From NCBI GenBank assembly GCA_964503265.1, contig CAZCYO010000004.1, positions 3,191 to 67,190 on the forward strand: a DNA stretch of 64,000 nt, written 5' to 3'. Position numbers and translations under genes: made by a program. Shown piece by piece: positions 1-64,000 of this stretch (positions are counted from its first letter, which is position 1; the number at the start of each line of letters is the position of its first letter). The notes under the pieces are model-generated. The model was not told the DNA's origin. It worked only from the letters and a program-made list of their open reading frames with translations, and made no database searches. This stretch comes from an uncultured Gammaproteobacteria bacterium (lineage in GTDB: Bacteria; Patescibacteriota; Microgenomatia; Levybacterales; UBA12049).

Positions 1-474
1 ACGAACACTGGCTATTCACTTATGTTAACAAAGGATGCAGTTAACGGTGATTCATTTATTAAATTTGATGCTGATGTTATCTTTGAAAAAGAAATTCTCC
101 AAAAACTCGTTGATAGTGACTATGAAACTGCACTATGCCTTGATAAAAATATTAACTTAGAAGCAGAAGAAGTAAAAGCTATCGCAACTCCTGAAGGACG
201 AGTTCTTGAAGTCGGAAAGAAACTCGATCCAGCTAAATCAGCTGGTGAGTCTATCGGAATTGAGAAAATTGGAAAAGAAGCAGCAGCACTTCTTTATACA
301 GAACTAGAACGACTCATGACCGACACAGCAAACTGGAAAGAGTATTATGATGATTCATACACGACTCTTGTTAATCAAGGAGTTCCATTTGGAATTGTAG
401 ATATTACAGGACTAAAATGGGTTGAAATTGATACACACGAAGATTACGCAAAAGCAAAAGAAGTTTTTGCTTAA
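1..474 (+). CDS. Sugar-phosphate nucleotidyltransferase family protein, C-terminal part (5' end lies outside the window)
   Basis: The frame-1 ORF is open from base 1, with no upstream stop. The tail '...GESIGIEKIG...WVEIDTHEDYAKA' resembles LicC/GlmU-type NTP-transferase C-termini. Family assignment is from pattern memory only. Confidence 0.5.
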   Translation, partial: TNTGYSLMLTKDAVNGDSFIKFDADVIFEKEILQKLVDSDYETALCLDKNINLEAEEVKAIATPEGRVLEVGKKLDPAKSAGESIGIEKIGKEAAALLYTELERLMTDTANWKEYYDDSYTTLVNQGVPFGIVDITGLKWVEIDTHEDYAKAKEVFA

Positions 475-475
475 T

Positions 476-1687
476 TTATCCCCTTTTTAGTGCCGCTTCA
501 CGATACGTATCTGCGCTTTGTTTTATTTCATCATAGGTCTTTCCCGTTAACTCAAACTGTGCAATAACTGTTCCAAAATCACTCATATTTCTAATCTGCG
601 TATGTTCTGGACGTTTTATTGATAATTTACTTGGGCTTGTCGCCTGGTAATTAAAGATATCGCTACTATTTCCCTCGTACTGAGTAACGACATTAAATTG
701 TCCGCCAAATCCATCTGAAAGACCGACTTGTTTTGGCAGTATCCCTAAGCATAATTCAATTCCAGCTCTCGTGACGTCATAGTCAAATATATCTTTATAT
801 AAATATTCGAAACATGACGCAGCACGACAATTTACTTCGATAAGGGTATATCCGTCGTCCATCATCCAATACTCACTATTAAAAAAACAGTTATTTATAC
901 CAAGTGCTAACACGTCTCTCTTCGCTTGTTCTTTGAGATATGATGTTTTTTCATCACCTAGGCGTGTCGGCATGGAAAAGTTATCAATTAAGCGTGAGTT
1001 TGGATAAAAATTAGTGTCAGTGATAACAGTAAAACTCACCTCACCATTATGAACAAATCCTTCTATCGTAAGTTGTGGTGCATCGATATATTTTTCAATA
1101 ACCATAACATTCTGGAACGCTTCATGGTGCATATTTTCTGGCAAATATCTTGACATAAATGTATTAATTGCCATATTCATTTGAGGTAGTTCTTTTTTAA
1201 TCATAGGAAGAACGTTAATTAAATCTTTTTCACTGTGAATACCATATCCTAGTACTCCTGCGGCAGAATATGGAGCTTTTATATAAAATGGGTATTCTTT
1301 TCGTGATGGAACATCCTGTTCGATATGAAAGAGAGAATATCCTTCAGGGGCTGGTAGAAATTTTCGAGTGTAATATTTATGAAAACAGTGAAACGCTGCG
1401 ATAACACTTGGACCTGGAAAACCAAATTCTTCACATAAAACAGCACCAACCAGTGAACCTAAGTCGGTCGTAAAATAAACGCCATCAATGGCGTGTTCTT
1501 TGATGTAGACTCGTGCTTTTTCAGTATACGCTTCAATATCAAAATCAATTCTATTCGTTCTAGTATTAAAACTGTCTTTTGAAATACCAAAAAAATGAAT
1601 AGTTATATCAGGATAAGACTCTCGTATGACAAACTCAGATTCGTCATTATTACGCTGACTTCCAACATAAAGAATGTGTTTTCCCAT
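476..1687 (-). CDS. ATP-grasp domain protein (putative carboxylate-amine ligase)
   Basis: 403 aa. It has a pre-ATP-grasp N-terminus (MGKHILYVGS...) and a central/C-terminal region with ATP-grasp-like strands (YIDAPQLTIEGFV..., LIEVNCR). The exact substrate is unknown. Confidence 0.5.
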   Translation of the reverse strand: MGKHILYVGSQRNNDESEFVIRESYPDITIHFFGISKDSFNTRTNRIDFDIEAYTEKARVYIKEHAIDGVYFTTDLGSLVGAVLCEEFGFPGPSVIAAFHCFHKYYTRKFLPAPEGYSLFHIEQDVPSRKEYPFYIKAPYSAAGVLGYGIHSEKDLINVLPMIKKELPQMNMAINTFMSRYLPENMHHEAFQNVMVIEKYIDAPQLTIEGFVHNGEVSFTVITDTNFYPNSRLIDNFSMPTRLGDEKTSYLKEQAKRDVLALGINNCFFNSEYWMMDDGYTLIEVNCRAASCFEYLYKDIFDYDVTRAGIELCLGILPKQVGLSDGFGGQFNVVTQYEGNSSDIFNYQATSPSKLSIKRPEHTQIRNMSDFGTVIAQFELTGKTYDEIKQSADTYREAALKRG

Positions 1688-1692
1688 ACGGT

Positions 1693-2607
1693 TTATTCTA
1701 AGATAAGTTGATACTGAGGAATAGGGGTAAATTTAAATTGGTCTTTCCATCCTCGAGATCCTCGTCCTGCTTCAATAATATGTGCTTTTGCTGAGACTGC
1801 TGTAGTTATTTTTTCTAAGTTTAATAATTTACCTAAGTTGTTAATAGCTTTATTTGTCCCCGTATTCATGTTTCGATATCGCTTTTTATACGTTACACCA
1901 AATGAAACAGCTTCTTTTTTCCCATTAACTTTAATTGTTATCATTTCCGCTTTATATAAATTCATTAAATCACGATATTCCTGCGCACGGAAAGGCGCCA
2001 TGAAGCTTGAGTCTTTGCCGAAATTCTTTTTATTAATTTTAAAAAGTAATTCAATATCTTTATACTCATTTCTCACAACTTCAATGGTTTGGTTTTCTAG
2101 AAGAAAGCGGATTTGCTGACGAAGCTGTCTTTTACTTTTCCCTGTTAAATATTTTTCAATATATTCTTCATAATTCTTTAACCCTTTTATGTCCAAACAG
2201 TATTTTTCTTCATATGGTTCCATGTTCATAGTGGTATATGAATCTGAAAGCGCAATAAGCGATGATCGTCCAATAATTTGCTTAAAAAACATGTCAGCAT
2301 ATCCCGAAAATCCTTTTGCAAGAAACACTTTATTGTCTCCCATGACTACTCCCCCAAAGAATTCTACATGTTTTTTTTCAGTGTTATATTGGAGTGGAAG
2401 AAGCCCTACTGCCACCTCGTTATAATAACCGACGATAAAATGAAGTGGATAGTTATGATATTTATAGAAGATATACCTAAAGTCCCATTCATCATCAACA
2501 ACAATATGAGGAGAAAGAAGACGCCATATTTTTTCAGCTTCGCGCAAATCAGTAATTACAGAGAAAATTAATGGCTTCTTCATATTATAGGTCTTATTAT
2601 AACGCAA
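1693..2607 (-). CDS. FemAB-like/BioF2-like GNAT-fold acyltransferase (Acetyltransf_6-like)
   Basis: 304 aa. Size and composition resemble FemAB-family/CelD-like acetyltransferases. No catalytic motif could be verified by eye. Confidence 0.35.
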   Translation of the reverse strand: MRYNKTYNMKKPLIFSVITDLREAEKIWRLLSPHIVVDDEWDFRYIFYKYHNYPLHFIVGYYNEVAVGLLPLQYNTEKKHVEFFGGVVMGDNKVFLAKGFSGYADMFFKQIIGRSSLIALSDSYTTMNMEPYEEKYCLDIKGLKNYEEYIEKYLTGKSKRQLRQQIRFLLENQTIEVVRNEYKDIELLFKINKKNFGKDSSFMAPFRAQEYRDLMNLYKAEMITIKVNGKKEAVSFGVTYKKRYRNMNTGTNKAINNLGKLLNLEKITTAVSAKAHIIEAGRGSRGWKDQFKFTPIPQYQLILE

Positions 2608-2705
2608 TTTACTCGTTAAGTAAAGCTGCGATATAACTATCGGTTATGCTTTTTTTTGCTCGCTTATTACTATTTTTTGAGAGAAATATTTGAGGAAAGA
2701 GTGAA

Positions 2706-3461
2706 CTACTTTAGGATATTTAATCTTTCTGCAAAAGACTTGACTAATGATAGATACATCACCCCGTCAAACAGTCCCAGATGTAACTTCTTGAAGAATT
2801 CATACTCTACACTTCCTTGAGCATATGGTGTAATTCCCCGCCTAACAAGCGTTTTAACATTAATAGATTGTGCTTTTTCCTCACCGTACACTAATGCATA
2901 TATTGTTTTTGCCATATCTCCAATCACGGGTGGAATATGAACCTCAGAGGGAAAAAAAACCCTCTTCGTTTCTATCGAGATTTTACGCATAATTTGATGG
3001 ATTTCACCAACAGCACTACATCCAGCAATAATATCTGGGTTAACTTGAAGAACATCTGAACTATTAATAGTCCGCATTAAGCCTATTTTACGATATCCAG
3101 GATCAATCGCCACATATTTAGCGTACATGTACGTTGGTGTTTCCCCAGTAGAAAGCTGTAGTGTTCCACTTGTGTATTGACTAAATCCGACTATGGTTCC
3201 ATCGTTTGTTTTAACAAGTGATAAATATTTCGACTTGGATAATTCATCGGTAAATGTATCTCCATTATCTGTCCAATGAGGAAACGATGTGAGAGCAAGT
3301 TTGACGATATGTGGAATTGATGGTGCAGAAGGATGGGACAGGGCTTTTTTAAGCGTCTCTGGAAAATGAAAAAAATCCAGAAGAAAGTTTTGGCCATTTC
3401 TGGCTGTAATGCGTGAGGTCGTGAAGCTTACTTGCTCTGGAGGAGCAGTAGAGTCAACCAT
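2706..3461 (-). CDS. GNAT family N-acetyltransferase with C-terminal extension
   Basis: 'YVAIDPGYRKIGLMRTI' matches GNAT motif A (R/Q-x-x-G-x-G/A acetyl-CoA binding loop). Confidence 0.45.
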   Translation of the reverse strand: MVDSTAPPEQVSFTTSRITARNGQNFLLDFFHFPETLKKALSHPSAPSIPHIVKLALTSFPHWTDNGDTFTDELSKSKYLSLVKTNDGTIVGFSQYTSGTLQLSTGETPTYMYAKYVAIDPGYRKIGLMRTINSSDVLQVNPDIIAGCSAVGEIHQIMRKISIETKRVFFPSEVHIPPVIGDMAKTIYALVYGEEKAQSINVKTLVRRGITPYAQGSVEYEFFKKLHLGLFDGVMYLSLVKSFAERLNILK

Positions 3462-3485
3462 TGAATTTATTCTATCACACTTTTT

Positions 3486-4121
3486 TCACACATGCTCTCC
3501 ACGAAGAGAGAGAAACATACGTCGTCCAAGTGGAAGAAACTGAATATACGGAAGCGTCCCTAGTACGTTGAGAACACTTGCAATGAGGAAAAGGGTAGGA
3601 AATCCATACACCTTAGCAATGATTCCACCAAGCGTCGTAGCAGCCGCGATACAAATAAACGCTACGGCATCAGTGATACCCCACTCTGTCGCTTCACGAT
3701 GCTTATCCAAATGAGTTGCAAACAATGCACTTTTAGCTGGTGTAGCAATTCCAATTCCAAATCCAGAGATAACATAACACAGAATGACATCCATTACGCT
3801 TGTCGACAGCGCAAATCCTATATATGCAATACTTAAAAAAAGCATTCCAATAATAGCTATCTGAAATTTTTTCTTTTCTGAAGTATTAATCAAATACCTC
3901 GCAGAAATAAGCTCAAAGATAACTCGACTGATTAAATGGGTACTATACGCACTTGCTGCTGTTTCAATGCTTCCACCTCTTACTTGAGAGAGGATAAAAA
4001 TAGCAAGAATAGGGTTAAATAAATTCCACGATGACCAAAGAATCGTATCAGCGATTATATATGCCTTAATAACCGGATTCACACGAAAATTAGAAAGTTC
4101 CCGAACAAGTAACCGCTGCAT
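3486..4121 (-). CDS. Half-size MFS-like membrane protein (6 predicted TM helices)
   Basis: 211 aa and hydrophobic throughout. It resembles the C-terminal half of an MFS permease. Only about 50 nt separate it from the next gene, so no missing N-terminal half is evident. Confidence 0.4.
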   Translation of the reverse strand: MQRLLVRELSNFRVNPVIKAYIIADTILWSSWNLFNPILAIFILSQVRGGSIETAASAYSTHLISRVIFELISARYLINTSEKKKFQIAIIGMLFLSIAYIGFALSTSVMDVILCYVISGFGIGIATPAKSALFATHLDKHREATEWGITDAVAFICIAAATTLGGIIAKVYGFPTLFLIASVLNVLGTLPYIQFLPLGRRMFLSLRGEHV

Positions 4122-4170
4122 ACATTAAGCGTACAAAAAAATGAAGAAAAACACTAGGAGTGAATAAAAA

Positions 4171-4821
4171 TTATTCTCTTTCGCGAATCATAAAGAACTC
4201 AGTTCTAAGATGTTTAAAAGAGATAAGGAAATTTTCGATGTCCTTTTTTTGGCTTTTATGCTTGTGAACCGCTTCAAGTCGTCTTTCCCAGATACTTGAG
4301 ACATCAATCACCTCATGTATATCACTCTGAGTAGGGCCTTCAGGGAAATAAATAAAATAATCTTTCATGTGTGTAGTTTGGGAATCACATAACGTATAGT
4401 AATAGAGTCGTTGTGGAGTGCTCGTTTTACGAAATGCCTGGGTTGTAGCTGAAGCTACAGCGATATGATCTAAATGCCCTGACACCCCATTTAAATTAAA
4501 CGTCAGTAAGGTGTCCGGTTCAAATGCAGTAATCCGTTTAATAAACTCCCGCTCAAGAAGTAACATTTGTTCGTTACTAATCTTCCCGTCACTAAATCCT
4601 AAAAACTCCACATCAGTTACGCCAAGCACATTCGCTGCTTCTCTAAGTTCTTCTTCACGAATTGACCCTATTCCATCGAAGTCGCCTTTCGTCGCACAAA
4701 TGATATGTATTTCTGCTCCTTCACTTGCCCATTTCGCGATCGTTCCACCTGGCCCAAATGATTCATCATCAGGGTGCGCAAAAAATGCCAGTACTTTTTG
4801 AGGGGTATATGAATTTGTCAT
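4171..4821 (-). CDS. PIG-L/LmbE family N-acetylglucosaminyl deacetylase
   Basis: N-terminal 'FFAHPDDESFGPGGTIAKW' is the signature HPDDE zinc-binding motif of LmbE/PIG-L deacetylases (BshB/MshB family). Confidence 0.8.
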   Translation of the reverse strand: MTNSYTPQKVLAFFAHPDDESFGPGGTIAKWASEGAEIHIICATKGDFDGIGSIREEELREAANVLGVTDVEFLGFSDGKISNEQMLLLEREFIKRITAFEPDTLLTFNLNGVSGHLDHIAVASATTQAFRKTSTPQRLYYYTLCDSQTTHMKDYFIYFPEGPTQSDIHEVIDVSSIWERRLEAVHKHKSQKKDIENFLISFKHLRTEFFMIRERE

Positions 4822-4855
4822 AAGCGCAATTATACCAAACAGCTGAGGCTATGAT

Positions 4856-5653
4856 CTAACGAATATACTTTTTAATAAATGCGGTACTTTTTTCAGGATA
4901 TAATACACACCAATCATGATTTCCATCAACGACTTCTAAAATAGCATTAGGTAGCTTTTGTTTCATTTTCCTAGCACACATTAAAGGAAAGAGTTCATCT
5001 TTATCTCCCCATAATAACGTAACGGGAATATGAATATTTTCTAACTTTTCAAGATCAGCATATATACACGTATTCGCAATGCGCGCTAAATGAAATGCCT
5101 GCTTAAAATTCTCAAGTATCGTACTCACAGCGTTATTCATAAGGATAGCTTTTAACGTAAGTGACTTGGCATGTTTTAAATCATAATATGTTTTATTAAA
5201 GAAAAGTCGAAAAAGAAATGACCACGGTGAAAATGGTGGAACAATCCCTGCAGAACCAAATATAATTATCTGTTTTATTTCCGAACACTTCATCGCAAGA
5301 GCCAAGGCAGTCCCACCTCCTAATGAATGACCAATAACTATGACATTTGTTAGATTGAGATCTGAAATAAAGTGGCTAAAAAAATCCCCATATTCATGGA
5401 GTCCCCAAACAGTAGAAGGAACTGTAGCGTTACCAAAACCAGGCAATTCAGGCACATAAATATGATAATTTTTCGTGAGCAAAGCGATATTTTCTTCATA
5501 TACTCCTGAGCGGATTCCTCCAGGTAAAAAGAGAATTGTTTTCCCTTTTCCACCTTCCATGTATTCCACAGTAATAGCATTGTAGGTATATTTTTTGACT
5601 AATAATTTCATGGGGTTAAATAAGTTCTTTAATCTCTTTAAAATCTGATTCAA
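4856..5653 (-). CDS. Alpha/beta hydrolase fold protein
   Basis: Nucleophile elbow 'VIGHSLGGG' (G-H-S-x-G) and a typical length of about 250 aa. The start may be the downstream Met (MKLLVKK), which would avoid overlap with the UDG gene. Confidence 0.7.
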   Translation of the reverse strand: MNQILKRLKNLFNPMKLLVKKYTYNAITVEYMEGGKGKTILFLPGGIRSGVYEENIALLTKNYHIYVPELPGFGNATVPSTVWGLHEYGDFFSHFISDLNLTNVIVIGHSLGGGTALALAMKCSEIKQIIIFGSAGIVPPFSPWSFLFRLFFNKTYYDLKHAKSLTLKAILMNNAVSTILENFKQAFHLARIANTCIYADLEKLENIHIPVTLLWGDKDELFPLMCARKMKQKLPNAILEVVDGNHDWCVLYPEKSTAFIKKYIR

Positions 5654-6164
5654 GGGGAATTTTATTTTTCTGGAATCTTATTGCTGCTGCTGGATGAAGT
5701 GTTAAGAAATACGTCTTTCCGTCTTTTTTTGTAATTCTCCCATGATCTTTTTGTACAAATACTTTTTCCTCGAGTACTCCTTCTGCTGCAACTCTTCCAA
5801 GTAATACAATAATTTTAGGCTGGATAACGTCCAACTGCTTCATCAAGTGTATTCTTCCATGAGCGATATCTGAAGGCTTGGGCGTGATATACACAGGCAA
5901 GTACTTCACGGGGCTTGTGATGTAGACATCTTTCATATCATCAAGACCAATACTTTGGATGAGCGAACGAAGTAGTTTTCCAGAACGACCGATAAATGGA
6001 CGACCACTTTCTGCTTCAAGACGCCCTGGTGCTTCTCCGATAAATACAATGTCCGCATCTGGATTTCCTTCTCCAGGAACGGCCACTCCTACTTTATCTT
6101 TTTTACAAATCTCACATTGTTGTATCTGGTCAGCTATCTTATCTAATTGTTGTTTTTTAGTCAT
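5616..6164 (-). CDS. Uracil-DNA glycosylase, family 4 (UdgA-type)
   Basis: 'GEGNPDADIVFIGEAPGRLEAESGRPFIGRSGKLL' matches the family-4 UDG motif (GEGPG...GE[AQ]PG...G.PF.G..G..L). A C-terminal 'HPAA' is also typical. Confidence 0.85.
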   Translation of the reverse strand: MTKKQQLDKIADQIQQCEICKKDKVGVAVPGEGNPDADIVFIGEAPGRLEAESGRPFIGRSGKLLRSLIQSIGLDDMKDVYITSPVKYLPVYITPKPSDIAHGRIHLMKQLDVIQPKIIVLLGRVAAEGVLEEKVFVQKDHGRITKKDGKTYFLTLHPAAAIRFQKNKIPLESDFKEIKELI

Positions 6165-6213
6165 GGAACTATTCTAACACGAAGTTCATTTGAAAAAGAC
6201 GAAGTATCACATA

Positions 6214-7101
6214 TCACTTTTGAGGAGGAGTCTCAGATCCCGGCCAAACACAAATGAGGCGTTCATCAGGTTGAACGGGCTTTTTACGGTCATATCCTGA
6301 AAAAATTGCTGAAGCGATCAAATCTCCATCTTTCTTCTTTAAGTTCCATTGAAACCACCCTATTTCTTTATCATAAAAGAACTCTTCTTTTTGATCACCA
6401 TCTGGTGCATAGACTAGTTTAATAACATCACTACGCATTCCTAACGGTCCTTCTGTATCATATGTCTGATAATATTCTTCAAGCGTTATTGTATAGCCAA
6501 ATGGCTCCCGACTTTTAGGTTTACACCCAGGACCAAATCTCTCAAGCATATTATCTTTCGGGTGTACACGAAACGATTCGCCTAATGTCATCGTCGGCTT
6601 CATCCAGAGACCATTAGTAAAATTATACGGACCATTCGGGTCACTATTATCGTGATGAAGCCGAATATTCCCGTCTTTATCTACTTCATGTTGCTCAAAC
6701 GACCGTTTATCACCAAATTTCACCGTAAATACCCTCTTCCTGTCTGGTTGAATTGTCTGACTCAAGCGATGTGTTCCAGTAAGACCGACATGCGGATTAT
6801 CAGTCGTTAGATAGTCCCACATGTCAAATATCTGAGCTTCGTTTTCCTGTTCAGATTCAGGAGATGCATCTCTCCCCAAAACAGTTTGGAGTAATGGATT
6901 TCCAAGTGCAGTATCGATAACAGCTGGACCAATTATAAGAGCCGCCATTTCTATTGCTTCTCTTCTGGTAAATGCTGTTTCTATAATTGGCTGCAAGGTA
7001 TCTTGGGTAAAAGCAGTTCGCGCAGTGTGAGCTAGTCTACCTAATGAACGTCCTATATCACGCCTGTAAAATGTTCTTTCCATAGGTAGCTTATAAAGCA
7101 A
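6214..7101 (-). CDS. Hypothetical protein
   Basis: 295-aa ORF with protein-like composition. No recognisable motif. Confidence 0.4.
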   Translation of the reverse strand: MLYKLPMERTFYRRDIGRSLGRLAHTARTAFTQDTLQPIIETAFTRREAIEMAALIIGPAVIDTALGNPLLQTVLGRDASPESEQENEAQIFDMWDYLTTDNPHVGLTGTHRLSQTIQPDRKRVFTVKFGDKRSFEQHEVDKDGNIRLHHDNSDPNGPYNFTNGLWMKPTMTLGESFRVHPKDNMLERFGPGCKPKSREPFGYTITLEEYYQTYDTEGPLGMRSDVIKLVYAPDGDQKEEFFYDKEIGWFQWNLKKKDGDLIASAIFSGYDRKKPVQPDERLICVWPGSETPPQK

Positions 7102-7113
7102 AAAATAGAGAAA

Positions 7114-7656
7114 TTAGGTGAAGGTAGGTTTCGTTTTTTCAATAACCTGGTAAAGCACAATTCCGAGTGACACCATGACATTTAGTGAAATGTTTACGCC
7201 ATGCATCGGGAGTTCTACTACTGCGTCACATTTTTCAAGTGTATCCTTCCCTACTCCATCGGTTTCGTGCCCGACGACGAGTGCTGTGGGAAGGGTGAAA
7301 TCGAATGTGTCATATGGAACACTGTTATCAGTTAACTCGACAGCCACGACTTGGACTTCTGGAACTTCTTTTCTAAGCGATTCAATCGCATCCGTCGCTT
7401 TTTCAAAATATTCCCATGTAACCCATTCGGTCGTATTGATTGAAGCTTTTTTAATTCTGTGGTTTGGGGGTGTTTCTGCACCTGCACATAGATATACTTT
7501 CGAGGCTGCGACAGCATCAGCGAGACGGAAAATCGCTCCAATATTATAGGTATCAAGTACATTATCCACGATAATATAGAGTGGATTTTTTTTGATTTTT
7601 TTGAGTTCTTCATCTGTCGGATCACTCAGACGAAGTTTTTTGGCATCAAGTTTCAT
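7114..7656 (-). CDS. SpoU/TrmH family RNA 2'-O-methyltransferase
   Basis: 'NIGAIFRLADAVAASKV' (SPOUT motif 1, N-x-G-x-x-x-R) and a C-terminal 'VELPMHGVNISLNV' knot motif. Confidence 0.8.
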   Translation of the reverse strand: MKLDAKKLRLSDPTDEELKKIKKNPLYIIVDNVLDTYNIGAIFRLADAVAASKVYLCAGAETPPNHRIKKASINTTEWVTWEYFEKATDAIESLRKEVPEVQVVAVELTDNSVPYDTFDFTLPTALVVGHETDGVGKDTLEKCDAVVELPMHGVNISLNVMVSLGIVLYQVIEKTKPTFT

Positions 7657-7690
7657 GTGGATATTATACTACGAAGTAAAAAGACGTGTG

Positions 7691-8779
7691 TTACTCTTTT
7701 CTGCTACCATGCCCACTATCATTACTACTATCTTCTTGAGATCCTGAATTTTCATTTTTTTCAGCATCTGATTCATTTGCTTGTTTTTGAGTTGGTGTCG
7801 GCGTGGTGAGAGATTTCATGGCGTTTTCATGCTCAAGTTCTTGTCTTGCTTGCTGTGCTTTTCGGAATTTCTCGGCAGCTTGTTGGGCGGCTTTAACTGT
7901 CGCTCTTGCAGCTGACGCTTCATCTTCACTTACTTTTATCTTCTTTGCCGTATTTGTTTTTTCTGTTTCAAGTTCTGTCTTTTTTTCTTTCGTTAACAGT
8001 TCATTTTTCTGATCAATCGCTTTTCTGAGTGCCTCTTCACGAGATGTTTGGTTTTTCGTCGCAGCCTCACTTGCAAGTTTACTTAACACATCAATTGCTC
8101 GCTCAAGTCCGACCGCGCTATGTGAAGCATCATTTACATGATTTTCGATCTCACGATTAATATCATTTTCCAGTTCCGAAGCCATCATATCTCCTGGAAG
8201 TGATGCATCAACACCTAATTTCGCGTCTTTTAGCGCTTCCTGAACGACATTCACCCGTGCTTTGAGTAGTTCTCCACCTTGGCTTTCAAGTATATCGAGG
8301 GATTCTTGTTTTTCTTTAATCGACCTATTAATCGTCTCTGCAGTTTTACTCGTATCTTTACCCTGTAACCTTGCGTCTTCCAAATCATTTGCAGCATTTT
8401 GTAAATTCGTTCCTATGCCTTCAAGTGCTTTCACTGCTCCATCCTGGTTATTTTTTGCTAGCATAACACGAAGCTCAGCTAATCGCTCTCCTGCGACATC
8501 TGCATGAACTTTTGCTTTATTTTCAGGACTAAACGCGAGGAAAAGACGCGCTTGTTGTTTGAGATTATCTAAAAAATAAAATGGACTATCTGGGAGGATC
8601 AATCCTGGCCCTTCAACTGTCGGTGGTACAGAAAGATCAGCTGTCGAGGCACCAAGAACACCATGTGTCGCAGCAAAACTTGCAGTGGACGAACTAAGTA
8701 AGATAGTTACACCGAGAAACGAGGAAAGAATATATCTTTTCATAGCTATATTGTGAACCTTTTTCGTTTTGCATGTCAA
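7691..8779 (-). CDS. Secreted coiled-coil protein (DUF5667-like) with Ser/Glu-rich low-complexity C-terminus
   Basis: Signal peptide from the internal Met 'MKRYILSSFLGVTILLSSSTASFA' (likely true start near 8743). A long helical region with 'PDSPFYFLD' resembles CPR DUF5667 proteins. DUF assignment is from memory. Confidence 0.5.
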   Translation of the reverse strand: MTCKTKKVHNIAMKRYILSSFLGVTILLSSSTASFAATHGVLGASTADLSVPPTVEGPGLILPDSPFYFLDNLKQQARLFLAFSPENKAKVHADVAGERLAELRVMLAKNNQDGAVKALEGIGTNLQNAANDLEDARLQGKDTSKTAETINRSIKEKQESLDILESQGGELLKARVNVVQEALKDAKLGVDASLPGDMMASELENDINREIENHVNDASHSAVGLERAIDVLSKLASEAATKNQTSREEALRKAIDQKNELLTKEKKTELETEKTNTAKKIKVSEDEASAARATVKAAQQAAEKFRKAQQARQELEHENAMKSLTTPTPTQKQANESDAEKNENSGSQEDSSNDSGHGSRKE

Positions 8780-8889
8780 GCCGGAGAAAGATACAAAGCT
8801 TCATAGTTTCAAAGTACAAAGAATGAAAAGAAATACAGTGAAACTCTGCATCTTTGCAGCTCTGAAACTCTCTATGCTACTATTACTCT

Positions 8890-9339
8890 ATGACTGGAAC
8901 TGGACATGCTGTCATCGGCACAGTAATCGCGGCTAAAATTGGCAACCCCTTCCTCGCACTCCCTATCGCGTTTCTTTCACACTATGCTGCAGATGCATTT
9001 CCGCACTGGGATACTGGAACGAATAAAGCTCATAAATCGCGCACTGCTATATGGATTCAGTCACTTATTGATGTCGCAATTAGTCTTATCCTTCCGTATT
9101 TTCTTATACAGTTTTTACAGCCAGGAACGAACTTATTCTATCTTTACCTCATAGTAATAACTGCTCAACTTCCAGACTGGGGAACAGCACCATATTTCTT
9201 CTTAAAAATTACCAAGGCACCATTTACCTGGTTTTATAAATCACAGCTTCCTTTTGATAACCGCCTTGATCAACCATGGGGAGTTATTTTACAGGTAGCC
9301 ATACTGGTACTACTTGTTGGAGTTGCTAAACTATATTAA
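8890..9339 (+). CDS. Hypothetical integral membrane protein
   Basis: 149 aa with 4-5 hydrophobic segments. No family recognised. Confidence 0.45.
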   Translation: MTGTGHAVIGTVIAAKIGNPFLALPIAFLSHYAADAFPHWDTGTNKAHKSRTAIWIQSLIDVAISLILPYFLIQFLQPGTNLFYLYLIVITAQLPDWGTAPYFFLKITKAPFTWFYKSQLPFDNRLDQPWGVILQVAILVLLVGVAKLY

Positions 9340-9341
9340 GA

Positions 9342-9464
9342 ATGATATCTAAATCCTTTACTACAGTCACTAGATTTTCGAAAACCTTAGCATTAATTTT
9401 GTTTATTATCTTGCCAATTCTAGGATTCTTCCTTGGGATGTACTATCAAAGTTCCTTACAATAA
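9342..9464 (+). CDS. Small hydrophobic peptide (40 aa), possibly translationally coupled to the upstream gene
   Basis: ATG lies 2 nt after the upstream stop. 'MISKSFTTVTRFSKTLALILFIILPILGFFLGMYYQSSLQ' is a single TM helix. It is not in the ORF track because it is under 60 aa. Confidence 0.25.
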   Translation: MISKSFTTVTRFSKTLALILFIILPILGFFLGMYYQSSLQ

Positions 9465-9488
9465 ATCGTTTGTGAGGTGCTTTACTAT

Positions 9489-11609
9489 TTATTTCGTAGT
9501 TTTTTTCTTTGCGGGAGCTTTTTTAGCTACTACTTTCTTTTTTACCACAGTCGTTTTTTGCGTTTCTTCTTTTACTTTATTTGGATCATAACTTGCGATA
9601 TCTTCTAACTTCCAGACGGCGAAATCACATTTCGGATAATTTGAGCATCCATAGAACATTCTTCCTTTACGAGTTTTTCGCTGGATGACATTTCCAGCAT
9701 CTTTCGGACATTTGATATCCATATCTTTAACAAGCGGTTTTGTGAATTTACATTCAGGAAATCGTCCACACGAAATAAATTTACCAAATCTTCCAGATCT
9801 CACCACCAGATTTCCTTCACTACAGAGTGGGCACTTTTCCCCAGTATCTTCAACAGCAATTTTAACTCTGTCTGCACCTTCGACTTCTATCAACTTTTTC
9901 TCAAAAGGCGTATAAAAATCTTTCATCATCGTGACCCATTCCGTTGTCCCGTCAGCCACATTATCTAACTGTAATTCCATATCTGCAGTAAACGGGATAT
10001 CATCAATTGTCTGAAAATTTGTGACAAGAAAATCATTGACTGCCATACCAATCGCAGTTGGCTGAAATCGTTTTTCAATGCGCTCGATATATGCTCTATC
10101 CGCAATTGTTCCGATAATTGAAGCATATGTTGACGGTCGACCGATACCTTTATCTTCAAGTGTCGCGATTAGTGATGCATCATTATATCGTGGTGGTGGT
10201 GTAGTTTCGTGAACATCCTCACGAATAGATTTTGCATTCAGATTTTCTCCACTTACAAATTGAGGAAGACGATTATCTTGGAGTGCTTGCGGATTAATTT
10301 TTAAGAATCCGTCAAAAATAAGAACTGATCCATTTGTTTTTAACCGATATACTTTATCTGTAGAATCAACGACGACACTTGTCGATTCGATAATGGCATC
10401 ACTCATTTGTGAAGAGACTGCACGTCGCCAAATCAGATCATATAATTTCCCATAATCTGCCCCCATATGTGCGGTGACCTGTGCACCAGTCGTCTGAAAT
10501 TTCGTCGGGCGAATCGCTTCATGCGCTTCCTGCGCACCTTTTTGCTTCATCGCATAAAAACGATTTTTTTCTGGAATATATTTCTCGCCAAATTCATTCA
10601 CCACATATCCGCGAATCGCATCGATTGCTGCGGTTCCTAATACGACTGAGTCAGTTCTGTGGTAGGTAATAAATCCCTCCTCATAGAGTTTTTGTGCGAG
10701 ACTCATGGTTCGTTTTCCTGCATAACCAAATCGCCGTGAAGCTTCCTGCTGAAGTGTCGAAGTCGTAAACGGTGGAAGTGGAGAGCGCTTAGTCTCACGT
10801 TGCTGGACATCAGAAACCATATATTCTTTTGTCTTCATATCAGCTGTTATTTCTGCAGCACTTTCCGGAGTTCCGATAGTCGTTTTCGTGCTTTTATACT
10901 CACCATCGTACAGAGGATAGGTTTGCGATTTTTCAAGTTTTTCACCATACCGCTCGATAAGTTCAAAATCAACTCCTGACTTCTGACTACTAACATCTAC
11001 CTTCTTCACCATCTCCGCTGAAATGGTGTAGTATGGTTCTTTCTGAAATTTTTCGATCTCACGTTCACGCTCAACAATTAACCGAAGTGCCACGCTTTGC
11101 ACACGTCCAGCTGATAACCCTCGACGAACTTTTTTCCATAACAATGGTGAGAGTTTATATCCAACGAGACGGTCAAGCACACGTCGTGCAGTCTGAGCAT
11201 TGACTAAGTTATCATCAACAATCCGTGGTGTCTCAAGAGCATGTTTAATCGCTTCCTCAGTAATCTCATGAAAAACAATTCGTTTAAATTTAGTGGTTTC
11301 ACCTTTTCCTTTACCCTTAAGCAGTTCTTGGATATTTGCTGAAATTGCTTCCCCTTCACGGTCAGGATCGGTCGCGAGATAAATTGTATCCGCATCTTTC
11401 CCAGCAGCACGCAGTTCAGTAATCATTTTCTTTTTATCAGCTAAAATTTCATATTGCGGTACAAACCCGTTCTCGATATCAACTCCAAGTTTCGTTTTCG
11501 GAAGATCCATGACATGTCCCATCGAAAATTTGATATCATAATCAGCACCTAAAAATCGGCTAATTGTTTTTGCTTTGGTTGGTGATTCTACAATGACTAA
11601 ATTTTTCAT
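9489..11609 (-). CDS. topA: DNA topoisomerase I
   Basis: N-terminal TOPRIM 'MKNLVIVESPTKAKTISRFLG...DYDIKFSMGHVMDLP'. Catalytic-region homology runs throughout. C-terminal Cys4 zinc ribbons (CPLCSEGNLV...CGRFPECKFT; CPKDAG...CSNYPKCDF) and a Lys-rich tail. Confidence 0.95.
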   Translation of the reverse strand: MKNLVIVESPTKAKTISRFLGADYDIKFSMGHVMDLPKTKLGVDIENGFVPQYEILADKKKMITELRAAGKDADTIYLATDPDREGEAISANIQELLKGKGKGETTKFKRIVFHEITEEAIKHALETPRIVDDNLVNAQTARRVLDRLVGYKLSPLLWKKVRRGLSAGRVQSVALRLIVEREREIEKFQKEPYYTISAEMVKKVDVSSQKSGVDFELIERYGEKLEKSQTYPLYDGEYKSTKTTIGTPESAAEITADMKTKEYMVSDVQQRETKRSPLPPFTTSTLQQEASRRFGYAGKRTMSLAQKLYEEGFITYHRTDSVVLGTAAIDAIRGYVVNEFGEKYIPEKNRFYAMKQKGAQEAHEAIRPTKFQTTGAQVTAHMGADYGKLYDLIWRRAVSSQMSDAIIESTSVVVDSTDKVYRLKTNGSVLIFDGFLKINPQALQDNRLPQFVSGENLNAKSIREDVHETTPPPRYNDASLIATLEDKGIGRPSTYASIIGTIADRAYIERIEKRFQPTAIGMAVNDFLVTNFQTIDDIPFTADMELQLDNVADGTTEWVTMMKDFYTPFEKKLIEVEGADRVKIAVEDTGEKCPLCSEGNLVVRSGRFGKFISCGRFPECKFTKPLVKDMDIKCPKDAGNVIQRKTRKGRMFYGCSNYPKCDFAVWKLEDIASYDPNKVKEETQKTTVVKKKVVAKKAPAKKKTTK

Positions 11610-11705
11610 AATGAGTTACCCACAAAAAAGTCATCCAGTACTTGAGTATCTCTCTCAGGCAGAAAAAGCAGTAGGATGACGGCTTCTTGAATTATTTATT
11701 CTAGT

Positions 11706-12119
11706 CTACATTATATACGAGGTGTCAAGGGGTGAAGTTTTTTCGAAAAATTCTTGTAGTTTTTTTTCATGCCCGAATGCAAGTGATAATTCTCTTATAT
11801 CAGTGTTTGAGAAATAACTTACTGCGAGGTTTTCCTCTTCTGATAACGCAATTTCTCCATCAATTTTCCCTACAAAATAATACACATGCCACTGAGCACC
11901 AAATTCGTCAGTATCTATTTCTTCATTATACTTAATAGGCGTAAACATTACGCCAATTTCCTCATATACTTCTCGCGTTATACATTCTTCAGGTGTTTCA
12001 CCTATTTCTATTTTTCCACCAATAAGCGCCCACAAACCAGCACCATTCCCACGTGCTCTTTTTCCAAGTAAGACTTCATGATTTCCATTTATAATAATTG
12101 CTCTTGTTACTTTTTTCAT
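11706..12119 (-). CDS. NUDIX hydrolase
   Basis: Nudix box 'GGKIEIGETPEECITREVYEEIG' (GX5EX7REUXEEXGU). Confidence 0.85.
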   Translation of the reverse strand: MKKVTRAIIINGNHEVLLGKRARGNGAGLWALIGGKIEIGETPEECITREVYEEIGVMFTPIKYNEEIDTDEFGAQWHVYYFVGKIDGEIALSEEENLAVSYFSNTDIRELSLAFGHEKKLQEFFEKTSPLDTSYIM

Positions 12120-13261
12120 ACTAGTCCATATGCTCCATCTGTCTGGTGCAATACAATTCCCCGCATCTCAAGTAATGATAATATCACACTCACCTGAGAT
12201 GAACTAAGATGCGTTTTACGAACAATATCATCCATGCCAAGTGACTCATATAATAGTACATCTATAATTTTTTGCTCTTCTTTCGTCTCGCCAACAATAT
12301 TGCTCGTGATACTTTTGATACCCTTGATACCTAATTCTGTAAGAATATCCGCTCCACTAGTTACCATGATAGCGCCTGCTTTAATGAGTTCGTTTGGTCC
12401 ATGAGAAAGATGCGAAGTGATCGGTCCGGGAACAGCGAATATTTTTCGGTCATTTTCTATAGCATCTTTTGCAGTAATCAGAGCTCCACTGTCAGCAGCT
12501 CCTTCAGTGACGACAATTCCATGAGAAAGTCCGGCAATAATACGATTTCGAGATGGAAATGAACCTATTGAAGGCGGTTCATTCAGTGGATACTCAGAAA
12601 CGATAACTCCTTCATGTTCTAGAATACTATTATATATAGCTTGGTTCGTCGCAGGACTACAACAATCAACTCCGCATCCGAGTACTGCAATCGTCCTCCC
12701 TTGGTTATTAATCGTCGTTATATGCGCGACAGCATCAACTCCCATCGCCAGGCCTGAAACGATGACACAATTAGCTGCAACTAACTCATCTGTAATTTTC
12801 TCTGTTACCTGTTTTCCATAGGACGTGATTTTTCGTGTTCCGACAATACCTACATACTTATTGTCATTCTGGAGCGGAGCGATAGAATCCCACGTTGATG
12901 AGGTCCTATCAGTCGTTTCACTCTTTCCAGGATGACAGAGGAGATCTTTATTTCCTTTATAAAATAGAACGAAGGGTGGGTTTTTTATTTCTTTTAATAA
13001 CGCTGGATATTCATCTTCATTCGAAATGAGAAATGATACATTTGCTTTCTTTAGCCTCTCTCTATAATTAGTCAAAGAAAAAGACTTTCTAAACTCGTCA
13101 AATTTATGTGCAATTGCTGGACCAATCGTCGAGGTTACATCAGCAAGTGGTGCAGACCATGCTTCCTGGGCAGTCTGAAATCGAAGCAGTAACTGATTAA
13201 ACCGAGTCGGACCAATTCCAGGAAAAACAGAAAATCCGAGCCAAAACATTCGATCTTCCAT
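12116..13261 (-). CDS. dprA: DNA processing protein A (DprA/Smf)
   Basis: Rossmann-like DprA core 'IVGTRKITSYGKQVTEKITDELVAANCVIVSGLAMGVDAVAHITTI...IAVLGCGVD'. A 4-nt overlap with the downstream NUDIX gene suggests an operon. Confidence 0.85.
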   Translation of the reverse strand: MEDRMFWLGFSVFPGIGPTRFNQLLLRFQTAQEAWSAPLADVTSTIGPAIAHKFDEFRKSFSLTNYRERLKKANVSFLISNEDEYPALLKEIKNPPFVLFYKGNKDLLCHPGKSETTDRTSSTWDSIAPLQNDNKYVGIVGTRKITSYGKQVTEKITDELVAANCVIVSGLAMGVDAVAHITTINNQGRTIAVLGCGVDCCSPATNQAIYNSILEHEGVIVSEYPLNEPPSIGSFPSRNRIIAGLSHGIVVTEGAADSGALITAKDAIENDRKIFAVPGPITSHLSHGPNELIKAGAIMVTSGADILTELGIKGIKSITSNIVGETKEEQKIIDVLLYESLGMDDIVRKTHLSSSQVSVILSLLEMRGIVLHQTDGAYGLV

Positions 13262-13272
13262 GTAACATTATT

Positions 13273-15075
13273 CTACTCTTTTTTATTACTAAAGTATGCT
13301 TCAAGCACTTTTTTTGCAGCCGGTGCTGCGTACTCTGATCCTTCACCAGATGCTTCATTAAGCACTGTTAAAACAATCTCTGGATTTTCAGCAGGTGCAA
13401 AAAGTGTAATCCATGCATGTGGCAAATCACTCTCCCCACCTTGCTGTGCAGTTCCAGTTTTACAGGCGACGCTAATTCTACGCAGTGATGGATCAAGCGG
13501 TTTTGCTTGAGCAGAACCAGATGCTTGTGTCACTGCAAAGAAATTTTTATTATCGATAACTAAGCTTTCATTTTTAACGGTAAAATCGAAAAATGGATAC
13601 GCAGTTCCACCAGTTGCACAAGCAGCAATCATCCCATCTTTAACAAGCGTTCGTGTTTTATTAGTAATAATTCCTGACTGAAGCACCGTTGGTTTCGTAT
13701 TTTTTATCACATGAGGACGATATAGTGTGCCACGATTTGCGATAACTTCGGACCACGAGTTAACTTGAAGAGGAGTTGTGAGTAAATATCCTTGTCCAAT
13801 TCCGTAGTGAAACGTGTCGCCTGTATACCACTGTTCACCTATATGCTTCAGCTTCCAATCTTTAGTAGGTAAAATTCCACTTGCTTCTCCTTCTAGATCA
13901 ATTCCGAGCTTTTGTCCTATCCCAAACTTCTCACCAATTGATGATAATCGATCAACTTTTATCATGTCCGCGAGTTTATAAAAGAAAATGTCGTTGGACC
14001 GAGCAATTGCGCGCTTTACGTCGACATCACCTTTTTCTGTTCGTCCATATTCGGTGTAATACCAGTTAGCGAAAGAAAATGTGCCAATAGTTAGTACACC
14101 TGTATCTTGAATCACGAATTTTTCATCGATCACTTTTGTTTCGAGTCCTGCGACTGCTGCAACTATTTTAAATGTCGAGCCGGGCGGATAAGTTCCAGAA
14201 ATAGTACGGTTAAGAAGTGGCTGACCAACTCCATCAAGTAAGATATCTGACACTTTTTGATATGCACTATCCGATGCTATATGATACGTTTTATCAAGAG
14301 TAAAAAGATTTGGGTCAAATGATGGCTTTGATAATAATGCAAGAATTTGTCCATCTGGAGTCGACGCGATAAGCGCGCCTTTTTTAACATCACTCATCGC
14401 ATCGTATGCTACTTTTTGTAGTTTACTGTCGAGTGTTACGTGAATATCTTGTCCTGGAATTGGATCAGTTTGACCAAGTGTACGAACGATTTTCCCCATC
14501 GCATTTACTTCTAGAAGTTGTTTTCCATCGACACCTTTTAATGTATGTTCATATTCTTTCTCAATTCCTTCTTTTCCAATTAAATCATTTAACTCATAAT
14601 TTGCATATTCAGGTTCTTTTAGTTGTGCTTCATTAATTTGTCCGATATACCCGATCACGTGACTCATTGAGTCAGTAAAAGGATATTGCCGTAAACTATC
14701 CACTTCAACATCTTTATCACCACTAGCCAATCGAGAAATTGCCTGATCATGAGAAAGAAGTTCAATATGTTTCCCCTGTATCTTTCGATATCCTGGAATA
14801 TTAAACACAAGTGGTATATTATTTCGGTCAAAAATCACACCTCTTGGAGCATGGATTATTTTTGTCCGAGTACGATTAACATCAGATAAGGCCTGATAAT
14901 ATTCCCCGCGAACAATCTGAATATAAAAAATTCTAAAGAGTAACACTCCACTGATAACAAAAATAGAGAGGAGAAGTAACGAATTTCTTAGCAAAAACTG
15001 TCCTGAAATATCATAGGATCTTCGTTTTATTTTTTCTGTTTTAATATGATCACCAAAAGCATGTCCAACTTTCAT
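13273..15075 (-). CDS. mrdA: Penicillin-binding protein 2 (peptidoglycan D,D-transpeptidase)
   Basis: N-terminal TM anchor, PBP dimerisation domain, and transpeptidase motifs 'STFKIV' (SxxK) and 'KTGTA' (KTG). Sits immediately downstream of mreBCD. Confidence 0.9.
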   Translation of the reverse strand: MKVGHAFGDHIKTEKIKRRSYDISGQFLLRNSLLLLSIFVISGVLLFRIFYIQIVRGEYYQALSDVNRTRTKIIHAPRGVIFDRNNIPLVFNIPGYRKIQGKHIELLSHDQAISRLASGDKDVEVDSLRQYPFTDSMSHVIGYIGQINEAQLKEPEYANYELNDLIGKEGIEKEYEHTLKGVDGKQLLEVNAMGKIVRTLGQTDPIPGQDIHVTLDSKLQKVAYDAMSDVKKGALIASTPDGQILALLSKPSFDPNLFTLDKTYHIASDSAYQKVSDILLDGVGQPLLNRTISGTYPPGSTFKIVAAVAGLETKVIDEKFVIQDTGVLTIGTFSFANWYYTEYGRTEKGDVDVKRAIARSNDIFFYKLADMIKVDRLSSIGEKFGIGQKLGIDLEGEASGILPTKDWKLKHIGEQWYTGDTFHYGIGQGYLLTTPLQVNSWSEVIANRGTLYRPHVIKNTKPTVLQSGIITNKTRTLVKDGMIAACATGGTAYPFFDFTVKNESLVIDNKNFFAVTQASGSAQAKPLDPSLRRISVACKTGTAQQGGESDLPHAWITLFAPAENPEIVLTVLNEASGEGSEYAAPAAKKVLEAYFSNKKE

Positions 15076-15077
15076 AA

Positions 15078-15506
15078 TTAAGATGTATACGATGAAGTCG
15101 TACTTTCTTTAAGAAAAAGTACTTTCCACATTAAAAAAAGTGTTAGAGCAAATAGAATACTAATAACTACATGCATAAACATGTGTGATACATGAAATAT
15201 GAATCCAAAAATAAAGGAGAAAAAAAATGAGGCAAACCCAATAAAAATATATGAGTTGATCTCGTATTTGCGTTGATATAAAAAAATCATAAATAATAAT
15301 ATGACTAGCACCAAACTCGTCACACCAAGAATCCGTCCCGTTAAAATATCTAATATACTTCCTGCTATCAGTGCGTAGACATAGACCCGAGAACTTTTCG
15401 TATGCGCTGCAATCGTGATTAAACACATAAGGACAAGCGGAATACTTGTGATAGATCCTTCAAAGAATGCAAAAATGATAAGTAAAAGGAGAACAATAGC
15501 TTCCAT
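15078..15506 (-). CDS. mreD: Rod shape-determining protein MreD (putative)
   Basis: 142-aa polytopic membrane protein. Located between mreC and mrdA, the conserved MreD position. Confidence 0.6.
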   Translation of the reverse strand: MEAIVLLLLIIFAFFEGSITSIPLVLMCLITIAAHTKSSRVYVYALIAGSILDILTGRILGVTSLVLVILLFMIFLYQRKYEINSYIFIGFASFFFSFIFGFIFHVSHMFMHVVISILFALTLFLMWKVLFLKESTTSSYTS

Positions 15507-15507
15507 G

Positions 15508-16308
15508 TTATTCGTGCAAAACGATAAATACCCTACGAAGTTTTGAGAAATTAATCAAACTTTCAACTTTCGCAGTTTGGTAGAGAGCGCTTGCTTTTTT
15601 ATCGACTGAGGTGATTCTACCAACAATAAGTGATGGTGGTAAGCCAACTGCAGCATCATCAGCATTGCCTTTTGTTGCCACAAAGTCTGACACTTCTAAT
15701 GTATCTGACAATAAAACATTTTGAAAAATAATTCCGTCATCATCTTGTCCTCGACTAACACCAAGTGCATTCGTTTTCACTGTCTGCGTCGCAATAGAAA
15801 AATCTTTAGCAATAGTTAATTGCATTTTAGCTGTATGAGGAGTCATTCCCACGATAATTCCAACTAAATTATCATTGACGATAACCGCTTGACCTATTCG
15901 TACACCATCATCTTTTCCTTGGTCAAGAAGCATACTATCACTATCTCGAAAACTTAGTACACTTGCTGGAAGGAGAGATTTTGCTCGATCTTCTGATTTA
16001 GCAAACTGATCTCGAAAAGCTTGGTTTTCTTGAATCAGCAGATATTGTTTTGCAAGTTCTGTTTTAAGTTTTTGGTTTTCACTCGTGAGTTTGCCAATCA
16101 CAGAACCATCTGGAGAGTCTCCACCTCGAATAAATCGCTCAATCGCAATGAGTCCTTTTTCGACAGTTCCACGAATTGGAGAAAAAAATGATACTTGAGA
16201 AAAAAGAATAAGAAGTAAACAAATTCCTAAAACAAGAAAAAATACACTAAACTTTCCGCTACGCCCGTGCATGGGGATTATTGTAGCCTCTTTGGAGAGG
16301 AGTATCAA
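15508..16308 (-). CDS. mreC: Rod shape-determining protein MreC
   Basis: N-terminal TM, a coiled coil (ENQKLKTELAKQYLLIQENQAF) and a beta-rich C-terminal domain. Position follows mreB. Confidence 0.8.
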   Translation of the reverse strand: MILLSKEATIIPMHGRSGKFSVFFLVLGICLLLILFSQVSFFSPIRGTVEKGLIAIERFIRGGDSPDGSVIGKLTSENQKLKTELAKQYLLIQENQAFRDQFAKSEDRAKSLLPASVLSFRDSDSMLLDQGKDDGVRIGQAVIVNDNLVGIIVGMTPHTAKMQLTIAKDFSIATQTVKTNALGVSRGQDDDGIIFQNVLLSDTLEVSDFVATKGNADDAAVGLPPSLIVGRITSVDKKASALYQTAKVESLINFSKLRRVFIVLHE

Positions 16309-16404
16309 GGGTATCAGCAGTTAGAAGATAGAAGTTAGAAGTTAGTAGCTGGGAGTTGGGATATTAGAATACCCTTCTAACTAGTAACTCCTATATCCTA
16401 ACTT
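16309..16404. promoter_or_regulatory. Intergenic inverted repeat built from AGAAGTTAG-type units (mreB-mreC spacer)
   Basis: Direct repeats agaagatag/aagttag/aagttag, then about 55 nt, then ctaacttctacttc (reverse complement). Related units (AGGAGTTAG / CTAACTCCTAA) recur at 21068-21124 and 21686-21756. Confidence 0.4.
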
Positions 16405-17532
16405 CTACTTCAAGCCTCCAATTACTTTAACCCGTTCTAATAAATCTGCATCTTCAAGGACCTTCCCCGTCCCCCGTACTACTGAGGTAAGTGGATCATC
16501 AGAAACGACAACTGGCATATGAGTGCGCTCAACGACTAGTTGGTCAATCCCGGCAAGCATCGCTCCTCCCCCAGTTAATAATATACCTCGTTCTAAAATA
16601 TCAGATAGCAATTCTGGTGGAGATTCTTCGAGTACGTCTGCAATTGTCTCAATAATTTGAGAGAGAATTGGTGATAGCGCTTCTCTAATTTCTGATTCAG
16701 CTACACGAATTGAACGAGGAAGCCCTGTTTCGATATCACGACCGCGAACAATAGCAACTTTTTCATTTTTTTCTTTCGTTGTGTCACCTGATTTTAATCT
16801 TTCTTCTTCTTCTTTTGCTTTTTGTAAACGAGTTTTTGTTTTTCGTTCATATGCTGTTCCTATCTGAATTTTAAGTTCTTCAGCAGTTCTTTCACCTATT
16901 AACAACCCATGTCTTAGCCTCATATAGTGAAGAATTGCTTGGTCCATATCATCACCGGCAGTTTTAAGTGAGCGACTCACGACAATTCCACCGAGTGAAA
17001 TAATAGCTATCTCTGTCGTGCCTCCTCCGATATCGACAACCATCACTCCGTTTGACGAATGGACTGAAATTCCCTCTCCAATCGCACTAGCCATCGGTTC
17101 TTCAATCAAAAACGCTTCCCGCGCACCTGCCGTAAGTGCCGCTTCCCACACAGCACGACGTTCTACTTCTGTTACTGATGAGGGGATTCCGATAACTACT
17201 TTAGGTTTGGCAAGGAGTCGAGGCAAGAAACTCCCCATTTCATGAACCTGTTTTATATAATAAGAAATCATCGCTTCAGTCGCATCAAAGTCAGCGATAA
17301 CCCCACTTTTCAGTGGACGAATCGTAATAATAGACGCAGGAGTTTTCCCAAGCATTTTTTTGGCTTCATTGCCAATCGCGATTACTTGCTTCGTTTTTTT
17401 GTGTCGTGCTACAACTGAGGGTTCACGAATAACAATGCCTTTTCCTTTTACAAAAACGAGGGTGTTAGCGGTTCCTAAATCAATGCCGATATCGTAAGAA
17501 AATAGAGAAAAAAAATGATGCAACGGGTTCAT
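16405..17532 (-). CDS. mreB: Rod shape-determining protein MreB (actin homologue) with a charged internal insertion
   Basis: Phosphate-1 motif 'IGIDLGTANTLVFVKGKGIV' and later 'VVDIGGGTTEIAIIS', 'LTGGGAMLAGID'. An extra Lys/Glu-rich segment of about 30 aa (ERKTKTRLQKAKEEEERLKSGDTTKEKNEK) is not present in canonical MreB. Confidence 0.95.
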   Translation of the reverse strand: MNPLHHFFSLFSYDIGIDLGTANTLVFVKGKGIVIREPSVVARHKKTKQVIAIGNEAKKMLGKTPASIITIRPLKSGVIADFDATEAMISYYIKQVHEMGSFLPRLLAKPKVVIGIPSSVTEVERRAVWEAALTAGAREAFLIEEPMASAIGEGISVHSSNGVMVVDIGGGTTEIAIISLGGIVVSRSLKTAGDDMDQAILHYMRLRHGLLIGERTAEELKIQIGTAYERKTKTRLQKAKEEEERLKSGDTTKEKNEKVAIVRGRDIETGLPRSIRVAESEIREALSPILSQIIETIADVLEESPPELLSDILERGILLTGGGAMLAGIDQLVVERTHMPVVVSDDPLTSVVRGTGKVLEDADLLERVKVIGGLK

Positions 17533-17746
17533 AACGTAAGGCTATTCTAGCAGGAATTGAAGGTAAAACGCTAGACCGCGCGTGCGTTAATAAAAAAGGG
17601 TATCCCATATGTACTATAAGAAGAACTCATACATATCGAATACCCTACGTATCATCTTTTCTCAGTCAGATGAGTTGTTGGCGCATTGCCAAGTCTCATT
17701 TTCTTTCTTGAGATCCGATGAAGACAAGATCACAGAGAGGAAATCA

Positions 17747-18253
17747 TCACCCCCGAGCATTCCACCGCTTAGTATCGTGACGATCGTTGTTCACTTGAAC
17801 GACAGTGAAGAGTTCAGTGATAGCTGTAATCGCCTCAGTGAAAGACAGAACATGCTGTCGTTCTATCTCTCCCAATTCGCCGATCGTCAAGTGCGCGTTG
17901 GCGCGAATCTCTTCGTCAGATGGACGAATATCCAAATGAATCATCACGCGAATGAGCTTCGCCTTTTGGCGAGGTGTGTACCTTCCTGCTCCCTTAAAGA
18001 GAACGGACTTGACCCGCTCTTTAAGCGAAGTCATAAGAACTGTGTGAAGTTCGCCTATCCGGTCCTGAACTTGCCGAAAGTCGGAACTTCCTTCTTCCAG
18101 CATGTTACATAAGTCAGTGATACTCCTTCGTACCTCTTTGCCGATTGGTTCATATGGAACTAATCGGCACTCTACTAAAGTATGCACCACTTGAAGTGAT
18201 GCTAGGAGATCTGCTGGTACTCGTTGTCGAGTGCGCGAACTCAGTGCAAGCAT
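17747..18253 (-). CDS. Hypothetical protein (GC-elevated gene, candidate horizontal acquisition)
   Basis: About 48% GC against a background near 40%. The second in-frame ATG (MLALSS...) is preceded by GGAGGT at optimal spacing, so the start is placed at 18253. No motif recognised. Confidence 0.45.
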   Translation of the reverse strand: MLALSSRTRQRVPADLLASLQVVHTLVECRLVPYEPIGKEVRRSITDLCNMLEEGSSDFRQVQDRIGELHTVLMTSLKERVKSVLFKGAGRYTPRQKAKLIRVMIHLDIRPSDEEIRANAHLTIGELGEIERQHVLSFTEAITAITELFTVVQVNNDRHDTKRWNARG

Positions 18254-18388
18254 GAAACACCTCCGTACCGTGAGCATACTGTGGAGGATCTTCCTCCCAC
18301 CAAACCCGATGGTCTCGTGGGAAAAAGATACTCAACTATTTAGTGTAGAAGTATACCACGAATACAATTCCAAGCTCAACCCAAGTCA

Positions 18389-21067
18389 TTGAGGAAAAAA
18401 AAGAATATTGCTACAATGAAGAAACAAATGAAATTTATTGATGTTTGTAACAAGGTTATCGAGTTCTCTTTTTATATTCTTCTTTTTACTCTCCCACTGA
18501 TTTTTACTAACAGCACGTCTGAACTATTTGAATTTAATAAAATGTGGATCACATTTGGGATAACAGTTATTATCGCTGTAGCATGGAGTACGAAGATGAT
18601 ACTTGAAAAACAGATTCGTATTCAACGAACACCGCTGGATATTCCAATTGTTATTTTTCTTATCGCACATATCATCTCTACACTCATTTCACTTGATCCG
18701 CGCACATCAGTTTGGGGATACTATTCACGTTTTAATGGAGGACTACTCTCAATTATTAGTTATATTTTACTCTATTATGCCTTTGTGACAAACGCACGCG
18801 ATTTTGATGTAGTAGAAGTAATTTCAAAGAATAAATCAGTACAAAAGGCATCATTTTATGTGTATTCTTCGTTCGTTCGAATCTGTTGCATCTTAGGAGG
18901 AATTCTCATTTTCCCACTTGGTTTATTTACTGCTCAAAAAATCGTTCCAGACTCAGCAAGTGGGCATCCTGTTATGTTTCTTTTTTGTATTGCTTCCTCT
19001 TTTATTTTTTTTATGTACGCACTTCCTCGGAAGTTTTTACAGCGAATTATTTTTATGTCTTTTTTCTCTGGCCTTATCGTTTCATTATGGGGAATTCCAG
19101 CTCACTTCGGCTATGACCCTTCCTGTTTTCTCTTTCGTGGGACATTTGATGTCTCATGCTGGACTGATGCGTTTCATCCTACTGTCCGTATATTCTCAAC
19201 TCTCGGACAGCCAGCATGGCTTGCAGCATATGCAGCACTTCTCTTACCCATTTCAATGGGATATTTTGTAAGAACTCACCAGAGAAGTATGCAGAAAAAA
19301 GAAGCTATCGTCGCAATGCTTACGCGTATTTCTCCGTTCACTATCCTTATCACCATATTTTATCTTGCGATGTTATATGCAAATACTCGTGCTGGATTTT
19401 TAGCATTTTGGATCGCAAATAACGTATTCTGGTCCTTTATCATTTTTCAAGAAGTACAAAAACAAAAAATGAAAACACTGCTGTTAAGTGCATTGTTTGT
19501 AATAGATTTGCTCATAATCGCCATAACAGTTGGAATGTCATCAAACCTTTTATTTTGGTTTGTCGGAATCATTGGCTATATCATCGTGCTTGGATTAATC
19601 GCCAATAAATCTCGGTTACAACTACTTCTCCTATGTAGCATTTTTCTTGGATTTACCTTCTTTAATCACAGTCCGTTTTCAGAACTTGATACGTATTTTA
19701 ATGCGTTTGCATTTCAACAAAAATTAAGCGCTCCTAAAGCAACGTCGACCACACCCGATAAACAAACACCAGCTGCAGCTCCGGCAAGCGGAACAGTACT
19801 TGAAAACGGTGGATCAGAATCTGGAGCAATCCGTCAAATCGTATGGAAAGGAGCGATCTCAGCATGGAAAACATCACCTCTCTTTGGAACTGGGGTTGAA
19901 ACATTTGCCTATGCATATTATCAAGTACGTCCAGCAAGCCATAACATGACATCTGAATGGGATTACTTATATAACAAAGCACATAACGAATATCTCAACT
20001 ATTTAACAACAACTGGCATACTTGGATTTGGATCGTATATGGCCTTCATTGGCATGTTTTTATTCTTTTCGACAAAATATGTCGTTACTTCTTTTTTTCG
20101 AAAGAAAGACGATATACTCGTTGATGAACATCCAGATGAATATGTGTGGTCTCAAACAATAACTATCGCACTTCTTTCAGGCTTTATAACAATTCTCATC
20201 ACTAACTTTTTTGGCTTTTCAGTCGTGATTATGAATATTTATTTATTCTTACTTCCGGCTTTTTTCTTTCTGGCCACCAACTCTCTTTCAGAAAAAAAAG
20301 CACTTCTCCTCCCAAAGACTCTTTCCTCTCATCAAATCGGTGGTGGTAGCTATATAAGTATTACTGGGATTTGGATTATCGGGATATGGTGTATTATTCT
20401 CCTGTTTCGATTCTGGACTGCTGACGTGTCATATGCGTTAGGGCATAATTTAGCCGGGGTTGGACAATACCAACAAGCATATACCTATCTTCAAGACGCA
20501 TATGTACTCAGAACAAGTGAACCAGTATTTGCTGATGACTTAGCTATCGCATCAGCAGCACTTTCCTATGGATGGTTTACCCAAAAAGATATTGAAAAAG
20601 CAAAATCATTTGCAGCACAAGCAGTCCAGCTCAGTGATGATGTTGTACAAACACACCCAAATAATGTCATTTACTGGAAAGATCGAGTGCGTATTTTCTT
20701 TACCCTTGCACAGCTTGATCCACAATATACACTCCGAGCCCTTCAAGCAATCCAGAAAGCTTCCCAACTCGCTCCCACAGATGCTAAAGTTCATTACAAT
20801 TTAGGCGTTATTTACGGTCAGACAGGAAATATCGATTCAGGAATCAAGACTCTTGAAGAGACAGTGATACTTAAACCAAATTATCGTGAGGCATATTACG
20901 CGCTCGCCGTCCTCTACAGACAAAAAGCAACAGATGGAACAGATAAAAAAGTAACACATCCAGAACTACAACAAAAAGCAGAAGAAAACCTCAATTATAT
21001 TCTGACAAATATTTCTGCCGAAGATACTGAATCTAAGCAATTATTAAAAACCTGGGGTAGTAAATAA
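18389..21067 (+). CDS. O-antigen ligase (Wzy_C)-like polytopic membrane protein with C-terminal TPR repeats
   Basis: 892 aa with more than 10 TM helices. It carries a Wzy_C-like loop 'WKGAISAWKTSPLFGTGVETFAYAYYQ...HNEYLNYL'. The C-terminal 250 aa are TPR-like (AKVHYNLGVIYGQTGNIDSGIKTLEETVILKPNYREAYYALAVLY). Confidence 0.75.
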   Translation: MRKKKNIATMKKQMKFIDVCNKVIEFSFYILLFTLPLIFTNSTSELFEFNKMWITFGITVIIAVAWSTKMILEKQIRIQRTPLDIPIVIFLIAHIISTLISLDPRTSVWGYYSRFNGGLLSIISYILLYYAFVTNARDFDVVEVISKNKSVQKASFYVYSSFVRICCILGGILIFPLGLFTAQKIVPDSASGHPVMFLFCIASSFIFFMYALPRKFLQRIIFMSFFSGLIVSLWGIPAHFGYDPSCFLFRGTFDVSCWTDAFHPTVRIFSTLGQPAWLAAYAALLLPISMGYFVRTHQRSMQKKEAIVAMLTRISPFTILITIFYLAMLYANTRAGFLAFWIANNVFWSFIIFQEVQKQKMKTLLLSALFVIDLLIIAITVGMSSNLLFWFVGIIGYIIVLGLIANKSRLQLLLLCSIFLGFTFFNHSPFSELDTYFNAFAFQQKLSAPKATSTTPDKQTPAAAPASGTVLENGGSESGAIRQIVWKGAISAWKTSPLFGTGVETFAYAYYQVRPASHNMTSEWDYLYNKAHNEYLNYLTTTGILGFGSYMAFIGMFLFFSTKYVVTSFFRKKDDILVDEHPDEYVWSQTITIALLSGFITILITNFFGFSVVIMNIYLFLLPAFFFLATNSLSEKKALLLPKTLSSHQIGGGSYISITGIWIIGIWCIILLFRFWTADVSYALGHNLAGVGQYQQAYTYLQDAYVLRTSEPVFADDLAIASAALSYGWFTQKDIEKAKSFAAQAVQLSDDVVQTHPNNVIYWKDRVRIFFTLAQLDPQYTLRALQAIQKASQLAPTDAKVHYNLGVIYGQTGNIDSGIKTLEETVILKPNYREAYYALAVLYRQKATDGTDKKVTHPELQQKAEENLNYILTNISAEDTESKQLLKTWGSK

Positions 21068-21108
21068 GAGTTTTTAGTTAGGAGTTAGAAAATAGAAAAT
21101 AGTATTCA

Positions 21109-21117
21109 TGATATAAT
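21109..21117 (+). promoter_or_regulatory. Extended -10 promoter element (TGaTATAAT) 7 nt upstream of the def start codon
   Basis: TG at 21109-21110 and TATAAT at 21112-21117; the ATG is at 21125. No Shine-Dalgarno in the 7-nt gap, which implies a leaderless or near-leaderless transcript. Confidence 0.45.
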
Positions 21118-21124
21118 CTCTTCC

Positions 21125-21685
21125 ATGTTACACATAGTCCAAGCACCAGCATCAGTTCTGTCAAACCCAGCAAAAAAAATAAATAATATCGATGCGTCGA
21201 TCATTCGATTAATTCATGAGATGACTGAAACCCTTGAGAAAGCCACTGATCCTGAAGGAGTCGGACTTGCAGCTCCTCAAGTGGGTGAAGGTGTACAATT
21301 ATTTATTATCAAGCCGACACCAAAAGCGAAAGTTGATGTGTTTATTAACCCTGTGCTCACTATTCCAGATGATGCAAAAATGGCTGATTTAAAAGAAAAA
21401 TTAGAAAACGAAGATGACGATATCAAACTCGAAGGTTGTCTCTCACTAAAAGATGTTTGGGGAGTAGTTGAACGATACGATAAAGTCCATCTTTCCTATC
21501 TAGATGCACATGGAAAAATGCATGAAAAAACATTTGATGGTTTCTTCGCCACGATCGTACAGCACGAGTATGATCATATCCAAGGAATATTATTTCCAAA
21601 ACGAGTACTCGAACAGGATAGTAGACTCTATAAATCACGAAAAGATAAAAAGGGCGAAGTCGTATTTGACGAAATATCCTTATAG
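21125..21685 (+). CDS. def: Peptide deformylase
   Basis: All three PDF motifs are present: 'GVGLAAPQVG', 'EGCLS' and 'HEYDHIQG' (HExxH). An acidic insertion of about 20 aa precedes EGCLS. Confidence 0.95.
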   Translation: MLHIVQAPASVLSNPAKKINNIDASIIRLIHEMTETLEKATDPEGVGLAAPQVGEGVQLFIIKPTPKAKVDVFINPVLTIPDDAKMADLKEKLENEDDDIKLEGCLSLKDVWGVVERYDKVHLSYLDAHGKMHEKTFDGFFATIVQHEYDHIQGILFPKRVLEQDSRLYKSRKDKKGEVVFDEISL

Positions 21686-21756
21686 AAGATAGAAGTTGGA
21701 AGATAGCAAAAAATATTTTTTACTAAAACCTATCTTTTAACTCCTAACTAGTAATT

Positions 21757-22614
21757 ATGAACATAATATTTTTTGGCACCCCTGAATTTGTTATTCCGGT
21801 TATTGAAAAAATCAGACAACAGCATGAAGTTGTCGCTATTGTCACAACTCCTGATCAAAAAGTAGGACGAAAACAACTCATTACCCCCTCCCCAGTCAAA
21901 GTCTATGGACAAGAACATAACATTCCAGTCATGACACCTCAGCAATTAAACAATGAAACAATAGAACAATTACATACGTACAACCCAGATCTTATCATTG
22001 TCGCTTCTTACGGAAAAATTATTCCAAAAGCAGTACTCGAGATTCCGACGTTTGGCGCGATTAACATTCATCCATCCCTTCTCCCTAAATTTCGTGGAGC
22101 TTCCCCTATTCCAGCAACTATTTTACATGGAGACGCAGTGGGCGGAGTAAGTATTATTAAGATGGATGAAGAATTAGATCACGGACCGATCATCATAAAA
22201 AAAGAATACAACCTTTCCCCGACAGACACGACAGAATCATTACTACCAATTCTTTTCATTGAGGGCGCCGATGCATTACTTGAAATACTTGATGACTACA
22301 TTACAGGAAACATCAACCCTACTCCTCAACATCATGATGAAGCAACGTTTTGTGGAAGATTTACAAAAGAAGATGCATATATTGATCTAGAAAATCTCCC
22401 AGACAAAGAAATCATTGACCGAATGATTCGAGCATATACACCGTGGCCGATCGTATGGACGAAGATTAACATCAATAATCAAGAATTACGAATCAAATTC
22501 TTTCCAAACAACATAGTGCAGCTGGAAGGTGGCATCAAACAAACAGTAAAAGAGTTTCTTAATGGATATCCTGAAACAAAAGAACTCCTCTCTCGCATTT
22601 TCTTTTCTGTCTGA
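21757..22614 (+). CDS. fmt: Methionyl-tRNA formyltransferase
   Basis: 'IIFFGTPEFVIPVIEKI', 'IVTTPDQKVGRKQ' and 'NIHPSLLPKFRGASPI' (SLLP motif), followed by a C-terminal Fmt domain. Forms a def-fmt pair. Confidence 0.9.
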   Translation: MNIIFFGTPEFVIPVIEKIRQQHEVVAIVTTPDQKVGRKQLITPSPVKVYGQEHNIPVMTPQQLNNETIEQLHTYNPDLIIVASYGKIIPKAVLEIPTFGAINIHPSLLPKFRGASPIPATILHGDAVGGVSIIKMDEELDHGPIIIKKEYNLSPTDTTESLLPILFIEGADALLEILDDYITGNINPTPQHHDEATFCGRFTKEDAYIDLENLPDKEIIDRMIRAYTPWPIVWTKININNQELRIKFFPNNIVQLEGGIKQTVKEFLNGYPETKELLSRIFFSV

Positions 22615-22625
22615 TTGTCAGGATC

Positions 22626-23792
22626 ATGTCCTCCATTTGCCTCTGTTCGTGTCAAGATGCTCCTTATGTTCCCCGCTATCATACGTTTATGCAAACAATC
22701 GAACACTCGACAAAAGCGCCTGCACAGCTGCACCACGCGATGCATCCTGACTTTGCGCTTCATATTCCGCTTCAAGTGGCTGAAGCGATGAATTTGAACG
22801 GGAATGTAACTGGTGTTGCGACAATGCAAGACGGGATGTCTGGTAATCGGATTATCAAAGTTGATACTTATGATCGTGGCTCTATGGTTATAAAGCACGG
22901 AGACCACAGAAAAGTGGGAAACGAAATCACTAGACTGAAATTATTAGAAGGCACGCCACTTGAGCCCCATATTCCAACTGTTTTATATGCTTCACACGAT
23001 CTAGGAATAGTCGCCTATCCCCACTATGAAGGACACCAACTACGAACAGGAGTTAAAACAGAACAAATAACACAACCTGACGCTGAGAAATTGCTTGATG
23101 AGCTCATCGATATTAAAACCCAATGGTGGAGTGCACAGCCTAAAGAGTTTCAACCAAGAAAGTATGTTTCTATGCAGCGTGAAGAATGGGATGATACACT
23201 GGCTGGAATCGGGACATCTCTCTCCCTCCTTGAGGGAAAATTCGGAGTTTCTGCACGAGATATCTTAGAACGCCCTATTTCTTTTTCAGGACAAACATTT
23301 CCTCCCCTTGAGCACGTAATCGCACACGTAGGGCATTTTCTCGCTCGTCCACCAGAGTATGTGGTAACTGCCCATAATGATGCAACAGGTGCAAATATTA
23401 TCCATAATGCGGCAGATGTATCATGGACGCTATTAGATCCCGAATGGACCGGGCCAAGTGATCCAGCCGAGGCATACACGAGACTTATCAAATACATCAC
23501 TTCATCTACTGCCCTGTCAGCAGAACATGATGCACTTAACGTGTCAGGTGAACGACTCCGTGTAGCAATAGATATGCGATTTCCACAAGCTGCGATTGCG
23601 CTTCAAACTCGAGGACTACAAAGAATGGATGGAGTCTCTCATGCTTTACACGATAGGACGTTTGAAGACAGAGCATCCCACTACCTTGCAGGTTCATACC
23701 TTCGAGAGGCAGCACTTGCTCCAAAGAGAGGAGGAGCTCCTACGGCACTTTTTGCTATAGTAAAAGCAGCAGAGGCGATGGGATCACGATAA
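22626..23792 (+). CDS. Phosphotransferase-fold (APH/ChoK-like kinase) family protein, GC-elevated
   Basis: N-lobe-like 'GMSGNRIIKV' and a Brenner catalytic motif 'HNDATGANIIH' (HxDxxxxN). GC is about 50% against a background near 40%. Confidence 0.5.
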   Translation: MSSICLCSCQDAPYVPRYHTFMQTIEHSTKAPAQLHHAMHPDFALHIPLQVAEAMNLNGNVTGVATMQDGMSGNRIIKVDTYDRGSMVIKHGDHRKVGNEITRLKLLEGTPLEPHIPTVLYASHDLGIVAYPHYEGHQLRTGVKTEQITQPDAEKLLDELIDIKTQWWSAQPKEFQPRKYVSMQREEWDDTLAGIGTSLSLLEGKFGVSARDILERPISFSGQTFPPLEHVIAHVGHFLARPPEYVVTAHNDATGANIIHNAADVSWTLLDPEWTGPSDPAEAYTRLIKYITSSTALSAEHDALNVSGERLRVAIDMRFPQAAIALQTRGLQRMDGVSHALHDRTFEDRASHYLAGSYLREAALAPKRGGAPTALFAIVKAAEAMGSR

Positions 23793-23796
23793 ACAT

Positions 23797-24441
23797 ATGA
23801 AAAAAGCAATTATTTTTGATGTGGATGGAGTACTCATGGATTCAGTTCCACATCACTTTCAGGCATGGCAAAAAGCGTTCGCAGATAATGATGTTTTATT
23901 TACCTATCAAGACTATTTAGATAAAGTAAATGGACTGCCCAGACTCACCGGTGTACGAAATGTCGTACCTACCGCAACTGACGCAGAAGTAGAAGCATAC
24001 GCCAAAAGAAAACAAGCGTATTTTCTCGACGCTATTAACGATACCCCTCTCTCTCCCCTTCCTGGTGTCGTCACATTTCTTAAAGCACTACAGAGACGAA
24101 ACATTCCATTTATCGCAGCATCATCGAGTAAAAATGCACGAATACTTCTTGAAAGAGCAGGTATTTCCTTCTATTTTACGCACATTCTAACTGGTGAAGA
24201 CTTCACAAAAGCCAAACCTGATCCAGATATTTTTCTCACTGCCGCTCAAAAAATGCACATAGAACCTAAATATTGTGTCGTGATTGAAGATTCGATTCAC
24301 GGCATTCAGGCAGCAAAAAATGCAACTATGCATAGTGTCGGGATATTATCTTCACAAGATAAAGAACTAAAAAAAGCAGCTCATCTCACTATCTCATCAC
24401 TTGAAGAATACCCTATTATCTTGCAAACATATTTCGGCTGA
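23797..24441 (+). CDS. HAD-IA family hydrolase (beta-phosphoglucomutase-like phosphatase)
   Basis: Motif I 'IIFDVDGVLMDS', motif III 'KAKPDPDIF' and motif IV 'VIEDSIHGIQAAKNA'. Confidence 0.85.
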   Translation: MKKAIIFDVDGVLMDSVPHHFQAWQKAFADNDVLFTYQDYLDKVNGLPRLTGVRNVVPTATDAEVEAYAKRKQAYFLDAINDTPLSPLPGVVTFLKALQRRNIPFIAASSSKNARILLERAGISFYFTHILTGEDFTKAKPDPDIFLTAAQKMHIEPKYCVVIEDSIHGIQAAKNATMHSVGILSSQDKELKKAAHLTISSLEEYPIILQTYFG

Positions 24442-24504
24442 CATCAACCTGACAAAATAATTGGTATTGCAACCACCCTAAACGAGGTCATATAATTACC
24501 GTCC

Positions 24505-25797
24505 ATGCAACAAAATTTCTCTGAAACGCTTTATCCAGCGACATATCGTGCAGCGGACGCAAAAAAGCTTGGGGAATATATAGCAAGTAGACATACGATC
24601 GAAATAGTCGGGATGAAACGTGTCGGAATTAGTAATTTCCTTCGATATTTTCTCTATCATCCAAGCCTCATTAAAAAACACTTAGCAGATCCTACCAATC
24701 ATATTTTTATTTCTGTAGATTTATATGATTTAGTCGAAAAAGAATTGTTCGCGTTCTGGATTTTAACGTTTAAACGATTGCTGGATCAAATAGAAGTCAC
24801 AACTGTTCCTGAAGAGACGAGAAACTATGTAACGACTCTTTTTATGTCATCGATCCAAACAAAAGATTTATTTTTAACAATTGATAACTTGCGTCGTGCG
24901 CTAACAAAAATTGTTTCTTCAGGTGTGCTTCTGACTTTCTTTTTTATTCGTTTTGATCGCATGAATGAAATTTCCAGTGAAGAGTTGTTTGCGAATTTCC
25001 AAGGCATTCGTGAATCTACAGGAAATCACGTGTCATATATTTTTACGAGTTTTCGTCCACTCGAATCATTTATTCCTCAAGCGAAAATACGAAATTATCT
25101 ATCTATTTTTGAAAGTATGTATATTAAACCAGCGAGTGAGTTAGATATGGAACACGTATATGAGTCATTTGAGAAGCGCTATCACAGCGCCCTCAATACG
25201 ACGCTTGTCACAAAACTTATTCAGCTAGCTGGTGGACACGTGCAATACTTACAAATCGGACTGCTTATTTGTAGTCAGAAAAAAGACGATGTAACAACCG
25301 ATACATTATTTGAAACAATGCTTCAAGATGAGCGAATAACCCTACTTTCACAAGAAATCATCGAAAGTTTACTACCAGAAGAAATCACACTACTTAGAAA
25401 AGTGGCAAAAGGAACGCATATCGATCCAAGTGAAAAAGAACAAGGAAAATATCTTTTCGATACGGGTATTCTATCTCAACAGACTACTATAATTGAGATT
25501 TTTAGCCCATTATTAAAAGCATACTTGCTTGATAAACGAATTGAAGAAAACGAAACCGTTATCGAATTATCCAAAAAAGAACATCTTCTCTATAACATCC
25601 TGCTACAAAACATCGATGAAGTGTGTGAGAGAGAACGTATTCTGGACGCTGTGTGGCCAGAATATGAAGAATTTGGGGTTTCAGACTGGACAATAGACAG
25701 ACTTATTGCAAGACTGCGCGCAAAATTAAAACAGCAACAAAGTAACTATGCAATTGTGACTATTAAAACAAGAGGATATAAATTAGTTGAGGGATAG
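24505..25797 (+). CDS. Putative transcriptional regulator: N-terminal Arch_ATPase-like NTPase domain plus C-terminal OmpR/PhoB-type winged-helix DNA-binding domain
   Basis: P-loop-like 'IVGMKRVGISNFL' (compare archaeal ATPase 'GpRRvGKTsLl'; the Lys is replaced by Ile). Walker-B-like 'LLTFFFIRFDRM'. C-terminal 'ERILDAVWPEYEEFGVSDWTIDRLIARLRAKL...IVTIKTRGYKL' fits the trans_reg_C consensus. Confidence 0.6.
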   Translation: MQQNFSETLYPATYRAADAKKLGEYIASRHTIEIVGMKRVGISNFLRYFLYHPSLIKKHLADPTNHIFISVDLYDLVEKELFAFWILTFKRLLDQIEVTTVPEETRNYVTTLFMSSIQTKDLFLTIDNLRRALTKIVSSGVLLTFFFIRFDRMNEISSEELFANFQGIRESTGNHVSYIFTSFRPLESFIPQAKIRNYLSIFESMYIKPASELDMEHVYESFEKRYHSALNTTLVTKLIQLAGGHVQYLQIGLLICSQKKDDVTTDTLFETMLQDERITLLSQEIIESLLPEEITLLRKVAKGTHIDPSEKEQGKYLFDTGILSQQTTIIEIFSPLLKAYLLDKRIEENETVIELSKKEHLLYNILLQNIDEVCERERILDAVWPEYEEFGVSDWTIDRLIARLRAKLKQQQSNYAIVTIKTRGYKLVEG

Positions 25798-25818
25798 AAA
25801 ACAACGAGAGCGAAAAAA

Positions 25819-26067
25819 TTATGCAGTTGCTTCAGTTGGAGGAGTTTCAACGATTGTATTTTCTACAGGAGTACTGATAATTGCTTGAAGATTCTTGTAA
25901 GATCTAAGACATTTCGTGCAGAGTTTCATTCGCACCATTGTAGGACCGACTTTAACTCGAGTTGAGTGTAAATTCGGTTTAAAAACTCTATTTGTACGAT
26001 TCTTCGCGTGAGACACGTTATGTCCGTACATAATTCCTTTAAGACAATTATTGCATTTCATTCCCAT
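25819..26067 (-). CDS. rpmB: 50S ribosomal protein L28
   Basis: 'MGMKCNNCLKGIMYGHNVSHAKNRTNRVFKPNLHSTRVKVG...' matches the bL28 signature (GNNVSH.N.KT.R.F.PNL). The start is placed at the internal Met at 26067; the ORF-track start (26139) adds a non-homologous 24 aa. Confidence 0.85.
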   Translation of the reverse strand: MGMKCNNCLKGIMYGHNVSHAKNRTNRVFKPNLHSTRVKVGPTMVRMKLCTKCLRSYKNLQAIISTPVENTIVETPPTEATA

Positions 26068-26226
26068 AAGTATTTGATAGTATACTAAAAAATCACTATA
26101 ATTACAACACAATTGAGTAATACATAACTCAAAATGCAAAATTCAAAAATACAAGTTAAAATGTAAAAGTTACTTTTTATTTTTTAGTTGTGCTTTTGAA
26201 TTACCATTTTTGCCTTTTTACTTTTT

Positions 26227-26877
26227 ATGGAACTTCTTACTAATCCTATTATTGCAAGCATTCTAATGCTCGTCATCCTGATTTACTCAGCGATTCTTCA
26301 TGAAATTGCTCATGGATTTGTGGCAGATAGACTTGGTGATCCAACAGCTCGATTACTCGGGAGGCTAACACTTGATCCTCGTCCTCATATCGATCCATGG
26401 ATGAGTATCGCACTCCCACTCATTCTATTTATCACTGGCTCTCCAGTCATATTCGGTGGTGCAAAACCTGTACCAGTTGATGAATTTAACCTCCGTGATG
26501 GTGATCGAGACATGGCACTTGTCGCAATGAGTGGACCGTTAACGAACGCACTTATCGCCGTATTAGCAGCAGGAATTTACCACGCAATTGTTTTTCTTAG
26601 TGGAAATAATCCATCAGAAGGGATCGTTATTATCGCATATATCTTACGACTCGTTATTAATTTAAATATCCTACTCGCCATATTTAACTTAGTACCAATT
26701 CCCCCACTTGATGGTTCTAAAATCTTTGCCCTCTTACTTCCACCCCACATGGCTCGAACCTACCTTAGCATAGGCAACTTGGGTCCATTTCTCCTTTTCT
26801 TTGTGCTTTTGTCTTCAGGATTTCAACTACTCCTTCGTACACTCACTACCTTTGCCCTCAGCCTACTCGGATTCTAA
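26227..26877 (+). CDS. Site-2 protease family (M50) intramembrane zinc metalloprotease
   Basis: 'LHEIAHGFVA' (HExxH inside a TM helix) and 'NLVPIPPLDG' (LDG motif). Confidence 0.85.
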   Translation: MELLTNPIIASILMLVILIYSAILHEIAHGFVADRLGDPTARLLGRLTLDPRPHIDPWMSIALPLILFITGSPVIFGGAKPVPVDEFNLRDGDRDMALVAMSGPLTNALIAVLAAGIYHAIVFLSGNNPSEGIVIIAYILRLVINLNILLAIFNLVPIPPLDGSKIFALLLPPHMARTYLSIGNLGPFLLFFVLLSSGFQLLLRTLTTFALSLLGF

Positions 26878-26989
26878 TTAGCATATAATTTAAAAACCAT
26901 AAGCCACAAAGCGACTAAGAGGAGCGAGCTATACGCCATTCGCTCACTGCCCCATTCCCTAGATATTCCCGACCAAACACTATAATCCT

Positions 26990-27018
26990 TGACGAGTCTT
27001 TAACTCGAAGGTATACTC
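26990..27018 (+). promoter_or_regulatory. Sigma-70-like promoter (TTGACG, 17 nt spacer, TATACT) for a candidate small RNA
   Basis: -35 TTGACG at 26990-26995, a 17-nt spacer, and -10 TATACT at 27013-27018. No ORF lies downstream before the terminator at 27224-27254. Confidence 0.4.
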
Positions 27019-27223
27019 TGATTGCTCTTTGATACTCGAGATAGGAGGATTATTTTTTCTCTTCAACTTTTTCTAAGGTATCCGTCTAAAGGCGGAGAAG
27101 AGGTGCATTTTGTGCCACTGCGGTGTCATAAAGAGCCTTCCTGATCTATTCCTTGGGAAAAAATACCTTCTAAACTCGGTAGCAAAGAGTAAAATTATTT
27201 CTTAAGATTTCTTAGGGTATTAA

Positions 27224-27254
27224 AACCATACTGCAAAGTGTGGTTTTTTTATTT
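27224..27254 (+). terminator. Rho-independent terminator
   Basis: Hairpin aaccatac / tgcaaa / gtgtggtt (one G-U pair) followed by tttttttatttt. Confidence 0.55.
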
Positions 27255-27329
27255 TCAATTATCAAGTCTTGTTCAAACATTCTCAGTCTGATAAAATTAC
27301 CTTTACGGTTTTGTAATTAGTCATCCCGT

Positions 27330-27404
27330 GCCGACTTAGCTCAGCGGTAGAGCAGTTGTTTTGTAAACATCAGGTCGCCAGTTCAATCCTGGCAGTCGGC
27401 TCCA
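27330..27404 (+). tRNA. tRNA-Thr (anticodon TGT), CCA encoded
   Basis: Hand-folded cloverleaf: acceptor GCCGACT/AGTCGGC; D-arm GCTC-AGCGGTA-GAGC; anticodon loop TTTGTAA (one T-T mismatch in the anticodon stem); T-arm GCCAG-TTCAATC-CTGGC. The 5' half is nearly identical to E. coli tRNA-Thr. Confidence 0.8.
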
Positions 27405-27448
27405 AGCATTTCTTGGGATAACTTCTCTGTTCTTCCAAAGCTATGCGC

Positions 27449-27533
27449 GCTGGATTGGCGGAGTAGTCAATCGCATCAGACTGTAGATCTGACGCCCGGA
27501 AGGGCTACGGAGGTGCAAATCCTTCATCCAGCA
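27449..27533 (+). tRNA. tRNA-Tyr (anticodon GTA), type II long variable arm, CCA not encoded
   Basis: Acceptor GCTGGAT/ATCCAGC; anticodon arm TCAGA-CTGTAGA-TCTGA; variable arm CGCCCGGAAGGGCTAC; T-arm GGAGG-TGCAAAT-CCTTC. The D-loop lacks a GG pair, which is unusual. Confidence 0.7.
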
Positions 27534-27538
27534 CACCT

Positions 27539-27612
27539 GCCGATGTGGCTCAGTGGTAGAGCACGTTCTTGGTAAGAACGGGGTCATGGGTCCGATTCCC
27601 ATCATCGGCTCA
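27539..27612 (+). tRNA. tRNA-Thr (anticodon GGT), CCA not encoded
   Basis: Acceptor GCCGATG/CATCGGC; D-arm GCTC-AGTGGTA-GAGC; anticodon arm CGTTC-TTGGTAA-GAACG; T-arm ATGGG-TCCGATT-CCCAT. Confidence 0.85.
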
Positions 27613-27688
27613 TTTTTGAATTCTTACCCTCTTGACTCATTAATTCCCTGTGTGTAATAGTTAAATCAGTTACTCGACTGTATTAACT

Positions 27689-28480
27689 ATGTTTAATAAG
27701 ATTTTGCTCGGAATTGGTGGTTTTGTATTAGCACTTGGATTACTTTCGATTGCAGGAAGTTCCATGATCCAATCACCAAATGTATACGAAACTCCAAAAA
27801 ATATATTTGACGGATTTTTTCTCGTCCCCTTTCTTATTACACTCCCGCTCTTTCTCATAAAATATTCCACAGATAGACTGCGCACCTTAAATATTCATAT
27901 AAAATCAAGCTGGATATTTATTTTCTCATGCATCTGTCTCGTTGTTGTCCTCTTCTCAGCTTTCTATACCACGTATAATTATTTTGTCACGACAAATGAG
28001 ACAATCGAAAAAGAATATGCATCGATCGATATCGCTTACCAAAAACGCTTCAACCTTATTCCAAACATTGCAAAAACAGCAAAAGCATATGGGGATTTAG
28101 AGCTAAGCGTCGTTCAAGAGATATCTGATGCAAGAAAAGCATATAACGGAGCCGCTACTGTAGATGAAAAAGTTCGTGCTGCTAATCAGTTTGACTCTTC
28201 GATGCGAGGATTTATTCTGAATGTTGAGAACTACCCAACGTTAAAAAGTGATGCTTTGTATAATCAAATAATTGAGACTCTTACACGAAGTGAAGAAGAA
28301 ATTGCGGAAGCTAAAAAGTTCTATAACAACGATGTGTCCCTTTTTAATCAATCAGCAAAAGTATTTCCTACTGTTATTATCGCACGAATGGCAGGATACA
28401 ACGAAAAAGAGTACTTAAAAGCAGATTTAGGTAAAGAAATATATGATTCAAAGACGCTTCTAGACTCTCTTAAAAAGTAG
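27689..28480 (+). CDS. LemA family protein (with extra N-terminal membrane region)
   Basis: The C-terminal two thirds carry a LemA-like conserved block (YNNDVSLFNQSAKVFPTVIIARMAGYNEKEY). The N-terminus has 2-3 TM helices. Confidence 0.6.
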   Translation: MFNKILLGIGGFVLALGLLSIAGSSMIQSPNVYETPKNIFDGFFLVPFLITLPLFLIKYSTDRLRTLNIHIKSSWIFIFSCICLVVVLFSAFYTTYNYFVTTNETIEKEYASIDIAYQKRFNLIPNIAKTAKAYGDLELSVVQEISDARKAYNGAATVDEKVRAANQFDSSMRGFILNVENYPTLKSDALYNQIIETLTRSEEEIAEAKKFYNNDVSLFNQSAKVFPTVIIARMAGYNEKEYLKADLGKEIYDSKTLLDSLKK

Positions 28481-28533
28481 TAAATTCTTCTATACTCATT
28501 TTTTATCCACGTATATATTTTTACGTAAAATCA

Positions 28534-28542
28534 TGGTATAAT
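28534..28542 (+). promoter_or_regulatory. Extended -10 promoter element (TGgTATAAT) 9 nt upstream of the rpmG start codon
   Basis: tggtataat at 28534-28542; the ATG is at 28552. No Shine-Dalgarno between them. Confidence 0.4.
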
Positions 28543-28551
28543 GCTTAGATT

Positions 28552-28725
28552 ATGGCAAAAGGCGAACACAGAATAAAAATTGGACTTGTATGCAGTGTCT
28601 GTAAACACCGCAATTACATTACAGAAAAAAATAAGATGGAAACACCTGAAAAGCTTCTGTTAAAAAAATTCTGCAACAAATGTAGAAAAATCACAGATCA
28701 TAAAGAGACTGAGAAACTAAAATAG
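28552..28725 (+). CDS. rpmG: 50S ribosomal protein L33
   Basis: 'MAKGEHRIKIGLVCSVCKHRNYITEKNKMETPEKLLLKKFCNKCRKITDHKETEKLK' carries the bL33 Cys4 zinc ribbon and 'NY.T.KNK' signature. At 57 aa it is below the ORF-track length cut-off. Confidence 0.85.
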   Translation: MAKGEHRIKIGLVCSVCKHRNYITEKNKMETPEKLLLKKFCNKCRKITDHKETEKLK

Positions 28726-28766
28726 CTTAGGGCATAGAGCAAAGTGCTTAGGTGTGTTAAAATATG

Positions 28767-28790
28767 AGCGTACAACAGTACGCTTTTTTT
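28767..28790 (+). terminator. Rho-independent terminator after rpmG
   Basis: agcgtac / aaca / gtacgct followed by ttttttt. Confidence 0.6.
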
Positions 28791-28846
28791 GTACCTAACT
28801 TCCCTATCGTTTGTTATTTGGAATTTAGGATTTAGAGGTTAACCCT

Positions 28847-28918
28847 AGGGGTGTGGTGAAATGGTTATCACAGCAGTCTCCAAAACTGCTTTTCACGGTT
28901 CGAGTCCGTGCACCCCTG
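28847..28918 (+). tRNA. tRNA-Trp (anticodon CCA), CCA end not encoded
   Basis: Acceptor AGGGGTG/CACCCCT; D-arm GTGA-AATGGTTA-TCAC; anticodon arm GCAGT-CTCCAAA-ACTGC; T-arm CACGG-TTCGAGT-CCGTG. The rpmG then tRNA-Trp order is the conserved arrangement. Confidence 0.85.
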
Positions 28919-28969
28919 CAATATTGTTGACATTGCCTTCCATTTCTTCAAAAATATAAGTAGAAGTCT

Positions 28970-29593
28970 ATGAATAGGTTGCTGTTACTCCTTATCCTAT
29001 ATTTCATCTTAAAAGGACTATGGTATCTCATAAATAATCCTGCTAAGAAACTAAATGAGTCAGTGTTTAGTGAGGGCGAAAAACCTCATGAGCTGCGCGA
29101 CTTAACAAAAGCAGAATTACGACTTCTCACTGACCAAATCAATCGAGCAAAAGTTGCGATAGCTATCTCGATCCTGCCGCTGATTTTCTGTCTTAGTGTC
29201 GGTGTCATACATGCAACATATTCGACCCTCAATGTAACTTCTATTATTAATTTTCTCTACGGAATTCCCTATATGATTAGCACAGGACTTTCATTGTTTC
29301 TTGTATTGGAAGGATATAATACTTATCAACGTCTTACTGCTGATAAAAAAACTAAGATTTATAAAGTAACGGGGAAAGTATTTATCTTCAAACAACTCTT
29401 TTTGCGCTACCCTCGGTACATCGTGATCCAAAAAATTATTTTTCGACTTCATGATCCAGCAAATACATTTGCCTTTAAATTCAAGCCTTGGCCTATATTG
29501 GAACAACTAAACACCTATAAAAACGGAGATTCCTTGGAAATCGAATACTCCCCGATCTCGAAACATATCTGGAGAGTAACTCTGCATTCATAA
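28970..29593 (+). CDS. Hypothetical membrane protein
   Basis: 207 aa with 3 TM segments. No family recognised. It occupies the place where secE-nusG usually follow tRNA-Trp. Confidence 0.4.
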   Translation: MNRLLLLLILYFILKGLWYLINNPAKKLNESVFSEGEKPHELRDLTKAELRLLTDQINRAKVAIAISILPLIFCLSVGVIHATYSTLNVTSIINFLYGIPYMISTGLSLFLVLEGYNTYQRLTADKKTKIYKVTGKVFIFKQLFLRYPRYIVIQKIIFRLHDPANTFAFKFKPWPILEQLNTYKNGDSLEIEYSPISKHIWRVTLHS

Positions 29594-29686
29594 CTTATCA
29601 TCCCGTTTCTATTTATTATTATTAGGCACGAATGTTATACAACTTGTGCAGGAATCGAACCTCTTATTGACTTTTCTTTTATTTGA

Positions 29687-30535
29687 TTGTCATACTTTGT
29701 ATACATGGACGGACAAAATTCTCAACAGCCAGTACCTCAACAACAGCCCGTCATGGCTCAAATACCAGCTCCGTACCCTCACATACTAATAATGGTTCTG
29801 ATTGGACTAATGATGTTCGGAGTAGGGTTAGGTGGGGGATATTTTCTGTTTGCAAATAAAGCGCGACCTGTTTCAGAGACACTAACTAAACAAGTTACAC
29901 CGACAACGATAACAACCATATCAGACGCAAATACGACTTCTTGGAATACTCTAAAGAATGAGACAGGGTTTAGTCTTCAATATCCCCCTACATATAAAGT
30001 ATTTGGAGAGAATATGACAGGAGATGCAAAAAAAGATTCTTCAATTTCTTTACTAAAGATGGATGAATCTACCAAACTGTATCATTCCATATATATCTTT
30101 GTAACCGATAAATCACAAACTGTTAATAACAATGTATCGTTACAACAAATTGTACAAAACGATTTTAAATCAAGTAGAGGACAAATAATAAAACCAGTAC
30201 AAGAGATCTCTGTTGATAACAATACCGCGTATACGTATTCTGTACTCGATAATGGTTTTCAAGGAAAAGATGCAGGTATTGCATTTATTAAAAGTGAGAA
30301 ACCAGAAGAAATTAACGTTATTGAAGTAGATAAGGAAAATAAGCATTATGTAATAATGTATATTAATAATCCTATTAACGAAAGAATTATCTCTACCTTT
30401 ACATTTACTGCTAACGAAGTAGGACTTGGAGAGACCTGTTTAGGACGTTCTACAAATGTCTGCTCCAATGGACTAAACTGTCGTCAAGCAGAAGGATCTG
30501 CCGCTGATGCTCCAGGAATTTGTGTAAAAAGATAG
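29687..30535 (+). CDS. Hypothetical membrane-anchored extracellular protein with Cys-containing C-terminal module
   Basis: Gln/Pro-rich N-terminus, one TM helix, a Thr-rich linker, and a C-terminal 'GETCLGRSTNVCSNGLNCRQ...GICVKR' segment with four Cys. Confidence 0.45.
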   Translation: MSYFVYMDGQNSQQPVPQQQPVMAQIPAPYPHILIMVLIGLMMFGVGLGGGYFLFANKARPVSETLTKQVTPTTITTISDANTTSWNTLKNETGFSLQYPPTYKVFGENMTGDAKKDSSISLLKMDESTKLYHSIYIFVTDKSQTVNNNVSLQQIVQNDFKSSRGQIIKPVQEISVDNNTAYTYSVLDNGFQGKDAGIAFIKSEKPEEINVIEVDKENKHYVIMYINNPINERIISTFTFTANEVGLGETCLGRSTNVCSNGLNCRQAEGSAADAPGICVKR

Positions 30536-30597
30536 TTTCTAATATTTTTACTTAGAACCTTTGTTTAAGGATAAAAATATACTTATTTGAGGAAGAA

Positions 30598-31131
30598 TTA
30601 AAATGGATAGCCTTTAAGACCCTGGATCCCTTTAAGAACAGCTACTTCTCCCATGATCGAGTAAATATGACCACTAATGAGATTCGCGATAAAGTCATAG
30701 ACTTTTTTCGGTTCCATACCAAATGCACTCATATCGACATCTTTTTCTAAATCTTCAGCAGAGAGTGATGCGACATATTCTTCACTCGCTGCATACACTG
30801 CTTTCGTATATTCACGAAACTGACGTATATCCACTTTTACCTCTTTTAACCACTTAGGATATGCTACTTGCCATTCCATAGGGTGGAGTTCACTCGCACC
30901 TGTTTTATCTTTAAATGTCGTTTCACAGAGCGGTTCAGTCTTTTTTAGAAAGTTATGAATGAAAAGATCTTCTGAAAATATGAGATGCGCATATGTGCCG
31001 GCGATGGGATTTGCTTTGGCTGGGGGCATGAAGTGCGCGACTTCGTCAGTCACACCCTCCATCGTCTGCTCAAGTGCACCATGTGCTGCTTTTAATTGCT
31101 CAACTAATATCTGTGTGGCGAGATTATTCAT
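30598..31131 (-). CDS. DinB/YfiT-like four-helix-bundle protein (putative)
   Basis: 177 aa, helical, with His residues spaced as in DinB_2 family members (EVAHF..., YAHLIFSEDL...). Weak assignment. Confidence 0.3.
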   Translation of the reverse strand: MNNLATQILVEQLKAAHGALEQTMEGVTDEVAHFMPPAKANPIAGTYAHLIFSEDLFIHNFLKKTEPLCETTFKDKTGASELHPMEWQVAYPKWLKEVKVDIRQFREYTKAVYAASEEYVASLSAEDLEKDVDMSAFGMEPKKVYDFIANLISGHIYSIMGEVAVLKGIQGLKGYPF

Positions 31132-31244
31132 ATTATTTAGTATACCAGATAATCTATGGTACTAAAGGTAAGATAAGGAAAATAGAATAATACTATACTC
31201 GTAGAATTATTGACTTACCCTTTTATACTTGAAATACTTACAGT

Positions 31245-31547
31245 ATGGAAATGGAGACAACTGCGCAATCTACACCGCTCGTTACAGAACCAACTCAACA
31301 GGAAGTACCCCAAATAGTTGAGAATAAAAGTAAAAAAAAGCTTGTTATGGTGGTGTCACTTATCAGTCTCCTCTTTATTTCTGGAGGATACTATGTCTAC
31401 CAACGATATATGAAATCACATTATCCAGTTCTCACTGAAAAATCAGCTACTACACCAGTAACTCCTGAGAAAAAAGAAAATCTTAATCCTAATTCTGGGA
31501 ATTTATATAAGGATATAAAAATACGCATGAAAGAGGTGTTGCAATGA
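31245..31547 (+). CDS. Small membrane-anchored hypothetical protein
   Basis: 100 aa with a single TM helix. Its stop overlaps the start of the next ORF. Confidence 0.35.
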   Translation: MEMETTAQSTPLVTEPTQQEVPQIVENKSKKKLVMVVSLISLLFISGGYYVYQRYMKSHYPVLTEKSATTPVTPEKKENLNPNSGNLYKDIKIRMKEVLQ

Positions 31548-32707
31548 AAAAAATAGTTTTCGTGCTGCTTCTTTTTATGGTCGGAATCGTCACTGTCCCG
31601 ACTGCTCACGCGAAAATATGGAGTCGTAATTTGATTACGAAAGCAATCCTTTCAAATGGATTTATGGCTTCTATCTGCCCGACGAACATGTCGTCTACTG
31701 AAGTACTTGATCCTGTCGCAACTATGGAAACAGATGATGTACCACAGATAAAGAATTCCGACTGTACAGGAAACGATGAAGAGGTGTTATTTGGAGATAT
31801 TACTCTTGAATTTAAAGAGGGAGGAACGGGAAAAGAATATATCATTCTCTATAACGACGATTTACTTCGCGCAGATACTTTTCAATTTGGCTATTATAAA
31901 AACTGGTCACTTGGCGCTGTCGCTCCTCCAAATGCTGATGGAAAAACGTATCACGGATTAAAATCTGTCATGGCAGACACGCTCTTTAAAACAGATATCG
32001 CAGTTCCGGATCTTCAAGAAAAGATACCTGAGAGTGGATTTCTAACTGTGTACGGAAAAGATGGAACAATCGATCACACCTACTTCGTGTTTAAAGCGAA
32101 AGTATATAAAGTAACTGAGATTAAAAAAGAAGTAACAGACAAAATTCTCGTAGATTACACTGTTCCAAGCGAACCCACCCAAGTAAATAATCAAGATATA
32201 ACACCGACGGTATTACCCACTTCTTCAGCAACAAATAATACAAAAATCTACCAGAATACGACGTATAAATTTACATTCTCCTATCCAGACTTTTTTATTC
32301 AGGAAAAATCTACTCCCGAAGCACTTGCTAGTTTTGCAGGCAAAGAGAATCGAATTAGTGTCAGTGTTGATCAAAAACCATTTAATGATTTCACCTATAT
32401 GGACTTATCAGCCACAGAATATAAATATGATTTGGTTAACAAAAAATGGATGAATATCACAAGTCCTGCAAAAGAAGTAACAGAAATTAAAAAAGTTCCA
32501 GGCAGTCTTGAGGCGTATGAAGCGGGATTTGGAGATGGGATGTGCGGAGGAAGTATTTTCTTCATTCCTTCGCCTACTTACTCATATGTCATACGATTAT
32601 CAACGACAATCTGTGCACATATGAATGAGAAAACACAGCTTTTTGAAACCCCAGAATACAAACTATCTAATACAGATATCCTCTCCTCATTTACCTTTAC
32701 TAAATAA
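31544..32707 (+). CDS. Secreted hypothetical protein
   Basis: Signal peptide MKKIVFVLLLFMVGIVTVPTAHA, then 360 aa with no recognisable motif. Confidence 0.45.
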   Translation: MKKIVFVLLLFMVGIVTVPTAHAKIWSRNLITKAILSNGFMASICPTNMSSTEVLDPVATMETDDVPQIKNSDCTGNDEEVLFGDITLEFKEGGTGKEYIILYNDDLLRADTFQFGYYKNWSLGAVAPPNADGKTYHGLKSVMADTLFKTDIAVPDLQEKIPESGFLTVYGKDGTIDHTYFVFKAKVYKVTEIKKEVTDKILVDYTVPSEPTQVNNQDITPTVLPTSSATNNTKIYQNTTYKFTFSYPDFFIQEKSTPEALASFAGKENRISVSVDQKPFNDFTYMDLSATEYKYDLVNKKWMNITSPAKEVTEIKKVPGSLEAYEAGFGDGMCGGSIFFIPSPTYSYVIRLSTTICAHMNEKTQLFETPEYKLSNTDILSSFTFTK

Positions 32708-32983
32708 CCAAATAACTCCTCATTCAAAAGAAGCTAAACCTCTCTTCTTCATCATCAAAAAACAGGTGTGTATTTCTTTTTTTCAAAAAATTCTACTATA
32801 GGTTTACTTTCTTTTTATTTTTCAGTATAATTATAGGACTCATGTTCGCCCTTCGTGATGGCTGGGCGCACGCGTAGAGACGTGGACTACGGCAATTGCT
32901 GCCAGTGTCCCCTTCTCTACAATGGGGATCTTTGACATAGCAACGGAAGAATTGAAATTACACACAACAGAAAGGATGACTCG

Positions 32984-35149
32984 ATGCGTGATATTCGAGA
33001 TACACTCCGGCAAGCCGGAGATCTCGTCGACGGTGTCCGCGAACTCCGTGAGGAGTTTCGCACTCCAGAAGCTACCGAACGAACCCTCACCGTAAAAACG
33101 GAGACTGGGGGCGGTTTCCTGTGGTTCGGTGGAAGGCGTGTGGTAGTCCCCGCTGATGAGGTACACGTCGTATCTGGTGGTGGTCTGCTAACTGCTTTCC
33201 TCTCGAATAACGTTGAAATCTACGGTGCAGCTGCTGGCAAGCCGGTCATTTACCGGCGGAACAAATTCACGAACGTGACCGCTATGCGGACTATCACGTT
33301 CATCGTGCCTGTCTCCGGTGTCAGGGTGCTTGACAAAAATCACGTTCCCTACACAGTGACCGCCCACGTTTCAGGGCATCTGAATGTCGAGAAAGCACTC
33401 GAAGCAGCTCGTCAGGTTGGCAACAACATCTCCTCGTTGATCTCTCAGATCGAAGAGGTCACTGATGCCGAACTTCGTACTGCTGCTGCTAAGCTGACGC
33501 TGGCAGAGGTCCTTCAAGACCAGCAAGCATTGGCTGACTCTGCCCAAACGAAAGTCAATGCCACACTGGTCGAGTTGGGCTATACGCTGAACCTCCTGAA
33601 AATTCAGGATGTCTCAGGTGAAGCCTACGAGAAGCTCGTCACCCAAGCCTTGGTGGAGGTCACCAGGGACAGCACTGTCCGCATCAATGCGGCGGAGCTG
33701 ACAACCAACCAGAGCAACAACGAACGTCTGCGAACTGAAGCTGAGGTTACGGCTGCGACCCGTCGTGGGACGGAAGCACAGGGCCTCGAAGCAGATCGCG
33801 ACGTTCAGCTCTCTAGGCTGGGAACTGAGAACGAACTGTCGATTCGGCAACACGCTCTGACGCTTGAACAAACAAGGCGTAAGAGCGAAGCAGCCCAAGA
33901 ACAGCAACGACTCGGTCTCCAGCAAGTTGAGCTCGACAAGGGCGTTGAGCTGGCTCAAGTCCAGCGCAATGCTCAGGTCAAGCAGACTCAACAGGAGCTC
34001 GATCAGAAGCTCGCCTTCCAGACAAGCGAGGCGGATGCAACCCGCAGGGCTGCTGAGCAGCAGAGGGATCAGGAGCGCAAAGCTGCGCTGACTGAGGCCG
34101 AGGCCACTCGCCTTGCTCGCGAAGAGTCCGCAAAGGCGGAACGCGATCGGGCTGTGAAGCTCGTCGAAGCAGAAGCAGCGGCACAAGCGCTTCATGTTCG
34201 AACACAGGCTGAAGCACAGGCAGCCGGTATCCTCGTTGAATCAGAGACACAGGCTGAACTGCTTCGCGCTAAGCGCGTTGCCGAAGCTGAAAGTGTCCGT
34301 GTCGATGGGGAAACCAGGAGCTTGCTGCTTCGCGCTCAACGTGACGCTGAAGGCGCACTACAAGTCGCTCAGGCGGAAAAAGTCCGCGCTGAGGCAACTC
34401 GTGCACATGATGCAGCACCCGGTCTCGCTAAGGCTGACGTTGCCGCCCGTGAGGTGGAAATTGAAGCCGCACGCGTAACCGTCCTTCGGGATAAGGGTCT
34501 CGCTGAGGTCGAAGTTGCTGGCAAGCAAAATCAGGTGGAACTTGATCGCCAACGTGGCGAGAGTGACATCCAGATTACAGCCCAGCAGCAACTCGCTACT
34601 CTCTACGCGGAAGCTCCGATCCTCGTCGAACTCGAACAGCAACAGCGCCAATTGGCGCATGCGCTCGAGCTCGCCCGGGTCGATGCAGCTGCCCGCGTGC
34701 AGATCATGCAGGCGCTCGCGCCTAACATCCACCTCCACCTCGTTGGTGACGGTGGGAAGCTCAGCCAGTTCCTCTCGCAGGTTCTGGCCTTTGGCGATGC
34801 CTATCAGACGATGGGGGGCACGCTCCCCATGCTCGCTGATGGGTTGCCAAACGGAGTAACTGTCGGCAACAGCCTCGGTGAAACCGCGATGGGCACACTG
34901 TCGCAGGTTCTGCCTGCGATCAGCGCCGCCATCAAAGAGATGGACCCAGGCGTCATGACCACCCTGACGGCGTCCCAACTACTGGACGCAGTCATCCCTG
35001 TCCTCGAAGGTCGCGAGGATGCGCTCTCTGCAGTAACCAAGCTGCGTGGGTCTCTCGCATTCAAGGCAGTAGCCAATCTGCCAGCGATGAGCGTGCTGAA
35101 GCAGTTCGGCATCGACATCACAGGAAGCGAAGCCATCACCGCTTCTTAA
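32984..35149 (+). CDS. Flotillin-like SPFH/band-7 domain protein (high-GC gene)
   Basis: 721 aa. An N-terminal SPFH-like domain is followed by a long Ala/Glu/Gln-rich coiled coil typical of the flotillin C-terminus (EAEAAAQALHVRTQAEAQAAG...). GC is about 60% against a background near 40%. Confidence 0.7.
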   Translation: MRDIRDTLRQAGDLVDGVRELREEFRTPEATERTLTVKTETGGGFLWFGGRRVVVPADEVHVVSGGGLLTAFLSNNVEIYGAAAGKPVIYRRNKFTNVTAMRTITFIVPVSGVRVLDKNHVPYTVTAHVSGHLNVEKALEAARQVGNNISSLISQIEEVTDAELRTAAAKLTLAEVLQDQQALADSAQTKVNATLVELGYTLNLLKIQDVSGEAYEKLVTQALVEVTRDSTVRINAAELTTNQSNNERLRTEAEVTAATRRGTEAQGLEADRDVQLSRLGTENELSIRQHALTLEQTRRKSEAAQEQQRLGLQQVELDKGVELAQVQRNAQVKQTQQELDQKLAFQTSEADATRRAAEQQRDQERKAALTEAEATRLAREESAKAERDRAVKLVEAEAAAQALHVRTQAEAQAAGILVESETQAELLRAKRVAEAESVRVDGETRSLLLRAQRDAEGALQVAQAEKVRAEATRAHDAAPGLAKADVAAREVEIEAARVTVLRDKGLAEVEVAGKQNQVELDRQRGESDIQITAQQQLATLYAEAPILVELEQQQRQLAHALELARVDAAARVQIMQALAPNIHLHLVGDGGKLSQFLSQVLAFGDAYQTMGGTLPMLADGLPNGVTVGNSLGETAMGTLSQVLPAISAAIKEMDPGVMTTLTASQLLDAVIPVLEGREDALSAVTKLRGSLAFKAVANLPAMSVLKQFGIDITGSEAITAS

Positions 35150-35211
35150 TAACACATACGACCGCTGGCACTCGCTAGCGTTCGCACTCTTCCGTGCTAT
35201 GTCATCCCTAA

Positions 35212-35249
35212 GGCGCGAGTGGATCTTCCACTCGCGCCTTTTTCGTTTT
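35212..35249 (+). terminator. Rho-independent terminator after the flotillin gene, preceded by a TGTCATCC head
   Basis: ggcgcgagtgga / tctt / ccactcgcgcc followed by tttttcgtttt. 'tgtcatccc' lies immediately upstream at 35200-35208. Confidence 0.75.
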
Positions 35250-35398
35250 ATAAGAATTATATTCCCCCCTTAAAATAACCACTAGCAATTGATTGAGTTC
35301 AGTTTTTTGTTACAATCGCTCGACTGTTCGTTACATAGCGCATGATAAGAGCCACTCATCCGTTTCTCCAGGGCTCATGTCATATGAATAGTGCTTAA

Positions 35399-36319
35399 TT
35401 ATCGAAGAGATTGTTCCTGAGGAAGATTGAGTAACTCTGAAACTTTTACAAATTCAAATCCTTTTGAAGTAAGTTCTTTTATAATCGCGGGTAATGCGTC
35501 GGCGGTTTTTGGAGCTGTGGGTGCTCCGTTCATGTGAAGAACGATAATCGATCCATTCTGTGTTCGATCAACGACATTTCTGATAATTTGATTTGTGTTT
35601 TCATTAAACCCATCCTCGCCTACTGTATCCCAGTGCACGACTGTGTCACCTATTTGATTGACAAGTTTTACATCATCAGGGGAATAACACCCACCCGGAA
35701 AACGGAATAACTGATTATCAACACCCGCTCTTTCACGAAGTAACTTTTCTGTCGTCCCTAAATCCTCCATCGCAAGAGCACGAGATAGCTCTTTAAGTCC
35801 GAAACATGCTCCATGATATGAACTATCTGTATATGAATGACTTCCTAGTTCAAATAGTGGGTTACGAGCAAATTCTTCAGTCTCTTTCGGATATAACTCA
35901 ATCCACATGCCAGTTAAAAATAATGTGGCTTTTGTTTTCGTTTTATTGAGTATGTCGATGATCCGTTTATCATAGGAGCTTTTAACAGTTCCAGAAACAT
36001 ATGCAGCTTTCATCCCATCAGTCATTTCAGCATCAAAGGTCAGTGCTATCTGTTTTTTATCTCTCGGACCATGCAAAATCACAAGTGGGTTCTCTTCATT
36101 ATTGACTGAATCATAGGGACTTCCCCGCTCAATATAGTTTTCTTCAGGGCGTAACGATTTCTCATTTGACACACCAAGAATATTCTTGGAATTGTGGGCA
36201 AAAGCAAAGTAAGTAACAGCAGAGGAAATACTGATCAGGAGAAAGGTATACACAAAAAGTTTGACGAGTATTGATGAGTTTTTCTTGGCTTTTCGATATA
36301 ATTTCTTTCGTAATTTCAT
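35399..36319 (-). CDS. Polysaccharide deacetylase (NodB homology domain, CE4) family protein
   Basis: N-terminal TM anchor; 'ALTFDAEMTDGM' (CE4 motif 1-like), 'FRFPGG' and 'IIVLHMNGA' blocks. Confidence 0.65.
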   Translation of the reverse strand: MKLRKKLYRKAKKNSSILVKLFVYTFLLISISSAVTYFAFAHNSKNILGVSNEKSLRPEENYIERGSPYDSVNNEENPLVILHGPRDKKQIALTFDAEMTDGMKAAYVSGTVKSSYDKRIIDILNKTKTKATLFLTGMWIELYPKETEEFARNPLFELGSHSYTDSSYHGACFGLKELSRALAMEDLGTTEKLLRERAGVDNQLFRFPGGCYSPDDVKLVNQIGDTVVHWDTVGEDGFNENTNQIIRNVVDRTQNGSIIVLHMNGAPTAPKTADALPAIIKELTSKGFEFVKVSELLNLPQEQSLR

Positions 36320-36397
36320 TTGCCAAATTCTCGCAGGTTATTACAAAAGAGTCAATAAACACTTAATAAAGATATTCCTTCCTGGTACACTACATCC

Positions 36398-37594
36398 ATG
36401 TCGCTTTTCAACGGAATAAAAAAACTAAAAACGCTCCCCGGTCCAGTTGTTGTATTAGGGTTAGTGAGTTTTTTTAATGATTTATCATCAGAAATGATTT
36501 ATCCGATCGTGCCACTTTTTTTAACAGGCGTGCTTCACACCTCAATTCCAGTAGTGGGACTGATCGAAGGTGTTGCAGAGGCGACAGCTAGTATTATGAA
36601 ATTTTTCTTTGGCTGGTATTCTGATTATCTTCAGAAAAGAAAACCGTTTGTGACTGGGGGTTATATGCTTGCTGCTGCATCAAAAATCCTCATCGGCCTG
36701 GCATTTTCATGGCCTCTTGTACTCGGTGCGAGAATTGTTGACAGGCTAGGGAAAGGAATGCGAACTGCAGCACGCGATAGTATTCTGCTTGAAAATTCGA
36801 CAAGCGTAAATAAAGGGTATATTTTTGGGTTTCACAGGGCATTTGATAGTCTTGGGGCCGTATGTGGACCGCTCATCGCACTTGGAATTCTCGCACTCGT
36901 CAAAGAAAATATTCGACTAACATTTTTTATCGCGTTTATTCCAGCGGTCATTGCGGTGTTACTCCTTGTAGTATTAGTGAAAGAGAAGAAAAAGCCTTTC
37001 ATACGCACCAAGCTCTCGTGGCCTTCTACTACTTTTTTACAGATGGACACGAAGCTCAAATTATTTTTAGGAATCAGTTTTATTTTTTCGATTGGAAATA
37101 GTTCAGACGCCTTTTTACTCCTCCAAGCTAAAAATCTTGGGCTTACTGCGACACTCGTCGTCCTCGCATATGTACTCTACAATATCTCTCAGACGGTATT
37201 TTCTACACCGCTTGGCCACCTGTCAGATCGAATTGGAGCAAAGAAGATTTTCGCAGGAGGACTCCTCGTTTTTGCGATTGTTTACTTTTTCTTTGGATTT
37301 ATAACACATAGTGCGTGGTTATGGCTTCTTTTTCCAGTCTATGGCATCTATATCGCGGCAACAGATGGCATATCAAAAGCATATATCGGAGAATTTATCG
37401 ATAAAAAAGACTCTGGAACATTTTTCGGCGCGTATTATTCCATAACAGCACTGGGGACATTACTGGCATCAGTTATCGGAGGGCTTCTCTGGTCAGGGAT
37501 CGGACCATCCTATACGTTTTATTTTGGAAGTATGATGGCTTTTGCAGCATTTTTGCTCTTTTATTTTTCCTCGTCACTTTTCGCACAGCGCTGA
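36398..37594 (+). CDS. MFS transporter
   Basis: 12 predicted TM helices; MFS motif A-like 'GARIVDRLGKGMRTAARDS'. Confidence 0.8.
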   Translation: MSLFNGIKKLKTLPGPVVVLGLVSFFNDLSSEMIYPIVPLFLTGVLHTSIPVVGLIEGVAEATASIMKFFFGWYSDYLQKRKPFVTGGYMLAAASKILIGLAFSWPLVLGARIVDRLGKGMRTAARDSILLENSTSVNKGYIFGFHRAFDSLGAVCGPLIALGILALVKENIRLTFFIAFIPAVIAVLLLVVLVKEKKKPFIRTKLSWPSTTFLQMDTKLKLFLGISFIFSIGNSSDAFLLLQAKNLGLTATLVVLAYVLYNISQTVFSTPLGHLSDRIGAKKIFAGGLLVFAIVYFFFGFITHSAWLWLLFPVYGIYIAATDGISKAYIGEFIDKKDSGTFFGAYYSITALGTLLASVIGGLLWSGIGPSYTFYFGSMMAFAAFLLFYFSSSLFAQR

Positions 37595-37634
37595 TTTACT
37601 TGACTTTACAAAACCCTGTTGAAATACTTGATAT

Positions 37635-38333
37635 GTGGAAGAATCAACAAACTCAGTCTCACCAGACATACAGCCGAGTATGCCAGAGCAGCCAGAACCT
37701 GTTCCAGATGTTCCTTCTTCATCATTTTTTACAATAAATAAATTTATTCTCGGTGGTATAGCATGTTTCATGTTTATTATCGTCGGGATTGGGCTTTTTA
37801 TGTTCTTACCAAAAGGCTCGAATTCTAAAAAAATTGTTCCTACGCAAGTCCCGACTCCCACAGTCACACTCATACCAACGAAAAAACCAACTATCTATCC
37901 AACATCCTACCCACCAGTAACAAGTATCCAGAAATTCCCTACTCCAACGAGTAAACCATCACAAAATTCAGGCGGCCAGACAACCTCCGTAGCAACACCT
38001 ACCCCAACTCCTACTCCAATTAGAACAACAGGAAGTATTAGTGGTGGATTTTATGACTCAGCAACCAATACGCCTCTTACTGATTCTCGATTTGCTGCAG
38101 CAGTCGTCAGCAGTGTGAGTGTGGGTAACAGTCAGAGTAAACCGACATGGAAAATTGATAATTTAAAACCTGGTCACTACCAAGTAAGTATCGATGTTGA
38201 TACCTCAAAATATAATCAACATAGTGTTACCTGCACCAACTGCACGCTATCAAATATTCAATTTGCTTCTGCTGAAGTTGATTTAAAAGCAGGCGAAGAC
38301 ATCCAAACAGTCTGGACATTCGATCCAAAATAA
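37635..38333 (+). CDS. Membrane-anchored extracellular hypothetical protein with Pro/Thr-rich linker
   Basis: TM helix at residues 45-65, a PT-rich linker (PTQVPTPTVTLIPTKKPT...TPTPTPTPIRTT), and a C-terminal beta-rich domain. Confidence 0.45.
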   Translation: MEESTNSVSPDIQPSMPEQPEPVPDVPSSSFFTINKFILGGIACFMFIIVGIGLFMFLPKGSNSKKIVPTQVPTPTVTLIPTKKPTIYPTSYPPVTSIQKFPTPTSKPSQNSGGQTTSVATPTPTPTPIRTTGSISGGFYDSATNTPLTDSRFAAAVVSSVSVGNSQSKPTWKIDNLKPGHYQVSIDVDTSKYNQHSVTCTNCTLSNIQFASAEVDLKAGEDIQTVWTFDPK

Positions 38334-38371
38334 GTTCCAATCCGCTTCTAAAGTACGTATAATAATAGAGC

Positions 38372-39007
38372 ATGGATCGATATAAACTGCTCGGAATCAT
38401 TAACTTCATTGAACTTCTCTGGTTTACTTTTATCATTTTCACTTTTCAATACAGTCATAAACCGGCTGGCTCACTTTACTCAATAACTAAAACATACGCA
38501 CCACTCCTCGTCATTGTTGGACTAGCATGCATTACCATATACGTTTTATATACACTTCGTACCACACACTCCAAAAAACGTTCTTTCCCTCTCTTAAGCA
38601 TGCTAACCATACTGCCAATTATTTGGTTCTTTTTTGCATTCTTTGGTTTCTTTTTTGTGTCACAACCACTCTTTCCCATTAGTGCGTTTTTACTCGCTTG
38701 TGCTGCCTACTATTTCTTTAATAACATCTCTCGTCGTCTCGCAATCGCAATTCCACTAGCGACCTTAGTAATTATGGGTGTAGTTATCTTCTCAAATTTT
38801 GAAGAGGACTATTGCACGAGAGCAGGAGTGATAGCTGACCCAACTGGTGGAAAATATGTACAAGCCACTTCTGATGATGCGAAATTACTCGCATGGAATA
38901 ATGTTAGAAAAGGTGATCAAATAGGTGTCGCATTTCGAGCACACTTTCGCTGTCATAACACATTTCATTTTATAGACGCACTTCAGAAAAGTTATTTTCT
39001 TAGGTAA
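38372..39007 (+). CDS. Hypothetical integral membrane protein
   Basis: 5 TM helices in the N-terminal 140 aa. The C-terminal soluble tail has a conserved-looking 'GDQIGVAFRAHFRCHNTFHF'. Confidence 0.4.
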   Translation: MDRYKLLGIINFIELLWFTFIIFTFQYSHKPAGSLYSITKTYAPLLVIVGLACITIYVLYTLRTTHSKKRSFPLLSMLTILPIIWFFFAFFGFFFVSQPLFPISAFLLACAAYYFFNNISRRLAIAIPLATLVIMGVVIFSNFEEDYCTRAGVIADPTGGKYVQATSDDAKLLAWNNVRKGDQIGVAFRAHFRCHNTFHFIDALQKSYFLR

Positions 39008-39045
39008 GTTGCACGCACCACATCGGTTCAGTACAATACATCAAC

Positions 39046-40272
39046 ATGAAAAAATTATTTACTAATAAAAGTTTTATCTTCATCATGATTACGACGTTTC
39101 TGGCTGTCATGGGAATTGGAATTATTATCCCTGTGGTTCCATTTCTGGTGAGTAAATATATGCCTGGAGCATCGAACGCAGCAATTGCGCTTAACGTCGG
39201 TCTCCTTTTTTCCGTCTATTCGGTCTGTCAATTTTTTGCTGCACCGGGGCTTGGTGCACTTAGTGATAAATATGGACGGCGGCCTGTTCTGTTAGCGTGT
39301 TTAGTGGGCTCAGCATTTGGCTATTTGCTCTTTGGGATCGGTGGATCACTCACTATTCTTTTTATTGGACGCATTATTGATGGCCTAACAGGTGGAGATT
39401 TGGGAACGATTTTCGCCTATGTGGCTGATGTTACAAAACCTGAAGAACGAGGACAAGTCTACGGAATTATCGGAGCGTTAATCGGTGTCGGATTTATGAT
39501 TGGACCAAGTATTGGTGGTTTTACTAGTCTCATTAGTTTAAATGCACCATTTTACTTAGCAGCTATCATAACGCTCGCAAATGCGATATTTGGCTACTTC
39601 GTTCTTCCAGAATCACTCAAAAAAGAAAACCGTATGGCTGATTTTTCCCTTCACCATCTCAATCCCTTTGGTACACTCCTCAGCGTTCTCTCAAATGTCA
39701 CAGTTCGAACGGTGCTCTTAATCGGCTTTTTCTATTTTCTCCCTTTTGCAGCTCTCCAAGGAATTGGTGGGATTTACTCTAAAGATATTCTGCACTGGAC
39801 ACCTGCGAATATCGGCATCTTTTTTATGATAATCGGACTCGTTGACATCATAACTCAGGGATTTTTATCAGGGAAATTAATTCCAAAATTTGGAGAATTA
39901 CATTTAGTTCTCACAGGGCTTGTTATAACAGGCATCGCATATCTATGTAATGCAGCACTTCTCTACTATCCAGTCACATGGTTTGCCTATCTTAGTGTGA
40001 TTATTTTTGCATTCGGAAGTGGACTTCTTGAACCGTCTCTGGGTGGACTTATCTCTAGAGCCGCCAGCCCAAGTGAACAAGGTCGTGTCCAAGGAGCGAA
40101 CCAATCACTCCAATCAATTACGCGCATCATCGGCCCACTTATGGCGACATATCTCTATGGTTTTATGCCAAATCTCCCCTATCTTCTTTGTGTCGCACTC
40201 TCAATCGTCGCCTTCTTCTTCGTCTATACTCAGAAAAAAATCATCCTCGCGCATATCCATGCCAGCAAATAA
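39046..40272 (+). CDS. MFS drug:H+ antiporter family transporter (TetA/Bcr-like)
   Basis: Motif A 'GALSDKYGRRPVLL', antiporter motif C-like 'GRIIDGLTGG', and 12 TM helices. Confidence 0.8.
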   Translation: MKKLFTNKSFIFIMITTFLAVMGIGIIIPVVPFLVSKYMPGASNAAIALNVGLLFSVYSVCQFFAAPGLGALSDKYGRRPVLLACLVGSAFGYLLFGIGGSLTILFIGRIIDGLTGGDLGTIFAYVADVTKPEERGQVYGIIGALIGVGFMIGPSIGGFTSLISLNAPFYLAAIITLANAIFGYFVLPESLKKENRMADFSLHHLNPFGTLLSVLSNVTVRTVLLIGFFYFLPFAALQGIGGIYSKDILHWTPANIGIFFMIIGLVDIITQGFLSGKLIPKFGELHLVLTGLVITGIAYLCNAALLYYPVTWFAYLSVIIFAFGSGLLEPSLGGLISRAASPSEQGRVQGANQSLQSITRIIGPLMATYLYGFMPNLPYLLCVALSIVAFFFVYTQKKIILAHIHASK

Positions 40273-40309
40273 TCTTGCATTCATTCTCGTCGCGTGAAAT
40301 ACTAAACAT

Positions 40310-40912
40310 ATGGATTCGACTGAGTATACATCACCTCGACGTAAGCCTGGATTTTTCCAAGATAGCACGAACTTTTTACTCATCGGTATTATCGGTATTC
40401 TGATTATTCTCCTTGGCGGCATTTATGTTCTGATCAGCAGATCACGCATGATATCTCCACAAAAACCTACCACTTCCCAAGCACCAATCCCAACTATTAC
40501 CCTATCTAAAACGATGACTGTCTTTACAAGCAAGCTTGGCTTTAGCATCATGTATCCTGATAACCTCACTCCTGTTGAACATGTAGGTAAAAAATCCGTT
40601 ACCTTTACTAATGCAATAACAGGTAATCAAATAGACTATCTCACAGTTACGATCGTCCCCGTTCCATTTAAAAACTCACCCACAGCAAATAGAACAACTG
40701 ACGATATTAACTACGTAACAGACTGGAAAGAAATAACGGTGAATGGTCAAAAAGGACACAGCTACATTACAAACCCCTGCAAAGAAACATGCCGCACGCT
40801 CACAGTTGATTTACCCTTTACTAACGGGACTAACATCTTAACTATTACATCTTCACGAATTGATTCGAAATTATTTAATGAAATTGTTTCAAAAGTTACA
40901 CTCAAAAAATAA
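40310..40912 (+). CDS. Membrane-anchored extracellular hypothetical protein
   Basis: One TM helix near the N-terminus followed by a beta-rich domain. Adjacent to a larger protein of similar organisation. Confidence 0.4.
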   Translation: MDSTEYTSPRRKPGFFQDSTNFLLIGIIGILIILLGGIYVLISRSRMISPQKPTTSQAPIPTITLSKTMTVFTSKLGFSIMYPDNLTPVEHVGKKSVTFTNAITGNQIDYLTVTIVPVPFKNSPTANRTTDDINYVTDWKEITVNGQKGHSYITNPCKETCRTLTVDLPFTNGTNILTITSSRIDSKLFNEIVSKVTLKK

Positions 40913-40914
40913 CT

Positions 40915-42093
40915 ATGGAACAAGACTTTTACAACGAGCAACAAGAAAAAATCTCCCAGCAAGCATCAGCCGAAGTACAACCTGCATCGATGCCACCTGC
41001 CAAAAAGCCGAAAATAGTCTTGTTACTACTCGCAGTGATACTTCTTGGGATTGGCGCAGCTGGTGGATACTTTCTCGCTAACTCTAAGAACTCAGCAAAC
41101 ATAGCAGAAGTAATAACCCCATCTCCTCAAAAAATTAGTCCAACAAGTATTCCTACCCAGACAATGGATCCTGAAACAGCATCCTGGAAAGTATATTCTC
41201 AGCCAGCACTATATTTTAGCTTTCGGTATCCTGAAAACTATAACATTATTAGCGAAGAGCCTAGAAAAGTTGTTCTGGGTTTTTCCTCTCCTTCAGACGA
41301 CACACTTATTCCTTATCTCACTGTTACGATGGACGGATCATCCTCCTATGAAAAACTAACAAACTGTATCAAAGATTCAGTTATACCATGTGTCAAAAAT
41401 AAAGAATCGATAACCGTGAATAATGAAGCAGCAACCTCAGTTAGCATTACAGGAGGAGTAGATTATGCATATTCTGTCGTAACACTTCCAGGAAATCCAA
41501 GTATTGAACTTAGTATGAATGTCGCAGGTGGCGGACTTTCACAAACATTTAGTAACATTCTTTCAACTGTACGCATTGGAACAACGTTTGAGAAACCCCA
41601 GACAGCGTTTGGGAAAGTATATACAGATACAGTCCTCCCTATTTCCTTCAAATATGAATTTCCAACCTACGTAGTGAGTTCGAATATTTTTGATGGCACG
41701 TCTTTAAAAGCAGACAGGGAAATTTGGGTGAGTATTCCAAATTCTGACGGTGTACTCATGCAAATATATTATTATAAAAGCTCACTCAGCGCTGCAGATT
41801 GGTGGAATTCGATGGGAAAAGCCAAATTCGAGACTCTGCAATCAGCATTTATTACTGCAGTTAATCCAAAACCGACAGGTATCACAACTCCATCATTTAC
41901 CACAACTTCATTAGTCTTTGCTGGTCAAAATGCTATTCAGGCAAAAGGACACGTCAAAACCGGTCAGGGACCACAAGATGAAGCATTAACGATAGTACAG
42001 TATAAAGATGGGATTTATCTGATTCGTCCCATGGGACAGGTAAAAGAAAAACAGATTCTTGAGCAGACAATTAACTCAATTAAATTCCTGTAA
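40915..42093 (+). CDS. Membrane-anchored extracellular hypothetical protein
   Basis: 392 aa. Start lies 3 nt after the previous stop. TM helix at residues 33-55. No family recognised. Confidence 0.45.
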   Translation: MEQDFYNEQQEKISQQASAEVQPASMPPAKKPKIVLLLLAVILLGIGAAGGYFLANSKNSANIAEVITPSPQKISPTSIPTQTMDPETASWKVYSQPALYFSFRYPENYNIISEEPRKVVLGFSSPSDDTLIPYLTVTMDGSSSYEKLTNCIKDSVIPCVKNKESITVNNEAATSVSITGGVDYAYSVVTLPGNPSIELSMNVAGGGLSQTFSNILSTVRIGTTFEKPQTAFGKVYTDTVLPISFKYEFPTYVVSSNIFDGTSLKADREIWVSIPNSDGVLMQIYYYKSSLSAADWWNSMGKAKFETLQSAFITAVNPKPTGITTPSFTTTSLVFAGQNAIQAKGHVKTGQGPQDEALTIVQYKDGIYLIRPMGQVKEKQILEQTINSIKFL

Positions 42094-42399
42094 CCCTTTT
42101 GTCTGAAGAACCTTTTAGCCTCAAATAAACGCATCAATAACATCCTATAGCTTGATCTTGGGCTCGCTTTATGCTACACTTTTACGACGATTTAGAGTAA
42201 CTCTATTTCTTTTTTTGCATATTTACCCTCCTACGCTTATAGCTACGAAAGGGCAAGTATGTATATCACCCATAACCGAAAAGTAATGAGGTTCACCCCT
42301 CATAGCTTTAACCCAATTGAATCGAGTCTAGCGAAGTGGGGCACATTTACAATATAGTGTGATAATTAGCGAAGACTGCTAAAAGAGAAGACAACCAGT

Positions 42400-42460
42400 T
42401 GTCATCCTGAACTTGATTCAGGATCCAGTCTAATAGTTTCCTGCCTTCGCAGGAATGACA
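42400..42460. repeat. Inverted pair of TGTCAT-headed hairpin repeats (BIME-like dimer)
   Basis: Forward copy TGTCATCC-tga-acttgat-tca-GGAT (42400-42424). Reverse copy ttcctgc-cttc-gcaggaa-tgaca (42438-42460). 13 nt separate them. Confidence 0.7.
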
Positions 42461-42592
42461 GTTTATCTTTTCCTTTGGCAGTCTTCATATGGTGAGACCT
42501 CTGTCGTAGCACATCGTATGTGCAGCAGAGATCCTCTCACCGGGCAACAGTGAAGACTTGTTGAACATACTTCCAAATAAAAGGAGCATCCG

Positions 42593-43006
42593 ATGGCCAC
42601 ACAACTCGTGCCAAGTGCATTCCATGCCACCTCTCCTGAACCAGCGAACGTCGCACCTGAGACATTTCAGGCGATCATGACTCTAGCTGTCGCTGAAATC
42701 CAGCATGGGCTGGCACGCCTGCACATGCCCGAACAAGACATCAAGCGCGTCTCGGCGGTAGTTAATCGCGGTTTGGTTGGCAGCATTCTTGCTGCTCTGG
42801 AATTCCCCTACTCAAGTCCGGGAAGGAACCTCACGCTTACACCCAAGCGGGTGGAAGCAGTGAGGGCCGCCATCACCCATGAAGTCAGGCGACTGATTGA
42901 CACGGATGATGAAATCAACAACGCAATGGTCTCGACAGGGACCGTAGTCGCGATCGTCCGTGCGATTGGCCTCTTCCCGGTTCACACCGACTCAACAGAC
43001 CAGTAA
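42593..43006 (+). CDS. Hypothetical protein (high-GC gene)
   Basis: About 58% GC. A strong Shine-Dalgarno (aaaggag) sits 7 nt upstream of the ATG. 137 aa, helical, Ala/Val-rich. Confidence 0.5.
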   Translation: MATQLVPSAFHATSPEPANVAPETFQAIMTLAVAEIQHGLARLHMPEQDIKRVSAVVNRGLVGSILAALEFPYSSPGRNLTLTPKRVEAVRAAITHEVRRLIDTDDEINNAMVSTGTVVAIVRAIGLFPVHTDSTDQ

Positions 43007-43327
43007 TAGAGCTACTTAGGCCATTCATTCCTGCGTTCGTCGGCAGGTGAGTGGTCGCTCCAGTTTCTCGTCTGGGAGGAATTGCCCTCTTCCCGGGCTT
43101 CTCTATCACACTATTTGCACAGTGCAAAAATTACCTAACGCCGTTTGGCTTACAGTAACGATTCTTTTTTCGAACCCTTCAATTGCGAAGACTACCCGAA
43201 AAAATGTCCGAGCTGTTTCCCCCAACCGGCGTTTTTTCTTGGAAAAAAAGAGTTGCTAAGAAATTGTAGCGTTAAAATAAGAGTGTATTTTGACTCTTTA
43301 TAGTAAAAAAGATACAGTTAATACTAT

Positions 43328-44212
43328 ATGGAATCGCTAGGTGCACCACCTCCAGACAGAAAGGAACCACTCCTAACAGACAGACCAGAACTACCACTTG
43401 CATATGGACATCCTGAGACGATAACAACTATGGATCATGTCGATGCATGGTTAGAAGGGCTTGCACGTTATGCTGCCAATGGTGAAAATGCCCGTTATAG
43501 CATAAGAGAGGTTGTTACTAATGATGCTTTTGATCCAGATAAAGCTTTAAAAAAATATCAAGAGGAGCTTCATTTTCTGCCGAAATCTCTCGCTCAAGAA
43601 GGTCTTACACAATTTGCGGAGGAAATTACTGAAACATTCGATCCAAAAACGTCACTTTTTTACTTTCATCCCAAAAGTATTAGTTCGTACTTCTTTCATA
43701 AAAACCTCATAGCGCTAAATCCCAAGCTAGCTACATATGGAAGAGCAGTAGATAGTTATTCGGCGTTAAGGCTAACGACCAAAAATGAATTTGGTTCAGA
43801 TGAGTTAAAAGATGCAAAAGCATTTATTTACGTGGATGATTGGATCTTGTCAGCAGAACAAATGGGAATTTTTTTATCAACTGATGTGGATGAAAAATTC
43901 CATACATTCCATCTAGCAGTAAGTGCACAAGGGCAGGATTTTCTTAAGAAAACATCTGGTCATCTGTTCCCACGCTATCTCAATACGATGCCATCTAAAG
44001 TTGGTTTTTTTCCTGAAGTCTCTGTGTATGGGTTTCATAAAATTCCTGATGTACTTCCTGATTTTTATACAAAATCTAAATGGGCAGATTTTTATTCAAT
44101 TTTTGGGAAAGGAAAGGATGGATTTAATATTCGAAAAAACCAACGGCTTTTCGATCATGACGCAGTATTTATAAATGAAAAAGATGACCCAGATAACCCT
44201 CAAAAGAAGTGA
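43328..44212 (+). CDS. Hypothetical protein
   Basis: 294-aa ORF with protein-like composition. No motif recognised. Confidence 0.4.
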   Translation: MESLGAPPPDRKEPLLTDRPELPLAYGHPETITTMDHVDAWLEGLARYAANGENARYSIREVVTNDAFDPDKALKKYQEELHFLPKSLAQEGLTQFAEEITETFDPKTSLFYFHPKSISSYFFHKNLIALNPKLATYGRAVDSYSALRLTTKNEFGSDELKDAKAFIYVDDWILSAEQMGIFLSTDVDEKFHTFHLAVSAQGQDFLKKTSGHLFPRYLNTMPSKVGFFPEVSVYGFHKIPDVLPDFYTKSKWADFYSIFGKGKDGFNIRKNQRLFDHDAVFINEKDDPDNPQKK

Positions 44213-44278
44213 ATCACGGAATATGTGTTTGGTATACTGAAACTCTCCATAGAAAAGATAGAATAACTGCTAATTCAC

Positions 44279-45814
44279 TTGACTTTTGCCTCAATTTCGC
44301 GTATTATGGGTCAATCATTTAGGAAACTGCCTCATACTTCCTCAATAAGAATAATTCTGCCCAGAATTTGCATGCAAAAACGTCTTTCTCACTATCGTGA
44401 TACTGTTACTACGCAGTCTCCAGTAATTTATCGCCGAGTTGTCGCGGATATTCGTCGTCGTCCTCTGTTTAATTTCGGGATCGCACTCATCGTTCTTTTT
44501 TTAATCTTACTTGCGAATTCTATACTTACGAAACCTGCAACAGAAGTGAAAAAAACACTCGCTCCTAAACCAGTTAAAACATATAGTATCGGCACAGCAC
44601 CAAAAGTAACGCTACAGGGAAAAGTCGAAAAATCGAACATCATTAAAATCATGGCGCAGACTGCAGGCGTCGTTAACGCAGTAAATGTGACAGAGGGAGA
44701 CAGTGTCACAAAAGGCCAAACACTCATCAACTTAGCCAGTAACTATCAAGGAGACTCAGCACCAGCTGTCCAAGCATCAATTGCTCAGACCAGTTATAAC
44801 AATACTGTCGCTACTTACACTACCCAAAAAGACTTACTAACAAAACAGCGTGACATCGCAAATGCAAGTTCAGATAACACCGAAGCACTTCGAAAAATCT
44901 CTGTTGAATCACGAGACTCAACACAGAGACTAATTGACGACACTCAGACGAATATCGATGGCCTAACAGCAACTATTAACCAGCTCGCTTCAAGTAATAA
45001 CCCGGCAGATCAGGCACAAGTCACAAGTGCAAAGCAGCTCCGCTCACAACTCAATGCCAGTATCACCCAGCTTCAATCTGGTGTTAACCAACTGAATTAC
45101 ACCACGAATACGAATAACCCACCAACACAGCTTGCAAATCTCCAGAAAGATATCACCCTTAAAGGACTTGATCTGCAGGAAAAAGCGTTAGAGTTAGGAA
45201 AAGAAGTCGCACGACTCCAAGCTAGTCTCGCGTGGATCGGTGCATCTGTCATGACACCAGCTACTCCAGTTGAGGGGAAAGTTGACCGTGTGTATGTAAC
45301 GGTCGGCCAAACAGTCACACCAGGAACAGTGCTTGCAACAATCGTCGGCGTCGAAGCAGATCCAACCATCGTTGTAAATCTTCCAGGTGAACTCGCTGCA
45401 ACTGTTTCACGAATTGAACCATCAGTCATTCATTTGGGTACTAAAACATACGAAACAACACCACGATATGTTTCATCTGAAGCAGTCGATGGCACACAAA
45501 ACGTCGCTCTCTTCTACCTCCCACCACAGTACACATCTGCTGTGACAGCTGATGGATTTGTGAGTGTCGATCTTCCTGTCGGAATGGCGAATACGAGTTC
45601 AACCATCCCGTTCGTTCCACTTGATGCTGTCTATCAAACAGCGAACAATGCGTATGTATATGTCGCTAAAAACGGTAAAGCTGAAAGTAAAACAGTCACA
45701 CTTGGAACAGTGTTTGGTGAATTTACCCAAATCGTTTCAGGACTAAATAGTGGTGATCAGGTTATTCTTAATCGAAATGTAATCGCTGGAGATAAAATAT
45801 CAGTGACAAAGTAA
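44279..45814 (+). CDS. Efflux transporter periplasmic adaptor subunit (HlyD/membrane-fusion protein family)
   Basis: TM anchor; biotin-lipoyl-like hairpin 'GKVEKSNIIKIMAQTAGVVNAVNVTEGDSVTKGQTLINL' and its C-terminal partner 'GKVDRVYVTVGQTVTPGTVLATI'; long coiled coil. It directly precedes the RND pump. The true start may be downstream (MQKRLSH...). Confidence 0.7.
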   Translation: MTFASISRIMGQSFRKLPHTSSIRIILPRICMQKRLSHYRDTVTTQSPVIYRRVVADIRRRPLFNFGIALIVLFLILLANSILTKPATEVKKTLAPKPVKTYSIGTAPKVTLQGKVEKSNIIKIMAQTAGVVNAVNVTEGDSVTKGQTLINLASNYQGDSAPAVQASIAQTSYNNTVATYTTQKDLLTKQRDIANASSDNTEALRKISVESRDSTQRLIDDTQTNIDGLTATINQLASSNNPADQAQVTSAKQLRSQLNASITQLQSGVNQLNYTTNTNNPPTQLANLQKDITLKGLDLQEKALELGKEVARLQASLAWIGASVMTPATPVEGKVDRVYVTVGQTVTPGTVLATIVGVEADPTIVVNLPGELAATVSRIEPSVIHLGTKTYETTPRYVSSEAVDGTQNVALFYLPPQYTSAVTADGFVSVDLPVGMANTSSTIPFVPLDAVYQTANNAYVYVAKNGKAESKTVTLGTVFGEFTQIVSGLNSGDQVILNRNVIAGDKISVTK

Positions 45815-45864
45815 AAAGGGAAAAGTCAAAACTCAAAAATACAATTCAAAAATAAAAACTGATT

Positions 45865-45889
45865 TGTCATCCTGAACTTGATTCAGGAT
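45865..45889 (+). repeat. TGTCAT-headed hairpin repeat, identical to the 42400 copy
   Basis: TGTCATCCTGAACTTGATTCAGGAT. It sits inside an intergenic motif that exists without it at 26128-26203. Confidence 0.7.
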
Positions 45890-45949
45890 CCATTCCTTAC
45901 CTGTGCTTTTGAATTTTAACTTTTCACATTTAAATTAAAAAATGAACAT

Positions 45950-48900
45950 ATGGAAAACGAAACATCTTATCTAGAGCGCTTACGGTTTGACCCGAAACTT
46001 AACAATTCGTTCATCGCAAACTATTTATTTAATCCTCGCTTAGCATTATTATTTATTTTTGCGATTATCGGAATTGGGATCTATAGTTTTATAAATCTCC
46101 CACGAGTCCTCAATCCTGATATTAAAATCCCTATCGTTATCGTCTCGACTGTTCTTCCTGGAGCAGGTCCAGCAGACGTTGAATCACTTGTTACCATTCC
46201 AATTGAAGACGGGGTGAGTAGTGTTCAGAAAGTAAAAAAAGTTACCTCAACATCTCGCGACTCTGTTTCAGTCGTTCAAATGGAATTTGAATCAGGCGTC
46301 GACCCAGATAAAGCCCGTTCTGATACACAGGCAGCAGTCGATAGTGTGAATAATTTACCAAGTGATGCACTCGCTCCAAAAGTTATCAAACTTGATTTCA
46401 CCAACTCCCCTATCTGGACATTTGCACTGGGAACATCCAACGACACTGGCAGTCTGATGCGCTACGCACGTCAACTTCGCGATAAAATAAAAGATTTAAG
46501 TAGTATTGATTCTGTACAAATTAGTGGACTTGAAGAACAAGAAATCCAAGTTATTATCAAGCCAACTACCGTCACCACATATGGTGTTAATCCACAACAA
46601 ATTGCAGGCAGTATCGCAACAGCACTCAAATCTTTCCCAGCCGGAACCATCTCGACGAGTACCACGACCTTTTCACTGAGTATCGATCAAGCTGCAACAT
46701 CAGTATCAGATCTGCGAAATCTTCAGGTATCACTTGGTGGCGTGATCGTTCCCCTCTCACAAATCGCAGATATTTACACGCACCCAAAACCAGACCAAAA
46801 CCCATCCCTTCTGGCAAGCAAGTCACAAACCGCCAAACAAGTCGTGACCTTTAGTGTATATAAAACTTCAGGAGTTAATATCGGTAAAGCATATGAAGAC
46901 ACAAAAAAACTCATTGATGAAGAACCGGGAATTATCTCAAACCAATTTCATGTCTACTCAGAAGTTAACTCAGCTGAGGAGATCGGTAAACAATTTAACG
47001 ATTTAACGCGTGACTTTTTAATCACCGTTATTCTCGTCTTTTTAGTACTCTTTATTTTCCTCGGTATCAAGCAAGCCATCATCGCCTCACTCGCGATTCC
47101 AGTTACGTTCTTTATCACCTTCTCAGTCATGTATATGACTGGACTTGCACTCAGTTTCATCTCGATGTTTTCACTGTTACTTGCACTTGGACTCCTCGTT
47201 GACGATACGATCGTGGTTGCTAGTGCGATGACATCCTATCATCGAAGTGGCAAATTCACACCAGCTGAGACTGGACTTCTCGTGTGGCGAGATTTCGTCG
47301 TCGCTATTTTCACAACGACCATTACGACAGTCTGGGCATTTTTACCACTCCTCTTATCCAGTGGCATTATCGGTGAATTTATTAAATCAATCCCGATCGT
47401 CGTCTCGACGACCCTTCTGGCGTCATTTGTCGTCGCGATGTTCGTGACACTTCCGTTCGTCGTCATGTTACTCAATGCGAAAATTCCATACCGTGTGACG
47501 ATGTTTTTACGTTATCTTTTGATCGGAATCTTAGTACTCGTACTGTTTTCAGTACTTCCAAAAGGTAATCTCTTTATCTTAGAATTGATCGCTATCGCAG
47601 TCGTCGGATTTATCGCATATCAAATTCGAGATATATTACGTGACCTAGTTCGCCCACAAGTTATGAACGTAAAACGATTTATAAGAGCTCGTTTTGCATC
47701 GCCTGAAAAAAAACGTTCAAATCGTGAATTTAGTGAGTATATAAATAATGGCATTATTCATTTTACTGTCATTAGTGATCGCTATCACAGAATTATTGAT
47801 ACTATTTTACGCTCTGCGCGCCTTCGACGCATGACCCTTGCGGTGGCGATTATTTTCTCACTTTTTTCATATATTTTACTTCCACTTGGATTTGTTAAAA
47901 ATGAATTCTTTCCGAAAAGTGATCAAGATTACGTCTACATGACACTCTCACTTCCAGCTGGAACGAATGTCGATATCGCGCGAGGATTTGCGACACGTAT
48001 CACAAACCAAGTAAGACAAATTGCTGCTGTTTCCTTCGTCACAGCAGATATCGGACAAGCATTTAGTAGTAGTGGTGGAACTGGCAGCAGTGGCGCAAAT
48101 GACATCCTGTTTACGCTCGTTTTGAATAAACCCCGAAACGTAACATCGACAGAACTTGGCCAAATTCTTCGTGACAAATACGGAGATCTTCCAGACGGAA
48201 AAGTAAGTATTACTGAATCAACCGGAGGTCCTCCAGCTGGCAGTGATTTACAGATTAGTATCTTTGGTGATGATTTAACGGTGCTTAGTAACTACGCTGA
48301 TCAGATTCAAACCTACTTAGGTAAACAAGCAGGAGTCGTTAACATCGATAAAAGCATCAAACCCGGCACATCGAAATTAGTTTTTACTCCAGATAAAACA
48401 GCAGTTGCAGATGCGGGTCTGACGACTGATACGATCGGATTTTGGATGAGAATTTTCGCGAGCGGCATTAGTACGAATTCAGTCAAATTCGTCAGCGAAG
48501 GATCAGAGAAACAAGACATCACCATTCGCATGGCAAATAATGCTCAGTCTCCTTCAGAAATCGGTTCATTAACCATCCCAGGCCAAGGACAAAACGGAGT
48601 AGCTCACACACTTTCTTCACTTGGCACACTCAGTCTGAAGAATAATCCGACACTCATTTCTCGTGAGGATGGAAAAAGAACAATTACCGTATCAGCTGGA
48701 GTTACTGCTGGATATTCTATTTCAGATCTTAATAAAAATCTTGAAATATATGCAGATTCACTGAATTTACCATCTGGATATGTATGGAAAACAGGTGGAG
48801 TTAATGAAGAGAATAATAATTCTGTACAGTCAATCTTAGCAGCCATGTTACTCTCATTCTTACTGATTATTGTAACTATGGTTATTCAGTTCTCATCATT

Positions 48901-49339
48901 TAGAAGAGCACTCATCGTAATGCTCGTAATCCCTCTCTCTATCTCCGGTGTGTTTATTATTTTTGCTCTCACAAACACCCCACTTTCCTTCCCAGCCTTG
49001 ATCGGAGTATTAGCACTATTTGGAATCGTAGTTAAAAACGCGATTTTAGTAGTCGATAAAATCATCCAGAATCAGGAGGCTGGACTTCCCTTTATCTCAT
49101 CTATTTCTGATGCTGCTGCAAGTCGACTTGAAGCGATCGCACTCACTTCAGTCGCTACCATCATCGGTCTTCTTCCGATCACGTTCTCAGATCCAGTCTG
49201 GCGCGGACTTGGCGGAGCGATCATCGCAGGACTAACATTCAGTGGAACCATCATGCTTTTCTTTATTCCGGTTGTTTATTATTATTGGTTTAAAAGTGAT
49301 GAAGAAAAAACAGTAACGAAAAGAAATTCTTCAAAATAA
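45950..49339 (+). CDS. RND superfamily efflux permease (AcrB/MMPL-like, 12 TM helices with large periplasmic loops)
   Basis: 1129 aa. Two repeated halves, each with a TM bundle; 'GLALSFISMFSLLLALGLLVDDTIVVA' and the second-half equivalent 'ALIGVLALFGIVVKNAILVVDKI' are typical RND TM4/TM10 regions. Confidence 0.85.
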   Translation: MENETSYLERLRFDPKLNNSFIANYLFNPRLALLFIFAIIGIGIYSFINLPRVLNPDIKIPIVIVSTVLPGAGPADVESLVTIPIEDGVSSVQKVKKVTSTSRDSVSVVQMEFESGVDPDKARSDTQAAVDSVNNLPSDALAPKVIKLDFTNSPIWTFALGTSNDTGSLMRYARQLRDKIKDLSSIDSVQISGLEEQEIQVIIKPTTVTTYGVNPQQIAGSIATALKSFPAGTISTSTTTFSLSIDQAATSVSDLRNLQVSLGGVIVPLSQIADIYTHPKPDQNPSLLASKSQTAKQVVTFSVYKTSGVNIGKAYEDTKKLIDEEPGIISNQFHVYSEVNSAEEIGKQFNDLTRDFLITVILVFLVLFIFLGIKQAIIASLAIPVTFFITFSVMYMTGLALSFISMFSLLLALGLLVDDTIVVASAMTSYHRSGKFTPAETGLLVWRDFVVAIFTTTITTVWAFLPLLLSSGIIGEFIKSIPIVVSTTLLASFVVAMFVTLPFVVMLLNAKIPYRVTMFLRYLLIGILVLVLFSVLPKGNLFILELIAIAVVGFIAYQIRDILRDLVRPQVMNVKRFIRARFASPEKKRSNREFSEYINNGIIHFTVISDRYHRIIDTILRSARLRRMTLAVAIIFSLFSYILLPLGFVKNEFFPKSDQDYVYMTLSLPAGTNVDIARGFATRITNQVRQIAAVSFVTADIGQAFSSSGGTGSSGANDILFTLVLNKPRNVTSTELGQILRDKYGDLPDGKVSITESTGGPPAGSDLQISIFGDDLTVLSNYADQIQTYLGKQAGVVNIDKSIKPGTSKLVFTPDKTAVADAGLTTDTIGFWMRIFASGISTNSVKFVSEGSEKQDITIRMANNAQSPSEIGSLTIPGQGQNGVAHTLSSLGTLSLKNNPTLISREDGKRTITVSAGVTAGYSISDLNKNLEIYADSLNLPSGYVWKTGGVNEENNNSVQSILAAMLLSFLLIIVTMVIQFSSFRRALIVMLVIPLSISGVFIIFALTNTPLSFPALIGVLALFGIVVKNAILVVDKIIQNQEAGLPFISSISDAAASRLEAIALTSVATIIGLLPITFSDPVWRGLGGAIIAGLTFSGTIMLFFIPVVYYYWFKSDEEKTVTKRNSSK

Positions 49340-49359
49340 TAACTCACCTTATTCTTCCT

Positions 49360-50010
49360 ATGGTTGAATCTCCTTTACAACACGCTGACCCTATTGACCG
49401 ACGAACCACTCGTGAATACTGGAATGGCCAACTCCCCGGCGATGTTCGACCAGCAGAAATGATTCAGATTGAAACAGATGTCCTTAAAGCAGCATGGAAT
49501 AAAACGAACGCGCATCTTCATCAGGCAAAAAATGGTGACTCTTTGTCTCGTTTTCCAGAAGGTAATCTATTTGATAGTAACCGATTCCCGAGAGAAACAG
49601 TGGTCAGTTTAGATATTGAATCACTACGTGAAAGTGAAGACTACAGACACGAGAAAAACGTAACATATAATCGGAATCGCTATTGGGGCGCGGTAGTCCC
49701 ACTATCACTTCGAAAATCAGATGCTCCACTCGTAGTTGTCTATTTTCCACAACGCCCGACTCTTCCCGATCCACATGGCTATATGACAGACGTTACACTT
49801 GATCAGGATCGTTTTCGAGTTCTCCCTTCTGAGCACAGAATTGGCGAGATCATGCATGAGGAAGGTGGATTTATTACCGGGGGTTCAATTCATCGAGTAC
49901 GAAGTATCGACGTTCACTCCCTTGGTGAACCACCAGTCAAAAAACGAAAGAGAGAACTGTGGACTCCCCGCATATTCGCTCCTCTTTGGAACCCACTTGG
50001 CAACACCTAA
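49360..50010 (+). CDS. Hypothetical protein (GC-elevated)
   Basis: 216 aa, about 48% GC. No motif recognised. Confidence 0.4.
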   Translation: MVESPLQHADPIDRRTTREYWNGQLPGDVRPAEMIQIETDVLKAAWNKTNAHLHQAKNGDSLSRFPEGNLFDSNRFPRETVVSLDIESLRESEDYRHEKNVTYNRNRYWGAVVPLSLRKSDAPLVVVYFPQRPTLPDPHGYMTDVTLDQDRFRVLPSEHRIGEIMHEEGGFITGGSIHRVRSIDVHSLGEPPVKKRKRELWTPRIFAPLWNPLGNT

Positions 50011-50231
50011 ATAGTATTTTTTTCCTTTTATACCAATCTAATCTCGTACTTTTAGCCTCATCTTATTTTCTTGACAGAGACTTAGACTGTATGTCTTAAT
50101 AATTACAGAGATAATTACGATTCGTAATTATTTATTTACCCTAAGAGCATTGCCTCTCGTATTTGAATTTATTTTCTCTATAACGAAGGTGATGCTCTTT
50201 TATTTTATCTCACATTTTTCTTGCTCGCTTA

Positions 50232-50738
50232 TTGCCCGCTTCTTGCATAACTCTTACGAATGCATGTCATACTTATATTATGGATCAAGTAACTCAAACA
50301 GAAGAAGTAACGACAGTACACAAATCTCATCCGTCAGAGGTCGTTCATACTACGACTAAAATTGTTCCTCCGGTAGTACGGACTGAACATCCCCAGCAAG
50401 TCTATGATAAAAAGAAAGTTATTTTTAGAACTTACCAGGTAGTCTGGTATATTTTAGCCGTGATCGAAATCTTACTTGGCTTTAGGATGACACTTCAGGC
50501 ACTCGGAGCCAATCCGTATAGTGGATTTACTAGTCTTATTTATATTCTCAGTAATCCCTTTGCTCTTCCTTTCAAAGGCATTCTCCAAACCTATGTCTCA
50601 GGGAGTTCTGTATTTGAGTGGTCGACCATCGTCGCAGTTATCGTCTACGCCGTCATCGCCTTTGGCATCGTCCACCTACTCCAACTCGTTAAACCCGTCA
50701 CTCCAGATGAAGTAGTAGGATCCGTCGACAACCCCTAA
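50232..50738 (+). CDS. YggT family membrane protein (putative), possibly starting at the internal Met (MDQVTQ...)
   Basis: The C-terminal 100 aa have two TM helices with a YggT-like pattern (YILAVIEILLGFRMTLQALGANPYSGFTSLIYILSNPFALPF). Confidence 0.45.
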   Translation: MPASCITLTNACHTYIMDQVTQTEEVTTVHKSHPSEVVHTTTKIVPPVVRTEHPQQVYDKKKVIFRTYQVVWYILAVIEILLGFRMTLQALGANPYSGFTSLIYILSNPFALPFKGILQTYVSGSSVFEWSTIVAVIVYAVIAFGIVHLLQLVKPVTPDEVVGSVDNP

Positions 50739-50759
50739 AATAACTTCTTTAAATCTCCT

Positions 50760-51006
50760 CTTTTTCGCAGCTAAATCGTCCGCGTGAACTTTGCGTTAAA
50801 AAAATTGCTGTAATGAGCGTTAAAAAACAGAAAGGCGAAGCCCTATACAAGTAAAGCTGAGTCCGGTGTTTTAGCGAATGAAAGCAATTTTTTAGCAAAG
50901 TGGAACCTAGGACGAGAGCTTTGGTTCTTTGTCGGCACAAAGAACAGAGTAAAAGAATAATAATAGGAATTATCTAATAGATTCTCGATCAAGCCGAGAA
51001 TGACAA
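50760..51006 (+). repeat. Dispersed structured repeat, copy 1 (about 247 nt), ending in a reverse-orientation TGTCAT hairpin
   Basis: Homologous to 62630-62993. Shared 5' block gcagctaaatcgtccg(c/t)gtgaac..tgcgttaaaaaaat...gagcgttaaa, an internal hairpin gttctttg-tcggca-caaagaac, and a 3' hairpin attctcg-atcaagc-cgagaat-gaca. Confidence 0.75.
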
Positions 51007-51029
51007 AACATAATTACCAAACAAAAAAA

Positions 51030-51056
51030 CGCCCGGAACTTCCAGGCGTTTTTTAC
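51030..51056. terminator. Bidirectional rho-independent terminator
   Basis: aaacaaaaaaa, then acgcccgg-aact-tccaggcgt, then tttttt. It serves the minus-strand gene ending at 51077 and any plus-strand transcript. Confidence 0.55.
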
Positions 51057-51076
51057 TATCTAACTCTAAGAACCAC

Positions 51077-51622
51077 TTACTGAGCAGGTGTAGGCGTCAC
51101 ACCCCACTTACCCATATGATTCCCCATTCTTCCTCTCATTCCCATACCAAACCCTGGCATGATAACTGAGGCATCAATTCCCTGTTCGCTCGCCCAAGCT
51201 TTCAGGTCTTTTTGTATATTCTCCATGTTCGTTCGTCGTTGTTCTGGCGTTTGGGTATCAGTTACTGGATACTTCGCGTGAAGTGCAGCTAGTTCTGCGA
51301 TAATCGCAGTTTCCTGTGCTGCAGTTATTTTCTTTTCACTAACGAGCTTATCGAGTCGTACTTTTTCACGATCTTCCATCATTTGCGTAGTCATCGTTGG
51401 ACGTGCTGACGCTTTATGATTTTCTCGATAGTCTTTCACTACTGATTGCACTTGATCATGATTAAGCCCGAATTTCTGTTCAATTGCTTGAATCATACCC
51501 TGGAAAAATCCTGAGTGAGTAGTCGACGTAGTTCCCTGTGCGAATGCTGATGGAACCATAACGATAGAACTCGTTAACACTGCGATAGTCATTACTCCCG
51601 TAGCAATTTTTTGTCTATTCAT
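51077..51622 (-). CDS. Secreted hypothetical protein
   Basis: Signal peptide MNRQKIATGVMTIAVLTSSIVMVPSAFA; 181 aa, helical; Gly/Met-rich C-terminus. Confidence 0.5.
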   Translation of the reverse strand: MNRQKIATGVMTIAVLTSSIVMVPSAFAQGTTSTTHSGFFQGMIQAIEQKFGLNHDQVQSVVKDYRENHKASARPTMTTQMMEDREKVRLDKLVSEKKITAAQETAIIAELAALHAKYPVTDTQTPEQRRTNMENIQKDLKAWASEQGIDASVIMPGFGMGMRGRMGNHMGKWGVTPTPAQ

Positions 51623-52100
51623 ATTTATTTAACACCTCCTCTCATCCCGTGAGTAAAATTAAAAATAGTATTGTCCCATGGAATCTTTGTGATTCCAGGA
51701 TCTTCGGCTTGTTTAAGCCTCGAGATGCCGCATTTCTTCAGAAATGTGGCCCCTTTCAAGTCACGAGCAGTTTACATTACTCGATATTCCTTTCCACACT
51801 ATACTGCCCCATACTTAAAGACCGCTGAAGACGAGCATATACCCACCAGCTGATCTGGCTAAACTAGCTTCAAAATAGACGTTTCAGTGACGCAATTATC
51901 GGTGGAGTTCCTGCAAAAATTAGTACATACCGTACATAGTAACCATTAAATAACTATAAGAATCTAGTAAGAATCGCTCAATAAGTGCTGAGTTCACTGG
52001 TATTCTTTGTTTATATTTGTTATAGTTTTCATTCACTTGCCCAGTTCCTTGTTCTTTCTCCGTTTGGTGAATTTCCCTGGGTTCTATATAGCAGTTATTT

Positions 52101-53690
52101 ATGTTTGATAAAAATCCTATAATTCCATTTGATGAAGAGACGACGAAAAGAGAAGGCCAAGGCTTTCACCACAACGGCATAAAATATATTCATCATACTG
52201 ATTTAGATCACAGTGAAAGTGCCTACTATCGTTTTTCAACCTACCAGATTTATTTCTTAATCGGTGCGACGGTGCTTTTTGTGTTAGCACTCCTTATAAA
52301 TTGGCACGCGACACTCGTCGTTCTGATCTCAGCGCTGACGTTCTTATATTTCGCCGATTTACTCTTTAATTTCTTTTTAATTATCAGAAGTTTTTCTAAA
52401 CCCCCAGAAATTGTGATCTCTAAAGAACGACTCGATGCTGTCACTGATGCAGAGCTTCCAATTTATACGATTCTCTGTCCACTTTATCGCGAGTGGCAGG
52501 TCGTCCCCCAGTTCGTCTCATCGATTAATAATCTTGATTATCCGAAAGATAAACTTGAGGTTATGCTCCTTCTTGAAGAAGATGATGCTGACACGATTAA
52601 AAAAATTAAAGAATATGATTTACCCGATTATATTCAGATCGTCGTCGTTCCAGATTCACTCCCGAAGACCAAACCTAAAGCGTTAAATTATGGATTAAAA
52701 TTAACTCACGGTGAATTCCTCGTGATTTATGATGCAGAAGATGTCCCTGAAAAAGAACAATTAAAAAAATCAGTTCTTGCGTTTCACCAGCTTGATGATC
52801 ATGTCATTTGTATCCAGGCGAAACTTAACTTCTATAATCCCCACCAGAATATCTTAACGAGAGTCTTTACTGCTGAATATTCACTCTGGTTTGATTTAGT
52901 CCTCACAGGTCTCCAGTCAATTAAAGCGCCAATCCCACTAGGTGGTACGTCAAATCATTTTCGAACCAAATATCTTTATGACTTAAAAGGCTGGGATTCA
53001 TTTAATGTAACCGAAGATTGTGATTTAGGGATGCGACTTGTTAAAAGAGGTTTTAAAACAGCAATCATTGACTCAACGACACACGAAGAAGCGAACAGTA
53101 ATTATCTCAATTGGTTTCGTCAGCGTACACGCTGGATTAAAGGGTATATGCAGACCTATTTCGTTCACATGAGAGATCCACGAGAATTCATGCAGAAATG
53201 GCGCGAACCACACGTTATCACCTTTCAACTCGTCGTTGGTGGGAAAATTCTCTCCATGCTGATTAATCCACTCATGTGGGTTATCACCATTTCCTACTTT
53301 GTTTTTCGTCCACAAATTGGGCACTTTATTGAATCGTTTTATTTAACCCCAATTTTCTATATGGGTATCTTCTCACTCACTGTCGGGAACTTTTTATATC
53401 TGTACTACTACGTCATCGGCTGTGCGAAACGCGACTACGATAACATCATTAAATACATGTTCTTAGTGCCACTCTACTGGATCGCGATGAGTGCGGCAGC
53501 ATGGGTCGCGATATATGAAGTGATTAAAAATCCACACTACTGGCCCAAAACCGTCCACGGACTTCACATCGATAATAAAAAAGCCATGACCCAAGCCGCG
53601 AAAGTAATTGGTCGAGAGTTAGTCGACTACCATCCAAAACACAAACCAATCAAGCCAACCGAAATCTTAATCACACCAAGTCACATGTAG
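52101..53690 (+). CDS. Family-2 processive glycosyltransferase (CesA/BcsA/NodC-like polysaccharide synthase) with flanking TM domains
   Basis: GT-A core with 'VIYDAEDVP' (DxD-type), 'TEDCDLG' and a 'QRTRWIKG' (QxxRW) processivity motif. TM helices lie both N- and C-terminal. Confidence 0.8.
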   Translation: MFDKNPIIPFDEETTKREGQGFHHNGIKYIHHTDLDHSESAYYRFSTYQIYFLIGATVLFVLALLINWHATLVVLISALTFLYFADLLFNFFLIIRSFSKPPEIVISKERLDAVTDAELPIYTILCPLYREWQVVPQFVSSINNLDYPKDKLEVMLLLEEDDADTIKKIKEYDLPDYIQIVVVPDSLPKTKPKALNYGLKLTHGEFLVIYDAEDVPEKEQLKKSVLAFHQLDDHVICIQAKLNFYNPHQNILTRVFTAEYSLWFDLVLTGLQSIKAPIPLGGTSNHFRTKYLYDLKGWDSFNVTEDCDLGMRLVKRGFKTAIIDSTTHEEANSNYLNWFRQRTRWIKGYMQTYFVHMRDPREFMQKWREPHVITFQLVVGGKILSMLINPLMWVITISYFVFRPQIGHFIESFYLTPIFYMGIFSLTVGNFLYLYYYVIGCAKRDYDNIIKYMFLVPLYWIAMSAAAWVAIYEVIKNPHYWPKTVHGLHIDNKKAMTQAAKVIGRELVDYHPKHKPIKPTEILITPSHM

Positions 53691-53697
53691 TGATTTG

Positions 53698-53872
53698 TGT
53701 CATCCGCCCAGCGGCGGAGCCAGAAAATACTGTCATTCCGGCTTGTCCGGAATCAAAGTAGAAGTGTCATTCCCTTGAAAAAGGGAATCTATTAGACACA
53801 TCCTTAATAAGGAATTATCCAATAGATCCTCGATCGAGCCGAGGATGACATGTACTTTGGGAGGGAATGACA
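53698..53872. repeat. Cluster of five TGTCAT-headed hairpin repeats (three forward, two reverse)
   Basis: Forward copies: 53698-53718 TGTCATCCGCC-cagc-GGCGGA; 53731-53753 TGTCATTCCGG-cttgt-CCGGAAT; 53765-53788 TGTCATTCCCTT-gaaa-AAGGGAAT. Reverse copies: 53826-53850 atcctcg-atcgagc-cgaggat-GACA, and a degenerate gggagggaATGACA at 53858-53872. Confidence 0.7.
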
Positions 53873-53887
53873 GATTAACGAAAACTT

Positions 53888-55141
53888 ATGAAAAAAGCAT
53901 ATACGTTTGCAAATAGCGGAACCGTTTTACTTGGAGCCATCATGGTGTCAAACATACTTAACTTCGCCTTTAGTGCGCTCATGGGAAGAATTCTCCCGCT
54001 TGAACAGTTCGGCATCTTAACAGTTATTAGTTCGTTTTACTATTTAATCAGCATTTTCTTAAATGCGCTGGGAAATACGGTTAATCATTGGGTGGCATTT
54101 TTATCAAACACTGAAGGAAAACATGCAGGTGACACATTCTTTATGGGACTGCAAAAATCACTTTTGTTCATTGCTGGCATTTCGACACTACTCTGGGTAC
54201 TCGCCAGTCCGGCACTCCAAAACTTCTTTCATTTACCAAGTCTCTATCCGATTATTCTGTTTGCCCCACTCGTCTTCGCAGCGCCATTTTTAGGAGGAAT
54301 AAAAGGATACCTCCAGGGATCATTTTTATTCTTCTTTGCTGGAATAACGATACTGACAGAAGTCCTGTCCAAGCTTTTTTTAACAGTGGTCTTACTATCA
54401 GGACATACCGATCTTATGTACATAACCATCCCTTTTTCAGTTTGTGTCTCAACTATCATCGGATATATATTCCTTAAAAAAAGCGCGCTTACTCTAACAG
54501 ATCACTCATATAAATTTCCCAGGTCTTTTTTCCTTTTCTCAACACTCAATGCGATTATTTCAACCACGTTTTTATCAGTAGATGTAGTTTTAGTGAAACA
54601 CTTTTTATCAGGCGCACAGGCTGGCCAATATGCGTTACTTGCGATCACTGGGAAAATGGTGTATTTCTTTGGTTCACTCGGTAATGCGCTTCTGGTCAGT
54701 TACATTAGTCGGGATGAAGCGAAGCATAAAAACGTCCAGAAACCATTCGTTATATTCGTCAGTGCGACAGCTGCACTCTCTGCTTTCATGTTTATCATTC
54801 TTGGACCACTAGGGTTTATCACTCTTCCCATTTTACTTGGCGAGAAAATTATTCCCCTTCTTCCCTACCTCACTAATTATATTCTCGCCATCGTTTTCCT
54901 AACCATCGCAAATGTCATTATCAGCTTCCACATCACACTACACAATTACATTTTCTCCGTCATCGCGATTGCAGCGACGCTTGGGATGATACTCGGGATT
55001 ATGTATCTCCATAACAGCATTACAGACATCGTAAATATTTTATTACTAGTAACCTTCATCAGTCTAGTAAGCTGCTTCGCCCTGCATTTCTTATATTCAT
55101 CCCAGAAAATCACACCAAAAAAGATTTATATGAGTGTGTAA
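53888..55141 (+). CDS. Oligosaccharide/polysaccharide flippase (Wzx-like, MOP superfamily)
   Basis: 417 aa with about 12 TM helices. The N-terminus is of the 'polysacc_synt' type (GTVLLGAIMVSNILNFAFSALMGRIL). Confidence 0.65.
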   Translation: MKKAYTFANSGTVLLGAIMVSNILNFAFSALMGRILPLEQFGILTVISSFYYLISIFLNALGNTVNHWVAFLSNTEGKHAGDTFFMGLQKSLLFIAGISTLLWVLASPALQNFFHLPSLYPIILFAPLVFAAPFLGGIKGYLQGSFLFFFAGITILTEVLSKLFLTVVLLSGHTDLMYITIPFSVCVSTIIGYIFLKKSALTLTDHSYKFPRSFFLFSTLNAIISTTFLSVDVVLVKHFLSGAQAGQYALLAITGKMVYFFGSLGNALLVSYISRDEAKHKNVQKPFVIFVSATAALSAFMFIILGPLGFITLPILLGEKIIPLLPYLTNYILAIVFLTIANVIISFHITLHNYIFSVIAIAATLGMILGIMYLHNSITDIVNILLLVTFISLVSCFALHFLYSSQKITPKKIYMSV

Positions 55142-55147
55142 CCAACT

Positions 55148-55241
55148 TGTCATCCTGAACTTGGATTCAGGATCCAGATAATTGTCATTCCTGCGAAGTC
55201 AGGAATCTATACAAAATGATTCCGGTCAAGCCGGAATGACA
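55148..55241. repeat. Cluster of three TGTCAT-headed hairpin repeats (two forward, one reverse)
   Basis: 55148-55173 TGTCATCCTGAA-cttgga-TTCAGGAT; 55183-55206 TGTCATTCCTG-cgaagt-CAGGAAT; 55219-55241 attccgg-tcaag-ccggaat-GACA. Confidence 0.7.
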
Positions 55242-55255
55242 GAACAAATAATACT

Positions 55256-56158
55256 ATGACTAACGAAAACAAACTATCAATCTCTATCTGTGTCCCAGCT
55301 TTTAATGAGGAAGCAAATATTCGAAATATTTTAGAAGGACTCTCCCATCAAAAACTTTTTCGCGTCCACATAAATAAAATTATTGTCGTATCTAGCGGTA
55401 GTACCGATAAGACTGCTGAAATCGTGGAGGAGTTTATGAAAACGAATCCTCGTCTATCGCTTATCAACGAAGAGAACCGAAATGGAAAAGCCGCCGCGAT
55501 AAATGAATTTTTATCAGTGGTCAGTGATCCAGTCGTCGTCATCCAAAGTAGCGACACGATACCAGTTGAAGATACGATAGAACTTTTATGTAGACCCTTT
55601 TTAGATGACGCGAACATCGGGATGACTGGTGGTGCCCCGATCCCACTGAATGACCCGAATACGTGTCTAGGATACATCGTACATTCATGGTGGTGGTTCC
55701 ACCGTAACATCCCACGATTTGGAGAGATAGTCGCATTCAGAAATAACATCGGGATGATCTCAGCGAAGACGGCGGTGGACGAAGCATATATCCAGGCGAA
55801 GATGATTCAGGGAGGATATAAAGTAGTTCACATCGACGAAGCGATCGTCCGAAATAAAGGAGCTGATAATTTAGGCGACCTCATTAAACAGCGCCGACGA
55901 ATTTTTAACGGCCACTCCCGTCTCTATCAATCAGAAAAAATAAAAATCGATAACATGACGAAATCCAGTCTCCATCTATTATTATTCAAATATAAAATGA
56001 AGAATTTAAAGGAAGCGACGTGGTTACTTTGTGGAATTGGAATAGAATTTTATGCTCGAATACTTGGGGCAATGGATATGTATCTCTCTAAAAAAAATCC
56101 AATCACCTGGGATATAGCAAAATCTACTAAAAAATTGAAGATGAAAGATGTATCATGA
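55256..56158 (+). CDS. Family-2 glycosyltransferase
   Basis: N-terminal 'ISICVPAFNEEANIRNILEGL' and a later 'VVIQSSDTIP' DxD-like region. GT-A fold. Confidence 0.75.
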   Translation: MTNENKLSISICVPAFNEEANIRNILEGLSHQKLFRVHINKIIVVSSGSTDKTAEIVEEFMKTNPRLSLINEENRNGKAAAINEFLSVVSDPVVVIQSSDTIPVEDTIELLCRPFLDDANIGMTGGAPIPLNDPNTCLGYIVHSWWWFHRNIPRFGEIVAFRNNIGMISAKTAVDEAYIQAKMIQGGYKVVHIDEAIVRNKGADNLGDLIKQRRRIFNGHSRLYQSEKIKIDNMTKSSLHLLLFKYKMKNLKEATWLLCGIGIEFYARILGAMDMYLSKKNPITWDIAKSTKKLKMKDVS

Positions 56159-57279
56159 TTGTCTATTTAAACTTTGCACCAATTGATTTTGTAGGAGGAG
56201 CTGAACTTTGGCTTCGAGGCATCTCAAAAGCCACAAGTAAACATGAAGAGACTTATGTTATTTCTGTTGCTTCCCAAATTGCAGATATCTATGGACAAAT
56301 TGTACTTAATAGAAAATTTAGTGAAAATAGAACACCCGAAAAAATGGATGAAGTGAAATTAATTAAACTAAATATTTTGAGTTTTATTCCCTTCAACAAA
56401 AAATTTTGGGAAGTCAGGAATATACTTAAGAAAGCACGTCTAATCTATATAAAACTTGAGCTTTTAGAATTACTAATCACAACTTATTTTATTGGGATAA
56501 GTTCACTCAATAAAGTTATCGGTGGTGTGCACTCACCTCTTCACTATACAACGAGTAAGTCTTTTTTTAGCAAACTACATAATCTCGTTTATTCTTCAGC
56601 TCTTTATGGATTTATTATTAGAAAACTAAATAAAGTACATGTGCTTAATAAAAAAGATTTATTGTATTTAATGAAGAAATATAATATTGAAAATATTATT
56701 CAAATGTACGATGGTGTCGATATGAAAAAAAATGAAAATTTAAAAACGAAAATAGATCATACTATTCTTAAAGTAATTATTGTCGGAGAATTATCATTAA
56801 GAAAAGGTACAGACATACTTATAAAAATAATTAAAAAATCTCCAAAGAACTTCTTCTTCACCATTATTGGTGATGGTCCTCTAAAAAAATCTGTTAAAAA
56901 GTTACCGAAAAAATATAACTATCATTATATTGGATATCTTCATGACAAAAAGAAATTAAATCAACTTTATAAAGAACATGATATATTATTATTCCCTTCT
57001 CGTGCAGAAACACAAGGACTCGTTATGCCCGAAGCGATGAATTTCGGACTTAAAATAGTGAACTCTGCAGAAGTTAATTTAGGAGCTCCTAAGTTTGCCG
57101 AGCTATCATCCAATACAGATGATCAAGAAGAGTATGTAAAATTACTAGATCAAGTATTTATAGAAAAAAAGTCACAACAGAAAATCAAAGAGAAAATTCA
57201 CGAGTATGCTTATAGAGAATTCTCTAACGATATCCTTCAGCCTAAATTTCTCTCTAAGATATTATCAATAAATAACTAA
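56155..57279 (+). CDS. GT-B fold glycosyltransferase (family 4/GT1-like)
   Basis: C-terminal 'LLFPSRAETQGLVMPEAMNFGLKIVNS' is the GT4 E-x7-E motif region. 4-nt overlap with the upstream gene. Confidence 0.75.
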   Translation: MIVYLNFAPIDFVGGAELWLRGISKATSKHEETYVISVASQIADIYGQIVLNRKFSENRTPEKMDEVKLIKLNILSFIPFNKKFWEVRNILKKARLIYIKLELLELLITTYFIGISSLNKVIGGVHSPLHYTTSKSFFSKLHNLVYSSALYGFIIRKLNKVHVLNKKDLLYLMKKYNIENIIQMYDGVDMKKNENLKTKIDHTILKVIIVGELSLRKGTDILIKIIKKSPKNFFFTIIGDGPLKKSVKKLPKKYNYHYIGYLHDKKKLNQLYKEHDILLFPSRAETQGLVMPEAMNFGLKIVNSAEVNLGAPKFAELSSNTDDQEEYVKLLDQVFIEKKSQQKIKEKIHEYAYREFSNDILQPKFLSKILSINN

Positions 57280-57280
57280 T

Positions 57281-58201
57281 ATGAAAAATAATATAGTTTC
57301 CGTTTCTGTAGTAATTGCTGCATATAATGCAGAAAAGAATATTAAGAGACTAACTGAATCAATCCTAACACAGAAACATAAATCTTATAAATTATCTGAA
57401 GTAATAGTTAACTCAGACAGAAGTACGGATAGTACCATCACGAAATTAAAAGAAATAAAGAATTCTAACCTCAAAATTTCTATTGCGAAAAAAAGATTGG
57501 GGTTTGCAGGAACACTGATAAAATTTATAAAATCAAATAATTCAGATATACTGATCCTCCTTAATGACGATGTAATCATTAAAGACAATTTGTTTTTAGA
57601 AAAAATTATTCAACCATTTATACACGAAAAAGATGTTGGACTCGTATGTGGCAATCCTACGGCAACTATAATTAAAAATTTCATATCAGAAGCTGTAAGG
57701 TCTGGATATTTAGCATACAAAAACATGGCAGATAATAATAACTCTGGAAATAATATTTTTACAGTTGATGGTAAGGCACTTTGTGTATCAAGAAAACTAG
57801 CAAAAACAATGACGTTTCCTGAAGAATATAGCATAATGGGAAATGTAGATAAATATATCTATTTTTTATGTATTAAAAATGGATTTAAATATCGGTACGT
57901 AAAAGAAGCCCAAATGCACTTTAAGATGCCAGATACAATGAAAGATTTTGTTAAATGGCAGACCAGAAATTATAAATCAAATAAGTATAAGGTAAAAGAA
58001 GCATGGGGCGATTTAGTGGAGAAAGAATATCAACATTCTAAAAACGATTTTAGAAACTATAAAATTATTGAATTTATAAAAAACCCTTTAGGAAGTTTAT
58101 TTATATTGATGCTTGGATTCTATTGCTCATATAAAGCAAAAATGGAACAAGATCAATTTGAAACTAAATGGGATTTAGTAGGAAGCACAAAAAATATATG
58201 A
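57281..58201 (+). CDS. Family-2 glycosyltransferase
   Basis: 'VSVVIAAYNAEKNIKRLTESIL' and 'ILLNDDVII' (DD motif). Confidence 0.75.
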   Translation: MKNNIVSVSVVIAAYNAEKNIKRLTESILTQKHKSYKLSEVIVNSDRSTDSTITKLKEIKNSNLKISIAKKRLGFAGTLIKFIKSNNSDILILLNDDVIIKDNLFLEKIIQPFIHEKDVGLVCGNPTATIIKNFISEAVRSGYLAYKNMADNNNSGNNIFTVDGKALCVSRKLAKTMTFPEEYSIMGNVDKYIYFLCIKNGFKYRYVKEAQMHFKMPDTMKDFVKWQTRNYKSNKYKVKEAWGDLVEKEYQHSKNDFRNYKIIEFIKNPLGSLFILMLGFYCSYKAKMEQDQFETKWDLVGSTKNI

Positions 58202-59787
58202 ATATAAAGAAGATTATAAATATTCTTGAGGAATACCATATGTACTTTGTGTTATTTTTCTTAATTACTGTTAGTTTTTTTGGTGTTCTTATTTATTATT
58301 CTAATGGGATGAATGTTATCTATGCTGACACAATGTCCCGCTTAGATATTTCTAGAAAAGTAATAGACAATCTTAATCCAGGAATTGCGCAGCTAGGAAA
58401 CGTCTGGCTCCCACTTCCACAGCTTCTTATGCTCCCTTTTATATGGAACGACTTCCTTTGGCATTCTGGATTAGCTGGTGGAATTATGTCGGCAATTATG
58501 TTCGTTATGAGTGGAATGTTTATTTATTTTTCGTCAATTTTAATTACAAAATCTAAGATAGCTTCGTTTCTTAGTTTGTGTATCTTTGCCTTAAATATCA
58601 ATATATTTTATTTACAAGCAACAGCGATGTCAGAATCTCTTTTCTTATGTACCGTAGCAGCAGCAATTTATTTTTTACTCAAATGGTATTATACTAGCGA
58701 TAAATTATACCTAGTACCTGCAGGTGCTGCAATTAGCGCTATGACCTTCACAAGATATGAAGGACTTTCTCTTCTTTTTGCAAGTATTGCTGCCGTCTTT
58801 CTCGTATCACTTCTTAAAAGTAGAAGCTTTTCTAAAGCAGAAGGCCAAACCATCCTTTTCTCAATTCTCGCAATCACAGGATTTACAGCATGGTGTCTAT
58901 ATCTTGCAGCTATTTTTGGTGACCCATTTTATTGGATTCATTATTATGTCGCACCAGCAACTACTGGTGATAATGCACTAAAGGCAGTAAAAATATATTC
59001 TCAGGAGAAATCATTTATTGCTGCTGTGTGGCAATATATGACCTCTACAATATGGATGGATGGTCTTATTCCAGTTATTTATGCATGTATTGGTGTTCTT
59101 ATACTTTTTTATAAATCTATTAAGGAGAAGTCATGGATGTTTCTCATTTTATTAATGCCTTTAGCCCTTTATTTATTCATGGTATTAACTCTGCAGAGAA
59201 ATACTCCAATTGTTCAACCTAATTTAACAATCGAAACTATTATTTCTGCAACTACTAGTATGGAAAATGGTTTTAACATTCGTTATGGGATACTATTGCT
59301 ACCATGGGCTGCAGTAATGTGCGCATATATATTTAATATTAAACGGTTTGGAATTCGATATATTTTTTTCCTACTATTTCTTGTACAAGTTGGTACGTAT
59401 TTTTATCCCAAATTTACAATCATTTACCAGATTCCAGCAAGAATTTATCAAAAACCATATGCTAAGGTCGTTGACTTTATGAAAGAGAACTACAATGACG
59501 GTAAGATTTTTATTAGCGCATCATCTCATGAAGATCAAATGTTTGAGATGGGATTTGATTATAAAACATATATTCACGAAGGTGCAGGAAAGTATTGGAA
59601 AGAAACACTTGATAACCCTCCGAGATATGCCACATGGGTAGTAATTGATTATGGTCATCCAGATGATACAATAGCGAAATGGAGAAATAAGGTGCAACCC
59701 CATCTTGATCGTGATTATAATCTCGTATTTAAAGATGCACAGGTCAGTATCTATAAAATTAAAACACGACCACAAATAATTATTTAA
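58198..59787 (+). CDS. GT-C-fold-like polytopic membrane glycosyltransferase (ArnT/PMT-like), tandem paralog 1
   Basis: About 11 TM helices then a C-terminal soluble domain of about 150 aa. Conserved first-loop block 'DTMSRLDISRKVIDNLNPGIAQLGNVWLPLPQLL'. It is a paralog of the next gene. Start placed at the internal Met (MNIKK) to give a 4-nt overlap. Confidence 0.45.
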   Translation: MNIKKIINILEEYHMYFVLFFLITVSFFGVLIYYSNGMNVIYADTMSRLDISRKVIDNLNPGIAQLGNVWLPLPQLLMLPFIWNDFLWHSGLAGGIMSAIMFVMSGMFIYFSSILITKSKIASFLSLCIFALNINIFYLQATAMSESLFLCTVAAAIYFLLKWYYTSDKLYLVPAGAAISAMTFTRYEGLSLLFASIAAVFLVSLLKSRSFSKAEGQTILFSILAITGFTAWCLYLAAIFGDPFYWIHYYVAPATTGDNALKAVKIYSQEKSFIAAVWQYMTSTIWMDGLIPVIYACIGVLILFYKSIKEKSWMFLILLMPLALYLFMVLTLQRNTPIVQPNLTIETIISATTSMENGFNIRYGILLLPWAAVMCAYIFNIKRFGIRYIFFLLFLVQVGTYFYPKFTIIYQIPARIYQKPYAKVVDFMKENYNDGKIFISASSHEDQMFEMGFDYKTYIHEGAGKYWKETLDNPPRYATWVVIDYGHPDDTIAKWRNKVQPHLDRDYNLVFKDAQVSIYKIKTRPQIII

Positions 59788-59788
59788 T

Positions 59789-61348
59789 ATGAACAATGAA
59801 GAATCACCAGTTGCTGCTCCGAAATGGCATGAAAGAATTATCCTGGCCCTTCTTTTTTTGACCTCTACTGTCGCGATTTATTTTTCTTATACGACTGGTG
59901 TGTTACTCGCATATAACGATGCGACTGCGCATTTGAATACGGCTCGACGGATTATCGATAGTTTAACACCTGGAATCGTACAGATCGGGAGTGTGTGGCT
60001 TCCCCTTCTTCATTTACTTGAACTTCCTTTTGTCGCGAATTATACACTTTGGCAGACGGGGCTGGCTGGGTCGATCGTATCTGGAATTAGTTTTATCGTA
60101 GGGGGAATATTCTTATATAAACTCCTTTATTACGTGACGAAGAGTTTCTGGGCGGGGTTCTTCGGGGTGCTCGTATTCGCGACGAATGTGAATATGCTGT
60201 ATTTACAGTCAACACCGATGTTTGAGCCACTTCTTATCGCGACTGCGATGGGTGCTGTATATTATCTCGCTCGGTGGTCGATGGAAGATGATTATAAATA
60301 TCTGATTTTCGCCTCTATCTGCACCATGCTTGCCACACTGACCCGTTATGACGGCTGGGCACTCTTTCTCACTACTGGTGCATTTGTATTACTTCGCAGT
60401 ATTAAAATGCGAAAAAGCTGGGACGGACCACTCATTCTTTTCTTAACGATGGCGGGATTTGGGATTTTACTCTGGCTCCTTTATAACTGGCTCATTTTCG
60501 GTGATCCATTATTCTTTTCTCGTGGTGAATTTTCAGCAGCTGCACAGCAGGATGTGCTCTTCGCACATAACGCACTGCCGACGAAACATGATTTACCTCT
60601 CTCAATCGTTACGTATTCACTATCGACTCTTCTTAACATCGGCGCGATAACGACAGCGCTTGGTGTATGGGGACTCCTGTCATTTCTAAAAAATAACATT
60701 ACCTCTGCTAGAAAATATGTCCCACTGCTTCTTATCACTCCCTATGTCTTTAATATCGCGACGCTGTATCTGGGCCAATCTGTTATCTGGCTTCCGATGG
60801 TGCCGCCATTTTTTACGACCTACTTTAACGCTCGCTATGGTGTACTCATGTTACCAGCGATCGCATTTTTCTCGGGCTACCTCGCTTCTAGAAACCTCTT
60901 TTTTAAATTTGTCGTGATCGCAGCCACAGTCGCACAGGTCATCCTTTTTATGAACCCTGCCATTCTCCCACTCTTTGGTCGAGAGATTGGTGTGATCACA
61001 CTGCAGGATACTGTCTCGAGTGTAAATGCAGATACGAAAAATGCGAGTAGCTATCTTCATGATCACTATAATTCTGGACTAATTCTCGTTTCATCAGCCA
61101 GTAGTGATGCATTTATTTTCAGAGCTGGGATTCCACTGAAGCATTTTATTACTGAAGGATCAGGGCACTACTGGAAAGAGTCATTAGTTAGTCCAGCGAA
61201 GTATGCATCGTGGATCGTTTTCTTTAGAGATCATACAGATCGTGTCGGAAAAGAAATTTATCTATCATCAGAACTTACCAAAAATTTCACAGAAGTATAT
61301 CATGATAACACCTACCGAATATGGAAAAAAGACATATCAGAAAACTAA
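59789..61348 (+). CDS. GT-C-fold-like polytopic membrane glycosyltransferase, tandem paralog 2
   Basis: Same architecture; 'DATAHLNTARRIIDSLTPGIVQIGSVWLPLLHLL' aligns with paralog 1. Higher GC than paralog 1. Confidence 0.45.
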   Translation: MNNEESPVAAPKWHERIILALLFLTSTVAIYFSYTTGVLLAYNDATAHLNTARRIIDSLTPGIVQIGSVWLPLLHLLELPFVANYTLWQTGLAGSIVSGISFIVGGIFLYKLLYYVTKSFWAGFFGVLVFATNVNMLYLQSTPMFEPLLIATAMGAVYYLARWSMEDDYKYLIFASICTMLATLTRYDGWALFLTTGAFVLLRSIKMRKSWDGPLILFLTMAGFGILLWLLYNWLIFGDPLFFSRGEFSAAAQQDVLFAHNALPTKHDLPLSIVTYSLSTLLNIGAITTALGVWGLLSFLKNNITSARKYVPLLLITPYVFNIATLYLGQSVIWLPMVPPFFTTYFNARYGVLMLPAIAFFSGYLASRNLFFKFVVIAATVAQVILFMNPAILPLFGREIGVITLQDTVSSVNADTKNASSYLHDHYNSGLILVSSASSDAFIFRAGIPLKHFITEGSGHYWKESLVSPAKYASWIVFFRDHTDRVGKEIYLSSELTKNFTEVYHDNTYRIWKKDISEN

Positions 61349-62616
61349 GAAGATATAAGATCGCGATATACTCAGGAATACTTCTGATCCTTTTTTTTAT
61401 GATGGCAGGTAAAGTAATTCACCATACATTACCTATCCATATCAGTGCTGATAGCGATTCACTCCTGTGGAAATATCAGTGCATCGATACCATGAAAACC
61501 TCTCGTGATCGCGCGCGAAACTGGCAAGAGAGTAAAGACCTGCATAACTCTATCACGAAACAAGTCACGCTTATTAAAAGTCTCGGTGCGAACTGCATCG
61601 CGATCGATACTCCCTATGATGCTGAATTTAAGGAATATCTCACCGCATGGGTTAGTGCGTCACGAAAAGAACATCTGAAGATATGGTTCCGCGGAAATTT
61701 TTCAGGCTGGGAGGGATGGTTCGACTATCCACACACACTCACATCTGAAAAGTTATTACGAGATACTGCTATTTTTATCCAAGCGAATGCTGATCTTTTT
61801 GAAGATGGAGATATATTTACTCCAGCCCCCGAAGGAGAAAATGGTGGTGAATTTAATCAGGTTGAAATTGACGAATACCCTGCATTCCGATCATTTCTCT
61901 CAAATGAATATATTATCGCCAAACATTCATTTGAAAAAATTGGGAAAAAAGTCGAAGTGAACTGGTTATCTATGAATGGAGGATTAGCTCGTCGCATGCT
62001 GGATCAGGAAACTATTAACGCGACAGGAAATCTGGTTACGATCGACCACTACATAAAAACCGCACCAGAGATGAGTGATTACATTAATTATTTCTATACG
62101 AAGTTCGGCGCGAAAGTCGTTATCGGCGAATTCGGCGCCCCGATTCCAGATATTAACGGCTCTATGACAGAGGACGAACAGGCGAAATTTATCGATTCTC
62201 TTTTTTTTGAACTCTATAAACATCGCGATAAAGTTGAAGGAATTAATTACTGGGTGTTATACGATAGCTCAACTGCAATCATACATCCCGATGGATCACA
62301 TCTGAAAGCCGCAGCAGTCGTTAAAAAATATTTTATGCCCCTTCGCATCACAGGAATAATAAAAGACACATCCAACGAGCCGCTAGCTGATGCACAAGTA
62401 AAAGAGACAACCTATGGCCAAGTAACGAAAACCGACTCAAACGGAGAATTTTCATTTATCATCCCGCGAACAGATACGACACTTTCAATTCAAAAACCAG
62501 ACTACACGACATTCACGACACCAGTTCCCGCCACTCTCTCCACCCCCCTAACCCTCACCCTCCCCAAAACCAACCCCACCCTGTGGGATAACATTAAAAA
62601 TATCTTCAAAAGATAA
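61321..62616 (+). CDS. Membrane-anchored glycoside-hydrolase-like (TIM-barrel, GH5-like) protein with C-terminal CarbopepD_reg-like beta-sandwich
   Basis: N-terminal TM. 'VVIGEFGAPI' resembles the GH5 nucleophile strand. The C-terminal 'ITGIIKDTSNEPLADAQVKETTYGQVTKTDSNGEFSFIIP' resembles carboxypeptidase-regulatory/Cna-B domains. Confidence 0.4.
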   Translation: MEKRHIRKLRRYKIAIYSGILLILFFMMAGKVIHHTLPIHISADSDSLLWKYQCIDTMKTSRDRARNWQESKDLHNSITKQVTLIKSLGANCIAIDTPYDAEFKEYLTAWVSASRKEHLKIWFRGNFSGWEGWFDYPHTLTSEKLLRDTAIFIQANADLFEDGDIFTPAPEGENGGEFNQVEIDEYPAFRSFLSNEYIIAKHSFEKIGKKVEVNWLSMNGGLARRMLDQETINATGNLVTIDHYIKTAPEMSDYINYFYTKFGAKVVIGEFGAPIPDINGSMTEDEQAKFIDSLFFELYKHRDKVEGINYWVLYDSSTAIIHPDGSHLKAAAVVKKYFMPLRITGIIKDTSNEPLADAQVKETTYGQVTKTDSNGEFSFIIPRTDTTLSIQKPDYTTFTTPVPATLSTPLTLTLPKTNPTLWDNIKNIFKR

Positions 62617-62629
62617 GTATTTTCTTCTC

Positions 62630-62993
62630 CATAGTGATTTGCAGCTAAATCGTCCGTGTGAACAATGCGTTAAAAAAATCTTTTGGAGTGAGCGTTAAAC
62701 TGGAAGACTCCCTATTTTTTGTAATTGAAACAAAGAGCGTAAAGTTTTTGCGGAGTGAATGTTCAGGGGAAATCCGGCGAACTGCCGAAAGGGAGCGGAC
62801 GAGCGAAGCGACGGAGCTCGCTTGCGAATAAAGTGAGACAAGGGTGGAACGGACAATTCCCCGATAAATGAACGTAGCAAAAATAGCACGACTTTCACTT
62901 ACAAAAGAGTTTTGGTACTTTTTCGGCAAAAAGTACAGAATAAAAGCATAATAGAACTTATCTAATAGATCCTCAATCTAGTTGAGGATGACA
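62630..62993 (+). repeat. Dispersed structured repeat, copy 2 (about 364 nt, with a roughly 110-nt GC-richer insert)
   Basis: Homologous ends with copy 1. Internal hairpin gtactttt-tcggca-aaaagtac and 3' hairpin atcctcaa-tctag-ttgaggat-gaca; both show compensatory changes relative to copy 1. Confidence 0.75.
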
Positions 62994-63071
62994 AGAGAAT
63001 GTAGGTAAACAAAGTTACTACATCAATACATATAAAAATATCCCATTCAAATGAGAAAAAAATGTAAAACA

Positions 63072-63103
63072 AAAAAGCCCGGGATGTTAGTCCCGGGCGA
63101 AAA
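63072..63103 (-). terminator. Rho-independent terminator for the minus-strand gene 63142-63552
   Basis: gcccggga-tgttag-tcccgggc with an A-run on the plus strand (a T-run on the minus strand). Confidence 0.6.
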
Positions 63104-63141
63104 ATAAAAGATACGAATATGAAAGGATCGCGAAAAAAGGA

Positions 63142-63552
63142 TTAGACGAAGATAATCGGCAAATCGTTGAGCTCCACTGGCAAGTACTTGCACATCACTC
63201 GAGCGAGTAGGCATGTTGCCTCCCCATTCTGGATGCGTGTAACGCGATAAGCGTAAAGGACACCGTCAGGCCCTTTTTTTTTGTAAAAGGCATGAGTAAT
63301 TCCCCAGTAGGTCAGGATAATATCCTTCTCCTGAGGGACAGGCACTTCAGGGATAATAAACCCCGTAACTCCCCGGCGAAGAAGAATTTGACTTGCTTCA
63401 GTGAGCACGTCTGCTGGCCGTATAACATGAAGCCTCCCTCCCGCTAGGAGAGGAAAATTCCTCATGACTGGCCGATCAGTTTCTCGAGTTACCATGAAAC
63501 TCTCCCTTCTTGTATTGATGAGTGGCCACCGTACACGAAATGATACTTTCAT
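63142..63552 (-). CDS. Hypothetical protein (GC-elevated)
   Basis: 136 aa, about 48% GC. No motif recognised. Confidence 0.4.
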   Translation of the reverse strand: MKVSFRVRWPLINTRRESFMVTRETDRPVMRNFPLLAGGRLHVIRPADVLTEASQILLRRGVTGFIIPEVPVPQEKDIILTYWGITHAFYKKKGPDGVLYAYRVTRIQNGEATCLLARVMCKYLPVELNDLPIIFV

Positions 63553-63807
63553 CTCGTCTAGGGTGGCCTCAATTCGTATCTTTTAAACGTGCGTGAATGT
63601 AGCACCTTTTACATCTCGGTTAGTAAGACACAAAGAGACTACTTCGGTATGAGTATAACAAAAAAATACATAATTATCAAACTATAAGTCCTTTTTAGGC
63701 GTACTGTTTCTGTGCTTTATACGGTACATACTATATAATTTACATAGAAAAGCTATAGTTATTACTTTTGCTAGTACTTCTATAGGCTAAATGTGTTATA
63801 ATACCTT

Positions 63808-64000
63808 ATGGCATATTTTGATAACAACAGATCAGACAGAGGAAATGATCGTGGCGGTGACCGACGAGGCTCATCTCGCCCTTTCTCAGATCGTGGTCAG
63901 CGTGATTCACGTTCATTTGACAGACCAGCACCTCAACTTCACCCAGCTACATGTTCTAAATGCGGTAAATCATGCATGGTTCCATTCATAGCGACAGGTA
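63808..64000 (+). CDS. Hypothetical protein, N-terminal fragment (RG/RD-rich low-complexity region then a CxxC zinc-ribbon-like motif); runs off the window end
   Basis: The frame-1 ATG at 63808 is open to the window end: 'MAYFDNNRSDRGNDRGGDRRGSSRPFSDRGQRDSRSFDRPAPQLHPATCSKCGKSCMVPF...'. It is preferred over the listed frame-2 ORF 63791-63991 on composition grounds. Confidence 0.3.
   Translation, partial: MAYFDNNRSDRGNDRGGDRRGSSRPFSDRGQRDSRSFDRPAPQLHPATCSKCGKSCMVPFIATG

Follow-up and report, generated by a model that had tools for sequence, protein, structure and literature searches.

Candidate autoregulated transcription factor of Microgenomates combining a degenerate STAND-type NTPase module with a C-terminal OmpR/PhoB-type winged helix

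What is the role of a protein in which a DNA-binding domain of the OmpR/PhoB type follows some 340 residues resembling an NTPase whose P-loop has isoleucine in place of the Walker-A lysine? The question is raised by a gene in a 64-kb stretch of Microgenomates (CPR/Patescibacteria) DNA, which is referred to as the window. The first-pass annotation had described the product (here called the regulator) as an Arch_ATPase/AAA+-like NTPase fused to a C-terminal winged helix, and had suggested either an inactive ATP-binding sensor module or a non-canonical NTPase controlling DNA binding. We did not find a description of this architecture in the literature. The reading that we favor, and consider probable though by no means certain, is that the protein is an autoregulated, lineage-specific transcription factor of the Microgenomates with a repurposed pseudo-STAND module. 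The features on which the analysis is based are listed in Table 1.

Table 1. Features of the regulator gene and its surroundings (positions in the window)
Feature	Position	Strand	Basis or remark
Whole gene, pseudo-STAND NTPase + OmpR/PhoB-type winged-helix regulator, 430 aa	24505..25797	+	ORF list; ATG start
P-loop NTPase alpha/beta core, ~residues 16-210	24550..25134	+	AF2 secondary structure, Foldseek, hhalign
Degenerate Walker A, G36-M-K-R-V-G-I-S43, Ile42 for Lys	24610..24633	+	Profile alignment, conservation
Walker-B strand, residues 142-152 (LLTFFFIRFDR)	24928..24960	+	I148 for Walker-B Asp; R149 for next Glu/Gln
Sensor-1 strand, residues 176-184 (YIFTSFR)	25030..25056	+	F183 for the relatives' sensor-1 Arg
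Helical lid, residues 212-258; G243-G-H-V246 where relatives have GGHP ('GxP')	25138..25278	+	AF2 helices
Internal winged-helix domain of the NTPase module, residues 268-332, three helices + beta hairpin	25306..25500	+	AF2 secondary structure
Flexible linker, residues 343-351	25531..25557	+	AF2 confidence, homologue length
OmpR/PhoB-type winged helix-turn-helix (Trans_reg_C), residues 352-427	25558..25785	+	Pfam, PDB matches
Putative operator, perfect direct repeat CTGACA-tcaac-CTGACA, 11-bp period	24438..24454	+	Upstream-region comparison, weight matrix
Sigma-70-type promoter, TTGCAA-18 nt-TATAAT	24467..24496	+	Promoter scan, 10/12 positions
Candidate second, weaker operator-like site AGGACAtgatcCTGACA	22616..22632	-	At fmt stop / APH-like start codon; tentative

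The OmpR/PhoB winged helix announced by the first-pass annotation was readily recovered. Pfam Trans_reg_C (PF00486) matched with an E-value of 7.7e-15 and a score of 55.2 bits (gathering score 26.2), over profile positions 3-77 of 77. In the PDB, the same region matched several DNA-binding domains, among them those of ToxR, WalR and PhoB, and could be aligned at the residue level with ToxR. All of 35 aligned homologues matched Trans_reg_C, and R376, V383, W384, D394, D398, L400, R403, R405, K407, T422, R423 and G424 were invariant in these 35 sequences. The recognition-helix and wing residues of the OmpR/PhoB type (R..L...VW; D..I..L R.KL; T.RG.GY) are present in the regulator, the recognition helix comprising approximately residues 392-403 (VSDWTIDRLIAR). 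No receiver (REC) domain with a phospho-acceptor Asp was detected: Response_reg did not match the regulator, the N-terminus of which is occupied by the NTPase fold, and the NCBIfam response-regulator models aligned only over their own C-terminal ~85 residues, with scores far below the cutoff. Pfam scans at E-values up to 1 to 10 did not reveal any BTAD match either. The SARP family (AfsR, DnrI, EmbR) is defined by an OmpR-type DNA-binding domain at the N-terminus, while that of the regulator is C-terminal. The linker before the winged helix is the least confident internal segment of the AlphaFold2 (AF2) model (pLDDT <50 at residues 348-351), and its length differs between homologues.

In the full-chain AF2 model (pLDDT 85.7, pTM 0.81), the N-terminal ~340 residues adopt what is, as modeled, a P-loop NTPase fold, with strand beta1 (31-36), a loop (37-41), a helix (42-51) and more parallel strands at residues 66-72, 142-148, 176-182 and 202-207. 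The top Foldseek matches of the model were 2qen (Arch_ATPase, E 1.7e-7), 1w5t, ORC/Cdc6 and 2fna. The succession of core, lid and winged helix is also the domain order of the top fold matches (Arch_ATPase proteins, Orc1/Cdc6 and Apaf-1), and the N-terminus has the complete STAND-type order of P-loop alpha/beta core, helical lid and winged helix. The annotation had envisaged that the N-terminal region might turn out not to be an NTPase; the searches gave the opposite result. A TetR-family match in the PDB (3lwj, E 8e-4 to 9e-3) was considered spurious, because this all-helical protein was matched to a strand/P-loop/helix stretch of the regulator, as seen in the model and in the alignment with 2qen.

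To which class the module belongs is less directly read. The N-terminal part had no Pfam or NCBIfam match of its own at E<1, including nSTAND1 (PF20703), AAA_35 (PF14516), AAA_16 and ATPase_2 (PF01637), and AAA_35 was touched by only 6 of the 35 homologues (best E 1.5e-4). The link with STAND proteins is indirect: more canonical relatives, which align with the Microgenomates family, match nSTAND1, AAA_35 or AAA_16, some of them above threshold, or else AAA_22 or NACHT. The archaeal 'Walker-type ATPases' PABY2304 (2qen) and SSO1545 (2fna), of the Arch_ATPase/ATPase_2 type, share the domain order and are, with Orc1/Cdc6, the best structural matches, but they have intact Walker motifs and no OmpR-type domain; their sequence similarity to the regulator is marginal (E 0.19-0.39 by profile alignment, in the P-loop context), and ATPase_2 was touched by a single canonical relative (E 1.2e-3, below the cutoff). 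Judged from these sequence comparisons, the module appears to belong with the STAND class (nSTAND1/AAA_35/AAA_16-like) more than with Arch_ATPase proper. The NTPase assignment of the first-pass annotation was supported by the model, Foldseek, the profile alignment to 2qen and the canonical relatives, and was refined to the STAND class.

The regulator is one member of a large family. More than 165 full-length homologues (identity 44-50%) were found, and at least 172 species genomes, mostly of Levyi-, Curtiss- and Daviesbacteria, encode the protein, with a single, strongly conserved match per species genome. The canonical relatives are uncharacterized Chloroflexota proteins (Anaerolineae, Caldilineaceae) made of an nSTAND1/AAA_35-type NTPase and a C-terminal Trans_reg_C domain, to which hhalign aligned residues 1-429 (probability 100, E 1.3e-73). 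The databases label them merely as 'winged helix-turn-helix transcriptional regulator'. A search for the same architecture in other genomes, as proposed in the annotation, therefore revealed a large family with intact motifs, and the architecture is not unique. These data also dispose of the possibility, mentioned in the annotation, that an assembly error or a frameshift had fused two genes. Apart from the unusual domain order, nothing spoke for such an artefact, which we regard as refuted: homologues from independent assemblies share the architecture and a length of ~430 aa (420-450 aa), the canonical relatives align end to end, and AF2 modeled the protein as a single chain.

The Chloroflexota proteins resemble the regulator in their end-to-end architecture, their size (~445-470 aa) and an unusual recognition-helix signature, VSDxxIDxxVxRLR. 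They differ from the Microgenomates proteins (the core clade) in that they retain the Walker-A Lys and Walker-B Asp and, in most cases, also the sensor-1 Arg and GxP Pro. They also usually belong to a gene module comprising a multi-GAF sensor, a (REC)-TCAD9 kinase-like protein and the STAND-wHTH protein, whereas the core clade has lost both motifs and partners and is found in small CPR genomes, next to housekeeping genes.

To define the motif losses, we compared 165 core family members with 29 canonical relatives. The family profile aligned GMKRVGIS with GIRRVGKS of 2qen, a similar context, which places Ile42 at the position of the Walker-A Lys; this residue was Ile in 164/165 core sequences and Lys in 29/29 relatives. 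The P-loop reading of the annotation (residues 36-43) therefore stood. Its 'Walker-B-like FFFIRFD' is correctly read as residues 145-151, but D151 is not the Walker-B Asp: it corresponds to the second Asp of the D-x-F-D motif of the relatives, and the Walker-B position is I148, where the core sequences have L, I, V, N or T (Asp in 0/165, versus 29/29 relatives). The following position, 149, is Arg in 163/165 core sequences. Position 183 is F or Y in 140/165 core sequences and the sensor-1 Arg in 21/29 relatives, and position 246, in the GxP motif of the lid, is V or I in 151/165 and Pro in 16/29, respectively. The degeneration is thus wider than had been noticed, since the Walker-B Asp, the sensor-1 Arg and the GxP Pro are lost besides the Walker-A Lys.

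The altered site is nevertheless under strong constraint. The mean entropy of the altered P-loop was 0.38 bits, close to that of the recognition helix (0.37), versus 1.76 for the whole protein, and this P-loop was the second most conserved 12-residue stretch, the most conserved segment lying in the Trans_reg_C domain. Ser43, the Ser of GK[S/T], was kept in 146/165 core sequences; K38 (148/165), R39 (154/165), R149, R152 and D151 were near-invariant. In all, 16 positions were at least 95% conserved in the core clade and rare in the canonical relatives. From the topology of the fold, the new invariant residues would cluster round the pocket, and K38, R39, R149, R152 and D151 are expected at the C-terminal edge of the sheet, where the nucleotide binds. 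As the canonical relatives have Gly/Ser at the positions of K38-R39, these two residues were gained within the core clade rather than inherited from the 'RR' motif of Arch_ATPase.

Since all four nucleotide-contact elements are replaced, we infer from the sequences that ATP binding has been lost and that the canonical ATP/ADP switch is gone. The P-loop may still bind some phosphate ligand, because S43 is kept and K38 and R39 are new basic residues of the loop. The alternative is that the module is a working, non-canonical nucleotide switch in which K38/R39 or R149/R152 replaces the missing lysine, and the nucleotide state of which gates DNA binding. Deviant Walker-A ATPases (ParA/MinD) use an extra loop lysine and offer a precedent; the extreme conservation of the P-loop, the retention of S43 and the expected location of the five basic and acidic residues near the nucleotide site are compatible with this idea. 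We consider it unlikely, however, because four independent elements were lost together, an acidic residue was found at the Walker-B Asp position in 0/165 sequences, and K38 stands at loop position x3, which is not that of the signature lysine of the deviant Walker A. Furthermore, the known STAND/AAA+ modules that have lost such elements, iSTAND and iSTAND2, are considered inactive (PMC8195603). The suggestion of the annotation that an inactive ATP-binding module controls DNA binding is thus supported by the structural model, the alignment with 2qen and the comparison with the canonical relatives.

Several known systems share part of this design. Like the regulator, AfsR and the other large SARPs of Streptomyces have both a DNA-binding winged helix of the OmpR type and a STAND nucleotide-binding oligomerization domain (NOD), which in AfsR modulates the output of the DNA-binding domain, ATP binding relieving inhibition; AfsR binds as side-by-side protomers to a 22-bp box of two 11-bp direct repeats (PMC10936776). 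AfsR has its DNA-binding domain at the N-terminus, with a BTA domain after it, and TPR sensor repeats follow the NOD (PMC10936776), while the regulator has a C-terminal wHTH, neither BTA nor TPR domain, and no longer the ATP-binding residues. In STAND activators of the MalT/LAL family, too, the STAND module (core, lid, winged helix) is N-terminal and the DNA-binding domain C-terminal. MalT differs in its LuxR-type HTH, its large sensor or arm domain and its switch, which depends on ATP and inducer; in the regulator, the wHTH is of the OmpR type, and sensor repeats and a canonical ATP site are absent. The accepted mechanism of the MalT/LAL proteins is oligomerization-dependent promoter binding (PMC7159879). 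The likeness to iSTAND, iSTAND2 and the inactive nSTAND2 partner, drawn from their description, is that the STAND fold is kept with eroded NTP-binding motifs; such modules are a precedent for a role as non-catalytic scaffold, sensor or nucleic-acid binder, but they belong to conflict systems of the MoxR-vWA ternary or effector-linked kind and lack a fused OmpR wHTH (PMC8195603). Finally, PhoB/OmpR response regulators share the DNA-binding fold and the logic of the site (see below), but the regulator has no receiver domain and no phosphorylation site, and its regulatory module is a degenerate NTPase.

The annotation had recommended a search for an operator at 24442-24504. A perfect direct repeat, CTGACA-N5-CTGACA, was indeed found, but it starts a few bases upstream of that interval. 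Its center is ~59 nt before the ATG, and it overlaps the upstream HAD gene at the stop codon; its weight-matrix score is 27.2 bits, and no other perfect CTGACA-N5-CTGACA occurs in the window. With up to 2 mismatches, the repeat was present in 34 of 76 orthologue upstream regions (shuffle mean 0.39, maximum 3), and with up to 1 mismatch in 21 (0.005 expected). Only the 5-nt spacer was enriched, and half-sites were found 50 times in the forward and 3 times in the reverse orientation. In 702 kb, 42 of 63 weight-matrix matches fell within 170 nt upstream of a regulator gene, and 13/13 other matches of at least 18 bits were upstream and co-oriented. The repeat tracks the gene across more than 15 different upstream neighbors and occurs in most deep lineages; related species are not independent samples, so that independent events are fewer than these counts suggest. 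Two helical turns upstream of the repeat, and in register with it, there is an additional TTGACn element; the whole array spans ~4 helical turns. No CTGACA repeats were seen upstream of the canonical relatives, the genes of which are inside operons in high-GC genomes. The candidate second site of the window reached 17.5 bits, a score attained in ~4% of 64-kb sequences simulated with a 1st-order Markov model.

It is well established that OmpR/PhoB-type domains bind to direct repeats of 11 bp in tandem, as found for PhoB (PMC3978041) and the SARP domain of AfsR (PMC10936776), which leads us to infer that the regulator binds the CTGACA repeat. About half of the orthologues lack the repeat, mainly one subclade (0/16) in which the recognition helix is unchanged, and therefore autoregulation is dispensable or the real targets are elsewhere. 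No alternative operator was found in that subclade, in which only the promoter (AGTATAGCA) and start codon of the divergent neighbor were enriched, and no protein column discriminated between orthologues with and without the repeat, the recognition helix being identical in both groups.

The repeat could also be the site of a different OmpR/PhoB-family regulator (e.g. a PhoB/PhoP-like response regulator), the gene belonging to that regulon and the protein having its own targets elsewhere. The Pho-box consensus is CTGTCA, which the half-site CTGACA resembles. With the 11-bp period, which is that of the two direct repeats of the Pho box (PMC3978041), and with the repeat-less subclade, this similarity leaves the second-regulator reading some likelihood, though a small one. 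What argues against it is that the repeat follows the gene across many neighbors, always co-oriented and promoter-proximal, that the sole strong site of the window is at the regulator gene, and that no other Trans_reg_C protein was found in the 759 kb of Microgenomates DNA sampled (~1% of each genome). Autoregulatory sites before a regulator's own gene are moreover the commonest arrangement for bacterial transcription factors.

The -10 element of the promoter ends 8 nt before the ATG, which implies a leaderless mRNA. A TAnAAT -10 was found in 69/75 orthologues, and in 57/75 only 6-8 nt separate it from the ATG. The predicted operator lies just upstream of the -35 element, and site and promoter may be helically phased, although this test is weak because related species are not independent samples. 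This arrangement speaks slightly for activation or recruitment. A need for activation fits less easily with a promoter already so close to the consensus.

The rpmB gene, described as divergent in the annotation, is in fact convergent with the regulator gene, tail to tail, with 21 nt between the ORF ends. The suggested link with the neighboring APH-like kinase and HAD phosphatase did not hold up, both being nearby at only 2 of 83 orthologous loci; an operon with the APH-like, HAD, rpmB or M50 neighbors was rejected on the same basis (APH-like/HAD relatives at 2/83 loci, rpmB and M50 at 0/83). No RNA elements were found near the locus, the window having only four tRNAs, at 27.3-28.9 kb.

It might be asked if the protein is, like its canonical relatives, a component of a multi-gene signaling or conflict (anti-invader) system and not a housekeeping regulator acting on its own. 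nSTAND1 was defined in conflict systems (PMC8195603), and of 8 canonical-clade loci sampled, 6 have the gene immediately after that of a TCAD9/APH-like protein, which often carries REC, caspase, CHAT or Metallophos domains; a giant multi-GAF sensor is found there also. In the window, an APH-like ORF lies two genes upstream of the regulator. This ORF was rejected as a TCAD9 homologue, as it showed only generic kinase-fold similarity (E 0.007 over 98 aa) and no Pfam TCAD9 match, and such adjacency occurs in only 3 genomes. TCAD9, caspase, CHAT or GAF-kinase neighbors were found at 0/83 core-family loci, where the recurrent neighbors are instead valS, L25, RuvC, pgk, FBPase and aldolase; PADLOC gave no match to a defense system, and the single conserved match per genome also argues against this role, which we consider very unlikely.

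An Orc1/Cdc6-like chromosome protein, binding an origin or organizing the nucleoid, with the repeats as an origin-like or structural array, is still harder to accept and extremely improbable. The best fold matches include Orc1/Cdc6 and ORC subunits, ORC-type proteins also consist of an AAA+ module and a C-terminal DNA-binding winged helix, and the array spans several helical turns. The similarity is at the level of the fold only, however: the regulator lacks the ATP-site residues, its closest sequence relatives are STAND-type and its DNA-binding domain is of the OmpR/PhoB transcription-factor type. There is one short array, at a fixed distance from the promoter, and an origin at the locus was rejected because the cumulative GC skew is monotonic through it, with no inflection and no origin or terminus signature.

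We thus return to an autoregulated transcription factor. The C-terminal winged helix would bind the 11-bp-phased CTGACA direct repeats as tandem head-to-tail protomers and, since the predicted site immediately precedes the -35 element of the strong leaderless promoter of the gene itself, we propose that the protein autoregulates. The N-terminal 340 residues would be a STAND-type nucleotide-binding oligomerization module derived from ATP-dependent ancestors with the same architecture. Purifying selection on the rebuilt pocket is very strong, and several invariant residues, basic and polar, were acquired there; the module therefore most likely still works as a scaffold. This putative oligomerization or sensor scaffold would set the number of wHTH domains presented to the repeat array, acting constitutively or under the control of a partner or of a ligand other than ATP.

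A bolder extension is that the former ATP pocket was rebuilt as a sensor of another phosphorylated small molecule, e.g. a glycolytic sugar phosphate. The protein would then be a principal regulator of carbon metabolism in Microgenomates, domesticated from the ATP-dependent STAND-wHTH output component of a multi-GAF/TCAD9 signaling or conflict module of Chloroflexota-like ancestors. This idea, which is speculative and in our view rather improbable, stems from the loss of the Lys, Asp, Arg and Pro and the gain of the near-invariant K38, R39, R149, R152, T181, W85, K90, Q118 and D-E-R 275-277. Hints in this direction are the recurrence upstream of pgk, class-1 FBPase, aldolase-like and hexokinase-like genes, the presence in the window of a beta-phosphoglucomutase-family HAD hydrolase and a kinase-like ORF, and operator-like sites that occasionally flank these clusters. 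The upstream neighbors of repeat-bearing loci are mixed (GH100-like, GlpX-like, GDH, GT2, TerC and five unknowns), and a sugar-phosphate theme among them is a weak lead.

There is almost no experimental knowledge of transcription control in CPR/Patescibacteria, whose small genomes encode few regulators. The present family is widespread and apparently single-copy, and the combination of a STAND NTPase with a C-terminal OmpR winged helix defines a sizeable family that databases annotate as generic helix-turn-helix proteins. The predicted site (CTGACA-N5-CTGACA with TTGACn) and the defined leaderless promoter make binding and regulation directly testable in vitro. The core clade and its Chloroflexota relatives also represent a natural experiment, in which an ATP-gated STAND switch would have lost its ATP-contact residues and yet stayed under very strong selection; this may bear on pseudo-NTPase modules in NLR-like proteins generally.

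The open reading frame of the regulator was found exactly where the first-pass annotation had placed it. The C-terminal trans_reg_C domain proposed there was recovered by Pfam as the only domain of the protein (Trans_reg_C, residues 352-427, E 7.7e-15, 55 bits for a cutoff of 26 bits), and matches to NCBIfam response-regulator models and to the PDB chains of ToxR, WalR/YycF, CovR, ArlR and PhoB were confined to this C-terminal part. Residues 1-345 gave no match at E<1 in the Pfam and NCBIfam scans. A sequence search with the regulator returned 1533 matches, the best 120 of which were 425-449 aa long and covered 98-100% of the query with 44-50% identity; relatives were present in 172 genomes (scan of one genome per species). 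A fusion artefact of two genes, which had been considered as a possible flaw in the initial reading, is thereby ruled out, and the regulator is a genuine, conserved protein. Matches with a named source came from Levybacteria/Levyibacteriota, Curtissbacteria or the 'Patescibacteria group', and were annotated only as 'helix-turn-helix domain-containing protein' or 'hypothetical'. For many contigs encoding the Microgenomates-type regulator, the record title is 'uncultured Gammaproteobacteria bacterium' (binchicken and SRP co-assemblies), and a few bear the names Saccharimonadales, Acidiferrales or Sulfotelmatobacter. Placeholders or mis-binning would seem to explain such titles better than real taxonomy.

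To characterize the N-terminal part, an AlphaFold2 model was built on a 35-sequence alignment (mean pLDDT 85.7, pTM 0.81). It comprised a strand (residues 31-36), a loop (37-41) and a helix (42-51), further parallel strands (66-72, 142-148, 176-182 and 202-207), and the more C-terminal elements listed in the table. In a Foldseek search of the PDB, the first rank was taken by the Pyrococcus 'Walker-type ATPase' PABY2304 (2qen; E 1.7e-7, TM 0.55 on the target), followed by Aeropyrum ORC2, many Orc/Cdc6 chains, SSO1545 (2fna), clamp-loader subunits, DnaA and Apaf-1. Profile signals were weak but consistent: AAA_35 matched 6/35 family members (best E 1.5e-4), and the family profile matched 2qen at E 0.19-0.39, with GMKRVGIS falling on GIRRVGKS. 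A TetR-family match (3lwj) on the P-loop stretch was treated as due to chance, because the predicted strand-loop-helix is incompatible with it. Model and Foldseek agree with the NTPase fold initially proposed and place the N-terminal module among the P-loop NTPases of STAND/Orc-Cdc6/Arch_ATPase type. Both motifs pointed out in the first-pass annotation, GMKRVGIS (residues 36-43) and FFFIRFD (145-151), were found in the protein. G36, G41, I42 and R149-F150-D151 were invariant in the 35-sequence alignment, while K38, R39, V40, S43 and N44 were each at least 90% conserved.

Features of the regulator and its surroundings (nucleotide positions in the window, or residue numbers where indicated)
Feature	Position	Strand	Core family (165 sequences)	Canonical relatives (29 sequences)	Remarks
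Regulator ORF	24505..25797	+			430 aa
Window promoter	TTGCAA 24467-24472, TATAAT 24491-24496	+			18 nt between the hexamers; 8 nt from TATAAT to ATG
Putative operator, perfect repeat	24438-24454				One copy in 64-kb window; overlaps HAD stop codon
Second operator-like direct repeat, AGGACAtgatcCTGACA	22616-22632	-			17.5 bits; overlaps fmt stop and APH-like start codon
tRNA cluster	27330-27611	+			Thr-TGT, Tyr-GTA, Thr-GGT
tRNA-Trp	28847-28919	+			
GC island	32984-35149	+			GC 0.56-0.61 vs ~0.38 for window; sharp
Helical lid	residues 212-258				AlphaFold2 model
Winged helix	residues 268-332				Three helices and hairpin; AlphaFold2 model
Linker	residues 343-351				Low confidence; AlphaFold2 model; OmpR-type domain after it
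Walker-A Lys	residue 42		Ile 164/165	Lys 29/29	
Walker-B Asp	residue 148		L/I/V/N/T, no Asp	Asp 29/29	
Residue after Walker-B Asp	residue 149		Arg 163/165	E/R/Q/D	
Sensor-1 Arg	residue 183		F/Y 140/165	Arg 21/29	
Pro of lid GGHP motif	residue 246		V/I 151/165	Pro 16/29	
Core-specific positions (16)	E7, Y10, I42, W85, K90, D94, Q118, R149, R152, T181, Y248, E276, S282-E284, Y316		>=95% conserved	rare	

An exhaustive profile search with residues 1-345 gave 1039 representatives at E<=1e-3, 99 of them at E<=1e-30. The top group carried the same motifs as the window regulator; from about E 1e-30 down, we found full-length relatives (340-470 aa) with a canonical Walker A (GxxxxGK[S/T]) and Walker B (hhhhD-E/Q-F-D), which matched nSTAND1, AAA_35, AAA_16, AAA_22 and NACHT and, in 6 of the 10 that were scanned, had a C-terminal Trans_reg_C domain. 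A dedicated search yielded at least 381 clusters of canonical STAND plus Trans_reg_C proteins, whose named members belonged to Anaerolineae or Caldilineaceae (Chloroflexota) and were called 'winged helix-turn-helix transcriptional regulator'. The profile of the core family, i.e. the homologues with altered motifs, aligned with that of the canonical relatives over residues 1-429 (probability 100, E 1.3e-73).

Column counts confirmed that the P-loop is degenerate, with Ile in place of the Walker-A Lys, and the losses at positions 42, 148, 183 and 246 mean that four nucleotide-contact elements were replaced together. The initial family assignment was therefore correct as to the NTPase fold, could be sharpened to STAND-type, and had underestimated the degeneration. 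The 'Walker-B-like' FFFIRFD is indeed present, but its D151 is the second Asp of D-x-F-D and not the Walker-B Asp. As the canonical relatives have Gly/Ser at the positions of K38-R39, these two residues were gained within the core clade. The mean column entropy of the P-loop stretch (38-49) was 0.38 bits, compared with 0.37 for the DNA-recognition helix and 1.76 for the protein as a whole, and 16 positions were specific to the core family. The altered nucleotide site is under strong constraint and is not decaying; our reading is that the N-terminal module was repurposed and is not dead. Nucleotide binding would have been lost in the core clade. Inactive STAND modules have precedent in iSTAND and iSTAND2 (PMC8195603); no family combining STAND with a C-terminal OmpR-wHTH was found described in the literature searched. 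In a third subgroup of the superfamily (proteins P0238, P0242, P0243, P0262 and P0264), Arg stands for the Walker-A Lys (GVGRS) while the Walker-B Asp was kept; here the ATP site may have degenerated independently and only in part.

Alignment of the 160 nt upstream of the orthologue start codons disclosed a sigma-70-type promoter, with a TAnAAT -10 element in 69/75 regions, a -35 element reading TTGnnA and a spacer of 17 nt in 53/75. In 57/75 orthologues, the end of the -10 element and the ATG were separated by just 6-8 nt. The mRNA is therefore predicted to be leaderless, with no space for a Shine-Dalgarno sequence, and this feature is conserved across the family. Upstream of the -35 element we found the direct repeat CTGACA-N5-CTGACA, with at most two mismatches in 34/76 regions (shuffles: mean 0.39, maximum 3) and at most one in 21/76 (0.005 expected); six were perfect. 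Only the 5-nt spacer was enriched, and half-sites were oriented forward in 50 cases vs. 3 in reverse. The search for an operator upstream of the gene, suggested initially, disclosed a perfect copy in the window. With a weight matrix, 63 matches of at least 14 bits were found in 702 kb of loci, 42 of them within 170 nt upstream of the regulator gene; the other 13 matches of at least 18 bits all lay upstream in the orientation of the gene, often with inserted genes in between. Some orthologous loci have such insertions between the site and the regulator promoter (L056 3155-4001, where a PIN/RHH-like toxin-antitoxin pair was inserted, and L041 3176-4001), so that a high-scoring site (25-28 bits) now lies 0.8 kb upstream.

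The repeat stays with the regulator gene although the upstream neighbour differs (more than 15 kinds); most deep lineages have it, among them the outlying lineage of the window. One subclade was devoid of it (0/16); there a divergent pgk or aldolase promoter abuts the regulator, and the recognition helix is unchanged. In register with the repeat, and 22 nt (two turns) upstream of it, lies a further TTGACn element: of 37 repeat-aligned regions, 18 have the word CTTGAC beginning at offset -23 and four more at -24 or -25. The gap between repeat and -35 element clustered at about 10, 22, 34 and 45 nt, though species relatedness weakens this phasing test. The second, weaker operator-like site of the window (about 4% chance in Markov-simulated sequence) brackets, with the main repeat, the GC-elevated APH-like/HAD gene pair; it is only a lead. 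In L052, the two genes are transcribed divergently from the regulator, and the intergenic region between them and the regulator bears the repeat. Strong operator-like sites (L005 1725-1751; L047 313-339; L057 685-711 and 1093-1119), in the orientation of the regulator gene, were also observed where divergent clusters of pgk, FBPase and aldolase genes have their distal (3') ends; they may be functional or may be rearrangement remnants.

Among the window neighbours, only the APH-like and HAD genes recurred near orthologues, and this in only 2/83 loci, so that these neighbours, pointed out initially, are not a conserved context. The regulator and rpmB, described as divergent, are in fact convergent, with 21 nt between the ORF ends; no intrinsic-terminator-like hairpin was predicted at 25797-25819. 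The listed rpmB ORF (106 aa, TTG start) probably begins in reality at an internal Met, since its L28 domain starts at residue 28. Directly downstream of the regulator, on the same strand, was valS in 47/83 loci (median gap 81 nt), where the two genes may be co-transcribed; L25, RuvC and a small TPR protein came further downstream. In the window itself, valS is not adjacent. Upstream neighbours were pgk (28 loci), DUF4012 (24), an aldolase-like gene (16, divergent), a hexokinase-like gene (9) and class-1 FBPase (8), and the HAD gene of the window encodes a beta-phosphoglucomutase-family hydrolase. A sugar-phosphate theme is hinted at here, but the upstream genes of other lineages are mixed, and synteny is weak evidence when the small genomes compared are related.

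Elsewhere in the window, the GC island corresponds to an ORF of 721 aa, in which residues 101-215 form an SPFH/Band_7 domain and the rest has no Pfam match; it may be horizontally acquired or compositionally biased. Downstream of the M50-like peptidase gene come the tRNA cluster and, apart from it, tRNA-Trp; beyond these four tRNAs, Rfam gave no matches in the window.

The canonical relatives were found in a different setting. In 6/8 loci from Chloroflexota (L086-L090 and L092; e.g. L086 1-4356, L090 1-4850), a giant multi-GAF sensor (with HATPase_c in L090) was followed by a (REC)-TCAD9/APH-like protein, with or without caspase, CHAT or Metallophos, and then by the STAND-wHTH gene; one of the other two loci had a multi-GAF protein downstream instead. 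The caspase occurred together with EAD7, and in two canonical-clade loci an Inositol_P-family gene directly followed the STAND-wHTH gene. This module appears to be undescribed as such. In contrast, no GAF sensor, TCAD9, caspase, CHAT or Metallophos partner was found near core-family genes (83 loci). PADLOC gave no matches, and the APH-like ORF of the window showed no specific relationship to TCAD9 proteins.

OmpR/PhoB-type domains are known to bind to tandem 11-bp direct repeats, as in the Pho box (PMC3978041) and in the afs box, which SARP protomers occupy side by side (PMC10936776). On the simplest reading, the regulator would bind the direct repeat before its own promoter and autoregulate, positively or negatively; oligomerisation or sensing would be the task of the N-terminal pseudo-STAND module. 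In the 759 kb of Microgenomates DNA covered, only about 1% of each genome, no other Trans_reg_C protein was found. In AfsR, inhibition is relieved by ATP binding to the NOD (PMC10936776), whereas the core clade cannot use a canonical ATP switch.

The overall reading of the first-pass annotation was essentially right. The regulator can be classed with two known kinds, STAND-family transcription regulators and inactive STAND modules. The architecture of a STAND module with a C-terminal wHTH also exists in active form, in a large Chloroflexota family, and is therefore not unique. The novelty lies in a consistently disabled yet strongly constrained version, fixed in Microgenomates and endowed with a clear candidate operator.

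Follow-up and report, generated by a model that had tools for sequence, protein, structure and literature searches.

A GC-rich single-gene island encoding an anchor-less SPFH protein in a low-GC genome: probably an old rather than a recent acquisition

Introduction

Islands of deviating base composition are routinely read as recent transfer when genomes are annotated. In the model of Lawrence and Ochman, a horizontally acquired genomic islet undergoes amelioration. The locus described here raises the question whether a single gene whose GC content lies ∼19 points above that of its host must be a newcomer. It is located in a stretch of 64,000 nucleotides (GenBank assembly GCA_964503265.1, contig CAZCYO010000004.1, positions 3,191 to 67,190), which we call the window. 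An earlier inspection of the letters (the original prediction) had described a GC-rich island with a single flotillin-like gene, recently acquired from a high-GC donor such as Actinobacteria or Proteobacteria, and had named a chimeric assembly join as the alternative.

Results

A compositional island with a single gene

The GC content rises from ∼0.27–0.38 to 0.53–0.62 across positions ∼32838–35245, and this region contains a single ORF of 721 amino acids. In windows of 300 nt it is 0.383 at 32650–32949 and 0.487 at 32800–33099, stays at 0.53–0.62 through 35199 and is 0.390 at 35200–35499; each 1-kb bin elsewhere in the window has a GC content of at most 0.467. On the 5′ side the intergenic stretch 32708–32837 has a GC content of 0.269 and the following 95 nt of 0.568, and the 3′ border is a terminator with a 14-bp stem (35210–35240) followed by a T run. 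The island with one gene is thus confirmed by the window GC and the ORF statistics, as are the opposite-strand ORFs in its interior, where we found five antisense ORFs of 90–206 amino acids and in addition two off-frame sense ORFs. The features of the locus are:

32796–32831, plus strand: candidate promoter with a CTATAG upstream element (32796–32801), the −35 box TTTACT (32803–32808), a 17-nt spacer and the −10 box TATAAT (32826–32831)
32838–32983, plus strand: putative 5′ UTR of ∼146 nt, its start placed from the position of the −10 box
32933–32950, plus strand: 5′ arm of the helix, TGACATAGCAACGGAAGA, complementary to 35188–35204 (17 bp, one bulged A)
32972–32976, plus strand: Shine–Dalgarno (SD) sequence AAGGA within the 5′ UTR
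32984–35149, plus strand: coding sequence of the 721-aa SPFH-family protein (Pfam Band_7, AF2 model, Foldseek, family alignment)
35188–35204, plus strand: 3′ arm of the helix, TCTTCCGTGCTATGTCA, with the counterpart TTCCTTGCTATGTCA in the sister genome L001; includes most of TGTCATCC (35200–35207)
35210–35249, plus strand: intrinsic terminator at the 3′ end of the island; 14-bp stem with nine GC pairs, 3-nt loop, T run

The SPFH gene has a GC content of 0.578 (0.722, 0.428 and 0.586 at the three codon positions), compared to 0.390 in the remainder of the window. Across the 57 remaining ORFs with 100 or more amino acids the GC content averages 0.393 ± 0.046 and GC3 0.318 ± 0.070; relative to these the gene is ∼3.8 standard deviations higher in GC3 and ∼3.5 in GC1. 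GC3 is 0.49–0.70 in all regions of the gene. The composition is foreign to the host at the amino acid level as well, arginine being favored over lysine (K/(K+R) 0.32 vs. 0.64 in the background), and these deviations taken together are what a recent acquisition with a donor composition that has not yet ameliorated would leave behind. We regard the island as real and foreign-looking, and a horizontal origin at some time as likely.

Assembly support and mobility

An abrupt switch in composition would also result if the assembly had joined a foreign GC-rich gene to low-GC flanks, and the short-read assemblies of relatives often break near the gene (contig ends within a few hundred bases of it in L002, L069, L073, and L075–77). 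However, the Logan assembly L003, a separate run possibly made from the same reads, agrees with the window at 100% identity across 13,562 bp (28867–42428), both borders included. Both junction sequences, the promoter and the terminator, recur in another sample, the sister genome L001, and the island pattern is found in more than eight unrelated assemblies. The probability that the island is a chimera is therefore negligible.

The surroundings of the gene carry none of the marks of a mobile element that we looked for. No direct repeats of more than 14 nt flank the island and no convincing border repeats were found, an integrase and a tRNA gene are absent from the borders (the nearest tRNA genes lie at 27.3–28.9 kb of the window), and no recombinase domain was detected among the neighbors. 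This argues against a recent acquisition. Two scans of the IMG/VR viral contigs gave only a distant SPFH match (22%), and the PLSDB plasmids and INPHARED phages contained no homolog. As a mark of integration the original prediction had pointed to the 8-mer TGTCATCC at 35200, regarded as the head of a native repeat fused to the terminator. Although over-represented in the window (10 copies vs. 1.8 expected), the 8-mer resembles the native repeat, which is TGTCATCCTGAACTTGATTCAGGATC, only by chance; it is part of a conserved 3′ UTR motif (TGTCAGCC in L001) that pairs with the 5′ UTR.

An SPFH protein without a membrane anchor

The protein consists of a variable N-terminus (residues 1–45), an SPFH domain (∼46–215), ∼365 residues of long helices (213–578), and a conserved C-terminal domain (∼581–721). 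Pfam Band_7 (PF01145) matches residues 101–215 with 40.4 bits (cutoff 23.6, E = 4.3e-10), which places the protein in the SPFH superfamily. At this level the earlier assignment as FloT/YqiK-like stands, but membership in FloT itself does not, as the NCBIfam FloT equivalog (NF058507) gives 17.2 bits where the cutoff demands 700. The AF2 model is of low confidence (mean pLDDT 57) and leaves the architecture past the SPFH domain uncertain; the SPFH region reaches a pLDDT of 66–81 and a helix is predicted across residues 213–413. Foldseek returned flotillin, stomatin, prohibitin (PHB), HflK/C, erlin, and the major vault protein as best matches of this flotillin/stomatin-like predicted fold (E 1e-9 to 1e-6 for the first five), and the isolated SPFH domains superpose with an rmsd of 2.5–3.2 Å. 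A transmembrane segment was not detected: the maximal Kyte–Doolittle mean over 19 residues is 1.39, within the SPFH and C-terminal domains, and the N-terminus is hydrophilic.

In Foldseek the predicted structure comes closest to the flotillin complexes 9l3g and 9bq2 (E ∼3e-9). FloT and FloA of Bacillus subtilis, YqiK of Escherichia coli, and the eukaryotic flotillins 1 and 2 likewise have an SPFH/Band_7 domain followed by long Ala/Glu/Gln-rich helices. In contrast to flotillin, the protein has neither an N-terminal hairpin nor a transmembrane anchor, possesses an additional conserved C-terminal domain, and has a helical part of ∼365 residues, which we take to be roughly twice as long as that of flotillin. 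In HMM comparisons it resembles other SPFH proteins at just ∼E 1e-11. The NfeD partner (PF01957), whose absence had been noted before, has indeed no match among the window ORFs scanned, nor do the genes called in the neighborhoods of the window gene and of 11 homologs (12 contexts) include one. Stomatin/QmcA–YbbJ and HflK/C share the SPFH fold (E 1e-5 to 1e-8), and stomatins are the nearest PDB sequences (E 0.016); these proteins are, however, 250–420 residues long, are attached to the membrane by an anchor, and have NfeD or FtsH genes as direct neighbors, whereas here a solitary gene encodes 721 residues without an anchor.

According to PMC11260169, flotillins form large membrane-attached cages. 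By analogy to flotillin, stomatin, and HflK/C, and judged from the predicted fold, the most likely role of the protein is the formation of such a structure: assembly through the very long helices would yield a large ring or cage, serving either as the scaffold of a membrane patch or as the shell around a compartment. Conceivably the soluble major vault protein, whose SPFH-like domain and long helix match (9z4w, 9mxv; E ∼3e-6 to 7e-6), could serve as a model for an anchor-less SPFH cage. It differs by its nine N-terminal repeat domains, which are absent here, the TM-scores are ∼0.2, and the sequences showed no similarity.

Neither the SPFH protein nor any of the small GC-rich ORFs had a match in PADLOC or PHROGs, and a literature search on SPFH proteins in Patescibacteria and on GC-rich genes in CPR turned up no relevant work. 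A DUF1361 gene adjoins the SPFH gene in L001 and lies near it in L078, but was rejected as a partner gene since it has no homolog in the window.

Relatives in low-GC contigs and in Chloroflexota

The SPFH subfamily is rare, with ∼25 full-length clusters at 50% identity among 1.84 billion representatives. It is mainly found in Chloroflexota/Anaerolineae, with hosts of 45–61% GC, and is patchy outside that phylum, a distribution that by itself would favor a recent acquisition. A scan of JGI metagenomes with a clade-specific alignment gave no close relatives (best match 36%). Repeating the word-index protein search with the clade alignment yielded no proteins beyond the 17 already recovered, the candidate list being saturated by coiled-coil words. 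All relatives with 34–64% identity belong to Chloroflexota MAGs or to low-GC contigs, which lends no support to the proposed actinobacterial or proteobacterial donor.

Besides the window and L001, seven more low-GC contigs (33–49% GC) contain relatives as single-gene islands of 56–61% GC, with 39–49% amino acid identity where measured:

L068: gene GC 0.61, flanks 0.38
L072: gene GC 0.56, flanks 0.37
L070: gene GC 0.61, flanks 0.46
L074: gene GC 0.58, flanks 0.46
L078: gene GC 0.585, flanks 0.45
L079: gene GC 0.58, flanks 0.49
L075–77: gene GC 0.56, flanks ∼0.35–0.40

GC3 is 0.61–0.70 in all of these, and their contexts are non-syntenic. Two members of the clade are not GC3-rich, L071 (0.30) and the WWE3 gene L004 (0.39); therefore GC richness is not required for function. 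A match labeled Syntrophales stems from a 2.7-kb contig with short flanks of ∼0.35–0.40 GC and is probably mis-binned.

In the Chloroflexota (38 loci) the GC3 of the gene tracks the GC content of the flanks (r = 0.89), the gene exceeding the flanks by 4.7 ± 2.9 points. Relative to this line the residuals amount to 4.2 standard deviations for the window gene, 5.4 for L068, and 5.3 for L072.

Promoter, leader, and terminator

The candidate promoter is of the sigma-70 type, reaches 10/12 in a consensus scan, and is AT-rich, lying outside the GC island. In L001 the −35 and −10 boxes and CTATAGG are kept, the spacer being divergent. That the promoter is both AT-rich and conserved is a further point against a recent acquisition. 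The same layout, CTATAG-N0-2-TTKA-N17-TAnAnT, precedes the SPFH genes of L068, L070, and L072 as well as two other GC-elevated ORFs of the window.

Such a near-consensus promoter could belong to a very highly expressed gene with GC-ending optimal codons, and at fourfold sites C-ending codons are indeed more frequent in the SPFH gene than in the background (0.35 vs. 0.17). Translational selection of this kind is nevertheless highly improbable. In the housekeeping genes of the window, which contains no ribosomal protein genes, GC3 is only 0.29 in mreB and 0.30 in topA, and in L068 it is 0.22 in rpoB and 0.27 in clpB. Moreover, the G-ending two-fold codons AAG, CAG, and GAG and the use of arginine instead of lysine rise too, which fits a shift in composition and not the matching of tRNAs.

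Within the leader the first 95 nt have a GC content of 0.57, and predicted hairpins begin 1–2 nt from the putative 5′ end. The fold is, however, indistinguishable in stability from that of shuffled sequences (z-score only −0.4 to −1.0). Rfam detected four tRNAs and nothing else in the whole window at gathering thresholds; in E-value mode the leaders of the SPFH gene and of the second GC-rich islet gave sub-threshold noise only, and no family was matched. Between the window and L001 the region 32795–32979 is 77% identical, compared to 68% for the coding sequence, and the leader motif CTTTGACAT is conserved; the noncoding parts are host-like in composition yet conserved. At the equivalent place of the terminator L001 has a hairpin of different sequence.

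A long-range helix between the untranslated regions

The two arms in the 5′ and 3′ UTRs are complementary over 17 bp in the window (p < 0.001 against 1000 shuffles) and over 15 bp in L001 (p < 0.001). Complementarity was also found in L071 (p = 0.006) and L070 (p = 0.02), and in L078 the arms form 17 bp of unrelated sequence (p = 0.004). These values come from a local-alignment test, as RNAduplex on whole UTRs gave over-extended duplexes; by the same test no helix was found in L072, L074, L075, and L079. The pairs covary: in four sequences and 17 pairs, counted without L070, which MAFFT misaligned on the concatenated arms, 80.6% of the cells are paired vs. 27–45% in slid controls, 5 of the 17 pairs are altered on both sides, and none of 500 shuffles was as good. 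G-U pairs and bulges are tolerated. Helix and GC richness are not strictly coupled, as L071 has the helix without being GC3-rich.

We suggest that the helix acts at the RNA level: the mRNA would be held in a closed loop, with its leader probably protected against RNases, by analogy to known cases. In the hbs mRNA of B. subtilis a 14-bp interaction of the 5′ and 3′ UTRs is reported to modulate cleavage by RNase Y (PMC5737220), and hbs and icaR of Staphylococcus aureus (PMC3868564) are described with a comparable leader/3′ UTR helix of 14–17 bp upstream of the terminator. Unlike in these two mRNAs, the loop here spans 2.2 kb. The 5′ arm lies 34–51 nt before the start codon and leaves the SD sequence uncovered, which differs from icaR.

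Alternatively, the arms could act in the DNA as inverted repeats that bound either a phase-variable segment capable of inversion or a mobile cassette. A 17-bp inverted repeat does bracket the whole coding sequence with the promoter outside, L068 and L074 encode tyrosine recombinases in the vicinity of the gene, and the frequent breaks of assemblies near the gene could be read in the same way. Yet the window, L001, L070, L071, and L078 have no recombinase close to the gene, and L074, with its adjacent recombinase, has no arms. In the assemblies examined the gene is sense to the promoter at six of six loci with arms, the contigs break 250–370 nt outside the arms, and no target-site duplication is present. 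Conservation extends past the arms to the promoter and leader, so that the conserved unit is larger than the segment bounded by the repeat, and the arms tolerate G-U pairs and bulges. We thus consider a role of the arms in DNA quite unlikely.

Age of the acquisition

The genome L001 contains an SPFH ortholog at the syntenic place, with a GC content of 0.581 in flanks of 0.388. The amino acid identity between window and L001 is 64% for the SPFH protein and 40–84% for seven flanking orthologs, and the identity at fourfold sites is 0.38 for the SPFH gene and 0.39 for the pooled flanks, the expectation at saturation being ∼0.27–0.28. GC4 is 0.55 and 0.58 in the SPFH pair and 0.22–0.48 in the individual flanking genes (pooled 0.32). 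Judged from these sequences, the gene was present in the common ancestor of both genomes. Because the ortholog is equally GC-rich, its fourfold sites are near saturation and its identity lies in the range of its neighbors, the acquisition was not recent. Of the original prediction the horizontal transfer therefore remains likely, but not its recent date. The relatives point in the same direction: those outside the clade are only 34–39% identical, including the best ones in moderate- and high-GC hosts (Chloroflexota), no close relative occurs in a high-GC genome, and 10 of the 10 non-Chloroflexota loci examined lie in contexts of 33–49% GC. A recent acquisition from a high-GC donor is thus very unlikely.

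An old acquisition could also still be on its way to the host composition. In this case a donor gene with a GC3 above 0.85 would have entered just before the split of window and L001, and the other GC-rich loci would be independent imports at a similar stage. Under an F81 model a median GC4 of ∼0.97 is required at the split (95% confidence interval 0.82–1.18), an estimate that rests on one orthologous pair; the required value is at most 1.0 in 65% of the bootstraps, and family members with a GC4 of 0.92–0.95 exist. The model therefore permits this course at its edge, and excludes only marginally that a gene from an extremely GC-rich donor entered just before the split and ameliorated neutrally. 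L071 and the WWE3 gene show that amelioration can complete. On the other hand, at least six independent imports would be needed, all of which stand at a GC3 of 0.61–0.70 despite host GC contents of 0.36–0.49, and no donors are found among the 1.84 billion representatives. The genes of low-GC hosts form clades with one another outside the Chloroflexota clade and share the AT-rich promoter type and UTR motifs, which would not be expected from GC-rich donors. In addition, a second GC-rich ORF with the same promoter type is also common to the window and L001. Taken together we regard slow neutral amelioration as a somewhat unlikely explanation.

Discussion

We suggest, with a probability of roughly 0.55, that the island is an anciently acquired, self-contained unit encoding a rare anchor-less SPFH protein, whose GC content has probably been kept by selection on the transcript. 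The unit would comprise its own sigma-70-type promoter with the CTATAG element, a structured GC-rich leader, the gene of the 721-aa protein, and an intrinsic terminator. Long ago, horizontal transfer probably brought the gene lineage into low-GC genomes, probably of the Patescibacteria type, a placement drawn for the window from the best named matches of its TopA. Afterwards the neighbors and its own promoter would have been at host composition, while the coding sequence would have remained ∼19 points richer in GC than the host, an excess present at each of the three codon positions. This excess appears to be maintained, and the most likely cause of its persistence is selection on the transcript, that is on its stability, structure, or expression, rather than on the speed of translation.

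The locus resembles an islet undergoing amelioration in that a single gene is foreign at GC1, GC3, and the amino acid level and has a patchy phyletic spread. It differs in that the deviation has outlasted synonymous saturation, in the approximately constant GC3 of ∼0.6 across many low-GC hosts, and in the absence of mobility genes and repeats at its borders.

A broader view, which we put forward tentatively and consider doubtful, is that some low-GC genomes, probably of the Patescibacteria type, keep a few single-gene ‘GC-armoured’ cassettes, each with a promoter that combines CTATAG with near-consensus −35 and −10 boxes and a coding sequence kept ∼20 GC points above the host through long periods of evolution. 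In the SPFH cassette the covarying helix would in addition link both ends of the mRNA. The GC richness would then be selected, and not the waning mark of a transfer. The selected benefit may be a long life of the mRNA in slow-growing, ribosome-poor cells or, more speculatively, an expression matched to a GC-richer partner cell. If true, such a cassette would be a clear-cut example from nature of a gene that withstands amelioration.

For annotation, the inference from a compositional island to a recent transfer is wrong here. Binning is affected too: short contigs with the SPFH gene apparently end up in bins of higher GC content, possibly creating false taxonomic distributions. [quoted passage not shown] The protein itself is a rare SPFH scaffold with neither anchor nor NfeD partner and with an unusually long helical region, and could represent a novel type of SPFH cage. 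Should selection indeed account for the GC excess, the gene would offer a tractable example of gene-specific selection on nucleotide composition or mRNA design against genome-wide AT mutation pressure, in organisms with a little-studied biology of gene expression.

Composition and anatomy of the island

The window has a mean GC of 0.397. In 300-nt windows the GC rises from 0.383 (32650–32949) over 0.487 (32800–33099) to 0.53–0.62 up to 35199 and drops to 0.390 at 35200–35499. This is the sole 1-kb peak, all other bins of the window having at most 0.467 GC. The GC profile and an ORF scan bear out the original prediction of a GC-rich island with one long ORF. The predicted spurious opposite-strand ORFs are also found: five antisense ORFs, plus two off-frame ones, each of 90–206 aa, lie inside the island, the usual product of GC-rich DNA. 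The SPFH gene has a GC of 0.578 (GC1/2/3 = 0.722/0.428/0.586) against a background of 0.393±0.046 and a GC3 of 0.318±0.070 in the 57 other window ORFs of at least 100 aa. As GC3 is raised in all gene regions (SPFH domain 0.57, helical region 0.56, C-terminal domain 0.70), an amino-acid effect of the coiled coil alone is insufficient. In addition, K/(K+R) is 0.32 in the SPFH gene versus 0.64 in the host and G-ending two-fold codons are also shifted; thus, the shift behaves as one in composition over the entire coding sequence. The island has the following parts:

32803–32831, +: sigma-70-like promoter (TTTACT, 17 nt, TATAAT; 10/12 matches)
32933–32950, +: 5′ arm, TGACATAGCAACGGAAGA
32984–35149, +: ORF of the 721-aa SPFH protein, sole long ORF of the island
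35188–35204, +: 3′ arm, TCTTCCGTGCTATGTCA
35210–35240, +: terminator with a 14-bp stem, closing a 3′ UTR of 60 nt

The 5′ border is not arbitrary: the promoter sits in 0.27-GC DNA directly upstream, and the GC rise approximately coincides with the transcription start predicted from the sequence at ∼32838. With the promoter at one border and the terminator at the other, the island is one transcription unit. Over its first 95 nt the leader has a GC of 0.57 and predicted hairpins; the fold is no more stable than that of shuffled sequences, and no Rfam family matched.

A chimeric assembly join had been considered as the alternative origin of the island. A Logan contig from run SRR12487046 encodes exactly the same protein and is identical without gaps (100%) to window positions 28867–42428, thus crossing both borders. 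Both junctions are also kept in L001 (= L008, CAYUCP010000011.1), a syntenic sister locus from a different sample. The island is therefore real, and it is a single unit of transcription that encodes one rare SPFH protein.

The protein belongs to a small SPFH subfamily

Pfam finds Band_7/SPFH in the 721-aa protein (E=4.3e-10, above the gathering score), and the closest solved sequences are stomatins (E=0.016). AlphaFold, run on 18 sequences, gave a model of low confidence overall (pLDDT 57). Its SPFH alpha/beta domain has pLDDT 66–81; a 200-residue helix (213–413) comes next, then more long helices as far as residue 578, and lastly a C-terminal domain that is modelled poorly. In a Foldseek search of the PDB the flotillin complexes 9l3g and 9bq2 rank top (E ∼3e-9), then stomatin, prohibitin, HflK/C and erlin, and more weakly the major vault protein. 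Judging from its fold, the protein probably assembles into large oligomers shaped as a ring or cage. It has no hydrophobic segment (highest 19-residue hydropathy 1.39). The absence of an NfeD partner had been noticed before and is confirmed, as no NfeD gene was found among the window ORFs scanned or adjoining any homolog.

The family is very small. A word-index protein search recovered 17 clusters among 5.8 billion, and a profile searched exhaustively against 1.84 billion representatives gave 51 matches at E≤1e-30, ∼25 of them full-length, with the next SPFH proteins at ∼1e-11. The GRRxxVPxDExHVV motif, the SPFH domain, the helices and the C-terminal domain are all conserved in the family alignment. 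The assignment as flotillin-like is thus upheld by Pfam and Foldseek, whereas the proposed FloT/YqiK type is not: the NCBIfam FloT equivalog has a cutoff of 700 bits and scores 17. On these scores, the fold, the family size and the alignment we file the protein as a distinct flotillin-like subfamily within the SPFH superfamily, neither FloT nor YqiK; it is new as a rare subfamily of a known superfamily.

Age of the gene in its present genome

The closest homolog of the window protein is P0001 of L001 (64% amino-acid identity). Its neighbours are orthologs of the window neighbours in the same order (upstream a DinB-like gene, 100-aa and 387-aa genes; downstream 232-aa, 211-aa, MFS, 200-aa and 392-aa genes), with 40–84% amino-acid identity and with lineage-specific genes inserted both before and after the SPFH unit. 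The window TopA has its best named matches in Candidatus Levyibacteriota and Patescibacteria, and P0019 is an 82% relative of it; L001 is labelled "uncultured Gammaproteobacteria" yet is syntenic with the window, and this label is probably wrong.

The L001 gene has a GC of 0.581 and a GC3 of 0.603 within flanks of 0.388. Where the residue is conserved, the SPFH pair is 38% identical at four-fold sites, versus 27% expected at saturation, and seven pooled flanking pairs are 39% identical (n=578); GC at four-fold sites (GC4) is 0.55/0.58 in the SPFH genes (window/L001) and 0.32 in the flanks. Thus, the SPFH genes have diverged for as long as their neighbours, to near saturation, and the orthologs are equally GC-rich in both lineages. 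The original prediction favoured a recent acquisition and named beforehand a relative with the same gene at similar GC as refuting evidence; L001 is such a relative, and recent acquisition has to be abandoned.

Recurrence in other hosts

Scanning a single genome of each species gave 44 family loci; 43 of them lie in MAGs of Chloroflexota (Anaerolineales, Promineifilaceae, Ardenticatenaceae, Caldilineaceae, Thermoflexales). In the 38 of these 43 loci with enough flanking DNA, gene GC3 tracks host GC (r=0.89); the excess of the gene over its flanks is only 4.7±2.9 GC points and represents the contribution of the amino acids. The family gene of an Anaerolineaceae genome with 39% GC has 43% GC and a GC3 of 0.29. 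In a neighbour-joining tree the window and L001 genes cluster with P0142, P0140, and P0143 (49, 47, and 41% identity), next to a group with P0002, P0139, P0144, P0147, and others; both groups lie outside the main Chloroflexota cluster. In several further low-GC contigs, with mutually unrelated gene contexts, a gene of this clade again forms a GC-rich island.

Composition of homolog loci in these low-GC contigs (protein; gene GC; flank GC; GC3)
L068 (P0142; 0.608; 0.376; 0.63)
L072 (P0147; 0.562; 0.370; 0.61)
L070 (P0140; 0.607; 0.460; 0.70)
L074 (P0139; 0.578; 0.457; 0.62)
L078 (P0144; 0.585; 0.45; 0.63)
L079 (P0146; 0.582; 0.49; 0.61)
L075–77 (P0002; 0.557; about 0.35–0.40; 0.62)

The window, L001, L068, and L072 lie 4.2, 4.4, 5.4, and 5.3 residual standard deviations above the Chloroflexota regression, and two members have a host-like GC3 (L071 0.30, a WWE3 gene 0.39). 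Codon adaptation to high expression could be put forward as the reason for the raised GC3. The low GC3 of housekeeping genes (mreB 0.29 and topA 0.30 in the window, rpoB 0.22 and clpB 0.27 in L068) argues against it. None of the viral contigs, phages and plasmids searched, and no high-GC context, yielded a member of the window/L001 and neighbouring clades.

Short-read contigs of L075–77, L002, L069, and L073 (2.5–3.8 kb) stop ∼100–370 nt from the gene, and both contig breaks and mis-binning seem likely at GC-rich islets of low-GC genomes. As the L075–77 contigs, with short flanks of ∼0.35–0.40 GC, are only 2.5–2.7 kb long, the "Syntrophales" label that one of them bears is probably a composition-driven binning error. 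A DUF1361 membrane-protein gene lies directly 5′ of the SPFH gene in L001 (2937–3575) and two genes 3′ of it in L078 (6006–6581); in these otherwise unrelated contexts this is possibly a coincidence, and the window has no DUF1361 homolog.

Complementary ends of the transcript

A repeat search revealed that a leader motif, CTTTGACA(T), common to the window, L001, L068, L070, and L071, is the reverse complement of a conserved 3′ UTR motif. The window arms pair over 17 bp with one bulge.

Leader/3′ UTR complementarity (local alignment against 1000 shuffles)
Window: p<0.001
L001: 15 bp, p<0.001
L071: 11 bp, p=0.006
L070: 13 bp, p=0.02
L078: 17 bp, of unrelated sequence, p=0.004
L068: 8 bp at the homologous motif, p=0.15

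By this test no complementarity was detected in L072, L074, L075, L079, and the WWE3 locus, nor in 14 of 16 Chloroflexota loci (p>0.05; the exceptions are L015, p=0.002, and L012, p=0.03). In L015 (∼9788–12058) an 11-bp complement joins positions −17 to −7 before the start to +45 to +55 of the 3′ UTR; other loci of the family may thus have a contact between the UTRs in a different form. An alignment of four sequences has 17 pairs, 80.6% paired versus 27–45% with the partner slid, and the UTRs covary: five pairs changed on both sides, and the observed values were reached in 0 of 500 shuffles.

Arms of this kind could also act at the DNA level as inverted repeats that promote inversion. We regard this as less favoured, as the promoter and leader outside the arms are conserved, a target duplication is absent, six of six loci have the same orientation, the arms do not lie at contig breaks, and G-U pairs and bulges are present. 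Thus, the sequences favour an RNA helix. The predicted pairing of leader and 3′ UTR within one mRNA is the feature shared with two known cases: the B. subtilis hbs mRNA, where a 14-bp 5′/3′-UTR interaction modulates RNase Y cleavage (PMC5737220), and the icaR mRNA, where such an interaction governs translation (PMC3868564).

Promoter type, second cassette, and repeated element

Between the window and L001 the −35 and −10 boxes and CTATAGG just upstream are kept while the spacer has diverged, and CTATAG, 0–2 nt, TTKA..., 17 nt, TAnAnT is also found ahead of the SPFH gene in L068, L070, and L072. In the 64-kb window YTATAG-N0-2-TTKA occurs four times, three times placed as a promoter before a GC-elevated ORF (SPFH, a 137-aa ORF, and a 136-aa ORF at 63142–63552, −, 0.48 GC). 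The sites are:

Window: 32796, 42145, 63687 (−)
L001: 3718, 15094
L068: 9283
L070: 3440
L072: 7457

The count alone is not significant (2 strict matches in the window versus 0.74 expected); the placement stands out. The motif may mark a regulon or a common origin. A loose CTATAG-TTGA variant, AAATAGTTGAGT, lies 5′ of an Arg-rich 176-aa ORF (17747–18277, −; 0.49 GC, GC3 0.47) that adjoins the mreBCD-PBP2 cluster and matched no family.

A second GC-rich single-gene cassette lies at 42146–43130 (L001 15094–16048):

42146: promoter, CTATAGCTTGATC, 17 nt, TACACT, of the same type as the SPFH promoter
42593–43006: ORF of 137 aa, GC 0.56, GC3 0.59

Its leader of ∼440 nt is 76% identical to L001 overall, with several blocks conserved above coding DNA, and has no Rfam match. 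The ORF matched nothing in Pfam, PHROG, and PADLOC. At the same place L001 has a 173-aa ORF (0.62 GC) with weak homology (27% over 85 aa, E=4e-4), the 3′ end being conserved.

A REP-like palindrome, TGTCATCCTGAACTTGATTCAGGATC, often paired with a second one, TGTCATTCC...GGAATC, has copies at:

42400, 45865, 53698, 55148 (+)
53850, 62993 (−)

The copies are intergenic, mostly within tens of bases past a stop codon. A 64-nt copy (42397–42460) is inserted in the leader of the second cassette and is missing in L001; the element thus is or was mobile. It also accounts for the excess of TGTCATCC in the window (10 versus 1.8 expected). The TGTCATCC at the 3′ end of the island, taken originally for a native head fused to the terminator, is the end of the 3′ arm, and its L001 counterpart reads TGTCAGCC. 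As a native element it had to be rejected, the true native copies heading a different palindrome. The opposite kind of composition island is found at 56155–59787, a low-GC stretch (0.28–0.35 per kb) with GT4, GT2, and PMT_2-like glycosyltransferase genes; such low-GC islands are typical of variable surface-polysaccharide clusters.

Origin and proposed maintenance of the composition

We suggest that the SPFH lineage reached low-GC genomes by old horizontal transfer, because the family is weighted to Chloroflexota, and that the GC excess of its coding sequence is actively maintained. Maintenance is supported by the near-constant GC3 of ∼0.6 over hosts of 36–49% GC, by non-coding parts that are host-like yet conserved, by the lack of sampled donors, and by the second GC-rich cassette with the same promoter type in both the window and L001. 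The excess may serve the stability or structure of the mRNA or its level of expression, or it may result from biased conversion.

The main rival, to which we give roughly one chance in four, is slow neutral amelioration after several independent imports from very GC-rich donors. Under an F81 model with bootstrap, a gene drifting neutrally toward host composition since the window/L001 split would have needed a GC4 of 0.97 at that split (median; 95% CI 0.82–1.18), and more than 1.0 in 35% of replicates. An extremely GC-rich import at the very time of the split, followed by neutral decay, is thus barely tenable.

Taken as a finding, "recent HGT of flotillin" is ordinary and half wrong. Taken as a gene lineage that has long kept a foreign composition in low-GC genomes, and whose mRNA ends are predicted to pair, it is an unusual variant of known things.

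Follow-up and report, generated by a model that had tools for sequence, protein, structure and literature searches.

Spacers between the genes of this Candidate Phyla Radiation (CPR) bacterium contain a family of oriented hairpin units that most probably belong to the CGTC/TGTC-tagged REP superfamily, that is, the NTS or Ssn-related motifs (SRM), with the nuclease Ssn as their partner. The family is one that has already been described and is very widespread. The window, by which we mean the whole 64-kb stretch of DNA that was analysed, has 12 clean units laid out as TGTC, a stem starting with AT, a loop of 4–7 nt, the complementary stem ending in AT and a tail that begins with C, and in addition one degenerate unit. 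They are listed here as head/stem/loop/stem/tail:

42400..42428, plus strand: TGTC/ATCCTGAA/CTTGA/TTCAGGAT/CCAG; left half of the heads-out doublet 42400-42460.
42432..42460, minus strand: TGTCA/TTCCTGC/GAAG/GCAGGAA/ACTATTAG; right half of the doublet 42400-42460.
45865..45893, plus strand: single unit between HlyD-like and AcrB-like genes; head, stem and loop identical to those of the 42400 unit.
50965..51005, minus strand: TGTC/ATTCTCG/GCTTGAT/CGAGAAT/CTATTAGATAATTCCT; extended tail, at the end of the long repeat 50764-51006.
53698..53723, plus strand: TGTCA/TCCGCC/CAGC/GGCGGA/GCCAG; 8 nt past the stop codon of a glycosyltransferase gene.
53731..53757, plus strand: TGTC/ATTCCGG/CTTGT/CCGGAAT/CAAAG.
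53765..53792, plus strand: TGTC/ATTCCCTT/GAAA/AAGGGAAT/CTATTAGA; left half of the heads-out doublet 53765-53850.
53810..53850, minus strand: TGTC/ATCCTCG/GCTCGAT/CGAGGAT/CTATTGGATAATTCCT; right half of the doublet 53765-53850.
53851..53872, minus strand: degenerate unit TGTCATTCCCTCCCAAAGTACA, reduced to a head and the 5' half of a stem; the head region repeats the 53765 head in inverted form.
55148..55177, plus strand: TGTC/ATCCTGAA/CTTGGA/TTCAGGAT/CCAGAT; 7 nt past the stop codon of a 417-aa gene.
55183..55210, plus strand: TGTC/ATTCCTG/CGAAGT/CAGGAAT/CTATAC; left half of the heads-out doublet 55183-55241, which can alternatively fold as one long hairpin.
55215..55241, minus strand: TGTC/ATTCCGG/CTTGA/CCGGAAT/CATTTTG; right half of that doublet, ending 15 nt before the next start codon.
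62953..62993, minus strand: TGTC/ATCCTCAA/CTAGA/TTGAGGAT/CTATTAGATAAGTTCT; end of the long repeat 62638-62993.

The heads of the clean units thus lie at 42400, 45865, 53698, 53731, 53765, 55148 and 55183 on the plus strand and at 42460, 51005, 53850, 55241 and 62993 on the minus strand. A previous, sequence-only reading of this DNA had listed these copies, and they exist where it placed them or within a few bases. Of the five copies it counted in 53698-53872, four are clean units and the fifth is the degenerate one at 53851-53872; a head-only copy proposed at 35200-35208 sits on an ordinary terminator, is no more than expected by chance and was excluded from the count.

Composition does not account for the number of units. 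Searching the window for [CT]GTCAT with a perfect stem of at least 6 bp directly after it gave 12 matches, compared with an average of 0.37 and at most 3 in 300 first-order Markov simulations, and the head pattern TGTCATYCC alone has 7 matches where 1.0 is expected. Nor do the copies lie within a single duplicated segment, as they are spread over six separate spacers. None of the 12 units overlaps an ORF in a window that is 88.9% coding, so that all are confined to the non-coding 11%, and inverted pairs are frequent.

Stems are 6–8 bp long (8 bp in 5 of the 12 units) and perfectly paired in every unit, despite being of nine different sequences. The head TGTC, and with it GTC, is present in 12/12 units, with the stem starting at the next base or one base further on. 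A C immediately follows the palindrome in 10/12; the exceptions are the minus-strand unit with its head at 42460 (A, then C) and the plus-strand unit at 53698 (G, then CC). Because a MAFFT alignment of all 12 units was structurally inconsistent, the formal count of paired positions was restricted to the five units of identical geometry. In these, three of the seven stem pairs are altered on both sides and 100% of cells are paired, a value reached by 1 of 500 shuffles. Folded as single-stranded DNA, every unit forms a hairpin with the GTC head unpaired, with z-scores of -3 to -5.5. These results bear out the pair-preserving variation of the stems noticed at first reading, and the units form an oriented, REP/BIME-like hairpin family in which pairing is selected.

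Such hairpins might act in RNA, as terminators, attenuators or 3'-end stabilizers of the glycosyltransferase and efflux transcripts, in which case their likeness to a DNA family would be incidental. The units fold stably, most lie between co-directional genes 7–50 nt past a stop codon, and secondary roles of this kind are known for other REP families (PMC3733652). However, no unit in the window is followed by a T-run, and both orientations occur within single spacers, so that half of the units would show the complementary head and tail in a given transcript. Nothing at the RNA level accounts for the conservation of an unpaired GTC head and a C-tail, Rfam searches of the units and the long repeats matched no family (at the gathering threshold and also at E ≤ 1), and SsnA does not bind RNA (PMC11893778). 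We consider a primarily RNA-level function unlikely, though it could exist as a secondary effect.

Assignment to the CGTC-tagged REPs rests on the details of the unit. Di Nocera et al. (BMC Genomics 2013, PMC3733652) described this superfamily, with families CGTC-1 to -4, from five phyla: its tag is "changed to TGTC" in many repeats, stems of 8–9 bp start with AT, loops are 4–5 nt long, the tail is CCA, most repeats are paired as inverted dimers, and none of the tyrosine-transposase genes in their survey was flanked by units. The window units share the TGTC tag, the AT first two pairs, the short unpaired 3' tail, the inverted dimers and the lack of transposase association. They differ in having stems of 6–8 bp and loops of 4–7 nt, in carrying the CCA tail in only 3/12 cases and in coming from a new host phylum.

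These same features argue against the mobilizer first proposed for the repeats, a RAYT or IS200-like transposase. Classical REP/BIME elements (REPINs) are tagged GTAG and moved in trans by RAYT (TnpA_REP, an IS200/IS605-like Y1 transposase), which here would be encoded elsewhere in the genome. The resemblance is one of outline: an unpaired head joined to a variable palindrome, inverted doublets and clusters, a strictly intergenic location, a single small cognate gene flanked by repeats, and no target-site duplication, as with Y1 transposases. The tag, however, is (T/C)GTC and not GTAG or GTGG, and the associated protein is a GIY-YIG nuclease and not an HUH Y1 transposase (see below). Tyrosine-transposase genes were not flanked by CGTC-tagged units in the published survey, and no Y1 family emerged as a recurrent neighbour when the ORFs of 120 unit-containing loci were clustered in general, where GIY-YIG was the only small family beside units. 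Within the window, there was no Y1_Tnp match among the ORFs scanned with Pfam or NCBIfam, and no transposase of any kind in Pfam searches of about 40 ORFs and in the gene tables, as the sequence-only reading had noted. With the tag TGTC, an AT-first stem and a C-tail, the units fall in the CGTC-tagged class; membership of the RAYT-associated REPs was rejected on the tag and on the lack of a Y1 transposase in the scanned window ORFs, and movement by RAYT is highly improbable.

The second description of the family is that of Chenal et al. (Nat Commun 2025, PMC11893778), who characterized the NTS/SRM repeats together with the Ssn GIY-YIG single-strand nucleases. The NTS is CGTCATTCCCGCG..GCGGGAATC; cleavage by Ssn requires the three nucleotides that precede the palindrome, binding requires the C right after it, and the Neisseria enzyme is inactive when the stem sequence is changed with pairing kept (PMC11893778). 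The window units likewise have an HGTC head, an AT-first stem and C after the palindrome, and are intergenic and clustered. In contrast, their stems are shorter and AT-richer, the head is always TGTC, tails often read CTAT... in place of CCAG, the host belongs to the CPR, a group absent from the main text of that paper, and the 64 kb contain no ssn gene. None of the 12 units matches either the NTS or the published SRM pattern, HGTCWYN(0-2)YYVSBRHN(0-5)WNVSBRGN(0-2)RNCYNB. This pattern also matches only 17/306 units in genome loci selected by our unit pattern and 92/180 units around GIY-YIG genes; as it was built from GC-rich stems, it misses AT-rich variants that flank Ssn genes. Related to these repeats are the dRS3 and intergenic mosaic elements of Neisseria, dRS3 being the inner part of the NTS (PMC11893778). 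The window units share their core ATTCC..GGAAT palindrome and clustering in mosaic spacers, but none matches the dRS3 definition ATTCCC-N8-GGGAAT.

Genes beside the units in other genomes point to the same partner. When ORFs of 120 pattern-selected, unit-containing loci were clustered, a GIY-YIG family was the only small family adjoining units, recurring beside them in 9 to 11 of the 120 loci; the larger clusters inspected were ABC-type transporters. For the association test, 80 metagenome loci were picked solely for the similarity of their protein. Units in the correct orientation were found upstream of the nuclease gene in 46/77 loci and downstream in 45/77, compared with 5 and 13 loci, respectively, for the wrong orientation. 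Units occurred on both sides in 51 of 88 nuclease-gene loci (one stem mismatch allowed), inverted and with heads outward around a gene of ~95 aa, CPR loci included, and left and right stems were identical in 23 of these 51, where 3.7 would be expected. Examples of nuclease-plus-repeat cassettes from CPR bacteria are L018, L049 and P0343.

All nine unit-adjacent proteins searched matched the Pfam GIY-YIG family (PF01541), and residues Y6, Y17, R27, H31 and E64 are invariant; Y6, Y17 and E64 are those that Chenal et al. mutated to abolish activity (PMC11893778). The Neisseria gonorrhoeae homologue was matched at E = 6e-29, and the closest structures to an AlphaFold2 model (pLDDT 89.5) are UPF0213 and Slx1 nuclease domains. 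Judged from their sequences, the unit-adjacent proteins are members of the Ssn family, with a single GIY-YIG domain of ~95 aa homologous to Neisseria SsnA. Libraries of defence systems and phage proteins gave no specific match to the nuclease. Nuclease proteins whose repeats share a loop class are slightly more alike (identity 0.627 vs 0.592; permutation p about 0.001), a difference to which we give little weight since shared ancestry of the hosts could explain it. The link between nuclease and repeat, reached here by an independent route, is already published (Chenal et al. 2025, PMC11893778) and is not new.

No Ssn/GIY-YIG gene or remnant was found in the 64-kb window, and a search for degenerate nuclease remnants, long repeats included, gave nothing below E = 0.8. 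The units could accordingly be orphan relics or passive targets, acquired by recombination or transformation or serving as landing sites, on which no cognate nuclease acts in this genome. In Neisseria, IS110-type and phage recombinases use dRS3 as landing sites, dRS3 being a known phage-recombinase target, and an ssnA homologue is missing from 19% of the genomes rich in SRM (PMC11893778); the window itself has one degenerate unit and heterogeneous stems. Against this, intact heads and perfect stems in all 12 units argue for ongoing selection or a recent origin, and none of the units in the window carries an inserted IS or integrase. We therefore regard orphan status as improbable and retain the Ssn-related assignment.

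CPR/Patescibacteria commonly carry the family, as do a dozen or more other phyla, which removes the novelty implied at first reading. One 27-nt variant is shared exactly across phyla: the window variant TGTCATCCTGAA-N4-8-TTCAGGATCC occurs in more than 120 stretches from at least 15 phyla, including at least 35 CPR loci, where about 0.4 chance occurrences would be expected in 596 Gb.

Two clean comparisons of empty and filled sites support gain or loss of units. The 61-bp doublet 42400-42460 is absent from a relative (L205) between conserved flanks, the right flank of the empty site being identical over 33 nt, which indicates that units have been gained or lost; the relative may have lost the doublet by deletion. 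In Azospirillum lipoferum 4B, sufB and sufC are separated by a whole cassette that four relatives lack. An insertion had also been suggested for the 45865 unit from a paralogous spacer without it, and the two spacers (45835-45936 and 26128-26223) are indeed similar, with the unit only in the first, but the likeness is loose. In L205 the HlyD-AcrB spacer coincides exactly with a run of N, so that this site allows no comparison. A second relative (L204, TopA 82% identical) overlaps the window only where there are no units, and itself has none. Among 105 doublets and 70 cassettes there were no target-site duplications, matches being at the permutation expectation, and a search among 88 loci for recently moved cassettes, recognizable as near-identical copies in different surroundings, yielded only one pair of at least 85% identity, which was uninformative.

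Together, the anatomy of the units and the published biochemistry suggest how they may work. The unpaired (T/C)GTC head, the 6–8 bp stem with A-T and T-A as its first pairs, the 4–7 nt loop and the C-initial tail (CCA or CTA) would form the recognition structure of a single-domain nuclease. In characterized systems, the ~95-aa GIY-YIG Ssn binds the repeat as a single-stranded DNA hairpin, on one strand only, and cuts a few nucleotides upstream of the head (PMC11893778). With the nuclease gene usually between two inverted, heads-outward units, the whole resembles an IS-like cassette, of which the short heads-out doublets and scattered single units look like non-autonomous relatives. An Ssn homologue acting on the units may be encoded, now or once, elsewhere in this genome. 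One nuclease may not serve all units, given that nine stems coexist and that the Neisseria enzyme depends on stem sequence. Spread would proceed via single-stranded intermediates and without target duplication. By analogy with Neisseria, cleavage of incoming single-stranded DNA at the units may affect how natural transformation proceeds; the window includes a DprA gene.

Mobility catalysed by Ssn is so far only a hypothesis, put forward by Chenal et al. (2025, PMC11893778). Presence and absence of the doublet, the Azospirillum suf insertion, the matched stems and the sharing of variants are compatible with it, and we tentatively raise the possibility, which we think less likely than not to hold, that heads-out doublets and unit-ssn-unit cassettes of CPR bacteria are actively mobile, with Ssn serving as the transposase or with host ligation replacing one.

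Spacers of this kind are best annotated as Ssn-related or CGTC-tagged REP units, and not as RAYT-type REPs or unknown RNAs. What is modestly new is the CPR hosts, the AT-rich variants missed by the published pattern and the empty/filled-site evidence; surveys based on that pattern undercount the family. Ssn and the NTS modulate transformation in Neisseria, and some CPR bacteria have already been manipulated genetically, so that the units may bear on how these organisms handle incoming DNA. If Ssn-driven mobility proved true, the cassettes would constitute a novel kind of "cut and paste" element, one that moves as a single strand and without target duplication.

The hairpin repeats noticed in the sequence-only reading are real and were well described there. 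As read from the window sequence, each unit opens with an unpaired TGTC head. The stem after it is 6-8 bp long and begins with an A-T and a T-A pair (as ATCC... or ATTCC...); it encloses 4-7 nt of loop (CTTGA, GAAA, GAAG, GCTTGAT and others), and its complementary arm closes with ...GGAT or ...GGAAT. A C-initial tail comes last, with the sequence CCAG or CTATTAGA(TAA). Scanning for a head directly followed by a perfect stem identified 12 units in the window, against a mean of 0.37 and a maximum of 3 in 300 simulated sequences with the window's first-order composition. None of the 12 overlaps coding sequence, in a window that is 88.9% coding by simple ORF tiling, and they occupy six separate spacers, so they are not copies within one duplicated segment. 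Six of them form doublets of two inverted units with their heads outward, and one further copy is degenerate:

42400-42460, heads-out doublet (TGTCAT...ATGACA)
53765-53850, heads-out doublet (TGTCAT...ATGACA)
55183-55241, heads-out doublet (TGTCAT...ATGACA)
53851-53872, minus strand, degenerate unit retaining only the head and half of the stem

The stems have nine different sequences, every one perfectly paired. Among five units of identical geometry, three of the seven pairs are altered on both sides with 100% of cells paired; this covariation was equalled in 1 of 500 shuffles, and pairing is lost when the partner columns are slid. The earlier claim of base-pair-preserving stem variation is thus upheld. 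Folded as single-stranded DNA, every unit is predicted to form a hairpin with GTC unpaired, and the doublet at 55183-55241 has an alternative fold as one long hairpin. T-runs were not found after the units in the window, and therefore these are not intrinsic terminators. A head-only match at 35200, previously counted with the family, was removed from it: TGTCATYCC is expected about once per window, and this occurrence, at an ordinary terminator, does not exceed chance level.

A non-coding repeat about 240-350 nt long is present twice (50764-51006 and 62638-62993; about 72% identical, with indels). Both copies start with TTYGCAGCTAAATCGTCCGYGTGAAC..TGCGTTAAAAAAAT and end as a TGTC unit with an extended tail. 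They have no Rfam match, even at E <= 1, and their fold z-scores are about -2.6 on either strand. A Logan contig corresponding to window positions 51697-62918 has both of its ends near these repeats. Short intergenic repeats of the type TAGAAGATAGAAGTTAGAAG, at 16322-16359, 21079-21102 and 21683-21706, are unrelated to the hairpin units. The region at 32984-35149, which encodes a 721-aa ORF with SPFH/Band 7 as its sole domain, has 46-52% G+C, versus about 40% elsewhere in the window, and may be horizontally acquired DNA.

The nearest relatives of the window topoisomerase I are Levybacteria/Microgenomates proteins and those of other Patescibacteria, and an AcrB-like protein likewise points to Patescibacteria, in agreement with the CPR-like host proposed from the sequence. 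The window is part of a 236.9-kb NCBI contig, and short Logan contigs from run SRR12487046 are 100% identical to it. A DprA gene also lies within the window.

The closest available relative (GCA_964443315.1, contig CAYUCP010000011.1) is syntenic with the window at 38-49 kb and has no units. Its AcrB shares 82% identity with the window protein, and at the nucleotide level its genes are about 75% identical. In the 42.4-kb spacer the flanks align, with the right-hand 33 nt identical, and window positions 42392-42462 (71 nt, comprising the 61-bp doublet and a few bases) are represented by 7 nt in the relative. This is a clean pair of filled and empty sites, produced by insertion or deletion. In the relative's locus (L205, positions 9899-10000) the HlyD-AcrB spacer, where the window has the unit at 45865, coincides exactly with an assembly gap written as a run of N, which takes the 45865 site out of the comparison. 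That unit had been read as an insertion into an intergenic motif present without it at 26128; the two spacers do resemble each other on both sides of the unit, if only loosely. What they have in common (26128-26223 and 45835-45936) is an AT-rich motif, ...CAAAAYTCAAAAATACAA... then ...TGTGCTTTTGAATT..., whose halves are partly inverted repeats of one another, and which could serve two unrelated downstream genes as a promoter or operator.

To determine the distribution of the units, one genome per species (596 Gb) was scanned for the commonest window variant, TGTCATCCTGAA-N4-8-TTCAGGATCC, which has 22 fixed bases, and therefore about 0.4 chance matches are expected. The variant is present in at least 120 stretches, and the matches listed include at least 15 phyla (by record title) and 35 CPR loci. 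The CPR carriers are Saccharibacteria, Roizmanbacteria, Magasanikbacteria, Nomurabacteria, Peribacteria, Moranbacteria, Uhrbacteria, Curtissbacteria, Microgenomates, Kazan and Absconditabacterales; others are Alpha- and Gammaproteobacteria, Bacteroidota, Melainabacteria, Margulisbacteria, Dependentiae, Spirochaetes, Chloroflexota, Actinomycetota and further phyla. Cultured isolates are also among the carriers listed, for example Sphingomonas, Novosphingobium, Treponema bryantii, Shewanella and Mucilaginibacter. Beyond the approximately 27 nt of the variant, the flanks of the loci are unrelated. Of the 498 units pooled from all collected loci, 360 have T and 138 have C immediately 5' of GTC; loops are chiefly 4-5 nt, and 304 units have a CCA tail. 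Most neighboring units face heads-out: 106 pairs do so, compared with 36 that are heads-in and 36 that are tandem, and the median gap is 26.5 nt. In several genomes (L022 at about 5000-6850, L074, L066 and L023), two or three tandem copies of the 5' half of the unit (TGTCATCCTGAAC plus about 8 nt), at a repeat period of about 20 nt, immediately precede a complete unit.

These features correspond to the CGTC-tagged REPs defined by Di Nocera et al. in 2013, in which the TGTC tag is frequent, stems are AT-first, loops are 4-5 nt and the tail is CCA; they occur chiefly as inverted dimers, are carried by five phyla, and "apparently lack a dedicated transposase" (PMC3733652). The window units fit this class, differing in their somewhat shorter stems and more varied tails. 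A second relationship is to the target of SsnA from N. meningitidis, a 94-aa nuclease of family cd10448 described by Chenal et al. (Nat Commun 2025), which recognizes a 28-nt hairpin repeat (NTS, CGTCATTCCCGCGMAVGCGGGAATCYRG) with dRS3 inside it (PMC11893778). SsnA binds a single strand of NTS, and no more than one of the two, and does not bind it as a duplex; it cuts a few nucleotides upstream; three bases 5' of the palindrome control cutting, a C 3' of it controls binding, and cleavage is lost in Y6A, Y17A and E64A (PMC11893778). A generalized Ssn-related motif (SRM) occurs near 71% of SsnA homologues, and on both sides of 42%; the system reduces transformation by NTS-bearing DNA, and the NTS-ssnA-NTS layout was likened to an insertion sequence, its mobility being merely hypothesized (PMC11893778). 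That study does not cite the 2013 REP classification, and Patescibacteria are absent from its main text (PMC11893778).

All 12 window units have the GTC head and 10 of the 12 have the C after the stem, but none matches NTS or the published SRM search pattern, and therefore we file them as divergent members. They are a divergent form of a known kind of repeat, in a CPR host. The published pattern was derived from GC-rich stems. Among units in the pattern-selected genome loci it matches 17 of 306, and among those around nuclease genes 92 of 180; AT-rich variants such as ATCCTGAA/TTCAGGAT still flank nuclease genes (L038, L046, L075 and L055), so surveys that use it undercount AT-rich variants. 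The Neisseria enzyme is inactive when the stem sequence is changed with pairing kept (PMC11893778), whereas in the window nine different stems occur side by side.

ORF clustering over the 120 listed loci with the variant found a sole small family adjoining units, a GIY-YIG domain ORF (Pfam, 9 of 9) of about 95 aa, in 9 to 11 of these loci. In the usual arrangement, a plus-strand unit precedes the ORF and a minus-strand unit follows it. As an independent test, 80 metagenome loci were fetched on protein similarity alone. Of 77 loci, 46 had a correctly oriented unit within 160 nt on the upstream side and 45 had one downstream, with units on both sides in 32 of 74; the wrong orientation was seen in just 5 upstream and 13 downstream. 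With one stem mismatch permitted, 51 of 88 nuclease genes are flanked on both sides. These cassettes have regular gaps, about 20-30 nt before the GIY-YIG domain and 10-20 nt after it, and the left and right stems are the same in 23 of 51, where 3.7 would be expected and 2000 permutations gave at most 10. No target duplication was detected at doublets or cassettes.

The nuclease family is very large: of 8000 candidates scored, 7998 reach E <= 1e-10, and their annotation goes no further than "GIY-YIG nuclease family protein". Members are present in Neisseria gonorrhoeae, Sinorhizobium meliloti, Azospirillum lipoferum and Novosphingobium aromaticivorans, all listed as CGTC-REP carriers (PMC3733652). 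The structures nearest to an AlphaFold2 model (pLDDT 89.5) are the UPF0213 proteins 1zg2 and 1ywl and Slx1 nuclease domains, with UvrC behind. This agrees with a classification from 2006, in which these bacterial proteins are minimal Slx1-like nucleases. Y6, Y17 and E64 are invariant in our protein alignment. The link between GIY-YIG nucleases and such repeats is already published (PMC11893778), and our counts and these invariant residues reproduce it. Many Ssn-family proteins are on contigs of 400-1100 bp (including L213, L216 and L217), and at least one Logan contig, L213, begins inside a unit, one base past the first T of the head (gtcattcccgcgaaagcggg...), as expected if units break short-read assemblies.

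In A. lipoferum 4B a doublet, the nuclease gene and a second doublet lie between sufB and sufC, and short, cassette-free spacers occur at this position in A. ramasamyi (flanks 97.7% identical), A. oryzae, strain B510 and A. argentinense. In the gltA-lpxB spacer of a Sinorhizobium meliloti locus, a direct duplication, about 150-190 nt long and containing a minus-strand and a plus-strand unit of its own, brackets the nuclease gene; this may be the footprint of the cassette's arrival. CPR cassettes are found in a Patescibacteria locus (L018), in Magasanikbacteria (L049) and around a Patescibacteria protein (P0343). The last has a heads-out doublet before the gene and a minus-strand unit overlapping its 3' end, and one of its units is tailed CTATAA, resembling the CTAT tails of the window.

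The 64-kb window contains neither a nuclease gene or remnant nor a transposase, the latter as first reported, and mobilization by a RAYT is best replaced by an interpretation based on Ssn. Most likely, by analogy with SsnA, units would fold whenever replication, repair or uptake leaves DNA single-stranded, and an Ssn homologue, presumably encoded elsewhere in this genome and active on AT-rich variants, would bind the folded unit and nick upstream of the head. Depending on context, such nicking could limit recombination of incoming DNA, or promote the copying and loss of units.
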